In this document: positions 1 to 64,000 of the stretch, in pieces
Position numbering within the stretch: the first letter of the stretch is position 1
How the letters are laid out: each line of letters opens with the position of its first letter
Source: Minisyncoccota bacterium
GTDB taxonomy: Bacteria > Patescibacteriota > Minisyncoccia > Phycocordibacterales > GCA-2401445
Assembly: GCA_040879725.1 (NCBI GenBank)
Contig: JBBDJV010000015.1
Span: 32,127 to 96,126 of the forward strand
DNA length: 64,000 bases
Direction of reading: 5' to 3'
The notes under the pieces: generated by a model
Database searches by the model: none
Told to the model about the DNA's origin: nothing
The model's input: only the letters and a program-made list of their open reading frames with translations
Made by a program: the position numbers and the translations under genes

Positions 1-612
1 ACAAGTAGTACGCCAACGCTTCTATTCTCTACAACCGATGAACTTTCCGGCTTGAGTAAGTATGAAATTGTTATTGGTGGAGGAGAAACCATTGAGGTTC
101 CTGCGGAAGATATTACGGATGGTAGGTACGAGATGCCCGAGCAAGATAAGGGTGAGTACGCTGTTACAGTAACTGCATATGATCGCGCGGGAAATACCTC
201 TTCTTCTGAAGTAACTGTTACGGTAGAAGAGGAGCGGCAAGCAAGTTCACGTGGACCGGTTGAGTTTGAAGAAGAAGGTCCCTCTTTCATGGAGCGGTAT
301 GGAAATATAATATTTATACTATTCCTACTTTCTGTAATTATTGCACTTTTCATCACAATTCTATTTATGCGTCAAAAGCATAATGCGGAGAAGCGGCGTG
401 CTATTGAAGAAGCTCGAGAAGCTGAAAATAAAATGGAAATTATCTTCTCAACACTTCGCGATGAGGTAGAGGATCAGGTGCGACAATTGAGCGCAAAGGC
501 GCGCCTCAGTGACGCTGAAAAGCGTGTATTGGTGAAGCTTAGGGAAGCACTCGACATCTCAGAAGAGTTTATCGACAAAGAAATCTCAGATATTGAAAAA
601 GTGTTGAAATAG
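1..612 (+). CDS. 5'-truncated membrane-anchored surface protein, paralog of the 27539..29272 protein, with a C-terminal TM helix and charged coiled-coil tail
   Basis: The frame is open from base 1 with no upstream stop. The block '...YEIVIGGGETIEV...AYDRAGNTSSSEVTVTV' parallels 'RYEIQIGNDEPIV...AFDGADNYLVQTKTVTIV' in the 577-aa protein. A hydrophobic helix (IIFILFLLSVIIALFITILF) is followed by a K/E-rich tail, and both proteins end in 'IEKVLK'. Confidence 0.6.
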   Translation, partial: TSSTPTLLFSTTDELSGLSKYEIVIGGGETIEVPAEDITDGRYEMPEQDKGEYAVTVTAYDRAGNTSSSEVTVTVEEERQASSRGPVEFEEEGPSFMERYGNIIFILFLLSVIIALFITILFMRQKHNAEKRRAIEEAREAENKMEIIFSTLRDEVEDQVRQLSAKARLSDAEKRVLVKLREALDISEEFIDKEISDIEKVLK

Positions 613-695
613 CTATACACAAAAGGGTAAAAACCCTAGTAATAATTTGATATAATTAACATACATATCCAATAGTTGTTGGGGGCTTTTTTACA

Positions 696-3600
696 GTGGA
701 TGTGTTTGAAATGAGATTAATTAACCTGCTAAAAAAAGATATTTGGGTCGTGGGAAGCTTGCTACTAATCGTGTTAGTAGTGAGTGGTAATACCTACCTT
801 AAGAATGTATACGCCGACCCGGTGATTGAGGACAGTGTGTATCTTCTCCCAACAAAAGTTGAGTCTGTTGGTTGGAATAATGTTTCAACTGTTGGAGTGC
901 AGGAAATTTCAAGTGACGGAACTTTGGGCGCATTCAACAAATCAAACTCTGCCTTTGTTATTTTCAAAAACGGAGAGTATGCAAAAGAGGAGGCGGTTAT
1001 ACCCGTGAGAGAAACTGGTGTACCGAAAGCTGAGAAGATAGATGTAGGGGAAACAAAGGAAACAGAAGGGCAAGAGAAGTTGGATAACGAAGAAAGTATA
1101 CAAGATTTTATTGCAACAACTACCGCTACGACCACAACAGATAAGTCTGTTTCTACCAGTACTCCAGTAGCAGAGTCTCTAGAACCAGAAAATGAAGAGC
1201 TCGAAGGTGAAGGTGAAGAGGAACAGTCTACAACAACAGACAGTGTGGAGAATCATAATGTTTCGGAAGAAGTGTCGGAAGAAGTAGATAGTGAAGAAAC
1301 TAGCACTTCTTCTGAGGAAGTAAATCTTGACACGCAACAGGAAATAAATGAAGAAGAAAATAATTCAGCTGTTGAGGAAGAGAGTACTGATTCCGTGGAG
1401 AATGAAAATAATGCGTCTTCTTCCGCGCCGGTAACACGTTTTTTAAATGCGATAAAACGAGCGGTATTTTCGCTTGTACCAAGTTTTGTATTTGCGGATG
1501 AGGTAAGCACAACAACTGAAACAAGTACACCCAAAGTTTCGAGTACTACTGTCCCCGTCGAAGAAGTAAGCTCTACTACATCAGTAACGACTACACCTCA
1601 AATCGTCACTTCAGAGGAAGAAAAACAGGCGACAGAAAAAGAAATAGAGGAAAAGCAGGTGGCGGTGCCAAGTAAACCAAGTGAAGATGAAGTGATTGAT
1701 ACTGAGGCTCCAACACTAACAGTCCTCGGAAATAACCCCGCGGTACTTGCTATTGGAAGTACATACAACGACCTTGGGGTTACGGTTAGCGATAATATAA
1801 ACAATAATCTCGGATTCAAGACATCTGTTGACGGAGTAGAGGTTAGTGTTGTTTCTCTTGATACAAAAAGTGAGGGTGTATACGAAATTACGTATAGCGT
1901 GGTTGATCAGGCAGGTAATACAGGAACTGCAAAACGTATGGTATATGTCGGTATTGAACCGGAAGAAAAGATTGTTTCTGAAGCAGAAAATGAAACCATT
2001 TTAGACACATTCACCTGCGATAATTCAGAAGCATGCACAACCAACGTTCTCGAAGTAAGTGGATTTGGTGTGGGAGGTGAAGTATTCGGGGAAGGCTTGA
2101 TAGACACTGCGCAGTTAAGAATTTCAATGGGTAGTAATATTGCGCACTCCAAAACAAATGAGTTGCCGTTGAAGCTCGAAATAGAATATTTTTATAATGA
2201 ATCATGGTTCAGTGCCGGCTCCATAGTGCTCGATGAGGAAGTTTCAAACGCGATAAATGGAGGATATTTCCTCTATGCTCTTCCGTTCTTTGAGTCATGG
2301 GCTGAGTTTGCAGATTTTAAAGTTCGAATACGTTATGACCATAATAAGGAACTTGAAGGAGGAGTTTACATCGATAGTATTTGGATAGAAGCTTTTTCAG
2401 GTGAAGGAATAAATAAAGAAGAGTTTGGGCTCACGAAAGAAGAAAAGAAAAGAGCTGAGATAGAAAAGGGAATGAAAAAGCCAAAACTTCATTCTGTCAT
2501 CAAAGGTAAACCAGCGTTTGAAATAGACGAAAATCCTGAATTTGAATTTGAGTATGAACTCCAACGCTCAAATATTTCTCGGTTTTTCCGAGGTTTGTTT
2601 AAAGATGATCCCGACTACCGAGTTAGCTCGGTTGAGATTAAAACCGCTTCAGGGCAAGATATTGACCTTCCTATTTCCTTGCGATACGGAGGTGGGGAGC
2701 GGTGGGGCTTTTCAGTAGAAAAAAATAACGAATCACTTCATCCTGGAAAATATGAAGTTTCAATAACCATTCATGAAGGAAGCAAGAGTTTTACGGATTC
2801 CTTTGAATTTTATTGGGGCGTACTAACAGTTAATACAAACAAGTCAATATATTCACCGCAAGAAACAGCATTGTTTTCAATGGCGGCATTGACGGACAAT
2901 GGACATACAATGTGTGACGCTATTCTTCGGTTGGTTGTCGTCGATCCGGATCAGTCAGAAACAGTTGTTCCTGTAGAAAAGTCAGGACTCTGTGATGGAA
3001 ACAATGTTATAGACGTTCCAGATTATTTTGGCGAAATGCAACTTGCGGGTGTTGGAGAATACCAAGTATCGCTTGAACGATATAACGAAGAGGGAGGTCT
3101 TGTTATTCAAACAAACGATATTTTTGAGGTAAGAGACTATGTACCGTTTGATGTGGAGAGAGAAGGTCCTACTCGTATTTATCCACCGGCACCTTATGTT
3201 ATGTCTATCTCTTTTAGAGCAAATGAAGCATTTGATGGAGTAATAACTGAAACAGTACCGAAAGGATTTATTATAGAAGAAAGCGAAGGGGCGAATGTCG
3301 TAGTCAAAGAAGACGTTGTAGAAATTTCTTGGCCGGTTTCAGTTCGTGCGGGTGAACGTATTTTGAAAACATACAGGTTTGATGCTCCTGATATTAGTCC
3401 GTATATATATGAAACCGGCCCACTTGTCTTTAAGAAAGAAATAGCAACAACATCATTTCAAGAAATGAGTACTTCTTCACCTCTGTGTAGCGAAGGATTT
3501 TGCGAAGAAGAAATTACAGAGGAGGTAGTATTTCAAGAAATTCGAACATGGAAAATTGCTTCTGACGCAGTGGGAAGAATGCTTATTTTGTGGGATGGAG

Positions 3601-6600
3601 GAGCTGCACCCGCCGGCTGGGAATGTGTATCATGTACTGGAGGGGATCCATTTTATCAAAGATTCATACGAGGAGGTGCTACCTATGGCGGAACGGGTGG
3701 AAGTGCAACTCACACTCATACTGCTTCAGTGTCAGTTGGGGGCCCTTCTGCAACTACCGGACAAACACCAGGAGGTTCGACTGTTTCAGGCTCAGGGCAT
3801 ACTCATACGTTCACTCCAACTGTAAGTTCCGCAAGCAATTTGCCTGAGTATCGTCAGTTGAGAGTATTACGTTCAACCAGCGCGGGAACTCCAGCAACAC
3901 TTCCTGCGGGAGCAATTGTTTTCTTTACCGATACAGTTCCAACTGAGTGGACTCGATACAGCGCGCAAGATGGACGTTTTGTTCGAGGTGAGAGTGGCGT
4001 TGGGACAACAGGAGGTGCAAACACTCACAGTCATACTATTACTGGTACCACCGGCGCGGCAAGTGGGGACACGTACGGCACTCAAAATGGACAGACGAGA
4101 GCGGATGTCGCTCAAGTAAACCACACGCACAGCGTATCTGGTTCAACCGATTCAGTAAGTAATACTCCTCCATACATAGAAACCATTTTAGGGAAAATTG
4201 ACGCAGACGGTTCTCTTCCAATTGGAATGCTCGCAATGTGGGATGAGGATGTTCCTGTAGGTTGGAATCACAAATCTGAATCAGGGGATCCATTTTTTGA
4301 GCGTTTTATTCTCCCTTCAGCTACATATGGAACAATCGGTGGGAATATAACTCATAGTCATGCTAATCAGAATATCGTGAGTGGAGGTCCTGCTCAAACT
4401 ACAACAGCTCGAGCAGGCGGTAATGTTTCTTCATCGGATCACACACACACTATTAGTTTAACAAGCTATTCGTCTCCGAGTCACCTGCCGCCATATATTA
4501 ATGTTGTGATAGCGGAGTTTTTGGGCACAGATCCCGTTTTCACACAAGCTCAATTCAGATGGTATACGAATGCTAATGTCGAAACTCCAACCGACGCATG
4601 GCCACAAGGAAGCACACTTAACTTAAACGAAAATGAACCAATTACTGCTACTTCTACACCGGTATCACCAGATGACGTTGTGCGTCTTCGTATGGCTGTT
4701 GGGGTAGGTAATGCAACATCTACCGCAGGTTCAGTTAACTTTAAATTGCAGTACGGTCAAGGTTCTGTTTGTAGCGCAGTAACAACATGGAGTGATGTAG
4801 GAGAAATAAGCAGTTCAACGCCGTGGATAGGATATGACAATACGAGTGTTCTGGATGGTGTTGAGTTATCTTCAACAACTCTCTCTCTTTCTAATGTGTT
4901 TGGTTCATATGAAGAGGAAAATAACTCAACCACAACACCAAATGATATAAGTGTTGGCGAGTATGTTGAGTATGATTGGGTTATTCAGCACAATAACGCT
5001 ACGAGTGGTGTTCCGTATTGTTTCAGAATGGTAGAAGGTGACGGTACTCAGTTTTTCACTTATACATCGTATCCTAAATTACAAACTAACTCTGCTCCGA
5101 ATACTCCGACTCTCGATCGTTTGTTTGATAATGAAAAAATTGCTTCAACTTCTCCACATTTTTGGTTTGATGCTGAAGATGATGAAGGTGATGCGTTGTA
5201 CTATCAGATACAAGTTGATGAGGATTTTGCCTTCGGATCTGTACTTATAGATAACAATTCTCAATCTCACGGAGATCAGTTTACAAACCTTATAAATCCT
5301 TCTCAAAAGGAGCCATATACTGAAGGAAATACAGTTCAGTTTATTCCAAGTAGCTCACTCTCAAACAATACAACGTATTGGTGGAGGGTTCGTGCATGGG
5401 ATCCTAATGGGTCTGAAGACTATGGAGAGTGGTCTGAACCACAAAGCTTCACAACCGATTCGAATATTGTTGAGTCTACATGGTTTCAGACAACAGACGA
5501 GCAGTTTGATACCAACACACTTAACGGAGTTAGGACGTTGGGAACAGATGCAGTTGAATTGAATGTTGGCTCAAGTACGGGTTCTATGTACTCAACATTT
5601 ATTGATTTTTCAGATGGTACGTATGGAAATATATGGGAAGAATTTTCATTTAATGACGCCGAAACAACTGGATCAATAAGTTATCAGGTTGAATACCAAA
5701 CAGACGAAGGGGCAGAGTTAGTTCCTGATAGTATTCTTCCTGGGAATAGTACAGGATTCGGTACTTCACCCGTAAATCTTTCAGGGGTAGATCCGGAAGT
5801 GTATGACAATCTTCGACTGGTAGCTAACTTTACCAATAGTGGTGGTAGTCCACAATTGCTTGATTGGACACTCAAATGGGGAACAAAAATCGATACTCCG
5901 ACATTACTTCTTCCTTTTGCAAATGAGCGTTTTCCAACCACCACACCAACATTCACATTCACTACTACAGACCAACAAAGTGACGATCTTCAGTATGAAG
6001 TGTCATGGTCAACCGTGTATGATTTCACATCCTCAACTACTCGAAACTCATCATTGCATGCCGGTTTTGCTAATACTGAAGATAGTGGAGACTCTGATCC
6101 ATTTACATCGGGAGATACGATTAGGTTTACAATACAACCTGCTGATGCTCTAACTGCTTCCACTACCTATTGGTGGAGAGTCCGCGCAAAAGACCCAAGT
6201 GGGGGTAATGCATTTTCTGACTGGTCTGAACCAAGAAGTTTTACCCATAATTATTTGGATGTTGTATCAACGTGGTTCCAAACTACCGATGAGCAATTTA
6301 ATACGAACATTCTTTCCGGAACACGAAGTACGGGTAGTGACTCTCTTACTGTCGCAACAACTTCGAACGAAGCTATGATTGTATACGGGGAAGGAGCAGT
6401 AACTACTCCACAGTTTCGAATATGGAACGGTTCGTCATGGTCGAGTGAAAGCAGTGCGCTTAGCGTAGACTCTCAAATAAATTGGGTGGCAGTAAAAGAA
6501 GCCCCTACAAGAGAAGAGTATGTTCTCGGAACACTTGGATTAGATAGTGATGTTAATGTTCAGGTATATAGTGAGGGTATTTGGGATAATCTCCTCGAAG

Positions 6601-9600
6601 TTACTGCTAGTATTAGCAATGCAGATAAACGCGGTTTTGATATTACGTATGAATCAATTTCAGGTGATGCTATGGTTGTAAGTTGTGATGGCGATTCAAA
6701 TCCTACGTACTACACATGGAATGGTTCGTCATGGTCATCACCGGGTACTATAACAACTTCCACAGGAAGTAGCTGTGAGTGGATTCGACTTGCGTCTAAT
6801 CCTGTGTCGGACGAAATTATTATGGTTACTCTGCCGGGTGGAGGAGGTCAATATGAAGCTCAAGTATGGAATGGTTCAGCGTGGGGAAATGCTGTGGTGT
6901 GGGGAGGCATGAGTGAAGCACATGAAGGAATTGGTGTTGCGTATCAACCAAACGGTGCCCTTGCTGTTGTTACTGTAAACAATGATGGTTCAACACCTCC
7001 AAACCGTATGTCATCTCGTACATGGAATGGTTCATTTTGGAGTGGTACTACCGATACAAACGTTGGATACTTTGAACAGGGAACGCTGGTCGCTGATGAT
7101 GGAACAAATAACATGAACCTCTGTTTTGTAAATGACGCTACAACGGTTCAAGGGTTACCGTGGACAGGCACAGCGTGGGGAACGCAAACACAGCTTGATG
7201 CAACCGCCCACGCGAAGAATGATCGCCCGGTTGACTGTGTATACGAAACTACAAGCGGAAGAGATGGAAATGTTTTGACTGCATACAGTGACACAACATC
7301 AGCTCGGTACAGTGTGCTTAGCGGGGGAACCTGGTCTGCTGAAGCAAGTATCAGCACTATCAGTCGTTCCGCAACGGTTCAGCTTGAACGTGTTGGTGAT
7401 GGACTTATTTTGGGAACCTTCTTCGATCATGTAAATGAGCGATACGACTTCTCTTATTGGAATGGTAGTGCATGGTCAACTGCACAAACGCTCGAAAATA
7501 CTCCGTCGGTAAGTTCTGCTCCATTTAAAGAACCGTTTATGATGGCTGCTCGCGGACCGGCAACTAGTGGTACGGTAGCGGTATCTCCGGGTATTGTATT
7601 TTCAGATGGGACCGGTCCGTATTGGGGTGAATTGTCATTTAGTAATACGACTCCTGGAGCAAGTGGGGTGCTTTATCAAGTACAGTACGCAACTGCTACA
7701 ACATATGAGCTTATTCCGGACGTAGACCTTACTGGCAACTCAACAGGCTTTACTACATCACCAGTTGATCTTACCGGTTTGGATATTACTACGTATGATA
7801 CTATTCGAGTCAGAGCGACACTTACCTGTGATGGTTCTGACTGTCCAACTCTAGATGATTGGACGGTGACGTGGGCTGAAGGCGCTACAGTGTCGGGTAC
7901 CATTGCAGAACATGATGAGACAACTGCTGTAACAGAAGGGACGGTAGCTGTTGCGGTAAATGGAGTATTGCAAACAGGTAAAACGGGTGAAATCCAAGGT
8001 GACGGAACATGGAGTATAACCAATGTTACTGCATTTGTTGATGATATTATTACCGTATTTGTAAGTGGCGCAACAAGTGAGAATAAGGCTGTCGCTGTTA
8101 CAAAGTATGATGGGGTGGGAGATATTACAGGCATTGAATTACATGAGCGACATCTTACATTTGGATCAGATGATACCTCGCCTGTTATTACAAACAGCGA
8201 TTTGGGACTTTTCGATATTGCTGTGGGAGGAAGTGATGTGTTCTTTGATGTGGACGCATCGAATAACTTAGTTGCAACTTCAACAGGAGGTGGTTTTGAC
8301 GATGTTGTTGTGTACGTAACTTCTGGAACAACATATAGGCCTGACAGTACATCAAGTGGAAATGTCTCCACTCACGATATTGCTATTTTAGGAACGATAA
8401 TGGCAGACGGAAACACAATTTCACTTTCAGGTTCCTGGAGAAATAGTAGTACTTTTAGTGAGGGTACGAGTCACGTTGTCTTTACCGCTCTAAGTGGTTC
8501 GGAAAGTATAGATTCTACAGGGGCGAGTGCGAGCAATTTTTATCGAGTTACCTTCGGACAAACTTCTGGTACTGCAACATGGTTACTCTCCACACCTCTT
8601 GTGGTAACAAACAACACTGCTGTTAATTACGGAACGTTATCTCCAGGCTCACAAACTCTTTCTTTGGGAGGTAATCTTGCTATTGGTTCAAGTGGTCTGT
8701 TTACTAAAGGTACCGCCACAACAACATTTAACGGAACGGGCAGTAGTGTTTGGTCTGATGCGTCTTCCTTAAAGCAGGATATGGGAATTGTTGTTATTGA
8801 TGGAACAAGTAAAACCGTTACTCTTGGTTCAAATGTTCAAGCAACTGATATTGTTATAGGAGCTAATGATACGTTTGATATAACAACAGGAAACTACAGC
8901 ATAGGTGTAAATGGTTCATGGACTAACAATAATACTTTTCTTTCACGACAGGGAGAGGTAAACTTTACCGGTTCGTCATTTGGAGTTTCTATTTTACCTG
9001 GCTCATCATCTTTTTATAACCTTTCATTTGGTGGAAGCGGCTCGTGGACTTTTGGTTCTACTAATATCACCGTAGTAAATGACTTTAGTATTTCAAATGG
9101 TTTTGTTACGCTTCCGAGCGGAACCACTACCATTAGTGGTTCGTTTCTTGCGACTGCGAGCGGGTCTTTTGCAGGGAATACCGGAACTGTCCTCTTTACC
9201 GGTTCATCTGGATCGGAAAGTATTAGTCAAAATAATTCAAGTTTTTATAATCTTGTACTCAACGGAAGTGGCTCTTGGTCATTTAGTGAGCAAAATGCAA
9301 CCACAACAAACAACGTTCAAATCCTTAGCGGTACGCTAACCGCTCCGTCTGGTGCATTAGCTATTGGAGGTTCATTTACAAATGCTGGAACATTTACTCA
9401 CAATAGTGGCGCACTTCGTTTTTACTCAAGTGGTGATAGTAAGGTAGTACAACCAGGTCTATCTTCCATAAATGACATTATTTTTGATGGATCAGGAGGC
9501 TGGGTTCTTTCTCCATCAGCAAATATAACTGTTTCCGGTGATGTGAGTATTATTTCAGGAACAGCAACATCAACAGCAGAAACACTTTCTGTTGGAGGTT

Positions 9601-12600
9601 CGTGGCTAGTTGGTCCCTCAGGAATATTTAATCACTACGACGGAACTATTGCTTTTAATTCAAGTGATACAGGCGAAACTATTGCTTCAGGAAATTCACC
9701 TTTTGGAACCGTTAGCTTCAATAACTCAAATGGAGGATGGGCTGTCACAGAGAACGCCACATCAAGTTCTGGTTGGAATATTACTGACGTATCTGAATTT
9801 ACCGTTGAGTCAGGTGTGGTTGTGGCTGTTGGTGGTGATTTTAGTAATGATGTCGGAGGTGCGGAAACAACATGGACAGGATCGACTTTGGTTTTAAATT
9901 CCAATACCCCATTCTCAATAAATGATAAATCAACCGGAAGTGACGAGTATGCTTCTATTGTTTTAAATAGTGGCACTAAAGTGAGTATGTGGAATTCGAG
10001 CGCAACGGCGGTTAGTGCTAACAGCGATTCTTATTTATATTCACAAGATCATGCTGGTGTAGATGGAAATCTTTATATTTGGGGTGAGTATGTGCGTTCA
10101 TCAGGTGTGGAGCATTGGAGCCATGCGACTGACTTTGACGGAACCAGTCTTTCTGGTAGTGAACGAGCTGTTTCTGTTTTGTTTGACTCAGGAGCTAGTG
10201 CGGAAATAAATAACTCAACGCTTTCAATTGTTGGCGGAGTGGGAGCAACAACAACAATTAATAATCAAGGAAGTGGAGCATACTCTCTTTCAGTAGTAAA
10301 TAGTACAACCACTGCACAGTATTATGCATTCAGGAACTTAGATAGTAGTGGTTTTGTTTTAACAGGAGAAACGTCTGTTACTTCATTATCAAATGGAGAT
10401 TTTGAATTATCAGCAGATGGAGGTTCACTTGTAACACTTTCTGCTGAAACAATCGATGAGAATCCAACATTACAGATTAGCCGGGTTCGTTTTGCAACCT
10501 CAACAGGAATAACGTCTGGATTTAACGTTACCGCAACAGGAACACCTACTTCGTACTGGTGGTATAGGAATCATTATGGCAATTATGCTGGAGAAGCGTT
10601 TGATAATGATCCGGGAGATAACCCTGGAAATATTCGTTGGGATGACAGCAATCTTTCAATCACTGTTTCGGGAATAGTCTATTATTCTGATCGTGCTACT
10701 ACAATGGGTAGTCCTGTGTGTGATGGAAGCACTAACACTGTTCGTGTAGATGTTCAGGGAGGAACAGGGGGAAGTGCTCCGTGTAATGCAACAACTGGAG
10801 AATTTTCAATCGAAGGGGTGTCATTAAGTGGAGACGGAATAGTAACAACATATCTTGATACAAATGGTGGATCACGCGCGGTGGCGATATCAAAAACTCC
10901 AACCGCAGACATAACTAATCTTGGACTATATGAAAGTTGGCTTACAATTAGGAACGAAGATGTGAATTCGGTATCAATATCTGACCTTGTTGCCTTTGAT
11001 AGCTCGGGTGATTCTGATGTATTCTTCTCTGCAAATGAAGGCTCACCGGATACGTTGGTCTTGGAGGATGGTTTTGGATTATATGTTGAAGAAGGGAAGT
11101 CTTTTTCACCTAATGGAAATATAACACTTGTTTCAGGGAGTACTGATTTCGTTGCGGGAACATTTGAGCTGGGAACAAGTAGCCTTTTGACGTTTAATGA
11201 CGGAGAAGACCATGCAGTTGGCGGAAGCTTTATAGTAGGGACTAACGCAACCGCAACAGTAGCAAGTTCAAGTCTTACCTTTACCGCTACAACTTCCGGA
11301 AAAACCATTACACCTAATGGCTCATCACTCTATGATGTTGCCTTTACTGGTGTTGGTGGCGAATGGGAACTTAGTACCTCGAGTATTACGGGGGACTTTG
11401 TAGTAACCGCGGGAACTGTTGTTGGAACTTCAGATGTTTTGGTAACCAGCGGTTCAATAACCGGAAATGGCGTGCTTGCATTTACTGATGGCGCAGTAAC
11501 ACTTCAGAAAGCAGGAAACTTCGGAGGTTCGGAAAACTGGACATTCGCTAACTTGGTATTTGGTGACGGTACAACAAATGCAACTACAACAAAAATTGGA
11601 GCGAATAATATTCTGGTGGAAAATCAATTAACCATAGACACAAATCATGTTCTTCTTGCAGGAGATGATGAGTGGGAATTAGGAGGAAGTGGTACTCCGT
11701 TTGTAATTTCAGGAGACTTTGACGCGGAAACTTCAACCGTTACCTATAGTGGGACAAGCGCGACAACAGTTACTGCCGAAGAGTATAACGCTCTTACTCT
11801 TGCACCGTCTGGAGCGGGATCTCCAAACTACACTCTTGCCTCAGGGTCCTTTATTCTAAATACATTAGTAGTAGGTGACGGGGTTAATACGGTTTCGGTT
11901 AATGCAAACACCACTGATCCTTTAGTAAATGTAAATGGTGATGTAACAATAAATAGCAACGCAACATACGTATCATCAAATAGCTCATTGCTTTCCGTGG
12001 GGGGAAGTTGGACAAACAATGGTGCCTTTACGCATAGTAATGGAACGGTACTATTTAACTCAAGTGACACGGGAGAAATTGTATCTTCAGGTAATTCAGC
12101 GTTTGGAAATCTTCTATTTAGTAATGTTTCAGGCGGATGGGCTATTTCAGGAAATGCAACAACAAGCGGTAATTTAATTCTCGCATCAAGTACTTCCTTT
12201 ACTCTTTCTCCTGGTAGTACGCTTTCGGTTGGTGGGATGTTTGAAAACCAACTTGATGGAGGAGTAACAACATGGGACGGAACAACATTGGTTCTCGAAG
12301 GTGCGGTAGGATACTCAGTCAATTCAGCGACAAGTACAGGGGATACATACAATACATTAGTTATTGATGAAAATACCGATGTCCGCCTCTGGTCCTCATC
12401 CGCAGGAACCACCACTGTCGCAAGTACCGCATCACTCTACTCACAAGACCACGCAGGAGTAGACGGTGACCTCTACATCTGGGGAGACTATCGCCGAACT
12501 ACCGGTAATGACTACTGGAGCTATGCTACTGACTTTGACGGAACCGCACTTACCGGAGGAAGTGAACGACAAGTAAACGTACGCTTTGCTCCAAATGCTT

Positions 12601-15600
12601 CTACTACAGTAACCGGTGGAAGTTTGCAGATTATCGGAACATCAGATGCTACGACGACTATAGATAGGCAGAGTACGGGGAATTACGGTATTGAGATAGA
12701 AGGTGGTACGTTCACGGCTTCTTACTATAGTTTTGAAAATATGGGTTCTCGCGGACTTGGGTTTAGCGGAACACCGACAGTAACAAATATTTCAGATGGA
12801 GATTTTGAGTTGGGACTCGAAGGACAGACGCTCATAACGGTAGACGCAAGTGTTATTGATGCAAATCCAACTAAAACATTCAGTAGAAATCGTTTTGCTA
12901 CAGCAGGTTCTGTTACGAGTGGAATAAACGTTACTGTGGAGGGAACGTCCGTAAGTTCGTGGAGGTTTAGTGACCACTATGGTGATTTGGACGGTGAAGC
13001 AAATGACAGCGATCCAGGCGGTGATCCAGGATATGTTATTTGGGATGATAGCGCGGGAGATATTACTGTATCTGGTGTTGTGTATCAGAACGATAGAGTT
13101 ACTCCTGCTGGTGGAGCAGTGTGTGATGGAACAACGAATGTCGTTCGGCTTTTGGTGGAGGGAGCGGGTAGCTACTTCGTGCCGTGTGCTTCAGGAACAG
13201 GAGTATACACAATACCAAGTGTAACTTTCTTACCGAGCGATGTCTTCACGGTATTTCTTGATAATGCATCCGAAGATGCTGTAGCGGTAACGTACGGAGC
13301 ACTTACCAGTATTGCAAATATGCACCTTTATACAGATCACGTAATAGTGCGTCACGAAGGAGTAGACCCGATTACCATAAGTGAACTTGCGGTATATGAT
13401 GGAGGTGATGATGCGGATATTCCGTATACAACAACCCTAACTCCCGACACACTTTCTACTGGAGCGGGTACCGCTCTCTATGTATGGCAAGGAAAAACAT
13501 TTACTCCGGGAGGAGATGTGACGGTTACGGGAAATGGTACAACCAATGAGTATGACGGTACGCTGTATGTGTGGCAGAATGCAAATTTTGTTGCCGAAGG
13601 CAGTGAGTATTTCACTATCGGAGGAAGCTTGATTGCGAGCTCGAGCGCGGTTATTACCAGTGCTAGTTCAGATTTTGACTTTACTTCAACCGCTACCGGA
13701 AAAGTGGTACGCACAAACAGCTCGCCACTAGCTTCAGTTACATTCTCAGGTAGTGGAGGCGCGTGGTCCTTCCCCGAAACAACCGTTTCAGTGGAAGATG
13801 ATTTTACCATTACTGCTGGATCGGTAAGTCTTCCTGTGGGCACAACGACAGTTGCCGGATCATTTATAAATAATGGAGGAACCTTCACGCATAATAGTGG
13901 AACAGTGCAGTTAAATGGAACAGAAGTTGGTAATTCAATTCAAGTTGGTGGATCAGACTTCTATAACCTAACAATCGGAGGTACGGGTTCTTGGACATTC
14001 CTTGATACCAATGCAACCACAACAAATCAACTTCGCTTTGAGTATGGCTCAACAACGCTTCCGTCAGGGGTACTTACTGTGGGCGCTACACTTACTTCTG
14101 TAAATGGAACCTTTAATCACAACAACGGAGATGTGAAATTTATTTCTACCAGTTCAGGTAATGTTATTACCCAAAAAGGCTCAGGATTTGGCGGAATAAC
14201 TTTCGATGGTACTGGAGGATCTTGGTCATTTGCACAAAGTGTCGCTACTACTACCAAGGACTTCGCTATTGTAAACGGTTCGGTTGCATTACCGACAGAC
14301 ACGCTTCGGGTCGGAGGTTCGTTTATTAACGAAGGTTCATTCAGTCACAGTACCGGTACGGTGTTAATGAATTCCGCACTTACGGGAGAGGTAATAACTC
14401 CGGGAAGTGATCCATTCCATAACCTAACAATACAAAACAGCGCAGGGGGATGGACGCTTACCGGTTCAGCTACCACAACAAATAACTTTAACCTTTCTAC
14501 CAGCACAAGCTTTACTCTTGTTCCGGGTTCAACCTTGAATGTCGGGGGTTCATTTACAAATACCTCGGGCGGTGCGGGAACTTCGTGGGACGGAACGACG
14601 ATAAACCTTACTGGAGGCAATAGTTATTCAATAAATGGACGATTAAGCTCCGGAGATGAATACAATACTCTGGTAGTATCTACAACAACAAAAGCTCGCC
14701 TCTGGTCCTCATCCGCAGGAACCACCACTGTCGCAAGTACCGCATCACTCTACTCACAAGACCACGCAGGAGTAGACGGTGACCTCTACATCTGGGGAGA
14801 CTATCGCCGAACTACCGGTAATGACTACTGGAGCTATGCTACTGACTTTGACGGAACCGCACTTACCGGAGGAAGTGAACGACAAGTAAACGTACGCTTT
14901 GCTCCAAATGCTTCTACTACAGTAACCGGTGGAAGTTTGCAGATTATCGGAGCATCAGATGCTACGACGACTATAGATAGGCAGAGTACGGGCACGTATG
15001 GTCTTTCTGTGCTCGGAGGAACAGTAAATGTAGATAGATATCAGATAAGAAATATTGATGAATTGGGATTGTATATTTCTGGACAACCTACCGTTACCAG
15101 TCTTTCAAATGGAGATTATGAGCTCGATAAAGAGGGTGGTTCAATGATTACTGTTTCTTCCACAACGATTGATTTCAACCCATCGCTCTTTATTGGTGGT
15201 GCAAAATTTGCAACATCTACTGGAATAACAAGTGGATTCAACGTGACGTTGCTGGGAACACCAATAAATGCGTGGACTTTTACTGGGCATAGCGGAAATT
15301 ACGATGGAGAAGCATATGACAGTGATGGTGGAGATGCATGTGGAAAAATACGATGGAGTGACAGTGTGTGTCTCTTTGTAAGTCAAGAAAGCTATAGATT
15401 TAGAAATGATGACGGAGGGGAAGGGGTCCCTAATGACGAGTGGTACCATTCAGATTGGGATAAACGTATGAGAATTGCGATTACAAACGCTTCCACTTCA
15501 GCGCTCACAAATCAACAAGTAAAAATTGAGTTACCAAAGGCCACTGATATGCAAAGTGATTACGGAGACCTTCGGTTTACCGACAACTCAGGAACAACGA

Positions 15601-17660
15601 CAATTGATTATTGGATTGAAAGTTACACAACAGCAACTTCAACTGTGTGGGTAAAAGTTCCAAATCTCCCAGCAGAAGAAACCACTGGTATATACGTGTA
15701 CTATGACACTGTAGCAACACTCGATACTGATGGGGTAGCCACATCAACATTGATCGTATACGACGGTTTTGAGGATAACAATATAAGTGAGTATTCAGGG
15801 GACACTAGTATGTTTTCTGTATCGACAGGTTTTGATTTTGAGGGAACCTATGGACTTACATCTTCTTCAGGAAATGAAGACCAAAGAACAACAGATGGTA
15901 TTTACCGCACAGGTACAGGAAGTACCGTTTCGCAAGGAGAAACGATACATTTTGCACAATATATTGATACCTCGCTCGGTTTTCAGGATGAACCGTGTAT
16001 GGTGTTTGGTGTGCAAACACCGGGGTCAAATAATGAAAACTATGCAGTGTGTTTGGATGTATTTGGAGATTCTGTTGTTATTTCAAAAGATGTTTCTTCA
16101 AATGATGGTTCAGGAACAATACTGGCAAGCGATACTTCGGTAGGATTTTCAAGTGGGTGGTATGAAGTTGAGATTGACTGGCTCACAAGCGGAGTAATTA
16201 ATGTTGCTGTATACGATGATTCCGGTGCGCTCTTTTCTGAAGTAAGTACCACGGATTCAAGTTATAGTTCCGGAGGGTATGGATTTGGTTTTTGGATTCA
16301 GTACGGAGGATGGGATTATGTAAGTTCTTGGAAATATACTGAAGTTGTGCCGACGTATACGATTGGTATTGAACAAGTGGGTGAAGGTGCAACGTGGAGT
16401 AGTGCCGAAAACAGCCCTCTTGCGGGGCAGTCAGTAGGTGAAGATATGCGACTTCGATTCCTTGTTCAAAACTCAGGTCCGGAAATTACTGATCAAAACT
16501 TTAGATTACAAGTTGCATCAAAGGAGGGGTATGGTAGCTGTTCGTCTGTACCATACGGAAGCTTCAGTGATGTTCCTGTAAGTGGAAGTTGTGGATCCTC
16601 AGTTGCGTGTATGTCTACATCAAGTCAGGTGGTTAATAGTGCTTTAACCACACAACTGCTCTCTGTTCCTGATAGCGTGACTTTTACGCAAGGTCGTTTT
16701 GTTGAAAGTCCTTCAAACCAAACGTCAAACATTGATATCGGAACTAATCTCTATACTGAAGTTGAATATATATTTGATCTGACAAATTACGCCGTAGATT
16801 CCGCATACTGTTTGAGAACGACAGATTCTGGAACACCACTTGATAACTACGCGAATATTGCAGAGGTAAGTTTGATCCATGCCCCGACAATCACAAACTT
16901 TAACCTAAATGATAATCAGAATATTGAACTCTCAGTTGGGGCATCTACAACCATTTATGCGACAGGAACAGTAATTGACCTAAACGGATATGAAGATTTA
17001 GTGTACGCAACATCAAGTATTTATCGAACCGGTGTGGGGGCAACGTGTACTCCTGATGACAATTCATGTTATCAGGTTGCAAGTACGTCTTGTTCATTTG
17101 TAAATTGTTCTGGAAACAGCTGTGACGTGATATGTAGCGCTGACATTGCTTTCTTTGCGGATCCAACCGATGGTGGAGTGTTTGAGGCGGAAGAGTGGGA
17201 AGCTGAAATAACGGTGGTGGACCAAGGTGAGATTAGAGATACTGGTATTACCATGGGTGTTGAAATGGGAACACTTCGAGCACTTACTGTCGAAAATGAA
17301 ATTGATTACGGAACACTCGAAGTGGCAAGTAACACAGGAGATGCCAATGCAACAAGTACGGTAATTAATAAAGGAAATGACACTATTGATGTAAATCTGT
17401 ATGGTACTGACTTGGTGGGAGGTGCTAGTACGATTTCGGTAAATAATCAAAAGTTTGCAACGTCAACATTCTCATATAGTGCTTGTACTATTTGTCCATT
17501 TCTTGATAGTTCTCCTGTTCCTGCAGGTATTGATTTGAGTAAACCGACAACTACGGTGCCCGTAATGACTGAAATTTACTGGGGGTTGAATGTACCAATA
17601 GGTACCGCGGGTGTACCTCACTTTGGACAAACGACATTTGAAGCTACAGGAAGTGAGTAG
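696..17660 (+). CDS. giant (5,654 aa) multidomain secreted/surface protein, likely an adhesin
   Basis: A single uninterrupted ORF, starting at GTG 696 or ATG 711. It has an N-terminal hydrophobic anchor/signal, an acidic S/T-rich linker, an Ig-like module, three tail-collar repeats, FN3-like 'YWWRVRA' modules, a 'WNGSSWS' repeat run, very long Gly/Ser/Thr/Asn beta-helix-like repeats, DUF2341-like and LamG-like modules, and a C-terminal domain shared with the 22397..24229 protein. Confidence 0.85.
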   Translation: MDVFEMRLINLLKKDIWVVGSLLLIVLVVSGNTYLKNVYADPVIEDSVYLLPTKVESVGWNNVSTVGVQEISSDGTLGAFNKSNSAFVIFKNGEYAKEEAVIPVRETGVPKAEKIDVGETKETEGQEKLDNEESIQDFIATTTATTTTDKSVSTSTPVAESLEPENEELEGEGEEEQSTTTDSVENHNVSEEVSEEVDSEETSTSSEEVNLDTQQEINEEENNSAVEEESTDSVENENNASSSAPVTRFLNAIKRAVFSLVPSFVFADEVSTTTETSTPKVSSTTVPVEEVSSTTSVTTTPQIVTSEEEKQATEKEIEEKQVAVPSKPSEDEVIDTEAPTLTVLGNNPAVLAIGSTYNDLGVTVSDNINNNLGFKTSVDGVEVSVVSLDTKSEGVYEITYSVVDQAGNTGTAKRMVYVGIEPEEKIVSEAENETILDTFTCDNSEACTTNVLEVSGFGVGGEVFGEGLIDTAQLRISMGSNIAHSKTNELPLKLEIEYFYNESWFSAGSIVLDEEVSNAINGGYFLYALPFFESWAEFADFKVRIRYDHNKELEGGVYIDSIWIEAFSGEGINKEEFGLTKEEKKRAEIEKGMKKPKLHSVIKGKPAFEIDENPEFEFEYELQRSNISRFFRGLFKDDPDYRVSSVEIKTASGQDIDLPISLRYGGGERWGFSVEKNNESLHPGKYEVSITIHEGSKSFTDSFEFYWGVLTVNTNKSIYSPQETALFSMAALTDNGHTMCDAILRLVVVDPDQSETVVPVEKSGLCDGNNVIDVPDYFGEMQLAGVGEYQVSLERYNEEGGLVIQTNDIFEVRDYVPFDVEREGPTRIYPPAPYVMSISFRANEAFDGVITETVPKGFIIEESEGANVVVKEDVVEISWPVSVRAGERILKTYRFDAPDISPYIYETGPLVFKKEIATTSFQEMSTSSPLCSEGFCEEEITEEVVFQEIRTWKIASDAVGRMLILWDGGAAPAGWECVSCTGGDPFYQRFIRGGATYGGTGGSATHTHTASVSVGGPSATTGQTPGGSTVSGSGHTHTFTPTVSSASNLPEYRQLRVLRSTSAGTPATLPAGAIVFFTDTVPTEWTRYSAQDGRFVRGESGVGTTGGANTHSHTITGTTGAASGDTYGTQNGQTRADVAQVNHTHSVSGSTDSVSNTPPYIETILGKIDADGSLPIGMLAMWDEDVPVGWNHKSESGDPFFERFILPSATYGTIGGNITHSHANQNIVSGGPAQTTTARAGGNVSSSDHTHTISLTSYSSPSHLPPYINVVIAEFLGTDPVFTQAQFRWYTNANVETPTDAWPQGSTLNLNENEPITATSTPVSPDDVVRLRMAVGVGNATSTAGSVNFKLQYGQGSVCSAVTTWSDVGEISSSTPWIGYDNTSVLDGVELSSTTLSLSNVFGSYEEENNSTTTPNDISVGEYVEYDWVIQHNNATSGVPYCFRMVEGDGTQFFTYTSYPKLQTNSAPNTPTLDRLFDNEKIASTSPHFWFDAEDDEGDALYYQIQVDEDFAFGSVLIDNNSQSHGDQFTNLINPSQKEPYTEGNTVQFIPSSSLSNNTTYWWRVRAWDPNGSEDYGEWSEPQSFTTDSNIVESTWFQTTDEQFDTNTLNGVRTLGTDAVELNVGSSTGSMYSTFIDFSDGTYGNIWEEFSFNDAETTGSISYQVEYQTDEGAELVPDSILPGNSTGFGTSPVNLSGVDPEVYDNLRLVANFTNSGGSPQLLDWTLKWGTKIDTPTLLLPFANERFPTTTPTFTFTTTDQQSDDLQYEVSWSTVYDFTSSTTRNSSLHAGFANTEDSGDSDPFTSGDTIRFTIQPADALTASTTYWWRVRAKDPSGGNAFSDWSEPRSFTHNYLDVVSTWFQTTDEQFNTNILSGTRSTGSDSLTVATTSNEAMIVYGEGAVTTPQFRIWNGSSWSSESSALSVDSQINWVAVKEAPTREEYVLGTLGLDSDVNVQVYSEGIWDNLLEVTASISNADKRGFDITYESISGDAMVVSCDGDSNPTYYTWNGSSWSSPGTITTSTGSSCEWIRLASNPVSDEIIMVTLPGGGGQYEAQVWNGSAWGNAVVWGGMSEAHEGIGVAYQPNGALAVVTVNNDGSTPPNRMSSRTWNGSFWSGTTDTNVGYFEQGTLVADDGTNNMNLCFVNDATTVQGLPWTGTAWGTQTQLDATAHAKNDRPVDCVYETTSGRDGNVLTAYSDTTSARYSVLSGGTWSAEASISTISRSATVQLERVGDGLILGTFFDHVNERYDFSYWNGSAWSTAQTLENTPSVSSAPFKEPFMMAARGPATSGTVAVSPGIVFSDGTGPYWGELSFSNTTPGASGVLYQVQYATATTYELIPDVDLTGNSTGFTTSPVDLTGLDITTYDTIRVRATLTCDGSDCPTLDDWTVTWAEGATVSGTIAEHDETTAVTEGTVAVAVNGVLQTGKTGEIQGDGTWSITNVTAFVDDIITVFVSGATSENKAVAVTKYDGVGDITGIELHERHLTFGSDDTSPVITNSDLGLFDIAVGGSDVFFDVDASNNLVATSTGGGFDDVVVYVTSGTTYRPDSTSSGNVSTHDIAILGTIMADGNTISLSGSWRNSSTFSEGTSHVVFTALSGSESIDSTGASASNFYRVTFGQTSGTATWLLSTPLVVTNNTAVNYGTLSPGSQTLSLGGNLAIGSSGLFTKGTATTTFNGTGSSVWSDASSLKQDMGIVVIDGTSKTVTLGSNVQATDIVIGANDTFDITTGNYSIGVNGSWTNNNTFLSRQGEVNFTGSSFGVSILPGSSSFYNLSFGGSGSWTFGSTNITVVNDFSISNGFVTLPSGTTTISGSFLATASGSFAGNTGTVLFTGSSGSESISQNNSSFYNLVLNGSGSWSFSEQNATTTNNVQILSGTLTAPSGALAIGGSFTNAGTFTHNSGALRFYSSGDSKVVQPGLSSINDIIFDGSGGWVLSPSANITVSGDVSIISGTATSTAETLSVGGSWLVGPSGIFNHYDGTIAFNSSDTGETIASGNSPFGTVSFNNSNGGWAVTENATSSSGWNITDVSEFTVESGVVVAVGGDFSNDVGGAETTWTGSTLVLNSNTPFSINDKSTGSDEYASIVLNSGTKVSMWNSSATAVSANSDSYLYSQDHAGVDGNLYIWGEYVRSSGVEHWSHATDFDGTSLSGSERAVSVLFDSGASAEINNSTLSIVGGVGATTTINNQGSGAYSLSVVNSTTTAQYYAFRNLDSSGFVLTGETSVTSLSNGDFELSADGGSLVTLSAETIDENPTLQISRVRFATSTGITSGFNVTATGTPTSYWWYRNHYGNYAGEAFDNDPGDNPGNIRWDDSNLSITVSGIVYYSDRATTMGSPVCDGSTNTVRVDVQGGTGGSAPCNATTGEFSIEGVSLSGDGIVTTYLDTNGGSRAVAISKTPTADITNLGLYESWLTIRNEDVNSVSISDLVAFDSSGDSDVFFSANEGSPDTLVLEDGFGLYVEEGKSFSPNGNITLVSGSTDFVAGTFELGTSSLLTFNDGEDHAVGGSFIVGTNATATVASSSLTFTATTSGKTITPNGSSLYDVAFTGVGGEWELSTSSITGDFVVTAGTVVGTSDVLVTSGSITGNGVLAFTDGAVTLQKAGNFGGSENWTFANLVFGDGTTNATTTKIGANNILVENQLTIDTNHVLLAGDDEWELGGSGTPFVISGDFDAETSTVTYSGTSATTVTAEEYNALTLAPSGAGSPNYTLASGSFILNTLVVGDGVNTVSVNANTTDPLVNVNGDVTINSNATYVSSNSSLLSVGGSWTNNGAFTHSNGTVLFNSSDTGEIVSSGNSAFGNLLFSNVSGGWAISGNATTSGNLILASSTSFTLSPGSTLSVGGMFENQLDGGVTTWDGTTLVLEGAVGYSVNSATSTGDTYNTLVIDENTDVRLWSSSAGTTTVASTASLYSQDHAGVDGDLYIWGDYRRTTGNDYWSYATDFDGTALTGGSERQVNVRFAPNASTTVTGGSLQIIGTSDATTTIDRQSTGNYGIEIEGGTFTASYYSFENMGSRGLGFSGTPTVTNISDGDFELGLEGQTLITVDASVIDANPTKTFSRNRFATAGSVTSGINVTVEGTSVSSWRFSDHYGDLDGEANDSDPGGDPGYVIWDDSAGDITVSGVVYQNDRVTPAGGAVCDGTTNVVRLLVEGAGSYFVPCASGTGVYTIPSVTFLPSDVFTVFLDNASEDAVAVTYGALTSIANMHLYTDHVIVRHEGVDPITISELAVYDGGDDADIPYTTTLTPDTLSTGAGTALYVWQGKTFTPGGDVTVTGNGTTNEYDGTLYVWQNANFVAEGSEYFTIGGSLIASSSAVITSASSDFDFTSTATGKVVRTNSSPLASVTFSGSGGAWSFPETTVSVEDDFTITAGSVSLPVGTTTVAGSFINNGGTFTHNSGTVQLNGTEVGNSIQVGGSDFYNLTIGGTGSWTFLDTNATTTNQLRFEYGSTTLPSGVLTVGATLTSVNGTFNHNNGDVKFISTSSGNVITQKGSGFGGITFDGTGGSWSFAQSVATTTKDFAIVNGSVALPTDTLRVGGSFINEGSFSHSTGTVLMNSALTGEVITPGSDPFHNLTIQNSAGGWTLTGSATTTNNFNLSTSTSFTLVPGSTLNVGGSFTNTSGGAGTSWDGTTINLTGGNSYSINGRLSSGDEYNTLVVSTTTKARLWSSSAGTTTVASTASLYSQDHAGVDGDLYIWGDYRRTTGNDYWSYATDFDGTALTGGSERQVNVRFAPNASTTVTGGSLQIIGASDATTTIDRQSTGTYGLSVLGGTVNVDRYQIRNIDELGLYISGQPTVTSLSNGDYELDKEGGSMITVSSTTIDFNPSLFIGGAKFATSTGITSGFNVTLLGTPINAWTFTGHSGNYDGEAYDSDGGDACGKIRWSDSVCLFVSQESYRFRNDDGGEGVPNDEWYHSDWDKRMRIAITNASTSALTNQQVKIELPKATDMQSDYGDLRFTDNSGTTTIDYWIESYTTATSTVWVKVPNLPAEETTGIYVYYDTVATLDTDGVATSTLIVYDGFEDNNISEYSGDTSMFSVSTGFDFEGTYGLTSSSGNEDQRTTDGIYRTGTGSTVSQGETIHFAQYIDTSLGFQDEPCMVFGVQTPGSNNENYAVCLDVFGDSVVISKDVSSNDGSGTILASDTSVGFSSGWYEVEIDWLTSGVINVAVYDDSGALFSEVSTTDSSYSSGGYGFGFWIQYGGWDYVSSWKYTEVVPTYTIGIEQVGEGATWSSAENSPLAGQSVGEDMRLRFLVQNSGPEITDQNFRLQVASKEGYGSCSSVPYGSFSDVPVSGSCGSSVACMSTSSQVVNSALTTQLLSVPDSVTFTQGRFVESPSNQTSNIDIGTNLYTEVEYIFDLTNYAVDSAYCLRTTDSGTPLDNYANIAEVSLIHAPTITNFNLNDNQNIELSVGASTTIYATGTVIDLNGYEDLVYATSSIYRTGVGATCTPDDNSCYQVASTSCSFVNCSGNSCDVICSADIAFFADPTDGGVFEAEEWEAEITVVDQGEIRDTGITMGVEMGTLRALTVENEIDYGTLEVASNTGDANATSTVINKGNDTIDVNLYGTDLVGGASTISVNNQKFATSTFSYSACTICPFLDSSPVPAGIDLSKPTTTVPVMTEIYWGLNVPIGTAGVPHFGQTTFEATGSE
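3574..4520 (+). other. three tandem phage tail-collar (MdpB-like, Pfam Collar-type) repeats inside the giant protein
   Basis: The recurring motif chain is 'G.L..W.G..P.GW..C.G' ... 'RF.RG...G..GG...HTH(T)' ... 'LPPY/TPPYI..I'. The three instances end NLPEYRQLRVL, TPPYIETILGKI and HLPPYINVVIAEF. Confidence 0.6.
12384..12680. repeat. intragenic near-identical direct repeat, copy 1 (about 297 bp)
   Basis: The nucleotide string 'cgcctctggtcctcatccgcaggaacc...gcagattatcgga' is identical to 14697..14993 except for one mismatch. Confidence 0.9.
14697..14993. repeat. intragenic near-identical direct repeat, copy 2
   Basis: This copy lies 2,313 bp downstream of copy 1 and encodes the same ~99-aa block (RLWSSSAGTTTVASTASLYSQDHAGVDGDLYIWGDYRRTTGNDYWSYATDFDGTALTGGSERQVNVRF...). 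A diverged third copy is at ~9981..10280. Confidence 0.9.
15440..15710 (+). other. DUF2341-like module in the giant protein
   Basis: 'DWDKRMRIAITNAS...QQVKIELPKA...DYGDLRFTDNSGTTTIDYWIESY...TVWVKVPNL...GIYVYYDT' follows the DUF2341 pattern W..R..I.I......L..FP.L...F.D..G..L..E.E...........WVK.P.L....I.MYYGN. A LamG/ConA-like region follows. Confidence 0.45.
16870..17657 (+). other. C-terminal ~260-aa domain of the giant protein, homologous to the C-terminal half of the 22397..24229 protein
   Basis: Aligned blocks: YRTGVGATCTPDDNSCY ~ YRSGVTAASC..DPNNCY; FFADPTDGGVFEAEEWEAEITVVDQ ~ FLADATDAGSFYAAEDWRATVTATDD; NQKFATSTFSY ~ NQKFGTTTTGY; EIYWGLNVPIGTAG ~ DIYWGIGIPGTITFAG. Confidence 0.7.
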
Positions 17661-17803
17661 CTATAGTAGAGGAGGTATTGACGATTACAGTCAGTGGTAT
17701 ACACTAGATATATTATGAATAGAGTAGGAAACATATTCTTTTTCTTTGCCTTTAGCCAGCACTCTGGTTGAGGTTTTGCTTGTTTCTGGAAATATTCTTG
17801 AAA

Positions 17804-17836
17804 AAAGCCAGCTCTCAACCAGAGCTGGCTTTTTAG
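17804..17836 (+). terminator. rho-independent terminator after the giant gene
   Basis: A perfect 9-bp stem 'gccagctct'/'agagctggc' with loop 'caacc', followed by TTTTT. Confidence 0.7.
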
Positions 17837-18096
17837 TTCTTTACAACAAAATACAAATTATGCACGCTATGACTACGCAAAGAAAACACAAACGAACACC
17901 GGGTGCTACATTCACGCTCAAAACTGATTTTGTTATTTCCTTCCACGAAGGTCGGAAAAAAATCACACGCACGTATTCCACCGGAACAAAAGGGAAGTTG
18001 GTAGCAACATCTTTTTCCCAAGGGTCTTGGTTCTTTGTTCTCATGATGCCCGACTGAAACGTCATTAACGTCAATGAGTGTAAGCTCATATAAACC

Positions 18097-18131
18097 ACAC
18101 CCCACTTAGACACGTTCAAGTGGGGTTTTTA
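18097..18131 (+). terminator. second rho-independent terminator
   Basis: Stem 'ccccactt'/'aagtgggg' with loop 'agacacgttc', followed by TTTTT. Confidence 0.65.
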
Positions 18132-18249
18132 ATTAATGGCAAACAATACGTGGTTTTAAAATTTTCTTTATTCCTATAGAAATTTTTATCTACAACAGAG
18201 ACACAACTCTCACTACTCGCATGATATACTTTTAACGAGACTTGCCTCT

Positions 18250-19755
18250 ATGCATTTTTTACGTACCAACATTTTAGTTAAAATAACACTCTATACCTTT
18301 TTGATTGTGGGAGTAGGTGTATTTTCTTTCCATAAAGGAAGTTTGGCGCAGGTAAATAATCGTACTGCGCCTGTCATAACTGACATTTCTATCGCTGAAG
18401 TAAAAGAATCAGAGGTCCGTATTTTATGGGAAACCGATAAAGAGTCTGACTCAATGGTAAACTTCGGACTCGATAAGCGATATGGAATTATTCGTCTTCC
18501 TGGAACAAGTCGAACCGACCATGAGTTAACTATTGGAGAGTTGAAACCTTCAACCACATACCATTTTCGAGTTGTTTCTTCTGATGCATCCGGAAACCAA
18601 AGCATTTCTGGTGACTTTCAGTTTACTACGAAGGGAATAGTAGAAGTAGAAGATATTGAGCGGGTTGAATCTCGCGAACAGCGCGCGGTTGTTGAACAAG
18701 CGGTAGCGCAAATTGATGAAATTACCGATGTTGAAGCTCTTGATATTGTCATTCAAAAAATACAACAAGTTGCGTCAGGTATTACCGATGATTTAACTAT
18801 TATCGGAACACCAGATGTTGAACCTCGTACAACAACAGCAGTTGTGCGATGGGTAACAAACAGACCCTCTGATTCCACTGCATCATTTGTTTCCGAAGAT
18901 GACTACAATCCACAAAGTAGCAATCCATACACCTCTTCTCAGAGTAGCAATGATGAAAATGTTACGGACCACCAAGTTACTATTATTGGTCTTGAACCAT
19001 TTACTGTTTATCGTTTGCAAGTGTCATCACGTGATCAGTTTGGTATCGTGGGAAAAAGTAAGGAGATAACCTTTACTACAAAATCAGTATTGCCGAATAT
19101 TACCAATATTGATTTAGAGAAAATAGAAGAAACCTCAGCTACTATTGTGTGGAATACAACTGTCCCTGCTAAATCTCTTATTGATTATGAAAACTTAGAT
19201 ACTGGTGAAATTAAGTCACTCGGTAGTCCAAGTTTGGCGACAAGTCACTCGCTCCGTCTTTCAGACCTTACGCTTGGAACACAGTACCGCGCGATAATTA
19301 CCGCAGAAAATGCGGGAGGAGAAAGAGTAAGTAGTGATCCTATTACCTTCGTTACTATTATAGATGAAGAACCTCCAGTGATTTCAAAAGTAACAAACGA
19401 ATCAACGCTTTTCCCCGGTTCGGAGGCTAGAATTCAGACCATTATTAGCTGGGAAACCGATGAGCCTTCACTGTGTAATTTCTTCTATCACCAAGGGTTG
19501 GTTCCGGGAGTAGTTCCTGAACAAACATTGCCAAGAAAGGACGATAACTATAAACAGGAACATGTACAGGTTGTTGTAGACTTCGCCCCTTCAACCGTAT
19601 ACAAGTTTTGGGTAATGTGTGAGGATGCATCCGAAAATGAATCTCGTTCGGAAGACTTTGTATTGTTTACTCCCGAGAAGGAAAAAAATATTATTGATAT
19701 AATTCTTGAGAACTTCGAAGGAACGTTCGGTTGGGTTCAGGATATCGGAGCTTAA
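18250..19755 (+). CDS. membrane-anchored protein with four FN3-like repeats (likely extracytoplasmic partner of the downstream ABC transporter)
   Basis: An N-terminal TM (ITLYTFLIVGVGVFSF) is followed by four ~95-aa repeats, each ending in '...Y.FRV.S.D..GN.S.S..F.FTT'-like strands. The stop TAA overlaps the next gene's start in TAATATG. Confidence 0.7.
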   Translation: MHFLRTNILVKITLYTFLIVGVGVFSFHKGSLAQVNNRTAPVITDISIAEVKESEVRILWETDKESDSMVNFGLDKRYGIIRLPGTSRTDHELTIGELKPSTTYHFRVVSSDASGNQSISGDFQFTTKGIVEVEDIERVESREQRAVVEQAVAQIDEITDVEALDIVIQKIQQVASGITDDLTIIGTPDVEPRTTTAVVRWVTNRPSDSTASFVSEDDYNPQSSNPYTSSQSSNDENVTDHQVTIIGLEPFTVYRLQVSSRDQFGIVGKSKEITFTTKSVLPNITNIDLEKIEETSATIVWNTTVPAKSLIDYENLDTGEIKSLGSPSLATSHSLRLSDLTLGTQYRAIITAENAGGERVSSDPITFVTIIDEEPPVISKVTNESTLFPGSEARIQTIISWETDEPSLCNFFYHQGLVPGVVPEQTLPRKDDNYKQEHVQVVVDFAPSTVYKFWVMCEDASENESRSEDFVLFTPEKEKNIIDIILENFEGTFGWVQDIGA

Positions 19756-19756
19756 T

Positions 19757-21082
19757 ATGGCAAAAGCACAAATTTTCGCAAAAAACCTGGAGGTTACATA
19801 TAACGAAGGAAAGTCCAATGAATTCAAAGCATCTCGTGATTTGAACGTGGAAATTTTTGCTGGAGAATACATTATTCTTTTCGGTCCGTCTGGATGCGGA
19901 AAGTCAACACTACTCTACTCAATCCTTGGAGCACTTCCACCTTCTCGGGGCCAAATGCTCGTAAAGGGAGACGATATATATAAGTATGAACAGGATCAGT
20001 TGGTTAATTTCCAAAGAAATGTTATCGGGATTATGTATCAGGCTTTTAACCTTATTCCGTCTATCAGCGTGCTCGATAATGTAGTACTTCCGCAAATATT
20101 TGCATCAGTAGATAAAGCACGGAGAGATAACCGGGGGAGAGATTTGCTTAGGCGCTTTGGTGTGGATCATATTGCAAACAAACTTCCAACAAACCTATCA
20201 GGAGGACAGATGCAACGTGTGGCTGTAGCTCGTTCACTGGTAAATGACCCAGAGATTCTCTTAGCTGATGAGCCGGTAGGTAACTTGGACAGTATTTCCG
20301 CGGAGCAGGTTATGAACACTCTTGAGCAGATTAATTTGAATGATAAAAAAACTGTTATTTTGGTTACTCACGATGCGAAATATTTACCCTATGCGCACCG
20401 CGTGTACTATTTGCGTGATGGTAAAAATGAACGAGAGGTGCCAAATCCAGAAAAAAAGCAAATTAAAAAAGTAGAGGCTGGTAAAACTATAACCACTGAA
20501 ATTGAAAAGCTGGCTCGTATGTATCCGTATTCTTCTATTGAAGAACTTCGAGTAAAAAGCCTGGTTAATTATCTTATCGAAGATATTGACTTTGATCAGC
20601 TTGTTATTCTTGAAAAAGCGGTAGAAGATGTGATCAAGGGGAGAATGGGTGATAATCGATTTCTCGATATTTTAAATAAGCGCATAGGAGAGGGTGGGGT
20701 TGGTTTTAGTAAAGCTCGTTCAGAGATGATAACAAAAAAGATTTTCACTATAATGGAAGAGTCTCGAGATATAACCCGCTTTAGGTCAACTATTGATATG
20801 GATTTAGGTTATTACTACCAGTCAAGATTTGTTGAACGACTCAAAAAGTATACCCTCAGTGAAGTTAAAATAAAGTTAAGCAAAGAACAACATGAGCGAT
20901 TAGATGACTTTATCTCAGATAGACTTACAGGACTAACTCGTCGGCATGAATTTCTACTTGCGCTTGATAAGCCTGTGAAAGAGGGTGGTTTAGGTCTGAA
21001 CAAAAAGGCTTCTGCTCTTATTTCACGACATATTGAAAAACTACTTGCACAGGGAGTAAGCTATATAATCGCAAAACACTAA
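19757..21082 (+). CDS. ABC transporter ATP-binding protein (MacB/LolD/FtsE class) with an atypical ~200-aa C-terminal extension
   Basis: Walker A GPSGCGKST, the signature LSGGQMQRVAVAR, Walker B ILLADEP and H-loop VTHD are all present. The extension is two tandem ~90-aa repeats, each containing an 'EGG(V/L)G(F/L).K' core. I moved the start from the ORF-track ATG at 19706 to the ATG at 19757, which sits in TAATATG overlapping the upstream stop. Confidence 0.85.
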   Translation: MAKAQIFAKNLEVTYNEGKSNEFKASRDLNVEIFAGEYIILFGPSGCGKSTLLYSILGALPPSRGQMLVKGDDIYKYEQDQLVNFQRNVIGIMYQAFNLIPSISVLDNVVLPQIFASVDKARRDNRGRDLLRRFGVDHIANKLPTNLSGGQMQRVAVARSLVNDPEILLADEPVGNLDSISAEQVMNTLEQINLNDKKTVILVTHDAKYLPYAHRVYYLRDGKNEREVPNPEKKQIKKVEAGKTITTEIEKLARMYPYSSIEELRVKSLVNYLIEDIDFDQLVILEKAVEDVIKGRMGDNRFLDILNKRIGEGGVGFSKARSEMITKKIFTIMEESRDITRFRSTIDMDLGYYYQSRFVERLKKYTLSEVKIKLSKEQHERLDDFISDRLTGLTRRHEFLLALDKPVKEGGLGLNKKASALISRHIEKLLAQGVSYIIAKH

Positions 21083-21083
21083 T

Positions 21084-22292
21084 ATGCAACTCATTGACCT
21101 CGCAAAACTTTCAACTCGTATGTTTAAAACCAACCCGGCTCGTACATGGCTGACTATTTTAGGTATGGGTGTGGGTACTGGAGCGGTGGTGGTGCTGGTG
21201 GGATTGGGTTTTGGTTTGCAGGGAGTATTGCTCGAGCAGATTGTGTTCGGAGAAACACTGCTTTCGCTTAACGTTTCAAGCCCTACCTCTGATACGGTTA
21301 AGTTAAACGATGAAGCGATTGAAGAATTTTTTGCAATAGAAAATGTTCTCGATGTTTCTCCGAGAGCGAGTTTTCCCGCGTCGGTTACGTACGGTGATCT
21401 AACGGGGAATATTTTCTTAGAGGGGTTAAACCCCGCGTATGTTCGGTATACTGGTACACAAGCAGAAGCAGGAGAAGTGTTTACGGAAGAAACAAGAGCA
21501 GAAGATCAGAAAAGTGTTCTTCTCACACAGTCAGTACTAAAGCTTTTTGGTGTCGAAACACCAGAGGAAATTATCGGAGAGTCCGTAACGTTTAGAATTT
21601 TTCTTGAAACTGGCGTGGGTGAGGTTGCCAGAGAGGTTATACTTCGCGATAAATATATTGTAAAAGGAGTAACTAACGATGCAACGTCGCTTTCGGCGCA
21701 AATGCTTATGGAAGAGCTCGAACAGCATGTTGGAATTGAGCTTTATGATCGTGCCCAAGTGCGCGTTTCAAAAACTGACTTTCTCACCCCTACTACGGAC
21801 GCACTTATTGAAATGGGTTTTAATGTAACTGCGCTATCCAAGACAGTGGAACAGGCAACAAAGATTTTCCAAGGAGTGCAAGCCGTTCTCGCATCATTTG
21901 GCGGTATAGCGCTCATTGTGTCTGCAATCGGAATGTTTAACACCATGACCGTTACGCTCCTTGAGAGAACGGGAGAAATTGGAATTATGCGTACCATCGG
22001 TGCGTCGTCTCTTGATATTAAGATTTTATTCGTTTCGGAAGCGGTTATTGTAGGTTTTTTGGGAGGGCTTATGGGTATAGCCATAGGTATGGGTATTGGG
22101 ATTACGTTAAATACAGGTATAAATATTCTAGCAAGCCAGTTCGGTGGTGTTGCAGTGAAGCTTTTTCGGTTTCCGTTTTGGTTCCTCGCATTTATTTCTA
22201 CATTCTCAGGAATTGTTGGTTTTATGACGGGTATTTTCCCAGCACGGCGGGCGGCAGGACTTAATCCACTCGATGCTATTCGTTACAAGTAA
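21084..22292 (+). CDS. ABC transporter permease, FtsX/MacB type (4 TM, large extracytoplasmic domain between TM1 and TM2)
   Basis: TM1 ARTWLTILGMGVGTGAVVVLVGLGFG is followed by a ~220-aa loop and a C-terminal FtsX core 'IALIVSAIGMFNTMTVTLLERTGEIGIMRTIGAS'. It starts 1 nt after the ATPase stop. Confidence 0.85.
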   Translation: MQLIDLAKLSTRMFKTNPARTWLTILGMGVGTGAVVVLVGLGFGLQGVLLEQIVFGETLLSLNVSSPTSDTVKLNDEAIEEFFAIENVLDVSPRASFPASVTYGDLTGNIFLEGLNPAYVRYTGTQAEAGEVFTEETRAEDQKSVLLTQSVLKLFGVETPEEIIGESVTFRIFLETGVGEVAREVILRDKYIVKGVTNDATSLSAQMLMEELEQHVGIELYDRAQVRVSKTDFLTPTTDALIEMGFNVTALSKTVEQATKIFQGVQAVLASFGGIALIVSAIGMFNTMTVTLLERTGEIGIMRTIGASSLDIKILFVSEAVIVGFLGGLMGIAIGMGIGITLNTGINILASQFGGVAVKLFRFPFWFLAFISTFSGIVGFMTGIFPARRAAGLNPLDAIRYK

Positions 22293-22396
22293 ACGTTGTA
22301 CACAGGTTGTTTGCTTTTAAGAGACAAAAGTTATGTATAATAAGAGCAAGACGCATTTAGTGTCATTTTCTTTACAATAAACATCGTGCGATATAT

Positions 22397-24229
22397 ATGC
22401 ATATAATTAAAAGATTTAACAAAGCACAAGCTACTGCAGGAAAGGTAACTATCGTTACTGTTCTCGCGGGGATAATGGTTTTTGCCGCCTTTTATGTGCT
22501 TAACCTCGACGAACACACCGTTCCCAAGGTTGAAGCTCAAAGTAATGCAACTACTTCCGTGGAAGTCCTTAACACTCCACCTGATTGGACTGTTGATGCG
22601 GAAGAAGGTGCGGAATCATCTATCACAAATCCTACTAACTCAGGGGATGCTGTTTCGTGGGTAGCAACAGGAACCGACGCTAACGGAGAAGATTATTACC
22701 TTCTTATCTGTAATGCGTCTTCTACACCGATTGCTAATTCAAACGCTGCTCCAGAATGTACTGGTGGAACTCAGTGGGCAGTTTCAACCTCTACCGCAAG
22801 TGGTCAGCCGGCAAGTGTCTCAACTACCACAGCAGAAGCATGGGATGAGAGCAATGACTGGTATGCGTATATTTGTGATGATAATACAAGTACACCACGG
22901 TGTAATGCTGCACATCGACAAGGAAGTGGCTCGACAGCATCTCCGTTTTTAGTAAACCACAGACCAACTTTTTCACTGTTTAGCGATAGTTCACCAACTC
23001 TTCCTGGTGCTGTAATTACATGGCACTCAACATCAACTGACTCTGACATCGAGGGTGGAGCTGACACTCTTATACTTCATGTATGTAAAGAAGCAGACTT
23101 TACCGGCACAGAATGTGGTGCGGGAGGTTTCTGGGCTTCAACAACACTTACCTATACAGCAGACACTGCCGCAAGTACAACGCTTCCAGTTCCATTGCAA
23201 GACGATGATTATGAAGCATACGGGTATGTTGTTGACAACCACGGTCACGCAGCAACAGGTGGGCAGCAAGGAGCCGACTCTGTTCTAACTGTCGCAAATG
23301 CTACCCCTACGGTTAGCTCGGGTACTATCAATATTAACGGATTAGCTGACCTTGAGCTTGCGATTGCGGGAGGAGAAACTGAAAACTTCACACTTTCATT
23401 TGCTGTAAGTGATGGAAATAGCTGTGTTGCGAATGCATCTACTACGTATGAAGTGGCAACTGTTTCTGCAGACTTCTATCGCTCAGGAGTTACAGCTGCG
23501 AGCTGTAATTCTGCAGGCGATTATGATCCGAATAACTGCTATACTGGAACAGTAGCTACAACAACATGGAATTTGGTTTGTACACAAGATAATACATCAT
23601 GTGGAGGTCCTGATGACTCAACAGTTACGTGGAGCTGTACGTTCCCTCTATGGTTCCTCGCTGATGCAACTGATGCAGGAAGTTTCTATGCGGCGGAAGA
23701 TTGGAGAGCTACAGTAACTGCTACAGATGATAATTCTTCCGCAAGTACTCCAACAGAAAGTGCTGGTGGACAAGATGTCCTCCAACTTATGTCTTTCGTT
23801 CTTAATACTTCTGATATTCCATACGGAGCCCTAGAGCCAGGTCAGACAACAGAGGATTTGATCGCAACAACAACGATTGCTGCAAATGGTAATGTTGGCC
23901 TTGACCAAAACCTCTATGGAGAACATATGTGTCCAGGGTATAGTGGTCAAGGAACATGTCCATTCCAAAGTCCAGCTACCTCTTCAATCCATGCTGATAA
24001 CCAAAAATTCGGAACAACAACCACTGGATATGTAGATAATGATGCGTATGCTCTGGCTACAACAACTCAAGAGCTTGAGCTAAACCTTGCTAAAACAATA
24101 AGTACATCAACACTCTCTGAGGCAGATATTTACTGGGGTATTGGTATCCCTGGTACTATTACTTTCGCTGGTGAATATTTCGGAGAAAATACATTCCAAA
24201 TGGTTACTTCGGAATCTGCTGAGTGGTAA
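22397..24229 (+). CDS. secreted/N-terminally anchored protein whose C-terminal half is homologous to the giant protein's C-terminal domain
   Basis: N-terminal hydrophobic segment VTIVTVLAGIMVFAAFYVL. The N-terminal half contains two internal Cys-containing repeats. The C-terminal half aligns to 16870..17657. Confidence 0.75.
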   Translation: MHIIKRFNKAQATAGKVTIVTVLAGIMVFAAFYVLNLDEHTVPKVEAQSNATTSVEVLNTPPDWTVDAEEGAESSITNPTNSGDAVSWVATGTDANGEDYYLLICNASSTPIANSNAAPECTGGTQWAVSTSTASGQPASVSTTTAEAWDESNDWYAYICDDNTSTPRCNAAHRQGSGSTASPFLVNHRPTFSLFSDSSPTLPGAVITWHSTSTDSDIEGGADTLILHVCKEADFTGTECGAGGFWASTTLTYTADTAASTTLPVPLQDDDYEAYGYVVDNHGHAATGGQQGADSVLTVANATPTVSSGTININGLADLELAIAGGETENFTLSFAVSDGNSCVANASTTYEVATVSADFYRSGVTAASCNSAGDYDPNNCYTGTVATTTWNLVCTQDNTSCGGPDDSTVTWSCTFPLWFLADATDAGSFYAAEDWRATVTATDDNSSASTPTESAGGQDVLQLMSFVLNTSDIPYGALEPGQTTEDLIATTTIAANGNVGLDQNLYGEHMCPGYSGQGTCPFQSPATSSIHADNQKFGTTTTGYVDNDAYALATTTQELELNLAKTISTSTLSEADIYWGIGIPGTITFAGEYFGENTFQMVTSESAEW

Positions 24230-24269
24230 AATAGACTTTGCTCTCCACAGAATATCTCCTTATTTTTCT

Positions 24270-24297
24270 TGCGAAATCTAGCATAAGCGGTATGATA
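24270..24297 (+). promoter_or_regulatory. candidate sigma70-type promoter
   Basis: TTGCGA, a 16-nt spacer, then TATGAT. Confidence 0.35.
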
Positions 24298-24340
24298 GGT
24301 ATACACAGGCATAGTCTGGCTTGTTTGTACTTGGCCTATA

Positions 24341-25276
24341 ATGAAAATTTCTAAAAAACTGGCATATACTCTTGTTCTTGTAATTTTTCTGTGTGCACCG
24401 TTTTTCCTGCATGCGAGTTTTGGTATTACGCCACCATACGTAAAGAATACAAGCTTAACTCGTAACTCTGAGTTTACACAGAAAATTACGTTAGTGCGCG
24501 GTGATCCAGTTTCTGACCTGAAGGCGGAGCTCACTATGGATGTTCCTGGAGCAAATGACTGGATCACCATAGATAAAGGTATGACCTTTTTGTTACCTAA
24601 AGGGGAGCAGAAGGTACCTATGTATGTTACTGTAAAAATTCCCGATGGAGCTCGTTTTCAAAAATATAAAGGTAACATCCGTATACGAACATCTCCGGCA
24701 GACGGGGAGAGAAGTGGTGGTGGAGCCGTGTCCATTGCTCTCGGTGCACAAATCGATGTTGACTTTGATGTTATAGATAGAAAAATTTTTGACTTTAGAG
24801 TAAGAAAGATAGCAATTGAAGATGTTGCTGAGGGGCACTCACTCGCATGGTTATATTTTCCCGGGAAAATTAATTTCAAAATCTCACTTGAAAATACCGG
24901 TAACATAGATGTCGCACCTTCGAAAGTAGTCTTTGATATTTTTGATTTTAACGGGGAGACATTACTCGAAACTACAGAAAGTAAAAATAAAATAGAAAAG
25001 GTTAAGCCGTTTGAAACCAAAGAGGTTGTAGCAGAACTTCCTACTTCACTTCCAGCAGGAAGCTATTTGGTACGGTATGTAATTTATAACAATGATGAAG
25101 TGAAGCAAGAAGGGGAGCTCAATCTCTCAATAGTACCTTACGGCACACTCGCGCAAGCTGGATATGGTTTCAGTGGTCTGTCTATCCCGCATAAACTTAC
25201 GATTATTGTCCCTATAGCTGTTCTTCTTTTGTTTGTATTTTTGGTATTTAAAAAGTCTAGGAAAAGAAAAAGATAA
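24341..25276 (+). CDS. surface protein with a signal peptide, two beta-sandwich-like domains, and a C-terminal TM plus polybasic tail
   Basis: N-terminal signal-like LAYTLVLVIFLCAPFFLHA. The C-terminal anchor reads LTIIVPIAVLLLFVFLVF followed by KKSRKRKR. Confidence 0.6.
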   Translation: MKISKKLAYTLVLVIFLCAPFFLHASFGITPPYVKNTSLTRNSEFTQKITLVRGDPVSDLKAELTMDVPGANDWITIDKGMTFLLPKGEQKVPMYVTVKIPDGARFQKYKGNIRIRTSPADGERSGGGAVSIALGAQIDVDFDVIDRKIFDFRVRKIAIEDVAEGHSLAWLYFPGKINFKISLENTGNIDVAPSKVVFDIFDFNGETLLETTESKNKIEKVKPFETKEVVAELPTSLPAGSYLVRYVIYNNDEVKQEGELNLSIVPYGTLAQAGYGFSGLSIPHKLTIIVPIAVLLLFVFLVFKKSRKRKR

Positions 25277-25282
25277 TTAACG

Positions 25283-26416
25283 ATGAATAGAATATTCTTT
25301 TCTATTACTTTGTTTTGTATCTCATTTGGGCTACTATACCCGTTTTCTTTGAGTGCGATAACGATAGGAGTTGCCTCCACAACAATCAGAGTTTCTATTT
25401 GTGGCGACGGAATAGTTAATCAAGGGGAAGACTGTGATCCTCCCGGATCAGGAAATTACAGTACGAGTATTGCTGGCAGGGAGTGTAACTCGCTGTGTGA
25501 GTGGGCGCCGTACTGTGGAGATAGTGTCGTGCAAACAAGTTTCGGAGAAGAATGTGATGACGGAAATAATACCTCAAAAGATTTTTGTTCCGCTGAGTGT
25601 CTTGCTGAGGAAATTGTATTAAATACTGGTGGTGGAGGAGGAGGGGGAGGTGCGGGTATTTTCCCAGGAGGAAGTTTTGCTCCACCTTCAAACTCAGACG
25701 TTACTATAACTGGTAAAGCGTATCCAAACTCCACTGTTACTATCCTTAAAGACGGAGAGGTTATTGGTGAGGTAGCTACAGATAGTAATGCAGATTTTTT
25801 ATTCACAACAAGTGGTATCACTCCGGGAACCGCAACATTCGGTTTTTGGGCAGAAGATAGCAAGGGGCTACGTTCTATTTCCTATACTACGACCTTTGAG
25901 GTTATCCAAAGTGCAGTAACAACTGTTTCCGGAGTATATCTTCCACCAACAATACGAGTTGAACCTCGTTCCCTTGATCGAGGAGACACACTTACTATTG
26001 ATGGAACTTCAGTTCCAGATGCTGTTATTACTGCCCAAATAAGTGGAGATGATGAGTACTTGGAAACAGTAACTGCGGAAACAGACGGTTCTTGGGAGCT
26101 TTTGTTTGATACATCACCGATACCAAACGATTCTTATACTGCTCGTGCGTCTTTCAGACGAAGTGACACAAACGGATTAACAATTGAAAGTGGTTTTGGG
26201 CAAGCACTTTCATTTTTTGTGGGAGTCGATGCGGTACCCGATACCGGACCCTCAGACCTAAACCTTGATGGGAGAATAAATATTGTGGACTTTTCCATTA
26301 TGCTTTTTCATTGGGGAACAGACGGAGCCGGTTCAAGCCCATCGGCTGACATAAATGGAGATGGAAGAGTAAACTTAACAGACTTTTCCATTATGATTTT
26401 CAACTGGACGGGATAG
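25283..26416 (+). CDS. secreted protein with a cysteine-rich repeat, an Ig-like region and a C-terminal dockerin
   Basis: Signal peptide. 'CGDGIVNQGEDCDPPG' and 'CGDSVVQTSFGEECDDGNNTSKDFCSAEC' are Myxococcus-type Cys-rich repeats. Then a poly-Gly linker. The C-terminus has two dockerin Ca-loops, 'DLNLDGRINIVDFSIMLFHW' and 'DINGDGRVNLTDFSIMIFNW'. Confidence 0.65.
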   Translation: MNRIFFSITLFCISFGLLYPFSLSAITIGVASTTIRVSICGDGIVNQGEDCDPPGSGNYSTSIAGRECNSLCEWAPYCGDSVVQTSFGEECDDGNNTSKDFCSAECLAEEIVLNTGGGGGGGGAGIFPGGSFAPPSNSDVTITGKAYPNSTVTILKDGEVIGEVATDSNADFLFTTSGITPGTATFGFWAEDSKGLRSISYTTTFEVIQSAVTTVSGVYLPPTIRVEPRSLDRGDTLTIDGTSVPDAVITAQISGDDEYLETVTAETDGSWELLFDTSPIPNDSYTARASFRRSDTNGLTIESGFGQALSFFVGVDAVPDTGPSDLNLDGRINIVDFSIMLFHWGTDGAGSSPSADINGDGRVNLTDFSIMIFNWTG

Positions 26417-26471
26417 GTGTGCATAATCTTTTATAACGAAGCGTGTACCACATGCTATACTCAATAGTACA

Positions 26472-27536
26472 ATGGTGATGAATTGGAAAACTTTTTTGGT
26501 GCGAGTGATAAGTACTTCTGTATTACTTTTTTTTATTTTGCCTGGGTTGGTTGATGCATCTCTTTTATACCTTGATCCTACCGGAGCTGAGTATAGAAAA
26601 GGAAGTACGTTTGTAGTGACCGTTCGGCTTGATCCTGAAGGAGAGTGTGTAAATGCTGTTAATGCTGTTATTACCTACCCAACAGAGGAGCTTACTGCTT
26701 TTGATGTATCACGAAGTGGTTCTATTCTTTCGCTCTGGGTTGAAGAGCCATATATAGATGAAGTAAATGGAAAGATTTATTTCCAGGGAGGTATTCCAAA
26801 TGGATACTGTGGGAGAATAGACGGCGATCCAGGCAATACGAATATTATTGGTAGAATTGCTTTCAGGAAACCCGGTGGTCTGAGTGTTGGGGGAGCGAGT
26901 GAGGGAGGAGTGCTTGAGGTAGCTTTTGATGAAGAAGAAAGTGAAGCGCTTGCAAATGATGGCCGAGGTACACCAACAGACCTTACATTTCAGAATGGAA
27001 CATACATAATTTCTCCTGACGCTCCTCTAACTGATGATAGCGTGTGGTTTAACGCACTTCGAGATGACAGAATTCCTCCAGAGAGCTTCACTGTCACCCT
27101 GCACACAAAAGATGATATACAGAAAGGAAAGTACTTTGTTGTTTTCTCTACAACCGATAAACAGAGTGGCTTGGATGAATATCAAATAATGGAGGAATCG
27201 ATAGATAATCCGGGTTTTGTTGAATGGAAAAAAAATACCAGAGTACTTTGGGAGCAGGCAAAAAGCCCGTATGTTTTGAAAGACCAAAATTTGAATAGCG
27301 TTATACGAGTGAAAGCAATAGACAAAGCAGGAAATGAACGTATTGCAGCATATGTCCCAGGGGAAGATGAACGACCGGCAACACAGACGTCAGGTAGTAG
27401 CATGATGACTTACGCGGGTGGAGTGTTGTTGGTACTCGTACTAATATTGATTGGTTTTATTATTAGAAAAAGGGTAAATAGGAGAAAAACATCAGTCGGT
27501 GTAGATACTCCGGGTTCAATTAATCAAGAAAAGTAA
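26472..27536 (+). CDS. membrane-anchored surface protein with an N-terminal cohesin-like domain (paralog of 27539..29272)
   Basis: Signal peptide. 'GSTFVVTVRLD...VNAVNAVITYPTEELTAFDVSRSGSI...GKIYFQGG' resembles a cohesin beta-sandwich. The C-terminal TM is GVLLVLVLILIGFII followed by RKRVNRRK. Confidence 0.5.
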   Translation: MVMNWKTFLVRVISTSVLLFFILPGLVDASLLYLDPTGAEYRKGSTFVVTVRLDPEGECVNAVNAVITYPTEELTAFDVSRSGSILSLWVEEPYIDEVNGKIYFQGGIPNGYCGRIDGDPGNTNIIGRIAFRKPGGLSVGGASEGGVLEVAFDEEESEALANDGRGTPTDLTFQNGTYIISPDAPLTDDSVWFNALRDDRIPPESFTVTLHTKDDIQKGKYFVVFSTTDKQSGLDEYQIMEESIDNPGFVEWKKNTRVLWEQAKSPYVLKDQNLNSVIRVKAIDKAGNERIAAYVPGEDERPATQTSGSSMMTYAGGVLLVLVLILIGFIIRKRVNRRKTSVGVDTPGSINQEK

Positions 27537-27538
27537 GT

Positions 27539-29272
27539 ATGAAAAAAGGTTTATTTGTGTTTATCGGTATCTGTGCTGTTTTCGTAAGTGTGCTTACCTT
27601 TCTTCCCTCGGTTGCTTACGCAGCGGGGTCACTCGTGCTTTCTCCTCCAACCGGTGTGTATACTGCTGGGAGCACGTTTACCGTTCGGGTACTTGTAAAT
27701 ACAGATGGACAAGCAATAAATGCAGCGGAAGGTGAGATTACTTTCAATCCAAGCGAGCTGTCTGTTGTGGCTGTGTCACAAGCCGGATCTATTTTTAATC
27801 TTTGGACGGTGGAGCCGACATATTCAAATGGAGCAGGAACAATTTCATTTGGTGGTGGAAGTCCGAAGGGGTACACCGGTAGCTCAGGAACGGTTATTAC
27901 TATTACGTTCCGCGCCCTGAAAGAAACCAGTGCCACAGTACGATTTTCTTCCGGGTTGATACTTGCTGCGGACGGAAAGGGTACTAATATTATTGGAGCT
28001 CTTTCTTCTGGTTCTTACACACTACAGTCAAGCAAGCAAACACCTCCTCCTGAAATTGTAGTACCTGATAATTCTCCAAGTGCTCCAGCGGTTGTTTCTT
28101 CGACACATCCGAATGAAACAAAGTGGTATCCACTTACAGACGCAAAACTTTCTTGGGAGGTACCCGACAGTGTGAGTGCGGTGCGATTACTTATCGACCA
28201 AACAGAGTATACAATTCCTACCGTATTTTACGGTGAGCCGATAAGTGAAAAGTTGATTGAAGACCTTGATAACGGCGAGTGGTATTTCCATGCACAGTTT
28301 AGGAACGCAGACGGATGGGGCAAGGTGCGACACTTTAGAATAGGAGTTGATACTGAGTTGCCGTCTTCTTTTGAAATACGCGAACCTGAAGACCGAGATC
28401 CAACCAGTCCAAACACACAACTTATTTTTGACGCTACCGATGAAGTTTCGGGTATTGCGCGATACGAAATCCAGATTGGGAATGATGAGCCGATTGTATG
28501 GATAGATACTGAAGGAGATGGTTTATATACACTTCCAACACTTCCAGCAGGAAAACATACTCTTATTGTAAAGGCATTTGATGGTGCTGATAACTATCTT
28601 GTGCAAACCAAGACTGTTACGATTGTCGCACTCGGAGCTCCTACGTTTACCGAGTATCCTGACACTATCTCAACCGATACTATTTTAGTTATGCGTGGTA
28701 CCGCTATTCCAAACAGTACTGTTACCGTGTGGACCAGACGAGGAGGAGAAGAGCCGGTTCCTTACACACTGACATCTGATGCTGATGGAGGATTTACCTT
28801 TATCTCTGATAATGAGCTCGCAAAAGGAGTTCATACATTTTGGGCAACAGTAACCGACGAGCGGGGAGCTCAGAGCGAGCCAAGTGCTGAGGTTAAGGTA
28901 GTGGTCAGAGACCCGGGGTATGTCAGAATCGGATCATTTGCTCTCAGTATTCTTTCACTTATAGTTCCATTGGTTGGTGTTATTGCGCTTCTGGTTTTCC
29001 TCTTCTGGTATACTCGCCATAAAATTATTTTGTTACGAAAGCGATTAAATAAAGAAGTGTTTGAAGCGGAAGCCGCATTACATAAAGCGTTTATCACTTT
29101 GCAGAAGGGAGCAGAGAAACAAGTGAAGGCTCTTGAGGCAGTTTCTGAGAAGCGTAAGCTTACTGCAGAGGAAAAAGATATTCTCGCAAACCTTAAAAAG
29201 AATCTGACTCAAGCGGAAAAGGCGGTCGCCAAAGAGATTGAAGATATTGAAAAGGTACTGAAGAGTAATTAA
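27539..29272 (+). CDS. membrane-anchored surface protein: cohesin-like N-terminal domain, Ig-like domains, TM helix and cytoplasmic coiled-coil tail
   Basis: 'GSTFTVRVLVNTDGQAINAAEGEITFNPSELSVVAVSQAGSIFNLW...ISFGGG' is paralogous to the N-terminus of 26472..27536. The TM is IVPLVGVIALLVFLFWY and the protein ends '...IEDIEKVLKSN', like the fragment at 1..612. Confidence 0.6.
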   Translation: MKKGLFVFIGICAVFVSVLTFLPSVAYAAGSLVLSPPTGVYTAGSTFTVRVLVNTDGQAINAAEGEITFNPSELSVVAVSQAGSIFNLWTVEPTYSNGAGTISFGGGSPKGYTGSSGTVITITFRALKETSATVRFSSGLILAADGKGTNIIGALSSGSYTLQSSKQTPPPEIVVPDNSPSAPAVVSSTHPNETKWYPLTDAKLSWEVPDSVSAVRLLIDQTEYTIPTVFYGEPISEKLIEDLDNGEWYFHAQFRNADGWGKVRHFRIGVDTELPSSFEIREPEDRDPTSPNTQLIFDATDEVSGIARYEIQIGNDEPIVWIDTEGDGLYTLPTLPAGKHTLIVKAFDGADNYLVQTKTVTIVALGAPTFTEYPDTISTDTILVMRGTAIPNSTVTVWTRRGGEEPVPYTLTSDADGGFTFISDNELAKGVHTFWATVTDERGAQSEPSAEVKVVVRDPGYVRIGSFALSILSLIVPLVGVIALLVFLFWYTRHKIILLRKRLNKEVFEAEAALHKAFITLQKGAEKQVKALEAVSEKRKLTAEEKDILANLKKNLTQAEKAVAKEIEDIEKVLKSN

Positions 29273-29274
29273 CA

Positions 29275-29303
29275 AAAATACCCCTTTAAAGGGGTATTTT
29301 TGT
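29275..29303 (+). terminator. rho-independent terminator
   Basis: 'aaaaataccccttt aaa ggggtattttt': a 10-bp stem followed by a T-run. Confidence 0.75.
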
Positions 29304-29320
29304 GTTATCCACGGGAAAAT

Positions 29321-29349
29321 TTGGCTTGTGAACATTTGTTCACTATAGT
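29321..29349 (+). promoter_or_regulatory. promoter with an embedded Cheo-type LexA/SOS box
   Basis: TTGGCT, then a 17-nt spacer 'tGTGAACATTTGTTCAC', then TATAGT. The spacer is a perfect 16-bp palindrome containing GAAC-N4-GTTC, the Gram-positive LexA/DinR consensus. The ATG is 9 nt downstream. Confidence 0.65.
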
Positions 29350-29358
29350 GTATGTGTC

Positions 29359-29928
29359 ATGGATGATGTATACGAAAAGAAAATATACGAATACTACCTG
29401 CGAGAGAAACGAATTCCCGTGTATCGTGTTATTGCAAAGCTTTGTGGTTTCGCTTCTACAAATGCCGTAAGTCGTTTAGTAACACGGTTGCTCGAGTCAC
29501 GCTTCCTTGAACGTAATTCTCGAGGAAAATTAATTCCCGGAGCGCGTATGGGAAGTGTTCGTTTGCTGGGTCTTGTTGAGGCGGGTTTTCCTTCTCATGC
29601 TGAAGAAGCTGACTTAGACACGATAACCATAGATGAATTTTTAATCGAGAATAGAGAAGCGAGTTATATGTTAAAGGTAAAGGGTGACTCTATGATCGAC
29701 GCTGGTATTTGTCCGGGTGACTTTGTTATTGTAGAGCGAAAGAATACCGCAAAAGTGGGAGATATTATCGTTGCCGAGGTGGACCAGGAATATACGATGA
29801 AATACTTGGCAGAGAAAAATGGAGTGAGATATCTCAAGCCTGCAAATAAAAAGTATCGACCTATTTTCCCTTGTGAAAGTCTAACAATAGTTGCAGTAGT
29901 TCGTTCAGTGATCAGAAAATATGCATGA
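29359..29928 (+). CDS. lexA: LexA-like repressor (wHTH plus S24 peptidase domain)
   Basis: N-terminal wHTH. The catalytic Ser is in 'KGDSMIDAGI' and the Lys in 'TMKYL', with the same spacing as LexA/UmuD. Confidence 0.8.
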   Translation: MDDVYEKKIYEYYLREKRIPVYRVIAKLCGFASTNAVSRLVTRLLESRFLERNSRGKLIPGARMGSVRLLGLVEAGFPSHAEEADLDTITIDEFLIENREASYMLKVKGDSMIDAGICPGDFVIVERKNTAKVGDIIVAEVDQEYTMKYLAEKNGVRYLKPANKKYRPIFPCESLTIVAVVRSVIRKYA

Positions 29929-31148
29929 CGCAACGATGCATCTTACATCTTGATGGAGACGGTTTTTTTGCCGGTTGCGAAATGGCGGTTAACCCAAAAC
30001 TTAAAGGAAGAGCGGTTGTTGTTGGTGCCGAGAAGGGGATTGTAACCGCGTTGAGCTATGAAGCCAAAGCACTCGGAATCGCGCGGGGTATGGCTACGTT
30101 TCAGATACGAAAAGACTTTCCTGAAGCGGTGGTACTGCCGGGCAATTACCGCTTGTATCGTGAGTTATCTAAAAGAATGAATGCGATTGTTTCGAGATAC
30201 GCGCACAGGGTTGAGCCATACAGTATCGATGAGTGTTTTGCTGATATTACGGGTATTCCCGAACGTTTTGGAAAAACTCCGGAAAGCTTTGGACGCATGG
30301 TGCAGAAAGTGCTTTTGTCGGAACTAAACGTTTCTTTTTCAATGGGTATTGGCAGTACGAAAGTTCGCGCAAAAACAGCATCAAAACTAGAAAAACCTTT
30401 TGGCTGTAGTGTGTTTGAACTGCGCAAAAATCAAAATAGCTTAATGGCACTACCTGTCGGATCTTTGTGGGGAATAGGCAAAAGTAGCGCGATGGCTTTG
30501 AATGCACTTGGCATTTGGACTGTCGGGGATTTTATGGCAAAGGAGAGGTTTTTTATCAATAATTTTTTTAATAAGCAGGTATGTGAATTATGGAGTGAAC
30601 TGAAGGGTGAGTCGTTGTACGATATTTCAGCTAAGCGTGAGTCTCCTCAGTCGGTAAGCCATACGCGTACATTCACACCAGCAAGTGGATCACTTAAAAC
30701 ACTATGTAGAGAGCTTACGTGCCATGCGGAAGCAGTGGCATTTCGTTTGCGGATGCAAGGTCTCGCTGCACAGGAGTATTCTTTTTTTGTGAAAACAAAA
30801 AGTTTCGAGTATAAAACATTCAAAGTGTCTTTTGTATCACCAACGCATGACGATCATGAAATTGTACCCGAAATACTTAGGTGTTTACGAAATGCCATAG
30901 TGCCCGGGGGAATGTACCGAGCAACCGGAGTTACAGCTCTTGGTGTTGTTCCGTCTATTGCTGTGTCGGGGAATATGTTTGCGCGAGAAGTAAATTCAAA
31001 GGCTCTGTACGGGGCATTTGACCGTATTTTGCGAAGGTATGGCAGTAGTGCAATCATGCTGGCATCCGGAATGCATCCCCAAAGAAAGGCAAAGAAGAAG
31101 TTCGAAGAGCTTCATTTTTCGATACCCTGTATCGGGTATGTGGATTAG
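29925..31148 (+). CDS. Y-family DNA polymerase (DinB/UmuC-like)
   Basis: 'ILHLDGDGFFAGCE' and 'SIDECFADITG' are the Y-family palm motifs. It overlaps lexA by 4 nt. Confidence 0.8.
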   Translation: MTQRCILHLDGDGFFAGCEMAVNPKLKGRAVVVGAEKGIVTALSYEAKALGIARGMATFQIRKDFPEAVVLPGNYRLYRELSKRMNAIVSRYAHRVEPYSIDECFADITGIPERFGKTPESFGRMVQKVLLSELNVSFSMGIGSTKVRAKTASKLEKPFGCSVFELRKNQNSLMALPVGSLWGIGKSSAMALNALGIWTVGDFMAKERFFINNFFNKQVCELWSELKGESLYDISAKRESPQSVSHTRTFTPASGSLKTLCRELTCHAEAVAFRLRMQGLAAQEYSFFVKTKSFEYKTFKVSFVSPTHDDHEIVPEILRCLRNAIVPGGMYRATGVTALGVVPSIAVSGNMFAREVNSKALYGAFDRILRRYGSSAIMLASGMHPQRKAKKKFEELHFSIPCIGYVD

Positions 31149-31179
31149 TATGACGGGATTCAATGTATAATATAAGGTA

Positions 31180-32166
31180 ATGGTATCGATATTACATATA
31201 CTGATTGTACTTGCGGGAATTTCCGGTTTTTTTCTTGCGTACTACATTCATCACAAAAAAGTAACCAACACTCGATTAGTATGTCCCGTAGGAGCAAACT
31301 GTGAAGCGGTAGTTCATAGTGAATATTCAAGCTTTTTGGGCGTCTCACTTGAGTACTGGGGAATGCTCTACTATGCGTCAATTGTTTTTTCTTACATATG
31401 GATAGGGCTATTGCCTGAAACGGTACCTTCTCTTGTGTATCTGGGAATTATTGCGCTTACTGTGAGCGGCTTTATTTTTTCTTTGTACTTAACTTCAATC
31501 CAAGCATTTGTTATTCGTCAGTGGTGCACGTGGTGTCTTACTTCAGCAGGACTTTCTACTTTGATATTTTTCTGTACCATAGCGGGAAGCATGGAAGGCA
31601 TCGGTTCTCTTATTACAGACAACCTTATGTTGCTCTCATCAATTCACGCACTTTCACTCGCACTCGGAGTTGGAGCAATAACAGTTAATGTTATTTTCCT
31701 CTTTAAGTTTGTGAGTGACTATGTGGTTACTATTGGAGAGTACGAAACACTAAAAACAGTGAACAATATTGTATGGGTGGCACTCGGACTATTTGTTATT
31801 ACTGGTGTCGGGTTACATATCCTTACGCCGATTATTGAGTACGAAGGCTTTTTCTTATTAAAAATGACTACAGCGCTTTTGATAACAATAACGCTCTGGT
31901 TCACACAGTTTGTTATTGTGCCTCAGTTTATGCAGGCTATTACCACAGACGGGGAACCGCCTTCTTCTGTTCGTTCTCAGCTTCACCAAAGAGTATTTAT
32001 TACCGGTAGTGTAAGTCTCGTTGCGTGGTACGCATTATTTGGAGCGAACTTATTTATCCAAGCGGTGCAAAGTGTTACCATTCTTTCTATAGTGTTCTTG
32101 GTTCTTCTTGCGGGTAGCGTGACAGGAGGTTTGGCACTTGAGCAAGTTGTCGCTCATCGGAAATAG
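31180..32166 (+). CDS. VKOR (vitamin K epoxide reductase) family membrane protein with additional C-terminal TM domain
   Basis: A Cys pair (CPVGANC) and a CxxC redox motif 'WCTWC' sit in a polytopic membrane context. About 5 further TM helices follow. Confidence 0.6.
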   Translation: MVSILHILIVLAGISGFFLAYYIHHKKVTNTRLVCPVGANCEAVVHSEYSSFLGVSLEYWGMLYYASIVFSYIWIGLLPETVPSLVYLGIIALTVSGFIFSLYLTSIQAFVIRQWCTWCLTSAGLSTLIFFCTIAGSMEGIGSLITDNLMLLSSIHALSLALGVGAITVNVIFLFKFVSDYVVTIGEYETLKTVNNIVWVALGLFVITGVGLHILTPIIEYEGFFLLKMTTALLITITLWFTQFVIVPQFMQAITTDGEPPSSVRSQLHQRVFITGSVSLVAWYALFGANLFIQAVQSVTILSIVFLVLLAGSVTGGLALEQVVAHRK

Positions 32167-32207
32167 TTCGCGTTACTATTTATTAGTGTAAACGTATTAT
32201 AAGGTAT

Positions 32208-33005
32208 ATGGAAAATAACAATACACAACAAACATGGGTGCGTGTAGCGCATCGACTTTCATTACTCATAACAGTGCTCTCTGTTCTCGCTATTGTCTTT
32301 GTATTCGGTGCTTTTAAATGGTACGGGACTATTGGGGCAGACATTACTCCACAAGCAACTATAAGTGTCAGTGGCGAAGGGAAGGCGTACGCTACGGCAA
32401 ATATTGCTCAGTTTACTCTCACTGTCCGTGACATGCAGGATACGGTTGCTCTGGCGCAAGACAATGCTACAGAATGGAGTAACAATATTGTTGCGTACCT
32501 TCGAGAGCAGGGCATAGCGGAAAAAGACATTAAAACAACCGGCTACAATATTTACCCACAGTATTCATACCCTGAAGTTCGATGTATGGGCAATATATGT
32601 CCACAGCCAAGTAGGCAGTTGGATGGATATGAGGTAAGTCAGTCTATTACGGTAAAGGTACGAAATCTTGATACTGTAGGAACACTGCTTGCCGGAGTTG
32701 GACAGAGAAATGTTGATTCGGTTGGCGGAGTTAATTTCATTGTCGAAGACGAAACAAATGTACAAGCTGAAGCTCGACAGGAAGCGATTGCGAATGCCGA
32801 GGCAAAAGCTAAAACACTTGCAAATCAGTTAGGAGTTAAGCTTGTGCGAATCATTAACTTCAATGAAAACGGCCACACGCCATATTATGCAAAGACTGAA
32901 ATGGCTCAATCGATGTCAGATGGTGCAGGAAGCGTAGCACCATTACTGCCAGTCGGTGAGAATGAGTACCTCTCAAATGTAAGTATTACCTACGAGATAC
33001 GGTAA
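32208..33005 (+). CDS. SIMPL-domain (DUF541) protein, N-terminally anchored
   Basis: N-terminal TM, then 'ISVSGEGKAYATANIAQFTLTV...WSNNIVAYLREQGIAEKDIKTTGYNIYPQY', typical of SIMPL/'26 kDa periplasmic immunogenic protein'. Confidence 0.7.
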   Translation: MENNNTQQTWVRVAHRLSLLITVLSVLAIVFVFGAFKWYGTIGADITPQATISVSGEGKAYATANIAQFTLTVRDMQDTVALAQDNATEWSNNIVAYLREQGIAEKDIKTTGYNIYPQYSYPEVRCMGNICPQPSRQLDGYEVSQSITVKVRNLDTVGTLLAGVGQRNVDSVGGVNFIVEDETNVQAEARQEAIANAEAKAKTLANQLGVKLVRIINFNENGHTPYYAKTEMAQSMSDGAGSVAPLLPVGENEYLSNVSITYEIR

Positions 33006-33026
33006 ATAATATAGAAAACAAAAAAG

Positions 33027-33050
33027 CGCCTTCGGGCGCTTTTTTGTTTT
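33027..33050 (+). terminator. rho-independent terminator
   Basis: 'gcgcc ttcg ggcgc' followed by TTTTTTGTTTT. Confidence 0.8.
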
Positions 33051-33167
33051 CACTATGAAGAATAAATAGAATAAACCTTAGAGAAATCTGTCAAAAAAAT
33101 TCCTGAGGTTTAACCTCAGGAGACAAGTAACAGATATGACAACCCTCCACAAATACAAAACCCCCAA

Positions 33168-33189
33168 GTGTACCGATATATCGGTACAC
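33168..33189. promoter_or_regulatory. perfect 22-bp palindrome (candidate operator or structured element) in the 340-bp gap before secE
   Basis: 'GTGTACCGATATATCGGTACAC' is self-complementary with no mismatch. Confidence 0.3.
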
Positions 33190-33314
33190 TTGTATTCACA
33201 CGCATAGCTGATTTTGCTTAGGCTGTAATTCAATACAAAGGAATCCCTTTTGTATAGACGGTAAGTGCTGATAGTGTGGGTTATATTTGAATTAAGCCAC
33301 GCATTATGGTGTGG

Positions 33315-33344
33315 TTGACAACTATACTACATATCTAGTATGAT
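33315..33344 (+). promoter_or_regulatory. candidate sigma70 promoter for secE-nusG-rplK
   Basis: TTGACA, an 18-nt spacer, then TATGAT, about 40 nt before the secE ATG. Confidence 0.5.
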
Positions 33345-33386
33345 GTGTGTATTAAAGCCCTGCGGGGCATTTTTAATAGGAAATAT

Positions 33387-33719
33387 ATGGGATTATTTGA
33401 ATATATCAGTGAAACACGAGGTGAAATGAAGCATGTGAGTTGGCCGACTCGGAAGCAGACAATCATGTACACTACTCTTGTGATACTTATTTCGGCTATA
33501 GTTGCGATGTATCTAGGTGCGCTTGATTTCTTGTTCAGAGAGGCATTTTTGTCACGTTTGCTTGGTGTAAGTAGTACTCCACAAACATCAACTCCGGCAG
33601 AAACTACTGAAGGAAGCGAAGCGGTGGGAGTTCCTTCTGAGGAGGGAGAATCTTCTGAAGAACCACAGTTTGATATATCAGTAGATGGTACTGAAGTAAC
33701 CCCAACAATAAACGAATAA
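33387..33719 (+). CDS. secE: preprotein translocase subunit SecE with an acidic C-terminal extension
   Basis: 'ETRGEMKHVSWPTRKQTIMYTTLVILISAIVAMYLGALDFLF' is the SecE core. I moved the start from the ORF-track ATG at 33345 to the ATG at 33387. An extension of ~50 aa rich in S/T/E follows. Confidence 0.8.
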   Translation: MGLFEYISETRGEMKHVSWPTRKQTIMYTTLVILISAIVAMYLGALDFLFREAFLSRLLGVSSTPQTSTPAETTEGSEAVGVPSEEGESSEEPQFDISVDGTEVTPTINE

Positions 33720-33720
33720 T

Positions 33721-34266
33721 ATGTCAAAACAAGCTACAAACAATGAGCGACACTGGTATGCTATTCATACCTATGCAGGGTATGAGAATGCCGTGGTGCG
33801 TAACCTAAAACAGCGTATTGAATCTCTTGGAATGGAAGACAGGATATTCAATGTTCTTGTTCCTACTGAAAAAACTTTTAAAATAAAAGGAAGTAAGCGG
33901 GTTGAGGAAGAAGAGAAGATATACCCAGGGTACGTTCTCGTGGATATGATCGTAACCGATGATTCTTGGTTTGTTGTTAGAAACACTCCTCGAGTAACCG
34001 GGTTCGTTGGTTCAGGGGTACATCCTGTTCCTCTTGATAAGAAAGAAGTAGACATGCTACTTAACCGCATGAGTACCGATACCGTAAAGCATACTATTGA
34101 CCTTGCTGTGAATGATGCGGTAACGATTGCCGATGGTCCGTTTAAGGACTTGGACGGAAAGGTGAGTGAAGTAGATTCCGCACGAGGTAAGGTAAAGGTG
34201 CTTGTTTCAATGTTCGGGAGAGAAACACCTGTTGAATTAGACTTTTTACAAGTTAAGAAGCTCTAA
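33721..34266 (+). CDS. nusG: transcription termination/antitermination factor NusG
   Basis: NGN domain 'WYAIHTYAGYENAV...'. KOW motif 'VTIADGPFKDLDGKVSEVD...KVKVLVSMFGRETPVEL'. Confidence 0.9.
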   Translation: MSKQATNNERHWYAIHTYAGYENAVVRNLKQRIESLGMEDRIFNVLVPTEKTFKIKGSKRVEEEEKIYPGYVLVDMIVTDDSWFVVRNTPRVTGFVGSGVHPVPLDKKEVDMLLNRMSTDTVKHTIDLAVNDAVTIADGPFKDLDGKVSEVDSARGKVKVLVSMFGRETPVELDFLQVKKL

Positions 34267-34311
34267 GCTTGACGCTGTTTAAATATCTGGTATCTTTAAT
34301 CAACTATACAT

Positions 34312-34737
34312 ATGGCAAAGAAAATACTTAAAAAACTTAAATTACAAATTCCTGGAGGCGCAGCTAATCCTGCTCCTCCAGTAGGTCCTGCGCTTGGACA
34401 GGCGGGAATTAACATTGGTGACTTCGTAAAGAAGTTCAATGACGCAACTCAGGACAAGCGAGGTGATATTATTCCGGTTGTTATTAGCGTGTATGAAGAT
34501 AGAAGCTATGACTTCGTGCTTAAAACACCACCGGCAACAAATCTTATTCTAAAAGCAATAAACCTACAGAAAGGTTCAGGCAAGAATGCAGTACAGAAGG
34601 TAGGTAAAATTACCAAAGCCCAAGTACGCGAGGTTGCTGAGAAGAAAATGGCGGATCTGAACGCAAACGACATTGAAGGCGCAATGAAAATTATCGAAGG
34701 AAGTTGTCGTTCAATGGGAGTAGAGGTTGTACAATAA
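34312..34737 (+). CDS. rplK: 50S ribosomal protein L11
   Basis: '[26 protein letters not shown]' is the L11 N-terminal motif. Confidence 0.95.
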
Positions 34738-34749
34738 TTCAAAAAATAA

Positions 34750-34790
34750 AAACAAAAAACCCGCACTTGCGAGTTTTTTGTTTTTAGAGT
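34750..34790 (+). terminator. probable intrinsic terminator
   Basis: A short GC stem 'cgca..tgcg' followed by 'gagttttttgttttt'. Confidence 0.4.
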
Positions 34791-34816
34791 AGTTTTCAGT
34801 GTAGAAAGGAAAAATA

Positions 34817-35233
34817 ATGAAAACAAGTATTTATGTCGGATGTGCATTAACGCACGCTCCGCAAGAGTACCGTGACAGTATTGCAGACTTGAAATGGCGC
34901 CTCGGGCATTATTTTAGAGTAAAGGAGTTTCTTGGCTTAACCGCGGGGGATGAGTTTGCGGTATACCACGAAGATATTCGGTGTGGGGTCGGTGGAGCAG
35001 ATATTTTTGTGGCGTTTGCTGACTATCCTTCAACAGGCCTTGGTCTTGAGCTTGGTGCCGCGTTTTGGCGTTTTCAAAAACCAGTATTGTTATTGTGGCA
35101 GGAGGATGCTGTGGTAACGCGTCTCATAAAGGGAATCGATGACTATCCTCATTTGATACGCAAGACGTACAAGACGCTCAGTATGCAGAGTGCCGGAAAG
35201 ATTATTGTAAGAACAATTCCAGGTTTACTTTAG
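34817..35233 (+). CDS. nucleoside 2-deoxyribosyltransferase / DNPH1(Rcl)-like protein
   Basis: 'IYVGCALTHAPQEY' (N-terminal Rossmann-like start) and 'ADIFVAFADYPSTGLGLELGAAFWRFQKPVLLLW' (the conserved Glu in an 'ELG' context) match the NDT/Rcl fold pattern. Confidence 0.45.
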   Translation: MKTSIYVGCALTHAPQEYRDSIADLKWRLGHYFRVKEFLGLTAGDEFAVYHEDIRCGVGGADIFVAFADYPSTGLGLELGAAFWRFQKPVLLLWQEDAVVTRLIKGIDDYPHLIRKTYKTLSMQSAGKIIVRTIPGLL

Positions 35234-35411
35234 CAACAACCCCGCTTTTCGGAAGCGGGGTATGTTTTTGGTATTGCATTGAAAATAGTATGTACATTTT
35301 ATTTTTACCTAAGCTTAGCTTAGGTAAAAATCAGATTTGTATAGTTTTTATTAAATGCGCACGCCGGCGTGCGCATTTAAATGGCTCTATATAAGCCATA
35401 TTTGACCTACA

Positions 35412-35903
35412 TTATTCTCGCTCGAGGGTGAGCCATTTGAAGGGGGGCGTGTGTTCTGTGTGGTGTTCTTCAGAAATTTTCTTCGTGAAGTTGTCATACG
35501 GGGGAAAATAAGTATCGCCTTGTTCATCACTTTCAATTAAGGTGAGATAGAGCCGAGAGGTTGCGGGGAGTAGCTGTTTATATATTTCTCCACCTCCGAT
35601 AATAAAAATTTCTTGGGACTCTATTGTTCTGGCATAGGCAAGTGCGTCTTCGGGGGAAGGTACAACAACCACGCCAGCAGGCGCGAAATTCGCGTTGCGC
35701 GATATGACGATAGAGGTGCGACCAGGGAGTGGACGTCCGATGGATTCGTAAGTTTTGCGTCCCATGATGATGGGGTGATTCATTGTAAGTTGTTTAAAGC
35801 GCTTCAAGTCACTCCCGATACGCCAAATAAGCTCATTGCCTTTTCCAATAACGCGTGTTTCTTTGCCAAGAGCGACAATCATGCTTACAATAGGTATATT
35901 CAT
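35412..35903 (-). CDS. folA: dihydrofolate reductase
   Basis: 'MIVALGKETRVIGKGNELIWRIGSDLKRFKQLTMNHPIIMGRKTYESIGRPLPGRTSIVISRN'. I moved the start from the ORF-track start at 36056 to the ATG at 35903 (MNIPIVSMIV...). Confidence 0.85.
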   Translation of the reverse strand: MNIPIVSMIVALGKETRVIGKGNELIWRIGSDLKRFKQLTMNHPIIMGRKTYESIGRPLPGRTSIVISRNANFAPAGVVVVPSPEDALAYARTIESQEIFIIGGGEIYKQLLPATSRLYLTLIESDEQGDTYFPPYDNFTKKISEEHHTEHTPPFKWLTLERE

Positions 35904-35919
35904 TTGGTAATAGTAACGT

Positions 35920-36411
35920 ATGGATAAAGAAAAGTACAAGCGACCATCCTGGGATGAATATTTCATGGGATTGGTAAAAGAAGTAGGTACTCGAGCAACT
36001 TGTGATAGAGGAAGATCTGGTTGTGTTATTACTCGTGACCGAAGAATACTTTCCACTGGTTATGTTGGAGCTCCATCTGGGTGTAAGGATTGTGATGAAG
36101 CAGGGCATGAGATGCATACCGTAACACATCCAAATGGTAAAACATCACAACATTGTATTCGAACGAGTCACGCTGAAGCAAACGCCATAGCGCTTGCCGC
36201 GAGGAATGGAGTGATGCTTGATGGTGCGACTCTTTATTGCAACATGACACCTTGTTATGCTTGTGCAAAGATTATTATCAATGCTGGTGTTGTACGAGTT
36301 GTCGTTCGTACCGATTACCATGCAGGAGAAAGAAGTAAAGAAATTTTTAAAGAAGCGGGAGTTGCTTTTGAAATGACGGAAGGAGGTATGGAAACATATG
36401 ATAACCAGTAA
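35920..36411 (+). CDS. dCMP deaminase (cytidine/deoxycytidylate deaminase family)
   Basis: Zn-binding 'HAEANA' and 'PCYACAKII'. Confidence 0.85.
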   Translation: MDKEKYKRPSWDEYFMGLVKEVGTRATCDRGRSGCVITRDRRILSTGYVGAPSGCKDCDEAGHEMHTVTHPNGKTSQHCIRTSHAEANAIALAARNGVMLDGATLYCNMTPCYACAKIIINAGVVRVVVRTDYHAGERSKEIFKEAGVAFEMTEGGMETYDNQ

Positions 36412-36413
36412 TT

Positions 36414-36728
36414 ATGATTGATATAAAAAAATTACAAAAAGAAGTTTTTCAAAACAAGATTGAAAAAGGTTTTAATACCACAGATGTAGCTCTTGAGTTT
36501 TGTCGCGCACACGAAGAGCTTTCAGAAGCGTTTAAGAAATATAACCAAAAGGAAGCCGGTGTTGCTGAAGAGCTAGCTGACGTCGCAATTTTCCTACTTG
36601 GCATGGCTGAGATCCTTGGGTTTGATTTGGAGTCAGAACTAACACGAAAAGTAGAAATAAATAAAAAAAGAAAATATAAGAAAGTAAATGGAGTGTTAGT
36701 GCGAGAAAAAACAGATATTGACCCGTAG
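36414..36728 (+). CDS. MazG-like nucleotide pyrophosphohydrolase
   Basis: 'ALEFCRAHEELSEAFKK...EELADVAIFLLGMAEILGFDL' is the all-alpha NTP-PPase EExxE/D signature. Confidence 0.65.
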   Translation: MIDIKKLQKEVFQNKIEKGFNTTDVALEFCRAHEELSEAFKKYNQKEAGVAEELADVAIFLLGMAEILGFDLESELTRKVEINKKRKYKKVNGVLVREKTDIDP

Positions 36729-37571
36729 CTACACAATCATCTTCGCTTTGATAGGGTCGTGGTGTTTGTAGTTTTCAAGTTTGATATCGTCCATGGTGAA
36801 CGCGTCAATATCAGTGATGTCTGGGTTAAGCCATAGTGTCGGAGGTGTTAAAGGAGTACGAGAAAGTTGTTCTTTTACTGCGTCAAAATGTTCGTGATAA
36901 ATATGAGCGTCGTTCAAGGTGAGTATGCATTCATGTGCTTTTTTGCCTGTTACTTGTGCCACCATTGCGAGCATGAGGGCATAGGAAGCGATGTTGAAAG
37001 GAACTCCCAAGAACATATCACAACTCCTCTGTATCATGTGAAGTGAAAGTTTGTCGTCGTGTACAAAAAACTGGAACATCATATGGCAAGGAGGAAGTGC
37101 CATGTCGTCCATTTCGCCCGGGTTGAACGCGGTAACAAGTAGTCGTCTGTCGTGTGGGTTTGTTTTTATCTTCTGAATAACTTCCGCAAGTTGATCAACC
37201 GTTGTTCCGTCCGGCTTTTTCCATTTTCTCCATTGTATTCCGTACACTCGTCCAAGATCTCCATCAGACTGAGCTTTTGGCTTCCAATAGTCTGATTCCG
37301 CATTTGCGGTCCAGATTGTTGAATCTTTACCGACAAGTTTTTTTAGGTCGTTGTCATTCATGCGGTCTTTTTTCCCGCCTGCTTCAATAAACCAGAGTAG
37401 TTCACTTTTTACTGCCTTAAACGCAAGCTTTTTCGTGGTAACTGCAGGGAAGCCATCTTCCATGTTAAAGCGCATTTGAATAGCAAATAACGCTCGAGTG
37501 ACCGCATTTCTTGTTTGTCTGTCGTGTCCTTCATCAAGGATGCGCTTGAGTACATCATTATATATTTTCAT
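36729..37571 (-). CDS. thyA: thymidylate synthase (ThyA)
   Basis: 'ALPPCHMMFQFFV' carries the catalytic Cys and 'GVPFNIASYAL' has Asn at the dUMP-specificity position. The gene ends tail-to-tail with the MazG-like gene at zero gap. Confidence 0.9.
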   Translation of the reverse strand: MKIYNDVLKRILDEGHDRQTRNAVTRALFAIQMRFNMEDGFPAVTTKKLAFKAVKSELLWFIEAGGKKDRMNDNDLKKLVGKDSTIWTANAESDYWKPKAQSDGDLGRVYGIQWRKWKKPDGTTVDQLAEVIQKIKTNPHDRRLLVTAFNPGEMDDMALPPCHMMFQFFVHDDKLSLHMIQRSCDMFLGVPFNIASYALMLAMVAQVTGKKAHECILTLNDAHIYHEHFDAVKEQLSRTPLTPPTLWLNPDITDIDAFTMDDIKLENYKHHDPIKAKMIV

Positions 37572-37631
37572 ATAATTATAATAGCATATCCCATTAAAGC
37601 CTTATGTTTCGCCATGTGTTACTATAAGGAG

Positions 37632-38252
37632 ATGAAAAAAGGACTATTTATCGTTATGGACGGGTGCGAAGGGGCAGGGAAAAGCTCAATGATTGAGGTT
37701 TTGAAAGAACATTTTTCTGAGAAGAACTTCCTATTTACACGCGAGCCGGGTGGGTCGCTGTTTGCTGAACAGATACGGACACTCATGCTTTCTCCTGAAG
37801 CAAAAGAAGCGAGTGCGGAAACTCAGTTTGGGTTAGTGTGGGCTGCACGGCACGACCACGTGACACAAACCATTGAGCCTGCTCTCCAAGAAGGACTTAC
37901 GGTAGTGAGTGACCGGTTTGATTCTTCTACATTTGCATACCAACTGTATGGCCAGAAAAGTCTACATTTAAGAGAGCACTTTTGGAATACGCGAGACGTG
38001 TATTTAAAGCACACCGTGCCAGACCTCTATGTATTCTTTGATGTTGATCCAAAGGTGGGAATGGAGAGGGTGCAGAAGCGAAAAGGAGAACGGACGCACT
38101 TTGATGAGCGTGATCTAAGTTTTCACAATGAAGTAAGAAAAGGATTTAAGGAGTTCTTAACGCAAGTTCCGAGTGTTGTTATTGATGCGAATAAAACGCA
38201 AGAAGAAGTAAAGAAACTTTTTATAGCAGAGATAGAAAAAATAATGCAATGA
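37632..38252 (+). CDS. tmk: thymidylate kinase
   Basis: P-loop 'FIVMDGCEGAGKSS', and an RBS 'aggag' before ATG 37632. I moved the start from the ORF-track start at 37515. Confidence 0.85.
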   Translation: MKKGLFIVMDGCEGAGKSSMIEVLKEHFSEKNFLFTREPGGSLFAEQIRTLMLSPEAKEASAETQFGLVWAARHDHVTQTIEPALQEGLTVVSDRFDSSTFAYQLYGQKSLHLREHFWNTRDVYLKHTVPDLYVFFDVDPKVGMERVQKRKGERTHFDERDLSFHNEVRKGFKEFLTQVPSVVIDANKTQEEVKKLFIAEIEKIMQ

Positions 38253-38671
38253 ACCTCAGAATAAAAAAGTTACACAGCGATGCAATTATTCCTTCATACG
38301 CGCACGAGGGTGATGCGGGCATGGATTTGTTCTCACTTGAAAAAGTTGTGATAGAACCCAATACGCAAGTATCACTTGCTACGGGTATTGCGCTTGAAAT
38401 ACCGGAAGGGTACGTAGGTTTGATTTGGGATAAGAGCGGATTGTCGCATAAGCACAGACTAAAAACATTTGGAGGTGTCGTAGACGCAGGGTATCGAGGA
38501 GAAGTGCGAATTGGAATTATGAATTTGTCAGACACTTCATATGTTTTTGAAAAGGGACACAAGATAGCACAGATGTTGATTCAACCTGTCGTCTCGGCTA
38601 CTATTACGGAGTCAGACAACCTTTCAGACTCATCTCGTGGTGAAGGTGGTTTTGGAAGTACAGGAAAATGA
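38249..38671 (+). CDS. dut: dUTP diphosphatase
   Basis: 'AGMDL', 'GVVDAGYRGEV' and 'RIAQ' are dUTPase motifs. It overlaps tmk in ATGA. Confidence 0.9.
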   Translation: MNLRIKKLHSDAIIPSYAHEGDAGMDLFSLEKVVIEPNTQVSLATGIALEIPEGYVGLIWDKSGLSHKHRLKTFGGVVDAGYRGEVRIGIMNLSDTSYVFEKGHKIAQMLIQPVVSATITESDNLSDSSRGEGGFGSTGK

Positions 38672-40374
38672 AAAACGAACTGGAAAAACATATTACAGAA
38701 GCGCTCATAAGTCTTGGTATTGAAGTTACCAAGGGTGTTGTAGTTGAACGTCCAGCGGACAGTACTCACGGAGACTGGTCGAGTACTGTTGCACTTGCAT
38801 ACGCAAAGCAGGCAAAAAAAGCTCCCTTGGCTCTCGGAGAGTCGCTTGTCGCTATTCTGAAAGAAAAAAATATACAACACGTAAAAGATATTTCACTTTT
38901 GCATCCCGGGTTTATAAACATCACACTTACTTCGGAGTACTACACGGAACGCATTAAAGATATCCTTTTAAAAGGAAAAGAGGGTGAGGTGAGTGGTGAG
39001 TTTAAGGGTAAGCGGGTTATGGTTGAATATACCGACCCAAACCCGTTTAAGGTTTTTCATATCGGCCATTTGATGAACAACACAATCGGTGAGTCTATCG
39101 CCTGTTTGATGAGTGCGGGTGGTGCAGACGTGGTGCGTGCTAACTATCAAGGAGATGTCGGTTTGCACGTGGCAAAGGCGATATGGGGAATGCGCCAGAG
39201 TAGGCCGGCATTTCCGGAGGATACCGATGATCTTAAAACAAAAATGACTTTTGTTAGCAATGCGTACGCATACGGTGCTAGTCAGTATGAAAGTGATGAG
39301 CAAGCAAAAAAAGATATTGATGCAATTAACAAAGAAGTCTACACACGTGAAAATGAAGATATAAATGTATACTACGACAAAGGGCGCGCGTGGAGCTTGG
39401 AACATTTTGAAGAAGTTTATGCACTTCTCGGTACAAAGTTTGATATCTACTATTTTGAAAGTGAGGTTGCTACTAAGGGTGTTGAAATTGTTCGCAAGCA
39501 TATAGGGACAGTGTTTGAGGAGAGCAACGGTGCGGTAATATATCGTGGCGAAAAAAATGGATTGCACACACGAGTGTTTATTAACTCACAAGGACTTCCA
39601 ACGTATGACGGAAAAGATATCGGACTTACTTGGAGAAAAGAGGAAACAGACCCAAGTGATATTTCTGTTGTCGTGAGTGCTGAAGAACAGAAAGAGTATT
39701 ACAAAGTACTCGTATCAGCGATACGCGAGATTGATCCCGCGATAAGTGAAAAGATGAGACATGTGACACACGGCATGATGCAAGGGCCTGACGGGACTAA
39801 ATTATCATCAAGAAAAGGTACCGCACTTACCGGAGAGTCACTTATTGAAGAGGTTGAAGAACTTGTATGGGAAAAGCTTCGTGAGAGGGATATGAGTGAA
39901 GAGGATAAAAGAGAAGTGATGCAAGCTGTTTCTGTTGGCGCGGTGAAGTATTCAATACTCCGTTCAAAAACAAGTAGTAACATTGCGTTTGATTTTGATA
40001 AATCAATTTCGTTTGAAGGAGACTCGGGTCCGTACTTGCAGTATACTGCCGTGCGCGCGCGTTCGGTTTTGGATAAAGCGGGAAGCCAATTTCTTGCAGA
40101 TGCTACTCCGGTGTTTGAGGAAGTAGGAAAAGCCCTTTATCTTCTACTTGATAAATTTGAAGAGGTTGTGGTTCGCTCGCAGCGAGAGCTCGAACCGCAT
40201 CATATAGCGACGTACGCAATAGAGCTCGCAAGTGCATTTAACGCTTTCTATGCCAATACGCCTATTCTTAATGTTCCTGAAACACCTTCTCGTCTTGCTC
40301 TTGTGCATGCGGTTGAGTTGGTACTTACACACTCTCTTTCACTTCTCGGTATACGGGTCCCTAAGAAAATGTAG
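38668..40374 (+). CDS. argS: arginine--tRNA ligase
   Basis: 'PNPFKVFHIGHLMNNTIG' (HIGH) and a C-terminal DALR-type anticodon-binding region. It overlaps dut in ATGA. Confidence 0.9.
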   Translation: MKNELEKHITEALISLGIEVTKGVVVERPADSTHGDWSSTVALAYAKQAKKAPLALGESLVAILKEKNIQHVKDISLLHPGFINITLTSEYYTERIKDILLKGKEGEVSGEFKGKRVMVEYTDPNPFKVFHIGHLMNNTIGESIACLMSAGGADVVRANYQGDVGLHVAKAIWGMRQSRPAFPEDTDDLKTKMTFVSNAYAYGASQYESDEQAKKDIDAINKEVYTRENEDINVYYDKGRAWSLEHFEEVYALLGTKFDIYYFESEVATKGVEIVRKHIGTVFEESNGAVIYRGEKNGLHTRVFINSQGLPTYDGKDIGLTWRKEETDPSDISVVVSAEEQKEYYKVLVSAIREIDPAISEKMRHVTHGMMQGPDGTKLSSRKGTALTGESLIEEVEELVWEKLRERDMSEEDKREVMQAVSVGAVKYSILRSKTSSNIAFDFDKSISFEGDSGPYLQYTAVRARSVLDKAGSQFLADATPVFEEVGKALYLLLDKFEEVVVRSQRELEPHHIATYAIELASAFNAFYANTPILNVPETPSRLALVHAVELVLTHSLSLLGIRVPKKM

Positions 40375-40413
40375 ACAGCTTGTTTTTGTTGTGCTATTTT
40401 CGATGTAGAGAAT

Positions 40414-40803
40414 ATGAGCACCACCAAAGTTATTGGGTCTGAATCGTGGAAACAACGCGATCGGTTGTTTCTGAAGGAACTGAAGAAAAAACGAAAGAAA
40501 GGATTACTATCGAAAGAAGAAGAGAGCACAATCACCAATTCATTGTCTTGTTTGAGCACAGATACACGAGAGGTTAATCTCTCGCTTGCGGGGAATGAAG
40601 AAGATTTCAAGCTGTACGAGGGTATGGTTCGAAACATTGTTTTGGATGTTGCCAAAGTAAAGAAGCTACTTTCACTTCTCGCGACACCTAAACACGATGC
40701 AGTTTATGGCCAGTTTGCTTTTGCGGTAGAAGTGCTTGAGCAATCCCGCAGAACCATAACTGAATTCCACGAAAAAAATACTCAAAAAGGGAGCGTGAAA
40801 TGA
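40414..40803 (+). CDS. hypothetical protein (K/E-rich, likely coiled-coil)
   Basis: An ORF with no recognisable motif. It overlaps the next ORF by 4 nt. Confidence 0.45.
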   Translation: MSTTKVIGSESWKQRDRLFLKELKKKRKKGLLSKEEESTITNSLSCLSTDTREVNLSLAGNEEDFKLYEGMVRNIVLDVAKVKKLLSLLATPKHDAVYGQFAFAVEVLEQSRRTITEFHEKNTQKGSVK

Positions 40804-41096
40804 ATTTGTATGTACTTGTCGAGCATGGGATTCTTCCTCCGGACGGAGTGGGAATTCTTAAAACAAACATGGATAAGTGGAGGCTTTCTGTTTCCGCGCG
40901 TGAGCAGTTATGCTTACTGATTCACGACATTGAGTCTCCATACATTACTCTGGATGATGTGATCAGGGTCTGGCGTGAGCTCGGACTTCACGACTGGGTG
41001 AGTGATGAAGGAGAGTCCCTTGAGTGGGGACTCCGCAGGGCGGGCGAGGCGTATACCAGGCTCAAAGCGTTGCACCAGGAGCGAAGATTGGTGTAA
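40800..41096 (+). CDS. hypothetical protein
   Basis: An ORF co-transcribed with 40414..40803 and followed by a strong terminator. Confidence 0.45.
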   Translation: MNLYVLVEHGILPPDGVGILKTNMDKWRLSVSAREQLCLLIHDIESPYITLDDVIRVWRELGLHDWVSDEGESLEWGLRRAGEAYTRLKALHQERRLV

Positions 41097-41110
41097 TTCA
41101 AAAAAAATCA

Positions 41111-41145
41111 AAAGCGCTGGAGAAAGAATCCAGCGCTTTTTTTGT
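41111..41145 (+). terminator. rho-independent terminator
   Basis: 'agcgctgga gaaagaa tccagcgct' followed by TTTTTTT. Confidence 0.8.
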
Positions 41146-41168
41146 GGGAAGTGCTTGCCTTGAGACTA

Positions 41169-41226
41169 TAAGAAATAATTGACAGGGTAGGTATTTAAAC
41201 GTACATTACTTTTAGTTCTTTGATAC
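41169..41226 (+). repeat. 58-bp promoter-containing direct repeat, copy 1
   Basis: 'taagaaataaTTGACAgggtaggtatttaaacgTACATTacttttagttctttgatac' contains TTGACA, a 17-nt spacer, then TACATT. It is identical to 42032..42089. Confidence 0.85.
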
Positions 41227-41307
41227 AGATGTTCATTTTCAGCTGTGGCGAAATGTAGTAGTCACACATCAACAAAAATAGCGAAAACCAAGAAAGGAAA
41301 AACCGCT

Positions 41308-41931
41308 ATGAGCAAGCTCCATAAACAAACTACCAAATTGATTGCCCGTATCGCTGAAAATCTCCCTGAGATGGACAGCGACATCATACAGAGATGGATA
41401 GACAATCCCAAAAGACTTCAGAAGTTTCTGCGGAAGCTTTGTATGCCCGAAAAGGAAATTCCCTTGAATACTATCGACCTCGGCGCACCACCTCGACTTC
41501 CGTTTGACGGAGTCGAAGTAGCTCAGCATGTTGGAAAAGGAATTGTCGAAATCGAACTGCGATCGGACGACAATCTTTACATCGGGGGCAAAAAGGTACT
41601 TCTGTATTTGTCGGAATTGCAGATAGGTAATAAGAAAATTGAGGGACACAAACTTCGCCAAGAGCTCGAAGAAAGCAAACGAGAAGTTCTCTTGAACGCA
41701 AATGTCTCGGACTACCTCTACCACCACCCCGAATTGTTTCCTGAACACTGGAAGAAAGACAAAATCGGGGAAACTCTCTATATCTTCTTCTGGGGAAGCA
41801 TTTTTGTCTCTCCAATGCACGATTTTCTGTATGTCCCGGTTCTGTTTTGGCGTGATGGCGGGTTGTGTCGGGATACCCGCTTCCTCGAGGACGGATGGCA
41901 TCGTCAGGATCCGTCTGCTTCCGTAGCATAA
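41308..41931 (+). CDS. hypothetical protein (alternative start at 41245)
   Basis: An ORF directly downstream of repeat copy 1. The coding strand is supported by the flanking plus-strand promoter and terminator, although two long antisense ORFs cover the same DNA. Confidence 0.5.
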   Translation: MSKLHKQTTKLIARIAENLPEMDSDIIQRWIDNPKRLQKFLRKLCMPEKEIPLNTIDLGAPPRLPFDGVEVAQHVGKGIVEIELRSDDNLYIGGKKVLLYLSELQIGNKKIEGHKLRQELEESKREVLLNANVSDYLYHHPELFPEHWKKDKIGETLYIFFWGSIFVSPMHDFLYVPVLFWRDGGLCRDTRFLEDGWHRQDPSASVA

Positions 41932-41984
41932 CTTGGGTACTTTGGACTTGGTCACTTAGACCTAGCCTTTGAGAACCTTTGATC

Positions 41985-42027
41985 TCAGCCCTGCCCAATT
42001 TTAGATTGGTGCGGGGCTTTTTATTTA
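41985..42027 (+). terminator. probable intrinsic terminator
   Basis: GC-rich imperfect stem 'cagccctgccc...gcggggct' followed by TTTTTATTT. Confidence 0.5.
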
Positions 42028-42031
42028 GGGA

Positions 42032-42089
42032 TAAGAAATAATTGACAGGGTAGGTATTTAAACGTACATTACTTTTAGTTCTTTGATAC
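42032..42089 (+). repeat. 58-bp promoter-containing direct repeat, copy 2
   Basis: Identical to 41169..41226. Confidence 0.85.
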
Positions 42090-42096
42090 GAAGGTT

Positions 42097-42146
42097 GGTC
42101 ATAGCGAAAAGCCTTTTAACTATGTTCAGGGTTTCTCGCTATGACC
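42097..42146 (+). promoter_or_regulatory. 17-bp stem / 16-nt loop hairpin in the 5' leader of 42217..42894
   Basis: 'ggtcatagcgaaaagcc' pairs with 'ggtttctcgctatgacc' (1 mismatch, 1 G-U). Immediately downstream is a tandem 'acagatatg' x2, giving a 3-codon uORF (ATG GGC AAC TGA). Confidence 0.5.
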
Positions 42147-42216
42147 ATGCTGGAAATAGCACCCACCTCGGTGTAGAGGTACAGATATGGGCAACTGAGC
42201 CCAAGGAGATACAGAT

Positions 42217-42894
42217 ATGAGCACAAAAGAATTCGCAATTGCTGAGGTTATGCCGGGGCAATTAAACGCACTGGTTAAAACCATTATGCGTCAGACTGGA
42301 GTGAGTGACCCAAACGAAGCGGTTCGCCTCGTCAATTCAAGGGAGTTTGTACTTACCCGACCAGTCCGTGATTGGCATAAGAAAGAGGGTTTTGTTTATT
42401 TTACTGTTACGAGTGAAAATATGACCGGCGAGGATTGGATTACGTGGTACAAAAATAAGGGCATTGATTTGGAGGACGATGTGAAATGTTTGCTCCGTTC
42501 AGAACATTTTAAGCCGACCTCTGGCGTGACAACGAGAGTTGTGCTTTCCCCGGGATCATCTTTATTGATGAGAGAACGTTTGAAGATTGAATGTCTAGAT
42601 GAGGCGCTTTGTGCTCATGGTTATATGACACCAAACATCGAGCTTGGTTTTCTCATGGACAAAAAGTTCGCAAAAAAGGAAATTGCAGAAGATATGGGCT
42701 TCAACTACATTACGGTCATGCATGATCCCGTTCACATAGCCGGACCAGATCAGCGTTTGGTTTATGTGAGTTCAAGTGCTGATAGGCGTCAGTTTTGTTT
42801 GTTTCGTTACAGATCAAATACTGCATTTGTTCTAAAAGAGGCGTTTGCATTTGCTATTTCGGAAGAACAGTATGCTCTCAGTAAATCAAGCTGA
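42217..42894 (+). CDS. hypothetical protein
   Basis: An ORF preceded by 'aggag' and followed by a strong terminator. Confidence 0.55.
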   Translation: MSTKEFAIAEVMPGQLNALVKTIMRQTGVSDPNEAVRLVNSREFVLTRPVRDWHKKEGFVYFTVTSENMTGEDWITWYKNKGIDLEDDVKCLLRSEHFKPTSGVTTRVVLSPGSSLLMRERLKIECLDEALCAHGYMTPNIELGFLMDKKFAKKEIAEDMGFNYITVMHDPVHIAGPDQRLVYVSSSADRRQFCLFRYRSNTAFVLKEAFAFAISEEQYALSKSS

Positions 42895-42923
42895 GTTTGG
42901 TTTCAAGCAGTGTTAACCTTTTA

Positions 42924-42960
42924 GGCCCCGTCCCACTTTGCGGACGGGGCTTTTCTTTTT
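42924..42960 (+). terminator. rho-independent terminator
   Basis: 'ccccgtcc cactttgc ggacgggg' followed by CTTTTCTTTTT. Confidence 0.8.
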
Positions 42961-43050
42961 ACGGAATTACGGAAGCCAGGCTTCCGTGAAAAGAAAATGT
43001 GGTGTAATTTGCTTACCCTTATTTATACCAAAATTTTCTCTGACATATAG

Positions 43051-43079
43051 TCCACAAAACTCTCCAAAAGTGCTAGAAT
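43051..43079 (+). promoter_or_regulatory. candidate promoter with extended -10 for ileS
   Basis: 'tccaca', a 17-nt spacer, then 'TGcTAGAAT'. This places the transcription start after the ORF-track ATG at 43078. Confidence 0.4.
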
Positions 43080-43101
43080 GACTACATTCGGGCACTTTTT
43101 T

Positions 43102-46100
43102 ATGAGCGAAGAAAATAAAAAATTACAAAAAACACGAGGGGAAAAAGAAAGAGAGATTCTTGAGTTTTGGCGTGAAAATAAGGTGTTTGAGACTTCAGAG
43201 CAAAAACCCGCTCCAAAGGGTGATTTTGTATTTTATGACGGCCCTCCTTTCGCGACAGGTCTTCCTCACTATGGACACATGCTTCCGGCTACTATCAAGG
43301 ACGTAATTCCGCGTTTCAAGACGATGCAAGGTTTTCGCGTGCGCAGACGTTGGGGGTGGGACTGTCACGGGCTACCAGTTGAAAATCTTATTGAGAAAGA
43401 ATTAGGTCTCAAAGACAAGCAAGATATTCTAAAGTACGGAATTGGGAAGTTTAACGTGGAAGCAAAAAATAGTGTTTTGCGCTATGCGGATGATTGGCGT
43501 GAACGTGTTCCACGGTGGGGAAGATGGATAGATATGGAGCAGGACTACCGAACCATGGACCTTGCGTACACAGAATCTATTTGGTGGATGTTTAAAACTT
43601 TGTATGAAAAAAATCTGATTACCGAAGGGTACAAGTCTATGCACCTGTGTCCGCGGTGCGAAACAACTCTTTCGAATTTTGAAGTGAACCAAGGGTATAA
43701 AGATATTACGGATATTTCAGTGTACGTTGCATTTGAATTATCTGATACACCAAACACTTTCCTCCTCGCATGGACAACAACTCCATGGACGCTTCCGGGA
43801 AATGTCGCACTTGCCGTGCATCCTGATGTTGCGTACGTAACAGTAGAACAAGGTGGTAAGAAATATATTCTTGCCGAAGAGCTAGCTCAAAAGAGATTTG
43901 CTATCGGGAGCGATGCCGTACTCAGCGGTTCGCCTATAAAAGGAAGTGAACTTATCGGAAAAGCATACAAACCGGTATTTCCGTACTATGCGGAAGATAC
44001 CACTCTCGAACAGAGAGAAAATGGATGGAAAGTGTACGGCGCGGATTTTGTTACTACGGAAGATGGAACAGGCATTGTGCATATCGCTCCTGCGTTTGGA
44101 GATGACGACATGAAGCTCGGAGAAAAAGAATCACTACCGTTTGTTCAGCATGTTACAACAGGTGGAGTGTTCAAACCGGAAGTAAGTGATTTCGCGGGAG
44201 TGAGTGTGAAGCCGAAAGATGACCATCAGTCAGGTGATGTCGCGATAATTAAATATCTTGCTGGGAAAGGAGTACTTTTTGCAAAAGAAAAAATTATTCA
44301 CTCGTATCCGCACTGTTGGCGGTGCGATACTCCACTTCTTAATTACGCATCAAGCTCTTGGTTTATTAAAGTAACCGCATTTAAAGACAGGCTGGTAGAA
44401 GCAAATAACAATGTTTCTTGGGTACCAAAAGAAATGGGCGAAGGGCGTTTCGGTAAGTGGCTTTTGGGTGCTCGTGATTGGGCAATATCTCGCTCGCGGT
44501 TTTGGGGAGCACCTCTGCCGGTATGGAGAAATGAAGAATCGGGAGAATTATTTATTCCAGGATCGGTTTCTGAACTAAAAGAAAAAATAGGATTTAGAAA
44601 TACGTATTTGGTAATGCGACACGGTGAGGCGGACAGTAATGCGCAAAATATTTTAAGTGGAAAAAAAGATAACCCTCATCACGTAACAGAAAAAGGTAAA
44701 AAGCAGGTTGCTCATGCGGTTGAAAAACTGAAGGGAACATCAGTGGATGTTGTTTTCGTTTCTCCATTTGTTCGCACGAAAGAAACCGCAGAAATGGTAA
44801 AAGAAGCACTCGGGCTTACTGACACACAGATAGTTGTAGATGAGAGAATAGGGGAAATAGATACGGGTGATTTTAATAACACACCTATAGACGAGTATCG
44901 TGCTTACTTTAAGAGTACCGCTGAGAAGTTTTCAAAACCCGCACCAAACGGAGAAAGTTTGCGCGACGTGCGAAGACGAGTAGGCGAGTTTCTGTATGAA
45001 ATTGACGCAAAATATGAAGGCAAAACCATTTTAATTATTTCTCACGAATATCCTATCTGGCAGTTGTATTCTGTTGCGGAAGGATGGGATGAACGTGGTT
45101 CTATTCAGGCAAAAAATGACCGAGATGATTTCGTTGAAACGGGAAGTGTTAACAAAATTTCGTTTGCACGTCTGCCGGTTAATGAATCGTTTGAAACAGA
45201 CTTACATCGTCCGTATATTGATGAAATTGAACTCACCGCAAAAGACGGAACAAAACTGAAAAGAGTACCCGAAGTGTTTGACTGCTGGGTTGAGTCTGGG
45301 TCAATGCCGTTTGCTTCTCGGGGGTATGTTGGGAAAGCACTTCCTGACTTTGATCCGAATACGGGAGTTGGTTTTCCGGCAGACTTTATCGCTGAAGGGC
45401 AAGACCAAACCCGTGGTTGGTTTTACTCACTTATTGTTCTCGGGGTTGCATTGTTTGGAAAATCTCCGTTTAAGAATGTTGTGGTAAACGGTGTGGTGCT
45501 TGCCGGAGATGGGCAGAAAATGAGTAAACGACTTAAGAATTATCCCGATCCGATGGAAGTCGTTGAAACGTACGGTATGGACGCGCTTCGATTGTATTTT
45601 CTCGGTTCACCGCTGGTGAAAGCGGAAGATGTTTCTTTTTCAGAAAAAGGAGTTGATGAGGTAATGAAGAAAAATATCGGCAGACTTGAAAATGTTGTTA
45701 TGTTCTATCAGATGTTTAGTGCGGATGCTGAAGCGACTACAGAGAGCCCACATGTTCTCGATAGATGGATTGTCAGTACGCGTAATAATCTCATTGCGTC
45801 TGTTACGGCTTCACTCACAGCGTATCAGTTTGACCGAGCAGTCAGAGCACTTTCTGATTTTATTGATGATCTTTCAACGTGGTATGTTAGGCGTTCTCGA
45901 GACCGATTCAAAGGGGAAGACAGAGAGGATGCGGGACATGCACGAAGAGTACTTCGAGAAACACTCTCTCTCTTTTCGCAAGTTAGTGCGCCGTTTATTC
46001 CTTTTACCGCAGAGTCTGTGTATCAAATCGTAAAACAAGATGGAGCACCGAAAAGTGTGCATCTCACTGTGTGGCCGGTTGCGGGAGAAATTGACGAAAC

Positions 46101-46584
46101 CCTTTTGTCTGAAATGAAGACAGTAAGAGAAGTGGTGTCACTGGCATTCGAAGCAAGAACCAAAGCAAAAATTAAAGTACGGCAACCTCTCGCATCCCTC
46201 ACAATAAAAACAACACTGCCTACAGTGCTACTTGAACAGATTGCGGAAGAGGTAAATGTAAAAGAAGTTCGGATTGGAGAAACAAAAAATGAAGAAGTAC
46301 TACTCGACACTGTACTTACTCCGGAGTTGATAGAGGAAGGGTACATGCGCGATGTGCTTCGACACATTCAAGAGAAAAGAAAGGACGCAGGTCTAGAGAC
46401 GAGTGACTATATTACACTTACCGTAGTGGGGAATAAAGAAGTTCAAACCCTTATTTCTTCTATGAAAAAAGAATTAGAACGCGTGGCGCAAGTGTCGCGT
46501 ATTGAATTCGAGGAAAAGAGTGAAATGGAGCCGACACTTACACTGGGAGATATGAGTCTTTCGGTTTCAATAAAGAAAGTATAA
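43102..46584 (+). CDS. ileS: isoleucine--tRNA ligase with an embedded histidine-phosphatase (PGM-family) domain
   Basis: Class I motifs 'PFATGLPHYGHM' and 'KMSKRLKN', plus an editing domain. Between 'WAISRSRFWGAPLPVW' and 'RVPEVFDCWVESGSMPF' lies a ~210-aa insert containing 'LVMRHGEADSN' and 'LIISHEYP'. Confidence 0.9.
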   Translation: MSEENKKLQKTRGEKEREILEFWRENKVFETSEQKPAPKGDFVFYDGPPFATGLPHYGHMLPATIKDVIPRFKTMQGFRVRRRWGWDCHGLPVENLIEKELGLKDKQDILKYGIGKFNVEAKNSVLRYADDWRERVPRWGRWIDMEQDYRTMDLAYTESIWWMFKTLYEKNLITEGYKSMHLCPRCETTLSNFEVNQGYKDITDISVYVAFELSDTPNTFLLAWTTTPWTLPGNVALAVHPDVAYVTVEQGGKKYILAEELAQKRFAIGSDAVLSGSPIKGSELIGKAYKPVFPYYAEDTTLEQRENGWKVYGADFVTTEDGTGIVHIAPAFGDDDMKLGEKESLPFVQHVTTGGVFKPEVSDFAGVSVKPKDDHQSGDVAIIKYLAGKGVLFAKEKIIHSYPHCWRCDTPLLNYASSSWFIKVTAFKDRLVEANNNVSWVPKEMGEGRFGKWLLGARDWAISRSRFWGAPLPVWRNEESGELFIPGSVSELKEKIGFRNTYLVMRHGEADSNAQNILSGKKDNPHHVTEKGKKQVAHAVEKLKGTSVDVVFVSPFVRTKETAEMVKEALGLTDTQIVVDERIGEIDTGDFNNTPIDEYRAYFKSTAEKFSKPAPNGESLRDVRRRVGEFLYEIDAKYEGKTILIISHEYPIWQLYSVAEGWDERGSIQAKNDRDDFVETGSVNKISFARLPVNESFETDLHRPYIDEIELTAKDGTKLKRVPEVFDCWVESGSMPFASRGYVGKALPDFDPNTGVGFPADFIAEGQDQTRGWFYSLIVLGVALFGKSPFKNVVVNGVVLAGDGQKMSKRLKNYPDPMEVVETYGMDALRLYFLGSPLVKAEDVSFSEKGVDEVMKKNIGRLENVVMFYQMFSADAEATTESPHVLDRWIVSTRNNLIASVTASLTAYQFDRAVRALSDFIDDLSTWYVRRSRDRFKGEDREDAGHARRVLRETLSLFSQVSAPFIPFTAESVYQIVKQDGAPKSVHLTVWPVAGEIDETLLSEMKTVREVVSLAFEARTKAKIKVRQPLASLTIKTTLPTVLLEQIAEEVNVKEVRIGETKNEEVLLDTVLTPELIEEGYMRDVLRHIQEKRKDAGLETSDYITLTVVGNKEVQTLISSMKKELERVAQVSRIEFEEKSEMEPTLTLGDMSLSVSIKKV

Positions 46585-47172
46585 ATGTACCACGTTCATA
46601 CGACTGAGGCGTATATACTGAGTCGCGTATCACACGGTGAGACAAATGCACTCATTGTGCTTTTTACTCGTGATTTCGGAAGAATACAGGCGGTGGCTCA
46701 AGGTGTGCGAAAAACAACATCAAAGCTCAACCCCTTTTTACAAGAGTACGCATTTGTTCGTATTTCGCTTGTGCGAGGAAAAGAATGGTGGCGTATAGTG
46801 ACCGTGGAGGGAATAGGGTCGCTGTATGTATCCGCAAGAGGAGACGAGCGTCGTCTGCGAATCATAACGCATATTATCAAACTCCTTAATCGTCTTGTTC
46901 AGGGTGAAGAATGCAACGAAGTTTTATTTGATTCACTCTCTGAGGTTTTTCAAAAGCTTTCAGACAGAACACTTACAAAAGAAGAAGTGGTGTCGCTTGA
47001 GATAGTCGGAGTACTGCGCTTGCTTTACCACCTCGGATACGTATCGCGTTCGGACGAAACGGTAGCGCTTTCGGAAGAAGTGATAACAAAAGATATTCTT
47101 ACTCGCGTGCACACATTGCGGAAGTCATACATTTCTTCCATAAACGCGTCCCTTAAAATTACTCACCTCTAG
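46585..47172 (+). CDS. recO: DNA repair protein RecO (short form, no zinc finger)
   Basis: 'EAYILSRVSHGETNALIVLFTRDFGRIQAVAQGVRKTTSKLNPFLQ' is the RecO N-terminal OB-fold pattern. The ATG follows the ileS stop directly. Confidence 0.6.
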   Translation: MYHVHTTEAYILSRVSHGETNALIVLFTRDFGRIQAVAQGVRKTTSKLNPFLQEYAFVRISLVRGKEWWRIVTVEGIGSLYVSARGDERRLRIITHIIKLLNRLVQGEECNEVLFDSLSEVFQKLSDRTLTKEEVVSLEIVGVLRLLYHLGYVSRSDETVALSEEVITKDILTRVHTLRKSYISSINASLKITHL

Positions 47173-47196
47173 AGGTGCTATGATATACTGAATACA

Positions 47197-49140
47197 ATGC
47201 AAAACGAGCGTCCGGAAGATAATATAGAGCGAATAAAGAGGAAGCTGTATTCACCGCAGGGTACTCGGATTCAACGTGAAAAGACGGTTGAATTGCATAA
47301 GCAGTCCTTTGAGGTACCCGAGGGGTGGCAGGAAGGGGGTGGAGCAAATGCAAAAAATATCGACTATTCTATGGCACGACGTAATTTACATGATCACTCA
47401 CTACTAAAGAAACTACTGCTTGTCGCGGTTGTATTTTTCTGTGTCGCTGTGGGAATATTCTCGTATCTATATTTCGGTGGATTAAACACTATTTCATCTC
47501 AGAATGTCGATATCAGTATTGTTGCTCCTGTTTCAGTTGGTGGAGGAGAAGAGTTACCAATACAACTTACCGTAACCAACCGTAATGCAATTCCGCTTGA
47601 ATCGGTACTATTAACAGTTGAGTTTCCTGAAGGTACACGGTCTCCTACTAACTTAAGTCAGCCGTTGCTTCGGTATACTTATGACTTGGGTGGGATACAG
47701 TCTGGAGATAGCGTAAACCACACGGTCGACGCAATACTTTTCGGTGAAGAAAATAGCATTAAGAATATCAAAGTATCAATTGAGTATCGTGTTCCTGATT
47801 CGAGTGCGCGTTTATATAAAGAGAAAATGTATGAACCGACAATCAGCTCATCGCCTATTCTTGTTGCACTTCAGTCAATTACTGAAACAAGCTCAGGAAA
47901 AGAATTTGAAATGACGATTAACGTTTCTTCAAACTCAAATACTACAGTTGAAGACTTACTCCTTCGAGCAGAATATCCTTTCGGATACCAGTTTGTGAGC
48001 GCAAGTCCTGAGCCGGATTTTGATGACAATGTGTGGCAAATTGGTGATTTGCGACCTGAACAAAAGAAAACTATTACAATCAGAGGGTCACTAACTGGCG
48101 AGGATGGTTCAATGCGCGCGTTTAACTTTTCTGTGGGAAGCCAAGGTGGTTCGGATGAAAAGAACATAGGCATTCCGCTTATATCAAGACAAGAAACAAT
48201 TGAAATAACTCGTCCGTTTATCGGAACATCACTGGCGCTTAACGGTAACTCAAACGGGGACGCGGTAATCCGCGCGGGGCAGACAGTACGTGGAGATATC
48301 ACATACGTAAATAATTTACCAACACAAGTGACTGATGTTCAGATTGAGGTGAAGCTCGCTGGCTCTGTTCTTGATCGCCGTTCTGTTTCAGCAGGTACAG
48401 GATTTTATCGCTCAATCGACGACACAATAGTATGGGAGAAGAGCAGAGTGTCGGATTTAGCAACACTTAATCCAGGTGAAAATGGAACGCTGTCTTTCAG
48501 TGTCTCACCGGTTACCATTACATCCGGAACTCTTTCTTCATTCCAAAACCCGGAGATGTCGTTTGTGGTGAGCGTAAAGGGTACCCGAGTTTCCGAATCA
48601 AATGTTCCGGAGGAAATAACATCAAGTGTTGAATCAAAAGCAACACTCTCATCAAATTTGTCTATTAGGCCTCGATTGGTATACTCTGAGGGTCCATTCG
48701 TAAATACTGGTCCGGTTCCTCCAAAGGTGGAAACGGAAACTGTTTACACCGTGTACTGGACAATAACAAACACAACAAACGACGTTTCGGGCGCGCGGGT
48801 TACCGCTTCGCTTCCATTTTACGCTCGGTGGGTGGGTCAGGTAAGTCCTCCAAATGAGCGCGTAACCTATAATCAGGTGGGAAGTCAGATTGTTTGGGAT
48901 GTGGGCGATGTGTCTGCGGGTAGCGGAATACTTTCAACCCCGCGTGAAGTGGCGTTCCAGGTTGCTATTCTTCCGAGTTTGAGCCAAGTAGGTGTAGCAC
49001 CGAATGTTATCGGAGGAACCCAACTGAGAGGGTTTGATACATTTACTGAAACAACAATTACAGCGGATGCGGATGCAATTACAACACAGCTAAGTAGTGA
49101 TCCGGTATACGGATTTTCAAGTGGACGAGTGGTTGAATAA
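47197..49140 (+). CDS. hypothetical N-terminally membrane-anchored extracytoplasmic protein (647 aa)
   Basis: A ~60-aa cytoplasmic N-terminus, a TM (LLLVAVVFFCVAVGIFSYLYF) and a large S/T-rich beta-type ectodomain. Confidence 0.6.
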   Translation: MQNERPEDNIERIKRKLYSPQGTRIQREKTVELHKQSFEVPEGWQEGGGANAKNIDYSMARRNLHDHSLLKKLLLVAVVFFCVAVGIFSYLYFGGLNTISSQNVDISIVAPVSVGGGEELPIQLTVTNRNAIPLESVLLTVEFPEGTRSPTNLSQPLLRYTYDLGGIQSGDSVNHTVDAILFGEENSIKNIKVSIEYRVPDSSARLYKEKMYEPTISSSPILVALQSITETSSGKEFEMTINVSSNSNTTVEDLLLRAEYPFGYQFVSASPEPDFDDNVWQIGDLRPEQKKTITIRGSLTGEDGSMRAFNFSVGSQGGSDEKNIGIPLISRQETIEITRPFIGTSLALNGNSNGDAVIRAGQTVRGDITYVNNLPTQVTDVQIEVKLAGSVLDRRSVSAGTGFYRSIDDTIVWEKSRVSDLATLNPGENGTLSFSVSPVTITSGTLSSFQNPEMSFVVSVKGTRVSESNVPEEITSSVESKATLSSNLSIRPRLVYSEGPFVNTGPVPPKVETETVYTVYWTITNTTNDVSGARVTASLPFYARWVGQVSPPNERVTYNQVGSQIVWDVGDVSAGSGILSTPREVAFQVAILPSLSQVGVAPNVIGGTQLRGFDTFTETTITADADAITTQLSSDPVYGFSSGRVVE

Positions 49141-49146
49141 CATTAT

Positions 49147-50526
49147 ATGAGCAAAAAAGAAATTAATAACACAATGGAGCAGGTGGTTTCTCTCGCGAAG
49201 CGACGAGGTTTTATATTTCAAGGTTCAGAAATTTACGATGGACTTGCCGGTACGTGGGACTACGGACCGCTTGGTGTTGCTCTTAAAAACAATATCAAGC
49301 AACTATGGTGGAGGCGTTTCGTCGAATCACGTGAAGATATGTATGGCGTGGACGCGGCAATTTTAATGAATCAGAATGTTTGGAAAGCGAGCGGACACGT
49401 GGGAGGTTTTAACGACCCTCTTGTTGATGATACAAAAACAAAAAAACGGTACCGCGCAGACCATTTACTTGAAGAAAATGGGGTTAACCCTATAGGAATG
49501 TCACTGGCGGACATGAATGCGTGCATAAAGGAAAAGGGAATAAAGAGTCCTGATGGAAATCCGCTCGGCGAAGTGAGACAGTTTAACATGATGTTCAAAA
49601 CACATGTCGGGGCAACCGAAGATGAGAATGCCATCTCATACCTTCGCCCAGAGACCGCGCAGGGTATGTTTGTTAATTTTAAAAATGTGATGGATTCGTT
49701 TAGTCCCAAACTGCCGTTTGGTTTGGGGCAAATAGGTAAAGCATTTCGAAATGAAATCGCACCTCGTGACTTCATTTTCAGAACAAGAGAGTTTGAGCAA
49801 ATGGAAGTTGAGTACTTTGTACACCCAAATGACTGGGAGCGAGCATTTGAAGAGTGGAGACTTGAAATGCATGCATTTATTGCCGATATTGGTTTACCTG
49901 AAGACAGAGTGCATGATCTTGAGGTTGCGGATGGTGATCGAGCCCATTATTCAAAGCGTACTATTGATATTGAATTCGATTATCCTTTCGGACGAAAGGA
50001 ATTGTATGGTCTTGCGTACCGAACAGACTACGATTTGAAGAAACATCAGGAGTTCAGTGGAGAATCACTTGAATACTTTGATCAGGAAACGCGAGAAAAG
50101 TTTGTTCCGCATGTTATAGAGCCGTCACTGGGTCTTGATAGAACGGTTCTTGCGGTTCTTACAAGCGCGTATACGGAAGACGATTTAGGAGGGGAGAAGC
50201 GTGTGTACTTAAAATTTTCACCTCGTATTGCACCAGTACAGGTGGCAGTATTTCCGCTTCTCAAGAATAAACCTGATTTGGTGGAAAAAGCCAGAGAGGT
50301 ATTTGCTCTCCTCAAGAGTGAAGGGTTCCGCACCCGTTTTGATGATAATGGAAATATCGGAAAGCGATACAGAAGACAAGATGAGATAGGAACACCATTT
50401 TGTGTGACGATAGACTTTGACACCATTGAAAAAGATTCTACTGTAACAGTAAGAAATAGAGATACCGGTAAGCAAGAGAGAGTTCCTCTTGATTCACTCA
50501 TAGCAGAAATCAAAAAACACCTTTAG
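49147..50526 (+). CDS. glyS: glycine--tRNA ligase (alpha2 dimeric type)
   Basis: 'FIFQGSEIYDGLAGTWDYGPLGV' and 'FRNEI.PR' are class II motifs. Confidence 0.9.
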   Translation: MSKKEINNTMEQVVSLAKRRGFIFQGSEIYDGLAGTWDYGPLGVALKNNIKQLWWRRFVESREDMYGVDAAILMNQNVWKASGHVGGFNDPLVDDTKTKKRYRADHLLEENGVNPIGMSLADMNACIKEKGIKSPDGNPLGEVRQFNMMFKTHVGATEDENAISYLRPETAQGMFVNFKNVMDSFSPKLPFGLGQIGKAFRNEIAPRDFIFRTREFEQMEVEYFVHPNDWERAFEEWRLEMHAFIADIGLPEDRVHDLEVADGDRAHYSKRTIDIEFDYPFGRKELYGLAYRTDYDLKKHQEFSGESLEYFDQETREKFVPHVIEPSLGLDRTVLAVLTSAYTEDDLGGEKRVYLKFSPRIAPVQVAVFPLLKNKPDLVEKAREVFALLKSEGFRTRFDDNGNIGKRYRRQDEIGTPFCVTIDFDTIEKDSTVTVRNRDTGKQERVPLDSLIAEIKKHL

Positions 50527-50571
50527 GTGTTTTTTGTTTCCATAGTCATATTTTTTTGATAGACTGCCTGA

Positions 50572-51840
50572 ATGAAACCAAAAAAATATATTCTGAACAA
50601 TGGAATTCGCCTTGTTGTGGCGCCCATGAAAGATAACCCTACCGTAACAGCTTTAGTGCTGGTTGAAGCCGGTTCAAAGTATGAAAAAAAGGAGGAAAAT
50701 GGTATTTCTCATTTTCTTGAACATATGATGTTTAAGGGAACTCTTAAACGCCCGCGTGCACTTGATATTAGCCGGGAGCTTGATGCTCTTGGTGCTGAGT
50801 ACAACGCATTTACATCACAGGAATTTACCGGTTACTACGCAAAAGCTAACAAAAAACATGCAGAAAAAGTGGTTGATGTTGTGGCGGATATTTTTCAAAA
50901 CCCAACGTTTCCCGAAGTGGAATTAAACCGTGAGCGAGGAGTGATTATCGAGGAGATAAATATGTACGAAGACATGCCTCATCGCATGGTACACGATGTA
51001 TTTATGGAGTTGCTCTACGGAGACCAGCCAGCTGGCTGGGGTATAGCCGGAACAAAAGAGGTTATAAAGAGTGTAAAACCCGAACAGTTTAGAAACTACC
51101 ACACGGCTCACTACGTACCTGAGGCAACGACTGTTGTTATTGCAGGTGCGATAACAACGGGAGACGCAAAGAAACTCGCAGAAAAATATTTTGGGGAAAT
51201 GAAAAAAGCGAAAAAATCTCCAAAGAAAAAAGTAAAAGAATCTCAAAAGGCTCCACAGATAAAGATTAGAGAAAAGAAAACAGATCAAATGCATCTAGTG
51301 CTTGGTGTGCGTACGTTTAGTATGACACACATGGATGATGTCGTACTCTCAGTGCTTTCGGGAGTGCTTTCGGGCGGAATGAGTTCTCGGCTATTTCAGA
51401 AAATGCGAGAAGAGCTTGGGGTTTGTTACTACGTACGTGCAACAAATGATGCCTATACTGACCATGGAGTACTCACTATTTCAGCGGGAATTGATAAATC
51501 ACGACTACACGAAGTTATTGAAGTGTTACTGTCTGAACTTAAACGGCTCACTGTCGAAAAAGTAGATGAAAGCGAACTGAAAAAAGTAAAAGAGTATTTG
51601 ATTGGAACGTACTTACTTCGGATGGAAACAAGTGACGCGGTGGGGCAGAGTTTTGGATTTGAAGAATGCCTAAAACACTCAGTAAAAGGAGTGGCTGAAA
51701 CTATTGCGGAAGTAAAGGCGGTTACAGGCGAAGATATTAAACGTGTCGCAAAAAAGATTATGAAAAACGATCGTCTTAATTTGGCGATTATTGGGAGCGG
51801 AGTTGATGAAAAAGCTATTAAAAAGATTTTGACATTCTAA
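50572..51840 (+). CDS. M16-family (pitrilysin-like) zinc peptidase
   Basis: The inverted zinc motif 'HFLEHMMFKGT' (HxxEH) and a downstream Glu. Confidence 0.8.
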   Translation: MKPKKYILNNGIRLVVAPMKDNPTVTALVLVEAGSKYEKKEENGISHFLEHMMFKGTLKRPRALDISRELDALGAEYNAFTSQEFTGYYAKANKKHAEKVVDVVADIFQNPTFPEVELNRERGVIIEEINMYEDMPHRMVHDVFMELLYGDQPAGWGIAGTKEVIKSVKPEQFRNYHTAHYVPEATTVVIAGAITTGDAKKLAEKYFGEMKKAKKSPKKKVKESQKAPQIKIREKKTDQMHLVLGVRTFSMTHMDDVVLSVLSGVLSGGMSSRLFQKMREELGVCYYVRATNDAYTDHGVLTISAGIDKSRLHEVIEVLLSELKRLTVEKVDESELKKVKEYLIGTYLLRMETSDAVGQSFGFEECLKHSVKGVAETIAEVKAVTGEDIKRVAKKIMKNDRLNLAIIGSGVDEKAIKKILTF

Positions 51841-51851
51841 GAGGTGCGTCC

Positions 51852-52973
51852 TTGTGGTATTATGAAGGCATGCGGTATGAGAATACTCCTATTTCTATAA
51901 CCATCACATCGGGAACAATAATAAAAGTTCTCCTCCTTCTTGTTACGGTATATCTGCTTTTTGTATTGAAAGATATCGTAATGGTTATTCTGACATCCGT
52001 GGTTATTGCTTCAGCGGTGGAGCCGTGGACACTTTGGTTTGAAAAACGAGGTATGCGCAGACTTCCTGCAGTTATGGTTATCTACGGTACTGTTGCGCTA
52101 TCGGCAATAGCATTTTTCTACCTTTTCCTTCCACCACTCCTTGACGAAACGGCTGGATTACTTCGTACACTTCCTGCGTATCTTGAATCTACTGAACTAT
52201 GGGATCCTGGGAATACCGACAATGCACTTATTAATATAAGTAATACTTTCGAAGAGTTGGGAGATTCATTTTCAACGAGAGATTTACTCGGTAGTGTTCA
52301 GTCGAGCATCTCAAACATCTCCGCCGGGTTTATCAGAACCGCAAGTGTATTTTTCGGTGGCTTACTTAGCTTTGTAATTATTGTGGTACTTTCTTTTTAC
52401 TTGGCGGTACAAAAAGGAGGCGTTGAGTCTTTCTTACGTATAGTTACTCCAATCAAAAACGAGACATATATTATTGGTTTGTGGCAGAGGTCTCAAATGA
52501 AAATAGGGCAGTGGATGCAGGGACAGTTACTGCTTGGTGTTATTGTTGGAGTGTTGGTATACCTCGGACTTTCTATTTTGGGAGTTCCGTATGCGTTCCT
52601 TCTCGCCCTTCTTGCTGCGGTTCTCGAGTTGGTACCACTCTTTGGTCCGATTATCGCCGCAATACCAGCTGTTGGAATTGCATTTGGTGACGGGGGAGTG
52701 ACAGCGGTACTTCTTGTTGTAGGTCTCTATGTTATCATTCAACAATTCGAAAATCATCTCATTTATCCCCTTGTTGTACGGAAAGTGGTCGGCGTGCCTC
52801 CTCTATTGGTAATCTTGGCGCTTCTTGTCGGAGCTAAACTTGCTGGTTTCCTCGGAGTGCTCCTTGCGGTCCCTATCGCCGCAGCGCTTCGAGAGTATCT
52901 CTTCGATGTGGAAGTGAATAGAAAGAAGGCTGAAGAGGTGCTTGCGGACGATGCCCAACATGAGGTAAGGTAG
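51852..52973 (+). CDS. AI-2E family transporter (UPF0118/PerM-like permease)
   Basis: A polytopic membrane protein with the characteristic 'LELVPLFGPIIAAIPA' segment. Confidence 0.7.
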   Translation: MWYYEGMRYENTPISITITSGTIIKVLLLLVTVYLLFVLKDIVMVILTSVVIASAVEPWTLWFEKRGMRRLPAVMVIYGTVALSAIAFFYLFLPPLLDETAGLLRTLPAYLESTELWDPGNTDNALINISNTFEELGDSFSTRDLLGSVQSSISNISAGFIRTASVFFGGLLSFVIIVVLSFYLAVQKGGVESFLRIVTPIKNETYIIGLWQRSQMKIGQWMQGQLLLGVIVGVLVYLGLSILGVPYAFLLALLAAVLELVPLFGPIIAAIPAVGIAFGDGGVTAVLLVVGLYVIIQQFENHLIYPLVVRKVVGVPPLLVILALLVGAKLAGFLGVLLAVPIAAALREYLFDVEVNRKKAEEVLADDAQHEVR

Positions 52974-52978
52974 AGCAA

Positions 52979-54415
52979 ATGGACAAAAAACCTGTTTATA
53001 TAACAACAACACTTCCGTATGTTAATGCAGAACCGCATATTGGTTTTGCTATGGAAATTGTGCGAGCTGATGCTCTAGCACGGTTTTTTAGAAATGAAGG
53101 TCATGACGTTTTTTTTAATACCGGAACCGATGAGCACGGCACAAAGATATATGAGAAAGCACGCGAGCTCGGGGAAGATACGCAAACGTTTACAGACCGT
53201 TTGGCGGAGAGATTTTTGGATCTTACTCGCGAACTGGGTATTTCAAATGATGCGTTTATCCGAACAACAAACGAACATCATAAACATTCAGCTCAGACAT
53301 TTTGGAAACTCGTAGATAGCAATGGGTATATTTACAAGAAAAAGTACAAGGGACTATATTGCGTGGGGTGTGAGCTGTTTGTAACCGAAAAAGATTTAGT
53401 GGATGGAAAGTGTCCGCATCACCCAACTAAAAAGCCAGAAATTTTAGAAGAGGAAAATTACTTTTTTAAATTCAGCGCATTTCAAGATGCATTAGAGAAG
53501 TATTATGCAGTGAATAAAACGTTCGTAACTCCTGATTTTCGTTTTAATGAAATAAAGGCTTTTCTTGGAAGGGGTTTGGAGGATTTCAGTATTTCACGTT
53601 CCAAAGAACGTATGCCGTGGGGGGTTCCTGTCCCGGGAGATGATACACAAGTGATGTATGTTTGGTTTGATGCGTTGGTAAATTACATTTCAACACTTGG
53701 GTGGCCTGAAGATACGGAAGGGAAGTATAAAACTTTTTGGGAAAATGGAGTGACAATACAGTATGCCGGTAAGGATAATCTCCGCCAGCAGTCTGCGATG
53801 TGGCAGGCAATGCTTCTATCTGCGGGTATTCCTTGTACGAACAACATCATAATCAACGGTTTTATTATGAGTGACGGACAAAAGATGAGTAAGTCACTCG
53901 GTAATGTAATTGACCCATTTGAGATAGTTTCAGAATATGGACGCGATGCTCTCCGTGCGTTTTTGTTACTCGAACTCTCTTCTTTTGAAGATAGTGACTT
54001 TACTATTGAACGCTTTAAAAGTGCGTACAATGCAAATATGGCAAATGGTATTGGCAACTTGTCTTCAAGAATTATGAAGCTTGCCGAGAAACATATTTCG
54101 CCAGTTAAAAAATTGGATAGTGAATTGCCAAGTGATTATCGGGAAGCTTTTGAAGAGTATAATTTACAACGTTCAGCGCAAATTGCGTGGCACTATATCC
54201 GTGACCTTGATAGGTATATACAAGAAACAGAACCATTTAAGGTGATTAAAGAGGATGAAGCTCGAGGGATAGAATTAATTGCGGAAACTGTTGTGCGGTT
54301 AGGGAAGATAGCTTATATGCTTATGCCGTTTATACCTGACACAAGTGAAAAAATCCTTGAGCATATCAGAGAAAATAAATCTTTCACTACTCCACTTTTC
54401 CTGCGAAAAGAATAA
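52979..54415 (+). CDS. metG: methionine--tRNA ligase (minimal form)
   Basis: 'TTTLPYVNAEPHIGF' (HIGH-type) and 'KMSKSLGNVI'. Confidence 0.9.
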   Translation: MDKKPVYITTTLPYVNAEPHIGFAMEIVRADALARFFRNEGHDVFFNTGTDEHGTKIYEKARELGEDTQTFTDRLAERFLDLTRELGISNDAFIRTTNEHHKHSAQTFWKLVDSNGYIYKKKYKGLYCVGCELFVTEKDLVDGKCPHHPTKKPEILEEENYFFKFSAFQDALEKYYAVNKTFVTPDFRFNEIKAFLGRGLEDFSISRSKERMPWGVPVPGDDTQVMYVWFDALVNYISTLGWPEDTEGKYKTFWENGVTIQYAGKDNLRQQSAMWQAMLLSAGIPCTNNIIINGFIMSDGQKMSKSLGNVIDPFEIVSEYGRDALRAFLLLELSSFEDSDFTIERFKSAYNANMANGIGNLSSRIMKLAEKHISPVKKLDSELPSDYREAFEEYNLQRSAQIAWHYIRDLDRYIQETEPFKVIKEDEARGIELIAETVVRLGKIAYMLMPFIPDTSEKILEHIRENKSFTTPLFLRKE

Positions 54416-54416
54416 T

Positions 54417-55754
54417 ATGCGGTTTTTTAGTACAAGCAATAAAGAACGCACATTGATTCGTTCTTCGTTCAAAGAAGTTATTATGGAAGGACAGGCGCCT
54501 GACGGAGGTTTGTACATGCCTGAGTACATACCTTCATTTTCTGAAGAAGAGCTTTCCTCACTTTCTAAGTGTTCGCTTAGTGAGTGTGCGTACGCTTTGC
54601 TTTCAAAGTATGTAGAGGGAGAAATTCCTGATACTGAACTCAAGTCGCTTTTAAATGACGCGTATACATTTGAAGTTCCTATTCAGCCTGTGTACGGGGA
54701 ACACTCTATTATGCGTCTTGATGAAGGTCCTACGGCATCATTTAAAGATATCGCTGCGCAGGCAATGGCTCGCATGGTGGGATACTTTTTAAAACAAGAT
54801 AAAAAAGAGTCTGTAATACTCGTTGCGACATCAGGAGACACGGGGAGCGCGGTGGCTCATGCGTACCACAAAATTCCCGGTGTTACAGTAGTTATTCTTT
54901 TTCCTGAAGGGGAGGTAAGCGAGCGACAGCGCAAACAGATGACGACATTAAAAGATAATGTACACGCTATTGCGGTTAAGGGTAAATTTGATGATTGCCA
55001 AAGAATGGTAAAGAAAGCATTTGCTGATACAAAACTGGCAGAGTATCCTCTTACTTCAGCAAACTCTATTAACTTGGGTCGCTTGTTACCGCAGGCATCG
55101 TATTACCTATACGCGTATGCGCAGATCAATAAACCGTTGGTGTACGCTATACCATCCGGAAATTTTGGGAATATGATGGGTGGGATGATCGCAAGCCGTA
55201 TGGGAGTGCCAGTGGTAAAGTTTGTTATCGGAGTGAATGATAACGATTCATTTCCTCTGTTCCTCAAGACGGATACATTTTCTCCTATCACTCCTTCACG
55301 AAATAGTATCTCAAATGCGATGAATGTTGGACATCCGAGCAACTTAGCTCGAATAGTTTCTCTCTTTGGTGGAACGCTCGATGGAGCGGGGAATATGGAA
55401 GTACAGCCCAACATGAATGAAATGCGCAGCGAGCTCGTAAGTGTTTCTGTAAATGACGCAGAAACAAAAGCCGTCATGAAGAAAGTATACGATGAATACG
55501 GAGTGATACTGGAACCTCACGGGGCGGTTGGGTGGTCTGCACTTCACGAAAAACATCCTGAACTCACAGCTTACCCAAGCATTGTTATTGAAACGGCACA
55601 TCCAGCGAAATTCAACACTACGGTAAAAGAGGTGCTTAATGTCGAGCCTCCGCTTCCTGAAAGTATTTCGGTACCACTTTCAAAGGAGGAAGAATACACA
55701 ACTATTTCATCTGAGTATGATGAATTTGTTTCAACACTTTTAAAAATAATATGA
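54417..55754 (+). CDS. thrC: threonine synthase
   Basis: 'EGQAPDGGLYMPE', with the PLP lysine in 'ASFKDIA'. I moved the start from the ORF-track ATG at 54345 to the ATG at 54417, immediately after the metG stop. Confidence 0.8.
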   Translation: MRFFSTSNKERTLIRSSFKEVIMEGQAPDGGLYMPEYIPSFSEEELSSLSKCSLSECAYALLSKYVEGEIPDTELKSLLNDAYTFEVPIQPVYGEHSIMRLDEGPTASFKDIAAQAMARMVGYFLKQDKKESVILVATSGDTGSAVAHAYHKIPGVTVVILFPEGEVSERQRKQMTTLKDNVHAIAVKGKFDDCQRMVKKAFADTKLAEYPLTSANSINLGRLLPQASYYLYAYAQINKPLVYAIPSGNFGNMMGGMIASRMGVPVVKFVIGVNDNDSFPLFLKTDTFSPITPSRNSISNAMNVGHPSNLARIVSLFGGTLDGAGNMEVQPNMNEMRSELVSVSVNDAETKAVMKKVYDEYGVILEPHGAVGWSALHEKHPELTAYPSIVIETAHPAKFNTTVKEVLNVEPPLPESISVPLSKEEEYTTISSEYDEFVSTLLKII

Positions 55755-56593
55755 AATACATCGACATACATGCGCACCTAAACTTTGCGGTGTACCAAGA
55801 CGACTTATCTGAAGTTGTAAAACGAACAGAAGAAGCAGAAGTAGCGGTTATTAATGTAGGGACACAGAAGAATACTTCAGAAAAAGCGGTACAGCTCGCT
55901 CTCGCACATAAACACATGTACGCTATTGTCGGTCTACATCCTATTCATACGGAAGCGTGTTTCCATGATGAAAGCGAGTTAGGGGCAGGCAATGATGCAT
56001 TTACTTCTCGAGGTGAGGAGTTTGATTATGAATTCTATAAAACATTAGGTAAGAGTGAAAAAGTTGTGGGGATAGGTGAGTGTGGACTCGATTATTTTCG
56101 GTTAACTGATGGTTCGTACTCGGCTCAGAGTGAAGCTTTTGATGCACAGCTAAGACTTGCTGAAGAGTTAAAAAAGCCAGTTATGCTCCATACGCGCCCA
56201 CAGAAAGGTGTGGGAAGGAGAGTGTACGCTGATGTGCTTGAGCATTTGAAACGCTATCCAAATGTTGTTGGTAATTTACATTTTTTTGCCGGTACGTGGG
56301 AAGAAGCAAAGGAATTTTTAAATATCGGATACACACTGTCTGCAACGGGAGTTATTACTTTTGTTACTGATTACCACGAAGTTATAAAAAATATTCCACT
56401 TGAAAGTTTGATGTCTGAAACAGACTGTCCTTATGTTACGCCTGTGCCATTTAGGGGGCAGAGGAACGAACCAATACATGTGCGAGAGGTAGTAAAGAAG
56501 ATAGCTGAAATTAAAAATCTTCCGTTAGAAGAAGTGCGAATTCAGTTACTTAAGAACGCAGAAAGGGTTTTTGGTATTAGTCTTAGTTCGTAA
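55751..56593 (+). CDS. tatD: TatD-family metal-dependent hydrolase/DNase
   Basis: 'MKYIDIHAHLNF', 'GECGLDY' and 'LHTR' are TatD motifs. It overlaps thrC by 4 nt. Confidence 0.85.
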   Translation: MKYIDIHAHLNFAVYQDDLSEVVKRTEEAEVAVINVGTQKNTSEKAVQLALAHKHMYAIVGLHPIHTEACFHDESELGAGNDAFTSRGEEFDYEFYKTLGKSEKVVGIGECGLDYFRLTDGSYSAQSEAFDAQLRLAEELKKPVMLHTRPQKGVGRRVYADVLEHLKRYPNVVGNLHFFAGTWEEAKEFLNIGYTLSATGVITFVTDYHEVIKNIPLESLMSETDCPYVTPVPFRGQRNEPIHVREVVKKIAEIKNLPLEEVRIQLLKNAERVFGISLSS

Positions 56594-56784
56594 TTTCCTT
56601 ATAGAAGCTCAAAGGAAGGTGGAAATATAAGGGTATTGGATATTCGGGTAAGCTATCTCTCTTATTTGCAGCACTACTTGCTCGATAAGGCTCTTTTGTG
56701 GTACTCTTATGCCCACGTAGGTTACTTGTCGGGTAGCTCTACGAATCCAAGGATAATCCTTGGATAGTAAATTAACAACACATT

Positions 56785-57306
56785 ATGTCAGAAAAAATGC
56801 ATGATGATATGCCGGAGGTAAAAGTATATGAAATAGGATACTGGCTCTCTCCGCTCATTGCCGAAGAACACGTTGGGCAGCATGTCACTGAGATTAAGGA
56901 TATGTTGGAAAAAGCAGGTGCAAACATGATTTCGGAAGAATTTCCGAGAGAACGAGCACTTGCCTACCCGATAACTCAGTCTGTTGAACACAAAAACACT
57001 GTGTTTACCAAAGGATACTTCGGATGGGTGAAGTTTGAGCTTACACCAAACGCTATCAAAGAAGTCGAAGACTTTATGAGAAGCTACCAGTTGGCGTTTC
57101 GTTATATTGTTATTCTAACAGTAAAAGAAAACACCATTTCAGAAAAACGGGTAGCTGAAGTAAAGAAGGGTGAGCCTGTAGGAGAGAAGACTCCTCAGTC
57201 AAGCGCAGAAGGTGATTCTCTTGCAAAGAGCAAGAAAAAGACCGGCGATGACCCAATATCTGAAGAAGACCTCGATAAGACCATTGATGATCTTGTCATT
57301 GAGTAG
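56785..57306 (+). CDS. rpsF: 30S ribosomal protein S6 with a C-terminal extension
   Basis: 'VKVYEIGYWLSP...GYFGWVKFELTPNAIKEVEDFMR' is S6-like. Confidence 0.8.
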   Translation: MSEKMHDDMPEVKVYEIGYWLSPLIAEEHVGQHVTEIKDMLEKAGANMISEEFPRERALAYPITQSVEHKNTVFTKGYFGWVKFELTPNAIKEVEDFMRSYQLAFRYIVILTVKENTISEKRVAEVKKGEPVGEKTPQSSAEGDSLAKSKKKTGDDPISEEDLDKTIDDLVIE

Positions 57307-57351
57307 TACTATTAAGTTACTTCAGTCTCTTATTAACTAACTGAAAACGGT

Positions 57352-57816
57352 ATGTATCTCAACAAAGCACTCGTATATGGAAATCTCACTCGCGATCCGG
57401 AAATGCGCGCACTTCCTTCGGGAGTACAAATTGCAAGTTTCTCGGTAGCGACAAACAGGGTCTGGAAAGACAAAAATGGCGCTCGACAGGAATCAACCGA
57501 CTATCACAACATTGTGGTATTCGGTCGTCAGGCAGAAACTGCCGGACAGTACCTGAAAAAAGGAAGTGGTGTTTTTGTAGAAGGACGAATGCAAACCAGA
57601 AGCTGGGAAGCGGATGGTGGGAAGAAATATCGAACTGAAATTGTTGCAGATCGTGTACAGTTTGGTCCTCGAGGAGGAGCGGGAGGTGATAGTGGCGGTT
57701 CACGCACAAGTGCTGAAAAGCCACAAAAGACCGAAAAAGCACCTCAAAAGGACGACTCTATGGATTCTATTGATTATCCTGAAGAGGATATAAATCCGGA
57801 GGATATACCGTTTTAA
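57352..57816 (+). CDS. ssb: single-stranded DNA-binding protein
   Basis: OB-fold 'LNKALVYGNLTRDPEMR...TDYHNIVVFGRQAE', a Gly-rich tail, and a C-terminal 'DIPF'. Confidence 0.9.
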   Translation: MYLNKALVYGNLTRDPEMRALPSGVQIASFSVATNRVWKDKNGARQESTDYHNIVVFGRQAETAGQYLKKGSGVFVEGRMQTRSWEADGGKKYRTEIVADRVQFGPRGGAGGDSGGSRTSAEKPQKTEKAPQKDDSMDSIDYPEEDINPEDIPF

Positions 57817-57834
57817 TTAACCCAATTTACGTTT

Positions 57835-58035
57835 ATGGCACAATGCTATTTCACACAAAACGGGATTAAGCATATTGACTATAAGGATATTGAACTTCTC
57901 AAGAAGTTTATCAATCCTCATGCACGTATGCAGTCTCGAAAGCGGACAGGAGTAAGTGCAAAAAACCAGCGAAAGCTGGCACTTGCAATAAAACGCGCTC
58001 GATACATGGGATTACTTCCTTACGTATTACGATAA
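57835..58035 (+). CDS. rpsR: 30S ribosomal protein S18
   Basis: '[13 protein letters not shown]...[25 protein letters not shown]'. Confidence 0.9.
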
Positions 58036-58039
58036 TAAA

Positions 58040-58067
58040 AAACGCCCTTCATAAGGGCATTTTTTAT
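58040..58067 (+). terminator. rho-independent terminator after rpsR
   Basis: 'gccctt cata aagggc' followed by ATTTTTT. Confidence 0.75.
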
Positions 58068-58104
58068 ATGAAAAGAGAAAGGGAAAGAGGAAAGGGGTTT
58101 TTAT

Positions 58105-58140
58105 AAAATAAAAACCCCCTCGCACCGAAGTGCGAGGGGA
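58105..58140 (-). terminator. minus-strand intrinsic terminator
   Basis: On the minus strand this reads 'cccctcgcac uucg gugcgagggg' followed by UUUUUAUUUU. Confidence 0.65.
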
Positions 58141-58487
58141 TGATGCGGAGCAATGTGTTCCACTTTAGCCTTACCTGGATGACTCGTTCGTTCACTGAGT
58201 GAGCTTAGAGAAAACATACAGGCAGATTTCCACAACCAACACGTCGACGTGTTTTCCGCGCATCCACTTGGATATGCAATATCAGCTGTTAACCGAGTTG
58301 TGTACTAGGGATTTCTCTACCCTGTAAGAGACTGCAAGTTCCGTCTATAACCGGCAGTTGTATCATTCAAGGATGTTGAGGTCCCACGACCCTGCGTGCT
58401 AACAAGTAATACAAGCAGACAGTTTTAGGCTATTCCCGTTTAAGGGAATCATTATTATTTTCTTGCGGAAGGGACAGTGCTTTCCAT
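58105..58487 (-). ncRNA. candidate ~380-nt structured noncoding RNA of unassigned class
   Basis: A 517-bp gap between convergent rpsR and efp has no ORF of 60 aa or longer on either strand. A minus-strand promoter lies at 58488..58516 and a minus-strand terminator at 58105..58140. Several internal hairpins are present, including the palindrome 'aacacgtcgacgtgtt'. Confidence 0.3.
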
Positions 58488-58516
58488 ATACTATAGAAAA
58501 GTGATTTTATTGTCAA
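58488..58516 (-). promoter_or_regulatory. candidate minus-strand sigma70 promoter
   Basis: On the minus strand it reads TTGACA, a 17-nt spacer, then TAGTAT. Confidence 0.4.
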
Positions 58517-58552
58517 TAACCGCTCATGTGAGCGGTTATTTAGTGACAAGTA

Positions 58553-59122
58553 TTATTTTACCCGTTCTACGTATTCGCCAGTTACTGTATTTATACGTAG
58601 AAATTCTCCTTCTTCAATAAACATAGGAACTGTTACCATTGCACCTGTTTCAAGCTTTACGAGCTTATTTCCGCCTTGTGCGGTACTTCCTTTTACGTTT
58701 GGCGGAGCTTCGACTACTTTAAGATCCACTTTGTGGGGAAGCTCTACTCCGATAACTTGTTCATTGAATATAAGCGCGGTAATAGTCGAGTTGGGAAGTA
58801 GATACTGTGTTGCTGAACCAAGCAGTGCTTCTTCTAGCTTGAAGCGCTTTGAAGCATCGTTTGCGTCACAGAACCACCATTCTCCCTTATTGCTGTAGAG
58901 GAATTTTTTATCTACCTTTTCAATGTCTGCTTCCTGCACTTTATCAGATACGTGGAATGAATACTCAGTCACGCGACCAGATATCATATTTTTCAGCTTT
59001 GTTGCATTTACCGGTTTACGTTGTTGCTTGCGAAATACGTGACTGGTAAGTACTTCAAACGGTTCACCATCCATAATGATGTATTTTCGTTCGCGGATTT
59101 CATTGTATTCAAGCATTGACAT
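58553..59122 (-). CDS. efp: elongation factor P
   Basis: 'MLEYNEIRERKYIIMDGEPFEVL...RKQQRKPVNATKLKNMISG' is the EF-P pattern. I chose the start by homology; the ORF-track start is 59140. Confidence 0.85.
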   Translation of the reverse strand: MSMLEYNEIRERKYIIMDGEPFEVLTSHVFRKQQRKPVNATKLKNMISGRVTEYSFHVSDKVQEADIEKVDKKFLYSNKGEWWFCDANDASKRFKLEEALLGSATQYLLPNSTITALIFNEQVIGVELPHKVDLKVVEAPPNVKGSTAQGGNKLVKLETGAMVTVPMFIEEGEFLRINTVTGEYVERVK

Positions 59123-59191
59123 AAAACATAGCGTATACACGCTCGGTTATATAAATAATATGATGAGTGTAGCCCAAGGGCTCAAAAAAGT

Positions 59192-60232
59192 CTAGTTGTT
59201 TGCGTTTGCTTTAGAAGTACGTTCCTCTTTCATTTTTTCACGGACTTCTTTGAGTATTGCGTCGGCTATTTTCTTTTCGGACTTTAGTAATTGTCTGGTT
59301 GCGTCATAGCCACGTCCAAGTTTTGTCTCTCCGTATGAGTATGAAGAACCACTTTTTTGAACGATGCCGTATTTTTCACCGAGTGCGATAAGCTCTCCCT
59401 CGCGAGAAATTCCTTCGTTGTACATAAGGTCAAACTCAGTGTTTCGGAAAGGTGCCGCAACTTTGTTTTTAACCACTTTTGCTCGTACGCGACCTCCCAT
59501 GATTTCATCTCCTTTCTTTATTTGAGCGATACGTCGAATATCAATACGTACTGATGTGTAGAACTTGAGAGCCTTTCCTCCTGGTGTGGTTTCCGGATTA
59601 CCAAACATCACTCCAATCTGCATTCGAATTTGGTTGATGAAAATAACGATTGTTTTTGACTTCGCAACAATACCGGTGAGTTTTCTCAGGGCTTGAGACA
59701 TTAAGCGTGCTTGCTTTCCAACATGGTGAGCTCCCATTTCTCCCTCGATTTCATCTTTTGGTGTGAGTGCCGCAACGGAGTCTATGACAATAACATCTAC
59801 TTTTCCTGAACGAACCAAACTCTCGGTTATTTCAAGTGCCTGTTCTCCGGTATCTGGCTGTGAGATAAGTAGCTCATCTATTTTAACACCAAGCCGTCCT
59901 GCGTATTCCGGATCCATAGCATGTTCAGCATCTATAAAAGCACAAATACCGTTTTTCTTTTGCGCTTCGGCAATTACGTGGAGGGAGAGGGTTGTTTTTC
60001 CTGAAGATTCAGGTCCATAGATTTCAACAATTCGTCCTCGTGGAAGACCTCCGACACCGAGGGCGTCATCAAGTCCGATAGATCCTGTGGAGACTGAATC
60101 AATATTTACATGAGGTTTGTTCCCGAGTGTCATGATCGCCTCGTCACCAAACTTAGTTTTTATTTGAGCAATGGTGGCGTCAATGTTTGGACGTTCGGTT
60201 TTTTCTACTGGTTTGGTACTTTTTTTAGGCAT
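59192..60232 (-). CDS. recA: recombinase RecA
   Basis: '[20 protein letters not shown]' (Walker A) and 'FINQIR'. Confidence 0.95.
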
Positions 60233-60233
60233 A

Positions 60234-60587
60234 TTACTGTGTTCGTACTAATTGTAATGTTTTTGTCACAGACCTGTTAAAACGGTCTTTCGCTGTCATC
60301 TCAATTATAGTATAGCCGAGAGGGAGGAGCAATTTTTCACTAAAGTTGCCTTCTTCGGTAATAAAAATCTCACGGTCGTTTAGCGTCAGGGTGCTAATAC
60401 GCTCTGTTTTCCCTAAAATGGTAATTGATGTTGTTCCGGTAGAGCTGTGGTTTAACGGCTCAAATATTTCGAGGTGAGGTCCAGCTAGTAGCGGTCTTGC
60501 TTGGTAGTACGCGTATAAGCCGATACCTAGTATAACTCCTATGATAGCAATGCGTTTTATGTACGTGAGAAAGTCAGTTTCCATCAT
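60234..60587 (-). CDS. hypothetical small N-terminally anchored protein between ftsK and recA
   Basis: TM '[16 protein letters not shown]'. It lies 1 to 2 nt from both neighbours. Confidence 0.5.
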
Positions 60588-60589
60588 TC

Positions 60590-62923
60590 TTAGCGGTTAT
60601 TTTCATCTTCTTCGTCAGCGTACTCTTCGTCTGATTCGTCAGATTCTGTACCAAGGGCTGAGTCTTCTTCTGCTTCATCATCTTCGTTCCTGTAAATCTC
60701 TCTTGGTTTAGAACCGTTTTTAGGACCGATAATTCCGTTTTCCTCAAGCTGGTCAATAATTTTTGCAGAACGTGAATAGCCGATTCCAAGTCTTCTTTGT
60801 AGGTAGGATATTGATGCTTGTCCCGATTCAAAAATAATCGCTTTTGCCTCGTCATACTTAGGATCTTCAGACTTCTCGTCATCGTCAGAAATTGCTCCAA
60901 AGGCAAGGTTCTTTTCTTTTACTTCAGAGAGGTCGATTTGTGTGTTGAGTTCTCCCAGATAAGCATCCTTAAGATATTTCACTACTTCCTTCACTTCTTC
61001 TTCTGAAATAAATGATGCTTGAATACGCTGAGGTTTAGACATCTCTCCGGATATATAGAGCATATCTCCTGAACCAAGGAGTTTTTCTGCTCCTGCACTG
61101 TCCAAAATTGTCCGAGAGTCAATCTGTGACGCAACCTGAAGGGCAATACGTGCTGGTACGTTTGCCTTGATAAGACCCGTGATGACGTTTACTGAAGGAC
61201 GTTGTGTAGAGAGAATAAGGTGAATACCAACCGCACGACTCATTTGTGCAAGGCGCACAATACCGGCTTCCAGCTCTCGTGGATACATCTGCATTATGTC
61301 AGCCAACTCATCAATAATAAAGACCACAAAAGGCATCATTTCCGGAGGTTGCGGTTCTTCGCTTTCTTCTTTTTCTGCGTCTGAAAGTCCTTCGTACTTT
61401 TCTTTTGCTTTTTTGTATTTCTCCAGTAAGGGGTTTCGTATATTTTCGTGATATGACTCGATATCTCTTACTTGTTCAGCTTCCAGTATGTCGTACCGGC
61501 GTGTCATTTCATTAACCGCCCATTTGAGTGCCTTTAAACAATCTCTTGGATCGGTAATAACCGGAGTCAGAAGGTGAGGTATTTTGTTGTACATAGTAAG
61601 TTCAACTCTTTTTGGGTCAACCATGAGCAACTTCATATTTTCAGGAGAGTTGCGATAGAGGAGAGAAATAAGAAGGTTGTGTATTGTTACCGATTTTCCG
61701 GCACCGGTTGCACCAGCTACAAGCAGGTGGGGCATTTTTGCAAGGTTTGCGAAATGAGGTGCACCGGAAATACCTTTTCCAAGTGATACGAGAAGTTGCT
61801 TTGGTGATTTTTGGTAATCAGGACTCGCAAGCAAGCTACCCAAGCCCACTTTTGTTTTCGTGCTGTTTGGTATCTCAATTCCCACGAGTGACTTCCCTGG
61901 GATTGGAGCTTCAATACGAATAGGGTGTGCAGCGAGCGCGAGAGAGAGGTCACTCTGGAGTCCGACAATACGGGAGAGCTTAACCCCTTCTGCGGGCTTA
62001 AGTGAGTAGCGGGTTACCGATGGTCCAATATTGATTTCGTCCATCTCGACATTGATGCCGAAGTTCTGAAGAGAGCGCTTGATAATATTTGCATTTGCTT
62101 TTATGTCGCCAACACCAGGCTTACCTTTATCATGCGCAAGAAGAGAGAGGGGGGGTGTGGAATACGGACGCCCTACGTATGACTCATGGGGAGAGAGAAC
62201 AAGGTCATCACTCTCAGCTTCCGGTTTTGCTTTCTTTTGTCGACGAGGGGTTACCTCTTCTTCATCTACTTCCTCACTTTCATCCTCTTCTTCATCATCC
62301 TCATCTTCTGCTTCACTTTCTTCCTCCGAGAGCTCTTCTACTTCTTTAGGGTCGAGACCGACAACTGAAATACCATCAACATCAACCTGATTTTTTTGAA
62401 ACCATTTTCTCCAGAAAAGGAGTTTTTCAAAATGCAGTTCTGAGTTAAGCGTGATAAGTATTGAAACAAAAAGAAGTGAAATCAAAATAAGCGTGCTTGG
62501 TATATTTCCAAAGAGTGACACAAGAGGTTTTTCAAGTAACTCACCAAACAAGCCGGATCCGTTTTCAGATGCGCGTGCTATCAGACCAAGACCCGATAAG
62601 AAAAATAAAACAATACCTACAATGCGAGACTTAGGAAGGTCCGTGTGGAGTGCTCTGAAGTACGCAAAAGAAAAGAAGAGAGCGGTAGCAGGAAGGAGAA
62701 AGTAACCAATCCCGAGGAGGTTGGTAAACCAATTAAAAAGTTTGTTTCCTACAACTCCTGCTATTTCAAGGGGTGCCAAAAAAAGTATTACTGCAATCAG
62801 TAAAAAGAATGTTCCCGACACCATGTGTCGAGTGCTCTCATTTAATTCGCTTATGAATGAAGGACGCTTATCAATTTTTTTCTTTCTGCCCATACAAGAG
62901 AATTGTATCACGCTGAAAAGCAA
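60590..62923 (-). CDS. ftsK: DNA translocase FtsK/SpoIIIE
   Basis: N-terminal TM segments, an acidic linker, the motor Walker A 'LLVAGATGAGKS', and the gamma winged-helix 'ISYLQRRLGIGYSRSAKIIDQLEENGIIGP'. Confidence 0.9.
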   Translation of the reverse strand: MLFSVIQFSCMGRKKKIDKRPSFISELNESTRHMVSGTFFLLIAVILFLAPLEIAGVVGNKLFNWFTNLLGIGYFLLPATALFFSFAYFRALHTDLPKSRIVGIVLFFLSGLGLIARASENGSGLFGELLEKPLVSLFGNIPSTLILISLLFVSILITLNSELHFEKLLFWRKWFQKNQVDVDGISVVGLDPKEVEELSEEESEAEDEDDEEEDESEEVDEEEVTPRRQKKAKPEAESDDLVLSPHESYVGRPYSTPPLSLLAHDKGKPGVGDIKANANIIKRSLQNFGINVEMDEINIGPSVTRYSLKPAEGVKLSRIVGLQSDLSLALAAHPIRIEAPIPGKSLVGIEIPNSTKTKVGLGSLLASPDYQKSPKQLLVSLGKGISGAPHFANLAKMPHLLVAGATGAGKSVTIHNLLISLLYRNSPENMKLLMVDPKRVELTMYNKIPHLLTPVITDPRDCLKALKWAVNEMTRRYDILEAEQVRDIESYHENIRNPLLEKYKKAKEKYEGLSDAEKEESEEPQPPEMMPFVVFIIDELADIMQMYPRELEAGIVRLAQMSRAVGIHLILSTQRPSVNVITGLIKANVPARIALQVASQIDSRTILDSAGAEKLLGSGDMLYISGEMSKPQRIQASFISEEEVKEVVKYLKDAYLGELNTQIDLSEVKEKNLAFGAISDDDEKSEDPKYDEAKAIIFESGQASISYLQRRLGIGYSRSAKIIDQLEENGIIGPKNGSKPREIYRNEDDEAEEDSALGTESDESDEEYADEEDENNR

Positions 62924-63051
62924 TTCAGTAATGGTAAAAGCCGTAATAAATCTTTGACTTTTAGGCTCGTCCTATATACACTGAGACTGTGAGACAAAAA
63001 CTATAAAAGTCATACTCTAAGACATAAATTGTCCCATAAAGCATAAGCAAT

Positions 63052-63783
63052 ATGTCTATAAGTCAAAAAGAACATTTGTCCAATATGGAGGTTTCACTGG
63101 TAGGGAGTTCCGACAGGATACTTGGTGCTTTATATTTAGTTACATCACTCTTGGACGAAAGCGAACCATTAAGGACATCTATTAGGGACAAAGGAATTAG
63201 TGTGTCTGATAGTATTGGACATATATTATTCTCAAGTACACACATTGCGTCACATATAAGACAAACACAGTTGGCAGTACAAAAAGTCTTGTCGCTTTTG
63301 TCGGTAGCGAGAACCGCCGGTCTGATTTCTGAAATGAACTACTCAATACTGCGAAGGGCGTATGAGAAACTTTCTACAGAAATATCTCGAATTATTGAAA
63401 GTACGTTCGATAAGAAATTCGATATCATTGAAGCCCCATTGGTTGAAACCGTTTCGTCACTTGAGTCTACGTTTACTAATAACGGAGCACACACAACGTC
63501 GTCAGTTAAAAATTTTCCGATACGTGATAAAAAAGCGCCAACAGCTACACCGCGCACTCGGAATGACGAATATGTAAAGGACACTAAAAAGACATCGTCA
63601 GATAGAAGGGAAATTATACTTTCCATTATCAAAGATAAGGGGCCAGTTTCGATTAAAGATATATCCACAGTCTTTACTGATTGCAGTGAGAAAACAATCC
63701 AACGAGAGCTAACTGCGCTTATTTCTGAGGGCGTCATCACCAAAAAGGGAGAGAGACGGTGGAGTACGTACGCTATTTCATAA
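63052..63783 (+). CDS. hypothetical protein with a C-terminal winged-HTH (probable transcriptional regulator)
   Basis: The C-terminus 'RREIILSIIKDKGPVSIKDISTVFTDCSEKTIQRELTALISEGVITKKGERRWSTY' resembles a HrcA/DeoR-type wHTH. The N-terminal domain has no recognisable motif. Confidence 0.5.
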   Translation: MSISQKEHLSNMEVSLVGSSDRILGALYLVTSLLDESEPLRTSIRDKGISVSDSIGHILFSSTHIASHIRQTQLAVQKVLSLLSVARTAGLISEMNYSILRRAYEKLSTEISRIIESTFDKKFDIIEAPLVETVSSLESTFTNNGAHTTSSVKNFPIRDKKAPTATPRTRNDEYVKDTKKTSSDRREIILSIIKDKGPVSIKDISTVFTDCSEKTIQRELTALISEGVITKKGERRWSTYAIS

Positions 63784-64000
63784 GTTTTGTAACAGGAAAT
63801 TTTGTTACATAACCATATCTCAGCCGTCTAGGTTAGTAAGCTGTTTTGTGTAAAAATAGTGTCGAGCCATTTGTCCAAAATAGCATAAACATCAGGGAAG
63901 AGTGGAGCTACTTTTGCGCCCCATTTCTTTGACTTTTTTGTTCATTTATGCGAATATTGCTCGGGTAGTGGACACTTGTAATGCACACTCGTAAGTGGGC

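Follow-up and report, generated by a model that had tools for sequence, protein, structure and literature searches.

Diversity-generating retroelements (DGRs) are unusually abundant in the ultrasmall Patescibacteria, and we know of no function, localisation or regulation for the small proteins that are their targets in this phylum. The DGRs of Patescibacteria constitute a cellular clade, the targets of which carry no domains that can be recognised; targets at remote sites are also on record (PMC8144416). The locus described here lies in a 64-kb stretch of DNA from a Minisyncoccota bacterium (the window, meaning the whole of the analysed sequence). Relatives of two of its genes resemble Bordetella phage BPP-1 Mtd, Treponema denticola TvpA and the CPR 'clade 2' targets (Roux et al. 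2021, PMC8144416), in that their C-terminal ~40 codons form a variable repeat (VR) paired with an adenine-differing template repeat (TR) beside Avd and a reverse transcriptase (RT). In this Paceibacteria genome, the islet between argS and ileS comprises two unrelated things: an ORFan pair, g1–g2, and two members of DGR variable-protein families, g3 and g4. We are fairly confident in the full explanation that g3 and g4 are lone DGR variable-protein genes with a shared expression module, situated beside an ORFan pair.

Gene content of the argS–ileS islet

All four open reading frames that the preliminary description placed between argS and ileS are present on the forward strand. g1 (40414–40803; 129 aa) and g2 (40800–41096; 98 aa) share an ATGA overlap, with an AGGGAG ribosome-binding site ahead of g2, and g2 is predicted to be translationally coupled to g1 through this overlap. 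The islet had been placed between strong terminators; hairpins do follow g2, g3 and g4, but none separates argS from g1, so that g1 is probably co-transcribed with argS. The hairpin after g2 (41110–41140) is bidirectional, with 12 pairs and T-runs on both sides. That after g3 (41987–42018, forward strand), read from the sequence and folded, ends in a T-run and reaches −36.8 kcal/mol (z −2.9), and that after g4 (42923–42952, forward strand) has 11 pairs, 8 of them G–C. The g3 terminator closes a conserved 3' flank (41932–42024) containing the YCTTTRR motifs TACTTTGG, GCCTTTGAG and ACCTTTGAT, which by eye resembles the 3' flanks of the genes in two related loci (L044 and L003).

The two larger genes were initially described as unrelated and of ~225 aa each. 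g4 (42217–42894) does encode 225 aa, but g3 (41308–41931) most likely encodes 207 aa, with its start at ATG 41308, which an AAGGAA ribosome-binding site precedes, and not at GTG 41245. This 207-aa model agrees with NCBI protein P0121; an exact-sequence look-up of the product returned no record and no independent contig for g3. The description of the two genes as unrelated stands: BLASTP detected no similarity between them, hhalign matched only their N-terminal helices, at 47% probability, and paralogy was rejected.

By homology, g3 and g4 belong to Patescibacteria families of DGR variable proteins. The g3 protein, which has >100 homologues, shares 63% identity with P0124, whose gene is followed by bAvd and then by a reverse transcriptase (RVT_1) in which the motifs LGNLTSQ and YADD occur. 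At this Vogelbacteria locus (L003), VR 10448–10574 and TR 10918–11044 are mismatched at 15 positions, and all 15 mismatches fall at TR adenines. Alignment with this VR and TR delimits the homologous segment of g3 (41800–41926), the last 25 nt of which (ATCGTCAGGATCCGTCTGCTTCCGT) are identical to the Vogelbacteria VR end, with the TR end differing from these 25 nt at one adenine, in the manner of an IMH-like element. g4 shares 35–47% identity with genes followed by TR, Avd and RT (L009, L013, L020, L022, L030, L040 and L041). Avd, or Avd and RT, lies downstream of the g4 homologue in 8 of 34 genome loci, and seven of these eight hold VR/TR pairs with A-biased mismatches (for example 15/15 in L041, 22/22 in L040 and 25/26 in L030); in the eighth, L038, the match to g4 is confined to residues 5–46.

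Both families show a C-terminal checkerboard of invariant W/G/P/R and hypervariable N/D/Y/C/S/G/R/H columns, and in the alignment of the g3 family (A1) the invariant and hypervariable columns alternate over the VR-homologous segment. At the corresponding end of g4 (~42750–42880), the scaffold residues of the family are lost (DG to DR, W to Q, P to S, W to F, R to L and G to A), the 3' DNA matches the conserved VR end of the family at only ~16/29 positions, and many C-to-T and G-to-A changes run toward the AT-rich genome. AF2 models of g3 and g4 are confident and contain only helical and C-type-lectin-like parts. In g3, a helical domain at the N-terminus is joined by a conserved core and, at the C-terminus, a C-type-lectin-like domain; the fold matches of g3 are to C-type lectin domains and, more weakly, to TvpA. 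In these models, the C-terminus that carries the variable region has a C-type-lectin-type fold. Each protein combines an N-terminal helical domain with a C-type-lectin-like ligand-binding domain whose last ~40 codons constitute the variable repeat. No sequence relatives were found in the PDB, and profiles from Pfam, PHROGs, NCBIfam and PADLOC gave nothing usable for the four proteins.

Promoter module and leader RNA

The preliminary description drew attention to an exact 58-bp duplicate upstream of g3 and g4. The repeat is real but is 59 nt long (41168–41226 and 42031–42089), and it extends to 66 nt at 95% identity; exactly two copies occur in the 64 kb, with zero matches expected in shuffles. 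As reported, each copy contains TTGACA-17-TACATT, and these are the two best promoter-like sites within 38–45 kb. In copy 1, an A-rich upstream part is followed by the −35 box (41179–41184), the −10 box (41202–41207) and GTTCTTTGATAC (41215–41226), the counterparts in copy 2 being at 42042–42047, 42065–42070 and 42078–42089. The boxes agree with the sigma-70-type consensus at 10/12 positions, and the hexamers, the 17-nt spacing and a position kept among related loci are all those of a sigma-70-type promoter, from which transcription is predicted. A 23-mer of the repeat had no match in the genome contig collection, of which the source genome is not part, or in viral contigs. In an independent Logan assembly of SRR27977663 there is a break within each copy (L002 ends at 41197 and L001 starts at 42060).

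The module recurs upstream of related genes. Among 57 unique upstream regions from other genomes, TTGAC and a −10 box stand at the matching place in 54 and a GTTCTTTGATA-like motif in 50, with the order conserved across genomes as −35, −10 and then GTTCTTTGATA, the first transcribed motif. The −10 box of the window, TACATT, lacks the TG-extended TATAAT form found in most relatives. The suggestion that the identical promoters are a shared regulatory module is supported by the same promoter and 5' motif architecture 5' of such genes in ~50 other genomes, and the 59-nt repeat is the promoter and mRNA start typical of DGR variable-protein genes in this lineage. It would supply sigma-70-type −35/−10 boxes, a transcription start and the first conserved mRNA motif, GUUCUUUGAUA, and g3 and g4 would each be transcribed from it independently.

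Promoter repeats within a genome also occur elsewhere (51 nt at 96% in L011 and 131 nt at 79% in L003), and the promoter spacer is identical within the window, 96% identical within L011 and different between genomes. The two copies in the window are identical presumably because they were duplicated or homogenised recently within this genome. We consider it possible, though rather unlikely, that they are instead scars of a cassette insertion, left by recombination of g3, together with the promoter module that it carried, into the one ahead of g4 (or with the roles of the two genes exchanged), in which case the copies would mark the junctions of an 863-bp unit and not selection for co-regulation. 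The repeat exactly brackets g3 plus one copy, at 863-nt spacing; the third-position GC of g3 (0.514) is foreign-looking, with that of g4 (0.407) near the genome value; the 5' module and the 3' flank, both conserved across genomes at the DNA level, could serve as homology arms; and g3-type genes occupy differing intergenic sites in syntenic relatives. However, no integrase, transposase or att-like palindrome is found nearby, and the diverged promoter pairs of relatives (79% in L003) argue for long-term upkeep of two functional promoters. Such an insertion would in any case be compatible with the promoter reading, since both copies keep complete promoter elements.

Returning to the repeat as a promoter module, in g4 this runs on into a conserved four-helix leader RNA (the 'type A' leader, 42092–42219, ~125 nt), identified by covariance model, folding and covariation. 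Helix P1 (42096–42113 paired with 42130–42147) encloses P2; P3 pairs CCUC 42166–42169 with GAGG 42176–42179, and P4 pairs GGGC 42189–42192 with GCCC 42199–42202, ahead of the ribosome-binding site AAGGAG (42203–42208) and AUG 42217. The final hairpin, P4, is thereby predicted to abut the ribosome-binding site, and an anti-SD-like UCCUCC stretch lies inside the leader. The structure was derived with RNAalifold, followed by a covariance model and covariation statistics. By cmsearch the g4 leader scores 107.9 bits (E 7.6e-23), and its fold of −50.1 kcal/mol (z −4.2) was equalled in stability by 0/200 shuffles. Across 31 sequences, 96.5% of cells are paired and 18/28 pairs show compensatory changes, a result reached by 0/500 shuffles, with slid controls giving 28–48%. 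These compensatory changes identify the leader as a structured RNA in the 5'UTR with conserved secondary structure. Comparison by eye, in A6 and an extended alignment, of candidate pseudoknots or alternative pairings that would join the P2 strands to the segment following P1, and of candidate partners for the 5' motif or for ACUUGCGA, led to their rejection as inconsistent between sequence classes.

In 31/31 aligned matches from the genome set the element stands immediately ahead of the start codon, and nearly all of its >110 instances stand directly 5' of ~200-aa genes of this kind. A structure-only P1 pattern recovered at least 120 metagenomic stretches, and the ORFs just 3' of these are mostly ~200 aa, with several N-terminal domains and several VR scaffolds. 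Avd/RT accompanies 24/80 of the P1-pattern loci and A-biased VR/TR pairs 18/80; under a uniform flank criterion, Avd/RT lies immediately downstream in 7/25 genome loci and 10/27 metagenome loci. Rfam 15 gave no match in the window at gathering thresholds and none over the leader even at E≤10, and on the canonical relative L003 it gave only a chance rli52 match (26.9 bits against a gathering score of 70). An association of the leader with phages was rejected, with 0 matches in 2.9 million viral contigs.

The 5'UTR of g3 (41227–41307) is a short, unstructured variant, with a fold z-score of −0.01 and no match to the covariance model (R1). Only its 3' part (AGCGAAAACCAAGAAAGGAAAAACCGCT plus ATG, where a small loop holds the ribosome-binding site) has homology to other leaders, aligning with those of L116, L003 gene 1 and L011 gene 2; g3 retains only a short, unstructured remnant of the leader. 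A second conserved structure ('type B') was considered for this 5'UTR and rejected, as only ~30 nt near the ribosome-binding site are common to three or four other loci and the g3 leader folds no better than shuffles.

From its position and conservation, the g4 leader most likely controls translation or mRNA fate. We further propose, as an evenly balanced possibility, that the promoter, the GUUCUUUGAUA motif and the four-helix 'type A' leader, perhaps with the runs of YCUUURR motifs in the 3' flank, constitute a hitherto undescribed class of cis-regulatory RNA, spread across the Patescibacteria and dedicated to DGR variable-protein genes. Such a class would give hypermutable binding proteins a layer of regulation, or a scaffold for cassette exchange, that is independent of retroelement proximity.

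Retroelement absence, ORFan pair and composition

The six frames of the 64-kb window contain no YxDD RT ORF, tblastn with Patescibacteria DGR RT and Avd gave no match in it, and no TR-like or A-biased repeat was found. The locus is not a complete cis DGR cassette (RT, Avd, TR and VR). With no RT and no template repeat in the window, g3 and g4 are lone or remote copies, and any diversification would therefore have to be driven in trans by a DGR lying elsewhere in the genome. Diversification in trans is plausible for g3, with its intact VR end, and doubtful for g4, the VR scaffold of which is eroded; g4 may be a fossil target.

Both genes could be decaying relics, targets stranded after loss of the retroelement that kept their promoters and are no longer functional or diversified. 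The lack of RT and TR within 64 kb, the eroded VR scaffold and VR-end DNA of g4 with its many C-to-T and G-to-A changes, and the missing structured part of the g3 leader are as expected of relics. We nevertheless judge this unlikely: both ORFs are intact, full length and confidently modelled by AF2, the promoter pair is perfectly conserved, the g4 leader is still full-scoring, and the 25-nt VR end of g3 is identical to that of an active relative. Lone copies among housekeeping genes also occur in L007, L042 and L044, and about two thirds of relatives also stand alone, with their VR scaffolds retained.

The ORFan pair stands apart from these genes. For g1, an exhaustive phmmer search of 1.84 billion representatives returned only the protein itself and one weak repeat match, and g2 found only itself among 5.8 billion clusters. 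Homologues of g1 or g2 are absent from 40 DGR-target loci and from four further loci of the g3 family, so the four genes do not form the single cassette first envisaged; by sequence comparison, g1–g2 is an ORFan pair specific to this lineage, and it bears no relation to the DGR genes. The synteny comparison called for in the preliminary description is informative in L044, which has the same argS...ileS-recO...glyS backbone with other small ORFs between argS and ileS, and which places its g3-type gene after ileS. The islet is accessory rather than core, as had been suggested, given this non-conserved synteny, the ORFans g1 and g2 and the deviant third-position GC (GC3) of g2 and g3.

A toxin–immunity or anti-phage defence module, with g1 and g2 as a toxin–antitoxin-like pair and g3 and g4 as effectors, is highly improbable. 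In its favour are the small size of g1 and g2, their 4-nt overlap and the place of the islet, which has deviant GC3, amid housekeeping genes; DGRs elsewhere are also described as diversifying putative conflict-system sensors in multicellular bacteria (PMC10907252). The only match, however, is a marginal one in PADLOC (E 0.0036), with none meaningful in Pfam, PHROGs or NCBIfam; g1 and g2 have no meaningful homologues and never lie beside relatives of g3 and g4; and the models of g3 and g4, which are members of DGR variable-protein families, show no enzymatic or toxin-like domain, largely refuting the idea for these two genes. The corrected annotation is of two orphan DGR variable-protein genes and two ORFans, with no toxin or defence cassette.

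The atypical composition originally noted holds at third codon positions and not for bulk GC (0.43–0.47) or tetranucleotide distance (76th percentile), both of which are ordinary. Against 0.335 ± 0.048 for genes of the window, GC3 is 0.566 in g2 (z=4.8, the highest in the window), 0.514 in g3 (z=3.7), 0.423 in g1 and 0.407 in g4, and the GC3-rich codon usage of g2 and g3 points to acquired DNA. The antisense ORFs of 228 and 175 aa noted over g3 (41269–41955 and 41471–41998, minus strand) do exist and exceed chance: the codons TTA, CTA and TCA are all missing from g3, where 8.4 would be expected (P about 2e-4), and a fully open alternative frame arises in 1/395 equal-sized windows from 35 other genes and in 1/5000 synonymous resamplings of g3. 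They are a by-product of GC3-rich codon usage and not a feature in their own right. That they are real overlapping genes is scarcely credible, for although the antisense frame in register is open across all of g3 and also in homologues L057, L119, L049 and L014, it is interrupted in L043 (6 stops), L124 (7), L045 (2) and L006 (1) and open mainly in GC-rich (0.54–0.58) gene copies, the GC3 of g3, 3.7 sd above the genome mean, is alone enough to remove the three codons, and the conserved protein is that of the sense frame.

Comparison with known systems

The locus shows lone target genes embedded among housekeeping genes, and such remote or lone placement has precedent among known DGR targets (PMC8144416). 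As is also reported for CPR targets (PMC8144416), the proteins are small, with no transmembrane or known domain. With known targets g3 and g4 share the C-type-lectin-like fold, with matches to TvpA, Mtd and FGE-type folds. They differ from them in having no sequence match to Pfam FGE-sulfatase, DUF families or any PDB chain and in the eroded VR of g4, and the locus differs from complete DGR systems in having no RT, Avd or TR.

In the literature searched, we found no description of a conserved promoter, 5' motif or structured leader for DGR targets. Target genes across the phylum have in common a dedicated expression module that includes a covariation-supported leader RNA absent from Rfam. Unlike the RT-1 to RT-19 motifs near RT genes (Weinberg et al. 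2017, PMC5737381), this leader lies 5' of the target gene and not beside the RT. It resembles Rfam Cis-reg leaders and riboswitches as a ~125-nt multi-helix 5'UTR with covariation-supported stems between promoter and ribosome-binding site, in its hairpin abutting the ribosome-binding site and its anti-SD-like UCCUCC segment, and in its tight association with one functional gene class. Unlike those families it has no Rfam 15 match. From the position of P4 and the UCCUCC stretch it may act as a switch, and it is a concrete candidate regulatory element whose ligand or protein partner can be sought. Its covariance model offers a sequence handle for DGR targets remote from any RT, a group that surveys anchored on RTs overlook by design. 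The locus also gives reason to re-annotate hundreds of 'hypothetical' 200-aa proteins.

The duplicated promoters of paralogous contingency or variable-surface gene families evolve in concert. Unlike such families, g3 and g4 have coding regions unrelated in sequence, with only the expression module in common, and no phase-variation repeat tract is present here. Like them, the locus places identical regulatory DNA before different variable-protein genes in one genome, and this DNA has diverged between genomes.

Islet genes and their surroundings

Two of the four plus-strand genes in the islet between argS and ileS, g3 (41308–41931) and g4 (42217–42894), are new members of known target families of diversity-generating retroelements (DGRs); at this locus they occur with no DGR in cis. 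The preliminary description of the repeat and the four ORFs is confirmed, with the exact repeat measuring 59 nt; only the start of g3 shifts, most likely to ATG 41308, which has an AAGGAA ribosome-binding site on its 5′ side and yields the 207-aa protein in NCBI. Terminator hairpins lie 3′ of g2, g3 and g4, with none between argS and g1, and no tRNA or Rfam family at gathering thresholds was detected in the window. The sequence comes from a 106-kb contig of an NCBI 'Candidatus Paceibacterota' MAG (locus tags WDZ88_03060 to WDZ88_03070).

The proposal that the islet encodes a toxin or defence module is rejected, as Pfam, PHROGs, PADLOC and NCBIfam returned no match for any of the four proteins. 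The suggestion of atypical composition held in part: neither bulk GC nor tetranucleotide composition stands out, but third-position GC (GC3) deviates, at 0.566 in g2 (z 4.8), 0.514 in g3 (z 3.7), 0.423 in g1 (z 1.8) and 0.407 in g4 (z 1.5), compared with 0.335 ± 0.048 for other window genes (78 chunks). Synteny with a related genome, a comparison that the preliminary description called for, also bears on acquisition. Locus L044 shares with the window an argS...ileS(His-phosphatase fusion)-recO...glyS backbone, with a g3-type gene after ileS and different small ORFs between argS and ileS; the position of the islet is therefore variable. Together with GC3, this supports an accessory or acquired origin. 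The overlapping genes g1 (40414–40803) and g2 (40800–41096) are both ORFans of high GC3 and were never found beside g3 or g4 relatives in any locus searched with them; we treat them as an unrelated accessory pair.

The in-register antisense frame of g3 is open because the gene contains no TTA, CTA or TCA codon (0 versus 8.4 expected, P about 2e-4). An equally open frame occurred in 1/395 control windows and 1/5000 synonymous resamplings of g3. Homologues of g3 carry stops in this frame (six in L043, seven in L124, two in L045 and one in L006), and it is open mainly among the GC-rich ones. Given this lack of conservation, the long antisense ORFs are rejected as genes and are read, from codon content, as a likely by-product of foreign-looking codon usage.

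Several neighbouring features were recorded. Within ileS (43078–46584), a histidine-phosphatase domain (PF00300) is inserted between the tRNA-synt_1 segments of isoleucyl-tRNA synthetase, a fusion also present in L044 (2248–5871). A second inverted repeat (42951–42997; 16-nt arms, 94%), with an inner hairpin, CGGAAGCC/GGCTTCCG, separates the g4 terminator from the ileS promoter region. Upstream of argS, positions 35400–38700 (L002 10–3269) hold a compact dNTP-metabolism cluster encoding DHFR, dCMP deaminase, a MazG-like protein, thymidylate synthase, thymidylate kinase and dUTPase, and adjacent imperfect palindromes with 33–38-nt arms occupy the intergenic stretch 35283–35403, before the minus-strand ORF 35412–36056. 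A single ORF at 696–17660 (5654 aa) contains internal repeats of ~2.3–2.4 kb (12015–13013 versus 14328–15326, 67%; 12332–12631 versus 14645–14944, 92%) and probably encodes a giant surface protein.

The promoter module of g3 and g4

The direct repeat is an exact 59-mer (41168–41226 and 42031–42089; 66 nt at 95% when extended) that occurs twice in the window and not at all in shuffled sequence. Each copy contains TTGACA-17-TACATT; these are the top two promoter-like sites in the 38–45-kb interval, and both copies are break points in an independent Logan assembly of SRR27977663. Upstream regions of these DGR-target genes are conserved between genomes, in the order TTGAC(A), a 17-nt spacer, a (TG)TATAAT-like -10 box, a few to ~17 nt, the 5′ motif GTTCTTTGATA (variants GAYCTTTAAAA) and ACTTGCGA; of 57 unique upstream regions, 54 contain TTGAC and 50 contain the 5′ motif. 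The window repeat coincides exactly with this module, running from the A-rich stretch before the -35 box to GTTCTTTGATAC, and its copies begin to diverge after GATAC. g3 and g4 are two independently terminated genes with identical promoter modules, from each of which transcription would start ~7 nt past the -10 box.

Promoter spacers differ between genomes but agree within a genome (identical in the window; 96% over 51 nt in L011), making duplication or gene conversion inside individual genomes the probable origin of the repeats; the promoter pair of L003 has diverged (79% over 131 nt). The repeat is also compatible with insertion of a cassette through recombination at the promoter module.

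The 3′ flanks of target genes repeatedly carry YCTTTRR motifs (YCUUURR in RNA letters) that resemble the 5′ motif (GUUCUUUGAUA in the RNA). There, degenerate CTTTAG/CTTTGA/CTTTGG heptamer runs of up to ~8 copies precede the terminator, for example in L013 (about 2660–2760), L022 (about 8010–8100), L025 and the window (41932–41985); they may serve as a common binding site or contribute to target recognition.

A conserved leader RNA upstream of g4

Downstream of the second repeat copy lies an element of ~125 nt that is found everywhere 5′ of g4-type genes. RNAalifold on 19 sequences gave four helices: P1 (12+2 bp), which encloses P2; P3 (CCUC/GAGG); and P4 (GGGC/GCCC), immediately 5′ of the ribosome-binding site. 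A covariance model of this leader, searched against 574 kb (the window and 35 loci), found a single plus-strand match in each locus, adjacent to the matched target gene on its 5′ side (31 matches at E<=1e-9, four further loci weaker), the sole exception being a marginal match (E 0.045) elsewhere in L028; minus-strand matches reflected the palindromic nature of P1. The window match (42092–42219, 107.9 bits) is its only copy there. Across 31 sequences, 96.5% of cells were paired and 18/28 pairs showed compensatory double changes; 0/500 shuffles were as good, and pairing fell to 28–48% once partners were slid. The g4 leader folds at -50.1 kcal/mol (z -4.2) and is intact and conserved, while the g3 5′UTR folds no better than shuffles and retains only a ribosome-binding-site-proximal remnant. 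In L003, the leader precedes the g3-type gene and not the g4-type gene.

Searching with P1 alone as the pattern yielded at least 120 stretches of metagenomic sequence, 80 of them analysed further, and no occurrence among 2.9 million viral contigs. The ORFs just 3′ of the metagenomic leaders mostly encode ~200-aa proteins, among which several N-terminal helical domains (in L116, that of g3 itself) and several C-terminal variable-repeat (VR) scaffolds occur. The accessory protein Avd or reverse transcriptase (RT) was present in 24 of the 80 loci and A-biased pairs of variable and template repeats (VR/TR) in 18, many contigs being only 1–2 kb long. The leader is therefore a general 5′UTR of Patescibacteria DGR variable-protein genes. 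Rfam 15 gave no match over it even at E<=10, and no description was found in the literature searched, although one may exist elsewhere. The conserved promoter and leader module appears to be the new part, and a candidate cis-regulatory RNA class.

The leader would control translation or mRNA fate; P4 abuts the ribosome-binding site. Possibly, the UCCUCC stretch of P3 pairs alternatively with the ribosome-binding site; likewise, the pyrimidine-rich UUCUUU of the 5′ motif could pair with purine-rich ribosome-binding sites, to which it is complementary, and in L044 such pairing is explicit. A three-codon mini-ORF (ATG GGC AAC TGA, 42187–42198), with its own GAGG ribosome-binding-site-like sequence, overlaps P4; its 18-nt context is duplicated (42176–42193 versus 42206–42223, 89%). 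Relatives have ACGGGC and no ATG at this site, and the mini-ORF looks specific to this genome.

Relation of g3 and g4 to diversity-generating retroelements

Searches yielded 105 homologues of g3 and 136 of g4, all unnamed or 'hypothetical', the named sources being Patescibacteria MAGs (Vogel-, Jorgensen-, Campbell- and Wolfebacteria). Both alignments end in a C-terminal checkerboard, in which invariant W, G, P and R columns are interleaved with columns holding N/D/Y/C/S/G/R/H, a pattern that we take as the signature of AAY-codon adenine mutagenesis by DGRs. Genomic context of relatives confirmed the tie to DGRs. Downstream of the Vogelbacteria homologue of g3 (P0124, L003; 63% identity), the 3′ end of the gene is repeated over 127 nt, with 15/15 mismatches at adenines of the downstream copy; after this come bAvd (PF22296) and a reverse transcriptase (RVT_1) bearing LGNLTSQ and YADD motifs. 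Among g4 relatives, Avd, or Avd and RT, follows in 8/34 genome loci, seven of which have A-biased VR/TR pairs (15/15, 22/22 and 25/26, for example); in the eighth, L038, similarity to g4 is limited to the N-terminal ~45 residues. L038 also carries a 481-nt tandem duplication (10484–11579; 615-nt overlap, 98%), with all 10 differences at adenines of the downstream copy, and it seems to hold more than two copies of the VR/TR unit.

AlphaFold models of g3 and g4 are confident (pLDDT 90 and 84), and no PDB chain related by sequence to either was found. Their C-terminal domains are C-type-lectin-like, and such domains are DGR-diversified in relatives. The two families are unrelated in sequence except for weak similarity of their N-terminal helical domains. 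Across both alignments and the leader-linked ORFs, these domains share the helical pattern G-x-(L/I)-(N/E)-A-(I/L/V)-(V/W)-(N/K)-K-(L/I)-G-G ... (F/L)-L-R-G-E, of which KRLQKFLRKL in g3 may be a divergent form; it could mark a common docking or effector domain.

No RT, Avd, TR-like repeat or A-biased repeat was found across the 64-kb window. Lone copies of these target genes are the rule, not the exception: among loci with at least 2.2 kb of sequence past the gene, Avd or RT lies immediately downstream in 7/25 from genomes and 10/27 from metagenomes, and lone relatives also lie between housekeeping genes in L007 and L042. At its VR end, g3 retains 25 nt that match the Vogelbacteria VR end exactly, the TR there differing at one adenine; by eye, the 3′ flank of g3 resembles those of L044 and L003. 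In g4, most of the family's VR scaffold residues have been replaced, and the DNA of the VR end has shifted toward A and T. A gene of g4 type (C-terminal domain) beside the Vogelbacteria DGR (L003–L006, 8719–9443) carries a frameshift in three of the four near-identical assemblies and is intact in L005 (226 aa), where 2 nt at 8975–8976 are absent; no TR matching its VR was found in that locus. If g3 and g4 are diversified at all, this would occur in trans, through a DGR at another site in the genome. Their proteins agree with the published DGR targets of Patescibacteria ('clade 2'), which are small proteins with neither transmembrane nor known domains, encoded in some cases far from the RT (PMC8144416).

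Follow-up and report, generated by a model that had tools for sequence, protein, structure and literature searches.

A branch-1 histidine phosphatase nested in CP3 of a type-2 isoleucyl-tRNA synthetase from Paceibacteria/Parcubacteria

Aminoacyl-tRNA synthetases (aaRSs) are among the most conserved enzymes known. The extra domains of eukaryotic aaRSs are well documented, and most of them are non-catalytic appendages at the termini. The stretch of DNA analysed here, 64,000 nucleotides in length and hereafter called the window, contains an isoleucyl-tRNA synthetase (IleRS) gene for which an earlier note, made from the sequence alone, proposed a histidine phosphatase inside the synthetase itself. 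The locus raises two questions: whether a complete second enzyme is present within an otherwise normal IleRS, and what such an enzyme might do there.

An intact type-2 synthetase interrupted in CP3

The ileS open reading frame covers 43078..46584 on the forward (+) strand, as do all features described below, and encodes 1168 aa, with the stop codon counted within the coordinates. The true start is probably Met9, at nt 43102, which gives a protein of 1160 aa, the length stated in the earlier note. This start is favoured by an NCBI MAG protein (P0014) of 100% identity and 1160 aa that begins at Met9, by the near-invariance of Met9 in the homologue alignment, and by the pLDDT below 50 of residues 1–17 in the full-length AF2 model. 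No second ileS was seen within the 64-kb window.

The whole product matches the NCBIfam model TIGR00392 with 871.2 bits against a cut-off of 621.4, and Pfam recognizes tRNA-synt_1 in two separate stretches, His_Phos_1, Anticodon_1 and DUF5915. In phmmer searches with the window IleRS, type-2 IleRS structures were retrieved with E ~1e-212, as compared with 1e-95 for the type-1 enzyme of S. aureus. Type-2 structures also rank first in Foldseek searches with the full model, P. megaterium IleRS2 and yeast IleRS being the closest, and the C-terminal domain is of the DUF5915 type found in type-2 enzymes, in contrast to the zinc-binding tail of type 1. A MupA/MupB identity was rejected (~700 bits against a cut-off of 1900). 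The best explanation is that the gene encodes the housekeeping type-2 (eukaryote-like) IleRS of a Paceibacteria/Parcubacteria (CPR) bacterium. Since Rfam and tRNA scans of the window returned nothing, no RNA feature is involved.

On the evidence of its sequence, the synthetase retains every part required for aminoacylation and CP1 editing. The class I 'HIGH' signature appears as the motif HYGH at aa 64–67 (43267..43278), with H64 and G66 invariant and Y65 and H67 at least 90% conserved among 119 sequences, and the 'KMSKS' signature as the motif KMSKR at aa 814–818 (45517..45531), with K814 and K817 invariant in the same set. The CP1 editing domain occupies approximately aa 201–415 (43678..44322), of which aa 206–412 match the isolated IleRS editing domain 1wk8. 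Its motifs WTTTPWT (aa 232–238) and GTGIVHIAPAFGDDD (aa 330–344) contain the residues W232, T233–235, W237, T238, G330, G332, H335, A337, G341 and D344, all invariant in the 119 sequences. Since this canonical editing site is intact, we rejected the idea that the insert replaces editing. The anticodon-binding helical domain follows at aa 895–1038 (45760..46191; Pfam Anticodon_1, E=2e-30), and the type-2 IleRS C-terminal domain at aa 1057–1168 (46246..46581; DUF5915 = PF19302, E=1e-16).

The alignment to yeast IleRS (8wnd) is broken only once: residues 22–508 of the query match chain residues 12–496, and residues 707–1066 match 498–883. The break defines the insert as aa 509–706 (44602..45195), a clean single-site insertion of ~198 aa in place of one yeast IleRS residue, inside CP3. 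The earlier estimate of ~210 aa at 44560–45200 was thus essentially right. On the upstream side, the CP2–CP3 linker (WAISRSRFWG) and the N-terminal part of CP3 (44479..44601) align to ScIleRS ~455–496; this part of CP3 consists of two short strands and the helix 'SVSELKEKIG' and ends at Asn508, present in 120 of 121 sequences. On the downstream side, the rest of CP3, C-terminal to the insert, and the chain's return to the second Rossmann half (DLHRPYIDEIEL ... RVPEVFDCWVESGSMPF; 45196..45312) match ScIleRS from residue 498 on. Along the protein, the conserved motifs lie in the order WAISRSRFWGAPLPVW (aa 468–483), YLVMRHGE (aa 510–517), ISHEYPIW (aa 654–661) and RVPEVFDCWVESGSMPF (aa 729–745).

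The insertion site is the loop between two CP3 helices. CP3, defined as residues 459–526 in one study (PMC7955072), belongs to the variable periphery of the catalytic domain (PMC7191050, PMC7955072), and its topology differs among the Thermus, Staphylococcus and Candida IleRSs (PMC7191050). The phosphatase therefore lies within IleRS, as the earlier note had it, but in a peripheral subdomain and not in the Rossmann core, which refines its earlier placement in the catalytic core. The chain returns to the synthetase through the linker 'LPVNESFETDLHRP' (aa 699–712; 45172..45213), which rejoins the second CP3 helix. This linker is family-specific and conserved, with the consensus LPHNxxYELDLHRP (P700 in 117/121, N702 in 116/121, E706 in 110/121 and H710 in 121/121 sequences), and its pLDDT exceeds 90 in the full-length AF2 model.

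A complete phosphatase fold with conserved catalytic residues

The insert matches His_Phos_1 (PF00300) over aa 511–672 with E=9.7e-34 and 117.2 bits, against a gathering threshold of 21.7. Pfam, NCBIfam and the alignment together bear out a complete branch-1 histidine phosphatase between the WxISRxRxWG and DCWxESG blocks of IleRS. The earlier description of the insert as running from the RHG to the SHE motif was correct at its beginning but not at its end, as the fold extends ~45 residues past SHE, to 'KISFARLPVNESFE'.

The RHG motif (44617..44625) consists of Arg514, His515, the predicted phospho-accepting nucleophile, and Gly516, and its first two residues pair with R8–H9 of iPSP1. In an alignment of 168 homologues, Arg514 and His515 are present in all sequences and Gly516 in 164. 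The phosphate-pocket residue Asn521 (44638..44640) is found in 158/168. The second phosphate-binding arginine, Arg566 in 'SPFVRTKETA' (44773..44775), and the second catalytic histidine, His656 in 'ILIISHE' (45043..45045), are both found in 168/168, and the predicted general acid/base, Glu593 in 'GEIDTG' (44854..44856), is Glu in 164 and Asp in the remaining 4. The insert therefore has the complete His_Phos_1 fold with all catalytic residues conserved. The earlier note had made its claim depend on these residues and on the insert not being a known IleRS subdomain; Arg514, His515, Asn521, Arg566, Glu593 and His656 are all present and (nearly) invariant, and the insert aligned to no subdomain in the solved IleRS structures.

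Our preferred reading, to which we assign a probability of about 0.55, is that the gene encodes a bifunctional fusion, in which a normal IleRS carries an active phosphomonoesterase nested in CP3. The insert would then use the two-step mechanism standard for its family. The phosphoryl group would be held by Arg514, Asn521, Arg566 and His656 while His515 attacks, and Glu593 would protonate the leaving group and subsequently activate a water molecule, leading to hydrolysis of the phospho-histidine.

The same conservation can be read in another way. The domain may be non-catalytic, sensing phosphate or a ligand, or acting as a structural or oligomerization module that regulates or stabilizes IleRS, as the histidine-phosphatase domain of tau55 in TFIIIC and other pseudo-phosphatases may do. 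A ligand sensor would also conserve its phosphate-binding residues, no subfamily could be assigned to the insert, and CP3 is a variable and insertion-tolerant region (PMC7191050). However, His515 is invariant and Glu593 is replaced only by Asp across sequences that are ~40% identical, a signature of catalysis and not of binding alone. Pseudo-enzymes of the histidine phosphatase family typically lose at least one of the nucleophile and acid/base residues. We consider a purely non-catalytic role unlikely.

The phosphomonoesterase reading leads to the question of the substrate. AF2 modelled the phosphatase domain alone with a pLDDT of 96.2 and a pTM of 0.92, and the whole protein with 91.8 and 0.86, respectively. 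The domain shows the branch-1 architecture, an alpha/beta fold with a central sheet and a cap; the cap is helical (helices 604–610 and 616–619 in the AF2 models), as is typical of small-molecule enzymes. Structurally, the domain lies nearest to metabolite phosphatases whose cap is closed, and the protein phosphatases rank below them (SixA 16.6, PGAM5 14.6, Sts-2 13.6). On the other hand, the insert scores below every subfamily-specific NCBIfam cut-off, including those for PspA/iPSP (NF045917; 81.4 bits against 350), the alpha-ribazole phosphatase CobC (TIGR03162; 82.1 against 162.9) and the phosphohistidine phosphatase SixA (TIGR00249; 42 against 74.5), the last of which has the minimal capless fold. 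Since all of these cut-offs were missed, the class that we favour, that of a small-molecule phosphatase, is drawn solely from the structural neighbourhood. By analogy with the closest structural relatives, which include phosphoserine, glucosyl-3-phosphoglycerate and alpha-ribazole-phosphate phosphatases as well as the broad-specificity PhoE, the substrate may be a small phosphorylated metabolite.

A more specific proposal along these lines would be that the insert is a cofactor-dependent phosphoglycerate mutase (dPGM), or another missing enzyme of central metabolism, parked in the IleRS of a reduced genome. CPR genomes have undergone strong reduction and readily acquire gene fusions, the best NCBIfam match of the insert is a short archaeal-type dPGM model (95 bits), and the S. 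pombe and human PGMs are good structural neighbours. Nevertheless, this match falls short of the dPGM_arch cut-off of 225, TIGR01258 reaches only 34 bits against 81.7 and does so over the N-terminal 70 residues, and the bacterial dPGM models cover only the first 60–90 residues of the insert. The mutase C-terminal tail is absent and the closest structures are phosphatases and not mutases, which makes a parked mutase very unlikely.

Distribution, inheritance and recurrence

PF00300 is present in all of the best 120 full-length homologues. At E<=1e-30, the homologues form ~179 clusters at 50% identity, nearly all of which span both insert junctions, and a phosphatase-bearing IleRS is encoded in the genomes of at least 182 GTDB species. 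In the GTDB locus scan, which was built from 8 closer insert sequences, the phosphatase lies inside a long ORF at 80 of the 80 loci inspected, with a length of 1150–1270 aa where the contig contains the whole gene. The named carriers belong to Paceibacteria/Parcubacteria groups, a lineage of ultra-small and probably symbiotic bacteria. In a large clade of Paceibacteria/Parcubacteria, the IleRS with a nested phosphatase is the standard form. This architecture, which the earlier note set apart from canonical IleS, is absent from the solved IleRSs but not confined to the window. No further His_Phos copies were found beyond the ileS one, either in the window or at the 80 related loci.

The architecture is already in the public databases without a specific name. 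The proteins that have it are annotated only in general terms, for instance as 'class I tRNA ligase family protein'. A literature search on aaRSs and IleRSs with a nested histidine phosphatase found no description of it.

Pairwise identity is 40% in the insert, 56–63% in the IleRS core and 36% in the C-terminal domain, and the divergence of the insert is correlated with that of the core (r=0.82). At the 76% identity of the closest relative, saturation of synonymous sites would be expected, and selection was therefore judged by residue-level conservation. Our analysis shows that a single, ancient acquisition gave rise to the architecture and that hundreds of species have since inherited it vertically, under purifying selection. 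An assembly chimera, an intein or mobile insertion, or a decaying neutral insertion might have been suspected from the slightly more A+T-rich composition of the insert (GC 0.40–0.42, against 0.43–0.47 in the flanks). The same in-frame architecture, however, is found in every one of the 80 independent assemblies examined and recurs in hundreds of protein clusters, Pfam detected no intein, Hint or homing-endonuclease domain, and the insert has diverged together with its host gene and is present in all of the best 120 homologues. Its recurrence across genomes and the invariance of its catalytic residues refute an artefact or a selfish element, and we give this explanation practically no credence.

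The same fold recurs elsewhere in class Ia synthetases. One protein carries tandem His_Phos copies in CP3 (P0260), another has His_Phos at a second IleRS site (P0275), and a few ValRS fragments have it at the CP3 site (P0240, P0283–P0288). The catalytic motifs are kept in all copies inspected. The ValRS cases come from fragmentary, low-coverage contigs, and one of them, the array protein P0240, contains an in-frame stop. Recoding of UGA (code 25) was rejected, as this stop is TAA; it possibly arose from a sequencing error or marks a pseudogene. Two relatives have additional domains: a Patescibacteria protein (P0053) combines GNAT in CP1 with His_Phos in CP3, and P0235 adds a P-loop kinase-like domain, for which the matches are weak and non-specific (APS kinase, shikimate kinase and Pnkp1, E 0.02–0.06). 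In length and domain content, the ArgRS, MetRS and class II aaRSs of the same window are ordinary. The repeated capture by class Ia synthetases and the conserved return linker may hint at a functional link to the synthetase, as opposed to an unrelated passenger.

Possible coupling to aminoacylation and comparison with known systems

Such a link could take the form of a phosphatase coupled to aminoacylation, that is, a third active site of a class Ia synthetase acting on a translation-linked phospho-substrate. On tRNAs whose CCA end is damaged or toxin-modified, the candidate substrates would be a 3'-terminal phosphate, a 2',3'-cyclic phosphate or a pyrophosphate; AMP or another nucleotide product would be a further candidate, as would a phosphorylated compound that is an inhibitor or near-cognate of IleRS. 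CP3 would place the phosphatase beside the path of the tRNA acceptor end, where the CCA end of tRNA(Ile) could, for example, be stripped of a 3'-phosphate or pyrophosphate just before aminoacylation; alternatively, a phosphorylated inhibitor or by-product could be destroyed at the synthetic site. The insertion starts ~25 residues past the CP2–CP3 linker, which in yeast IleRS lines the pocket for the tRNA 3' end and reveromycin A (PMC7955072). Conservation at the junctions (N508 and LPHNxxYE) exceeds that of most of the phosphatase domain, and the pTM of 0.86 for the whole protein suggests a fixed geometry, in which the phosphatase would be rigidly docked on CP3. Neighbours of the CobC and HFP type have nucleotide-like 5'-phosphates as substrates, and the extra P-loop domain of P0235, with Pnkp1 among its weak matches, would also fit, although we did not use it as evidence on the substrate. 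If coupling were real, the recurrence of His_Phos with its catalytic motifs kept, captured repeatedly by IleRS (in tandem copies and at two different sites) and by some ValRSs in the equivalent position of CP3, would reflect selection for it.

Several observations weigh against coupling. Our searches found no enzyme of the histidine phosphatase superfamily acting on tRNA ends, and we know of none. The insert is mildly acidic and not basic (median net charge −2, and −7 in the window protein), and hence gives no hint of a general RNA-binding surface. Its nearest structures are the closed-cap metabolite phosphatases. Moreover, only IleRS and rarely ValRS has the domain, which would be odd for general tRNA-end repair, and the ValRS examples are the fragmentary ones, including that with the in-frame stop. 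We therefore regard coupling to aminoacylation as possible but doubtful, and retain the bifunctional fusion with a metabolite phosphomonoesterase as our working model.

In either case, a complete and apparently active second enzyme lies inside CP3 of an essential synthetase and has long been kept in a whole lineage. If the phosphatase is a passenger, the architecture would illustrate how reduced genomes pack functions into essential genes, and would mark CP3 as a site where protein engineers could place insertions. Coupling to charging would instead make the phosphatase a new kind of quality control or repair activity in translation. The nested architecture also flags a large set of generically named database proteins.

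Among known systems, the synthetase part most resembles the type-2 IleRSs of Priestia megaterium (IleRS2, 8C8U-W), yeast (7D5C, 8WND) and Thermus thermophilus (1ILE). In common with the window protein, they have the HIGH, KMSKS and editing motifs and the domain order Rossmann fold, CP core, CP1 editing, CP2, CP3, anticodon-binding and C-terminal junction domains, and the similarity reaches E ~1e-212 in phmmer and target-normalized TM values of 0.80–0.89 in Foldseek. While the solved IleRSs have nothing at the insertion point, CP3 of the window protein holds an entire second enzyme fold.

The insert, in turn, resembles metabolite histidine phosphatases such as iPSP1/PspA of Hydrogenobacter thermophilus (4IJ5), PhoE (1H2E) and GpgP Rv2419c (6S2Q, 4PZ9), together with CobC (6E4B) and HFP (9MMH) of the same small-histidine-phosphatase group. 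Sequence identity to the iPSP1 group is 27–28%, with the catalytic Arg-His, Arg, Glu and His aligned. His85 of iPSP1, which we take to be required for phosphoserine specificity, corresponds to Thr596 in the insert, a position that varies within the insert family (Ala, Thr, Val, Phe). All of these enzymes are stand-alone proteins, whereas the window phosphatase is nested in another enzyme.

That IleRS can harbour a foreign enzyme domain is known from the NCBIfam family NF040702, an IleRS with an inserted GNAT. It differs in both the domain family and the insertion site: the window protein scores 319 bits against its cut-off of 1999, and Pfam detected no acetyltransferase (GNAT) domain in it. 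Branch-1 histidine phosphatases joined to another enzyme are also known from the RNase H/acid phosphatase proteins (Rv2228c type, PRK07238), the second-best NCBIfam match of the insert (90 bits against a cut-off of 326), and from PFK-2/FBPase-2. These are end-to-end fusions with partners unrelated to aaRSs, whereas the phosphatase described here is nested within its host enzyme.

The ileS gene and the site of the insertion

The ileS gene is a single long ORF of 1168 aa (43078..46584, + strand). In its product, Pfam recognises the class I synthetase catalytic domain in two stretches, a His_Phos_1 domain at aa 511–672 (E = 9.7e-34; 117 bits, cut-off 21.7), Anticodon_1 and a C-terminal DUF5915 domain. 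The NCBIfam call is ileS (871 bits, cut-off 621), followed by the type-2 MupA and MupB models. An identical protein (P0014), an NCBI MAG protein from 'Candidatus Paceibacterota' named 'class I tRNA ligase family protein', starts at Met9 and comprises 1160 aa, the length that an earlier note on this DNA had assigned to IleS. This start is probably the true one, since Met9 is near-invariant in the family alignment and the model shows residues 1–17 as disordered. The HYGH and KMSKR motifs and the CP1 editing residues are all invariant in that alignment, and the full-length model (pLDDT 91.8, pTM 0.86) superposes best on type-2 IleRS structures. The host is an ordinary type-2 IleRS.

The boundaries of the insert were set by a phmmer comparison of the protein with all PDB sequences. 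Residues 22–508 align with yeast IleRS 12–496, and residues 707–1066 with yeast 498–883; the foreign segment is therefore aa 509–706 (nt 44602–45195, + strand), a clean insertion in the place of one yeast residue. Yeast IleRS residues 459–526 constitute the CP3 subdomain, and residues 453–465 the CP2–CP3 linker, which lines the tRNA-end/reveromycin pocket (PMC7955072). The Candida CP3 (residues 473–534) has a beta-beta-alpha-alpha topology, and the CP3 topology is not the same in the Candida, Thermus and Staphylococcus enzymes (PMC7191050). Judging from the phmmer boundaries and the published limits of CP3, the phosphatase is nested between the two CP3 helices 'SVSELKEKIG' and 'DLHRPYIDE'. The peptide blocks quoted in the earlier note were found exactly where it had placed them, and the nesting within IleRS holds; the site, however, is not the catalytic core in the sense of the Rossmann core proper, but CP3, a peripheral and evolutionarily plastic subdomain outside it. 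The GC content across the insert is 0.40–0.42, and that of the flanks is only slightly different.

The insert as a candidate phosphatase

The Pfam match, the modelled fold and the conserved catalytic residues bear out the claim of a complete histidine-phosphatase domain. The best solved sequence relatives are the H. thermophilus phosphoserine phosphatase iPSP1 (E = 5e-14), PhoE, S. pombe PGM, TIGAR and CobC, whose RHG, SP..R..TA, E...G and SH motifs match those of the insert position by position. An AF2 model of the insert, built from 119 sequences, reached a pLDDT of 96.2 and a pTM of 0.92, and Foldseek gave TM values of 0.70–0.77 against these same enzymes. The protein phosphatases of the superfamily had lower scores (SixA 16.6, PGAM5 14.6 and Sts-2 13.6). 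The insert belongs to the His_Phos_1 superfamily as an ordinary representative. Every NCBIfam equivalog scored well below its cut-off with the insert, and a specific subfamily therefore cannot be given. Those of the dPGM family are among them, which makes a hidden dPGM, for all the resemblance to S. pombe PGM, a very improbable reading.

Across 168 full-length proteins aligned with MAFFT, the expected Arg, His, Arg, His set (Arg514, His515, Arg566 and His656) is invariant, residue 593 is Glu in 164 proteins and Asp in four, and Asn521 is kept in 158. Identity between members is ~40% in the insert, 56–63% in the IleRS core and 36% in the C-terminal tRNA-binding domain. Low overall identity combined with invariant catalytic residues is the pattern expected of an active enzyme that purifying selection maintains. 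We consider a role as a non-catalytic sensor or scaffold improbable, because the nucleophile is invariant and the acid nearly so.

Our analyses show that the IleRS is intact and that the His_Phos fold, at a constant position within it, is likewise intact and conserved. By analogy with the established mechanism of the superfamily, His515 would be transiently phosphorylated, with the phosphoryl group held by Arg514, Asn521, Arg566 and His656, and Glu593 would serve as the acid/base. As for the substrate, a small phosphorylated metabolite is favoured by the structural neighbours, by the retention of the cap helices and by the acidity of the surface (net charge of the insert −7 in the window protein, median −2 in the family). 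A bifunctional fusion, in which IleRS is joined to a phosphatase acting on such a metabolite, is therefore our preferred reading, with a probability of roughly 0.55.

Descent and further domain capture

The survey of related lineages found PF00300 in all of the 120 best full-length homologues (53–100% identity), whose source names include Paceibacterota, Patescibacteria, Lloyd-, Yonath- and Taylorbacteria. An exhaustive HMMER scan of 1.84 billion cluster representatives yielded 179 clusters at E ≤ 1e-30, nearly all spanning both junctions plus the insert, and a pattern scan of one genome per species found the architecture in at least 182 GTDB species. In each of 80 retrieved loci, which include Nomura-, Vogel-, Zambryski- and Adlerbacteria and Minisyncoccia, the His_Phos domain lies within one long ORF, at residue ~490–600 where the N-terminus is on the contig; ORFs complete on their contig measure 1150–1270 aa. 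The divergence of the insert follows that of the rest of IleRS (pairwise r = 0.82), which indicates a single old acquisition followed by vertical descent.

An artefact or a mobile element as the source of the insert was excluded. One locus with this Paceibacteria-type IleRS (L008) belongs to a MAG that bears the label 'Spirochaetia bacterium', and for many others, such as L001, L003 and L007, the source is a TPA MAG with the label 'uncultured Candidatus Saccharibacteria bacterium'. Mis-binning of contigs or the use of generic labels probably accounts for these cases, rather than true occurrences outside Paceibacteria. An apparently stand-alone protein of 208 aa (P0232), 41% identical to the insert, begins with Met a few residues before RHG and ends just past 'LPAN'. 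This protein may be a free-living relative of the inserted domain; alternatively, it may be a fragment left by a disrupted ileS.

Relatives carry extra domains at several sites, which marks this synthetase as a hotspot of domain capture. In P0260, CP3 holds three or more His_Phos copies in tandem; P0275 has a second copy where the anticodon-binding domain starts, and P0053 has a GNAT domain inside CP1 besides the CP3 His_Phos. P0235, an IleRS relative of 1395 aa (L081 4001–8188), combines the CP3 His_Phos with a P-loop kinase-like domain of ~170 aa (Walker A GACGAGKTT), located between DCWFESGSMPYA and PADFIAEG and weakly matching APS kinase, shikimate kinase, Pnkp1 and zeta-toxin kinases. P0240, a ValRS (L082 366–3851; NCBIfam valS, ~400 bits), carries a single His_Phos in the CP2 region and a tandem array of three directly after 'RDWCISRQIWWGHRIPVWY', at the equivalent CP3 site. 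It comes from 3.9-kb contigs, the contig name of L082 giving ~2x coverage, and its ORF stops at an in-frame TAA beyond which phosphatase-like sequence goes on in frame; this protein therefore carries limited weight. Five further fragmentary ValRS proteins (among P0283–P0288) pair PF00133 with PF00300, a combination absent from most ValRS. The catalytic motifs are kept in all inspected His_Phos copies of these variants.

IleRS and ValRS have captured this fold repeatedly, the insert is close in sequence to the CP2–CP3 linker at the tRNA-end pocket, and the junction residues Asn508 and LPHNxxYE are conserved beyond most of the domain. All three observations would suit a phosphatase activity coupled to charging, be it dephosphorylation of the tRNA 3' end or the turnover of nucleotides or of an inhibitor. 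We regard such coupling as the main alternative to the bifunctional fusion, possible though rather unlikely.

Genomic setting and known systems

The ileS gene sits among housekeeping genes. Four aminoacyl-tRNA synthetase genes lie on one strand within 16 kb (38668–54415): ArgRS upstream (38668–40371), IleRS (43078–46584), a class II synthetase with an HGTP anticodon domain (49147–50523) and a short MetRS of 478 aa (52979–54412). Only IleRS bears a foreign domain, the other three having ordinary domain content. Just upstream of ileS are two + strand ORFs without a Pfam match (41245–41931 and 42217–42894), the former wholly overlapped by an equally long antisense ORF (41269–41955, − strand). A recO-like gene (46585–47172; RecO_N, E = 7e-15) begins directly behind the ileS stop codon, at the very next base, an arrangement suggestive of co-transcription and translational coupling; a DUF11 protein, the class II synthetase, an M16 peptidase, an AI-2E transporter and MetRS follow in this order. 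No second His_Phos copy was found elsewhere in the 64-kb window, and no tRNA genes or Rfam families at the gathering threshold were detected across positions 1–64000. A giant ORF of 5654 aa (696–17660, + strand), whose first 4900 aa match only Ig-like surface domains in Pfam (Bact_surface_Ig-like, Ig_Rha78A_N), resembles the very large surface proteins for which CPR bacteria are known.

A full-text literature search found no description of an aminoacyl-tRNA synthetase with a histidine-phosphatase domain, yet homologous proteins, with automatically computed Pfam domains, are already in public databases; the architecture is therefore undescribed, but not unseen. The nearest precedents are the NCBIfam family 'ileS_w_GNAT', in which another enzyme domain likewise lies within IleRS, and RNase H/acid phosphatase, in which a histidine phosphatase is also fused to another enzyme, but end-to-end. 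What is unusual is the combination of a type-2 IleRS with His_Phos_1, rather than either component.

Follow-up and report, generated by a model that had tools for sequence, protein, structure and literature searches.

A candidate orphan small RNA gene between convergent rpsR and efp in the genome of a Minisyncoccota bacterium

Bacterial small RNAs (sRNAs) that act by base pairing typically measure 50-250 nt, with longer examples of the CsrB/RsmZ type at 300-400 nt. SRP RNA has about 100-270 nt and 6S RNA about 180 nt, while type I toxin-antitoxin mRNAs such as hok run to about 400 nt and fold back so that their 5' and 3' ends pair. The genomes of the CPR/Patescibacteria are tiny and dense, with little room for junk, and to our knowledge their noncoding RNAs have hardly been studied. 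CPR RNase P RNAs are divergent and often fall below the Rfam thresholds, though they are still recovered with model RF00010 once the thresholds are lowered (Lui et al., 2021, PMC8172020).

The stretch of DNA analysed here, called the window throughout, is 64 kb long. Within it, rpsR, the final gene of rpsF-ssb-rpsR, converges with efp on a gap of 517 nt (58036-58552) in which the longest ORF of the ORF list has at most 44 aa. This is the largest ORF-free gap of the window, as an earlier note made from the letters alone had claimed; the runner-up has 329 nt. PF01084 was found in the S18 protein of an identical Logan contig, and the EF-P homologues carry PF08207, PF01132 and PF09285. The minus strand of the gap holds a discrete, noncoding unit running from a promoter to a terminator (Table 1). 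Taken as a whole, the interpretation given in the earlier note is partly supported. The G+C content of its core is 0.45, above the 0.32-0.42 of the other intergenic gaps, a difference that was counted in favour of an sRNA; the whole window stands at 0.42. In so dense a genome, a gene-free gap of this length with an intact promoter and terminator makes a reasonable candidate for a functional RNA. We read the unit as a lineage-specific, independently transcribed sRNA of ~375 nt, placed at a variable efp/rpsR site, and give this reading about an even chance of being right. A novel sRNA had been among the suggestions of the earlier note; the promoter, the terminator and the noncoding character speak for it, no homologue or conservation was found, and it stands as the best, still unproven, reading.

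The promoter has TTGACA at 58516-58511, a 17-nt spacer and TAGTAT at 58493-58488 on the minus strand. At a loose criterion (at least 9/12) the region is not enriched in such sites, with 2 found and 2.5 expected. A strict scan of the 64 kb window, which called for a perfect TTGACA, at least 10/12 overall, a spacer of 17-18 nt and an acceptable -10 box, returned four sites, all of them intergenic; three (33315, 41179 and 42042) lie directly upstream of plus-strand genes, and the fourth is the promoter in the gap. Since all four are intergenic and three precede genes, the consensus appears to mark real promoters in this organism. The gap promoter is probably real and active. Transcription would start ~7 nt past TAGTAT, near 58481 (58482-58480), and the end of the transcript was placed at the end of the U-tract.

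The region has more terminator-like sites than expected, 6 against 1.2. The stem of T1 (58141-58114) has 12 bp, 8 of them G-C, with a fold energy of -23.8 kcal/mol, and lies ~345 nt from the promoter. Transcription of the unit would stop at this terminator (58141-58104), with the rpsR terminator beyond it serving as a back-up; the 28-nt CU-rich tract lies between the two. Inverted repeat I7 overlaps the G-run and the U-tract of T1 and could thus form an alternative hairpin. At the other end, the perfect repeat after the efp stop (58515-58540) probably serves efp as a terminator or as a stabilising hairpin; it has no clean U-tract, and with its 3' arm it extends into the -35 hexamer. As regards a MITE or other repeat element, the 64 kb window contains no second copy of the unit, and the 15-nt direct repeat that flanks it has 80% identity only. 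The earlier note had named a minus-strand TTGACA-17-TAGTAT promoter at 58488-58516, a strong intrinsic terminator at 58105-58140 ending the unit, and a plus-strand terminator of rpsR itself at 58040-58067. The promoter was found at just that place, the terminator scan and the fold energy agree with the second signal, and the third is present with arms at 58035-58067, so that the region is, as the note also held, not simply the 3' UTR of rpsR.

Table 1. Features of the rpsR-efp gap and its flanks, in coordinates of the 64 kb window
Feature	Position	Strand	Basis or remark
rpsR (ribosomal protein S18)	57835-58035	+	ORF list; convergent neighbour of the gap
rpsR bidirectional terminator	58035-58067 (arms), stem 58044-58058	both	inverted repeat I2, 93% complementary
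28-nt tract, purines only on the plus strand, pyrimidines only (CU-rich) on the minus strand	58070-58097		sequence
Second perfect inverted repeat I7 (GGGGTTTTTAT / ATAAAAACCCC)	58094-58118		11 nt, 100% complementary
Intrinsic terminator T1: 12-bp stem, UUCG loop, then UUUUUAUUUUAU	58104-58141	-	terminator scan
Predicted transcript, ~375 nt	58105-58482	-	start inferred from the position of the -10 box; no credible ORF
Predicted closing helices, 3' strand	58149-58171	-	pair probabilities 0.95-0.98
16-nt palindrome aacacgtcgacgtgtt (AACACGUCGACGUGUU), predicted 6-bp hairpin	58238-58253	-	pair probability 0.97
Predicted closing helices, 5' strands	58465-58481 and 58427-58431	-	flank hairpin AUUCCCUUAAACGGGAAU (58449-58432)
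Hairpin attcccgtttaagggaat	58432-58449	-	sequence; pair probability 0.89
Sigma-70-type promoter TTGACA-17-TAGTAT	58488-58516	-	promoter scan, 10/12
Perfect 12-bp inverted repeat I4, directly after the efp stop	58515-58540	-	100% complementary; -19.5 kcal/mol
efp (EF-P) coding sequence	58553-59116	-	ORF list; minus-strand upstream neighbour, stop at 58553

Over ~340 nt the transcript is predicted to form a body of several hairpins, with a long-range helix between its 5' and 3' parts closing it: RNA positions 2-18 and 52-56 pair with 312-334. The hairpin and the 16-nt palindrome to which the earlier note had drawn attention are both in the sequence and both recur in the predicted fold. For the unit together with its terminator the fold energy is -119 kcal/mol on the minus strand (z = -3.3), and the plus strand reaches z = -3.27. 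When the terminator is left out, the z-scores are -2.0 for the minus and -1.5 for the plus strand; that value for the minus strand, and the nearly equal folding of the plus strand, were counted against an sRNA. Among 30 random windows of the same genome (mean z -0.27, sd 0.97), 2 are as low as the unit. In the partition function most helices have P > 0.85, and the ensemble is well defined. The closing helix joins ends that were set independently by the promoter and the terminator, which was counted in favour of an sRNA; at least 18 end-to-end pairs are present in 6% of shuffles and 5% of genomic windows, and this share of random sequences (~5%) with an equally large closing helix was counted on the other side. 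The structural support, at about the 5% level, is suggestive and modest rather than compelling. The product would be a free RNA, either a trans-acting regulator or a protein-binding RNA; this is proposed because there is no downstream gene on the same strand for it to control. In an RNAduplex comparison with 46 translation-initiation regions of the window, the best energy just equalled the mean of the shuffles, and this lack of a target of outstanding complementarity in the window was also counted against an sRNA.

The species, an uncultured, Zambryskibacteria-like CPR bacterium of the Paceibacteria, has EF-P identities of at most 67% to Zambryskibacteria and other Paceibacteria species representatives, and the whole series of EF-P identities drops from 100% to 75% and then to at most 69%. 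By these figures the lineage is very thinly sampled, and the species is one without close sampled relatives. The sole other public copy of the unit is in a Logan contig from SRR27977663, 100% identical, and exact look-ups of EF-P and S18 found that identical contig only. Convergent synteny of efp and rpsR was seen in 42 of 80 related species genomes. In 27 of the 42 the rpsR match lies 9-192 nt downstream of efp; the keeping of a 517-nt gap in a dense genome, where most relatives have the shorter distance, was counted in favour of an sRNA. In the other 15 the distance is 320-620 nt, and most of these longer gaps hold small membrane-protein genes of 84-131 aa, on the rpsR strand and of several unrelated families, one of which, with the motif LK..CP....C...P..F.PL, is present at 8 loci. 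The closest relative (L081, GCA_964436015.1), whose EF-P is 75% identical, aligns collinearly with 17 kb of the window, at a nucleotide identity of 67-80%. It has terminators equivalent in position to those of efp and rpsR, and between them an unrelated 88-aa gene with a TTGACA promoter of its own.

The unit itself is absent from the syntenic site in all 42 efp/rpsR loci and in L081, and by this comparison it is an insertion relative to the relatives. Searches with nhmmer and blastn against 80-82 loci around efp gave no homologue of the unit, nor did distant-mode BLAST against phages and plasmids, or exact-pattern scans, two of JGI metagenome contigs and four of viral contigs; the viral scans gave one chance 18-mer match (L084). 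An apparently conserved noncoding block downstream of efp, seen in an all-against-all comparison, turned out to be the short rpsR gene. Analogous units were sought in relatives with unexplained long gaps (L005, L030 and L037), and none was found. The check across related genomes that the earlier note had proposed went against an sRNA: there is no homologue in the related loci, and the unit is not conserved. Together with the missing Rfam match, this makes two of the three refuting outcomes that the note had named. That no homologue was found, and that the closest relative is without the unit, was counted against an sRNA. Because the lineage is thinly sampled, lack of conservation is weak evidence against function; we take it as good evidence that no essential housekeeping RNA has a stable locus here.

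Since the junction is a hot spot for the gain and loss of small genes, the main rival to the sRNA reading is that the unit is a non-functional relic of gene turnover: a decaying ~345-nt spacer, perhaps transcribed without consequence, with signals that are accidental or were left by a lost small-protein cassette. The 320-620 nt found at this junction in 15 of the 42 relatives, mostly occupied by small membrane-protein genes, and the presence at this site in L081 of an 88-aa gene that has a TTGACA promoter to itself are what such turnover would look like; a gene of ~100 aa would fit between promoter and terminator, and the unit is an orphan with marginal structural evidence. Against this, no coding signal is left in any frame, there is no similarity to the relatives' small proteins, to Pfam or to the representative protein library, and the small genes of the relatives run the other way. 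Both signals, the -35 hexamer and the 12-bp terminator, are intact, which would not be expected had decay gone far enough to erase all coding signal in a genome that is streamlined and prone to deletions. We consider a relic unlikely, though by a good way the strongest of the rivals. A pseudogene of a small protein was rejected in particular, as tblastn, Pfam and the protein library disclosed no leftover homology and the codon scores are noncoding; in the tblastn search, made with 12 small proteins from the relatives' gaps against this gap, the best E-value was 0.17.

It is also conceivable, at a low probability, that the unit is an extended 3' UTR or cis element of efp, reached by read-through of the U-poor hairpin at 58515-58540 as far as T1, with a tail that tunes mRNA stability or yields an sRNA. 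The unit is on the efp strand, the hairpin after efp has no proper U-tract, and downstream of efp no canonical terminator precedes T1. A near-consensus promoter nevertheless lies between efp and the body of the unit, and the relatives end efp immediately, without such a tail. In addition, efp has a hairpin of its own where L081, the closest relative, has its efp terminator, which argues that the downstream unit is separate from efp.

A bolder form of the sRNA reading would make the unit the first sampled member of a new structured RNA class of the CPR/Paceibacteria, of ~340-375 nt, closed at its 5' and 3' ends and acting in trans as a protein-binding RNA or scaffold, with relatives too divergent or undersampled for sequence searches to find. 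To this we allow only a slim chance, about the same as to an efp tail.

Less probable again is a coding role for the unit, as a small mRNA or a dual-function RNA from which one or several very small proteins are made, the candidates being a 17-aa peptide, MIPLNGNSLKLSACITC (start 58452), and a frame of 38-44 aa that ends in the terminator. The earlier note had named a small protein-coding gene as what might be found instead, and the ORFs, codon usage, Pfam and the protein library support none. The 17-aa ORF does have an A-rich upstream context like that of the genome's real genes, but its start codon falls in a hairpin stem (pair probability 0.89). The open frame of 67 codons at 58104-58304 is the longest in the gap, yet it crosses the terminator stem, has its first ATG at 58217, scores -0.05 bits/codon and is without homologues. 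No candidate small ORF is hydrophobic like the type I toxins. The genes of this genome have no Shine-Dalgarno sequence, and often the ATG follows a -10 box by 7-10 nt, a spacing that points to leaderless mRNAs; at the inferred start of the unit (AAGCAC) there is no start codon. Neither genetic code 11 nor the reassignment of any single stop codon to sense gives a credible gene in the gap. Codon-usage log-odds, trained on 25 genes of the window, were used to score the ten longest of the gap's 14 stop-free segments, and gave -0.33 to +0.12 bits/codon; wrong-frame sequence has a mean of -0.21 (sd 0.24), while real in-frame windows, with a mean of 0.36 and a 5th percentile of 0.09, stand far above the gap segments. 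The stop-free segments of the gap match the wrong-frame, that is noncoding, distribution. Pfam gave no match to these ten segments. A HMMER search with the 67-codon frame against 1.84 billion representative proteins gave a single match, P0121, which is a translated CRISPR array and was set aside as a chance match with a score inflated by repeats; no CRISPR array occurs in the window, and the string that matches P0121 occurs there just once.

The earlier note had also thought of a divergent housekeeping RNA, and this suggestion fared worst, in the Rfam and ARAGORN searches, in the comparison with E. coli and in the absence from relatives alike. In its full form it would be an RNase P RNA, highly divergent or else circularly permuted, or another housekeeping RNA (tmRNA, SRP or 6S) that has been relocated to this site. 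Both the length of ~375 nt and the helix closing the 5' and 3' ends would fit RNase P RNA or tmRNA, and the CPR RNase P RNAs are divergent and often missed at Rfam thresholds (PMC8172020). At the gathering score, Rfam 15 gave no match in the whole window, nor did Rfam in 40 related loci and L081. At E <= 10 with lax filters, over 57900-58700, the check on both strands that had been proposed for RNase P, tmRNA, SRP and 6S RNA found none of them, and ARAGORN found no tmRNA in the window. The weak matches at this level, all driven by the terminators, were to RsaE, anti-hemB, the PyrG/PyrR leaders and CRISPR-DR4. That to RsaE (RF01820) covers 58038-58123 with 28 bits, against a gathering score of 79, at E = 0.017; it comes from the two terminators and the pyrimidine tract at 58070-58097, downstream of T1 and outside the main body of the unit. 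SRP and 6S RNA were discarded, as Rfam gave no match and the unit has ~375 nt and a predicted multi-branched fold.

For RNase P the reference was E. coli rnpB (L085), that is M1 RNA. The earlier note had found two strings reminiscent of the conserved regions CR-II and CR-V, in the wrong order; the strings are there and the order is indeed wrong, but the similarity is at chance level. CAGGUAAGGCUAAAG matches M1 at 167-183, and the best local alignment, of CAGGTAAGGCT-AAAG with the same positions, has a score of 20, which 96 of 500 dinucleotide shuffles reach. The 14/18 match of the CR-II-like string to M1 was equalled or exceeded in 9 of 60 shuffles, and the CR-V-like string has a best ungapped identity to M1 of 9/17, at an unrelated site. 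Since the CR-II-like string lies inside the 3' strand of the closing helices (58149-58171), it is predicted to be mostly paired. By inspection, a CR-I-like string, GAGAAAUCCC, and the CR-V-like CUGCCGGUU could form ~4 contiguous pairs at most, which means that there is no P4 helix; both are predicted to lie in local hairpins. A circularly permuted RNase P RNA with its ends in P12, which would explain the order of the strings, was considered and dropped, there being no P4 and the CR-II-like string being predicted as paired rather than as junction. With no Rfam match at E <= 10, no ARAGORN match, M1 similarity no better than chance, no P4 and nothing at the syntenic site in L081 and 42 genomes, which would be unexpected for an essential RNA, a relocated housekeeping RNA is highly improbable, and an extremely divergent or permuted RNase P RNA by itself is, if anything, more so.

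If expressed, the unit would rank among the few candidate sRNAs of the Paceibacteria, and would show that the variable efp/rpsR junction can house RNA genes besides genes for small membrane proteins. It is a single-genome orphan, and the picture of RNase P and core RNA biology is unchanged by it.

Among the known systems, RNase P RNA (RF00010/RF00011) resembles the unit in length, in the terminal helix between the 5' and 3' ends and in one 15-nt string like CR-II; the unit differs in that it has no covariance-model match, its conserved regions are out of order, it has no P4, and its locus is not conserved. The hok-type mRNAs are like it in length, in end-to-end pairing and in intergenic location, whereas the unit showed neither a small hydrophobic ORF nor an antisense promoter. 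To the C-rich sRNAs of the RsaE/RoxS type (RF01820) the likeness is the CU-rich tract between two terminator hairpins, with a score far below gathering. The motif GGA is present 7 times in the unit by our own count, against ~5 expected; it is not enriched, and the unit is thus not CsrB-like. At ~375 nt the unit is much longer than typical base-pairing sRNAs, and no seed region or target was identified in the window. The closest likeness is to the generic intergenic sRNA genes of bacteria, and it is plausible that the unit is a candidate member of this well-known kind, an orphan intergenic sRNA: like it, such genes start from a promoter of their own, end at a Rho-independent terminator, have a body of several hairpins without an ORF, lie between convergent genes, and are mostly lineage-specific, as is the unit.

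At the junction of efp and rpsR, eight Paceibacteria (related loci L002, L024, L027, L041, L048, L049, L056 and L062) carry a conserved family of small membrane proteins of 86-102 aa, encoded on the rpsR strand, with L21, K22, C25, P26, C31, P35, F41, P43, L44, E63 and W71 invariant in alignment A1. The same slot holds small membrane proteins unrelated to this family in L001/L013, L077 and L081 (the closest relative), and an unrelated small ORF, not evidently membrane-associated, in L036. The junction is a hot spot of small-gene turnover.

Two short segments in or beside the predicted sRNA also deserve comment. The 28-nt tract that separates the terminators of the sRNA and of rpsR is composed only of purines on the plus strand and is CU-rich on the minus strand; if transcribed by read-through, it would present many anti-Shine-Dalgarno-like CCUC/UCCC motifs, and it accounts for the weak RsaE-type Rfam match. 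Within the sRNA region, the string GCATATCCAAGTGGATGCGCGGAAAAC translates as AYPSGCAEN, similar to the VYPRGCGEN motif of P0121. This protein, the sole match to the gap's 67-codon open frame among 1.84 billion representatives, has repeats resembling a translated CRISPR array. The string occurs as a single copy and the window contains no CRISPR array; the likeness was judged coincidental. The 64-kb window and roughly 245 kb of DNA syntenic with it in relatives (40 related loci) yielded neither tRNAs nor any Rfam family at gathering score.

The second-largest ORF-free gap of the window (329 nt, G+C 0.36) begins with a terminator and has a promoter at its far end, with a hairpin and a perfect palindrome lying between them; it could serve as a 5' leader or an operator, or be a noncoding element of some other kind. 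Elsewhere, a promoter with a perfect TTGACA element lies about 147 nt 5' of a gene start, implying a long 5' leader, and a comparable one precedes a second gene; both may be leaders of the ribosomal-protein type that go unrecognised by Rfam. Shine-Dalgarno sequences are absent from gene starts across the window. In many of its genes a TATAAT-like box sits just 7-10 nt 5' of the ATG, which suggests that leaderless mRNAs are widespread in this organism.

Positions of the features discussed, in window coordinates
Feature	Position	Strand
5654-aa ORF	696-17660	+
Gene starts, examples	26472, 31180, 32208, 47197	
Gene start, further example	36729-37571	-
Second-largest ORF-free gap	33006-33334	
Terminator of that gap	~33022-33047	
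Hairpin ttcctgaggtttaacctcaggag		
Perfect 28-nt palindrome CAAGTGTACCGATATATCGGTACACTTG	~33167-33194	
Promoter, perfect TTGACA-18-TATGAT	33315-33344	
Promoter ahead of gene at 41245	41179	
Promoter/leader region ahead of gene at 42217	42042-42216	+
Purine/pyrimidine tract	58070-58097	
GCATATCCAAGTGGATGCGCGGAAAAC	58242-58295	-

A quarter of the window is taken up by a single ORF of 5654 aa with a GTG start; giant proteins such as this are typical of CPR genomes.
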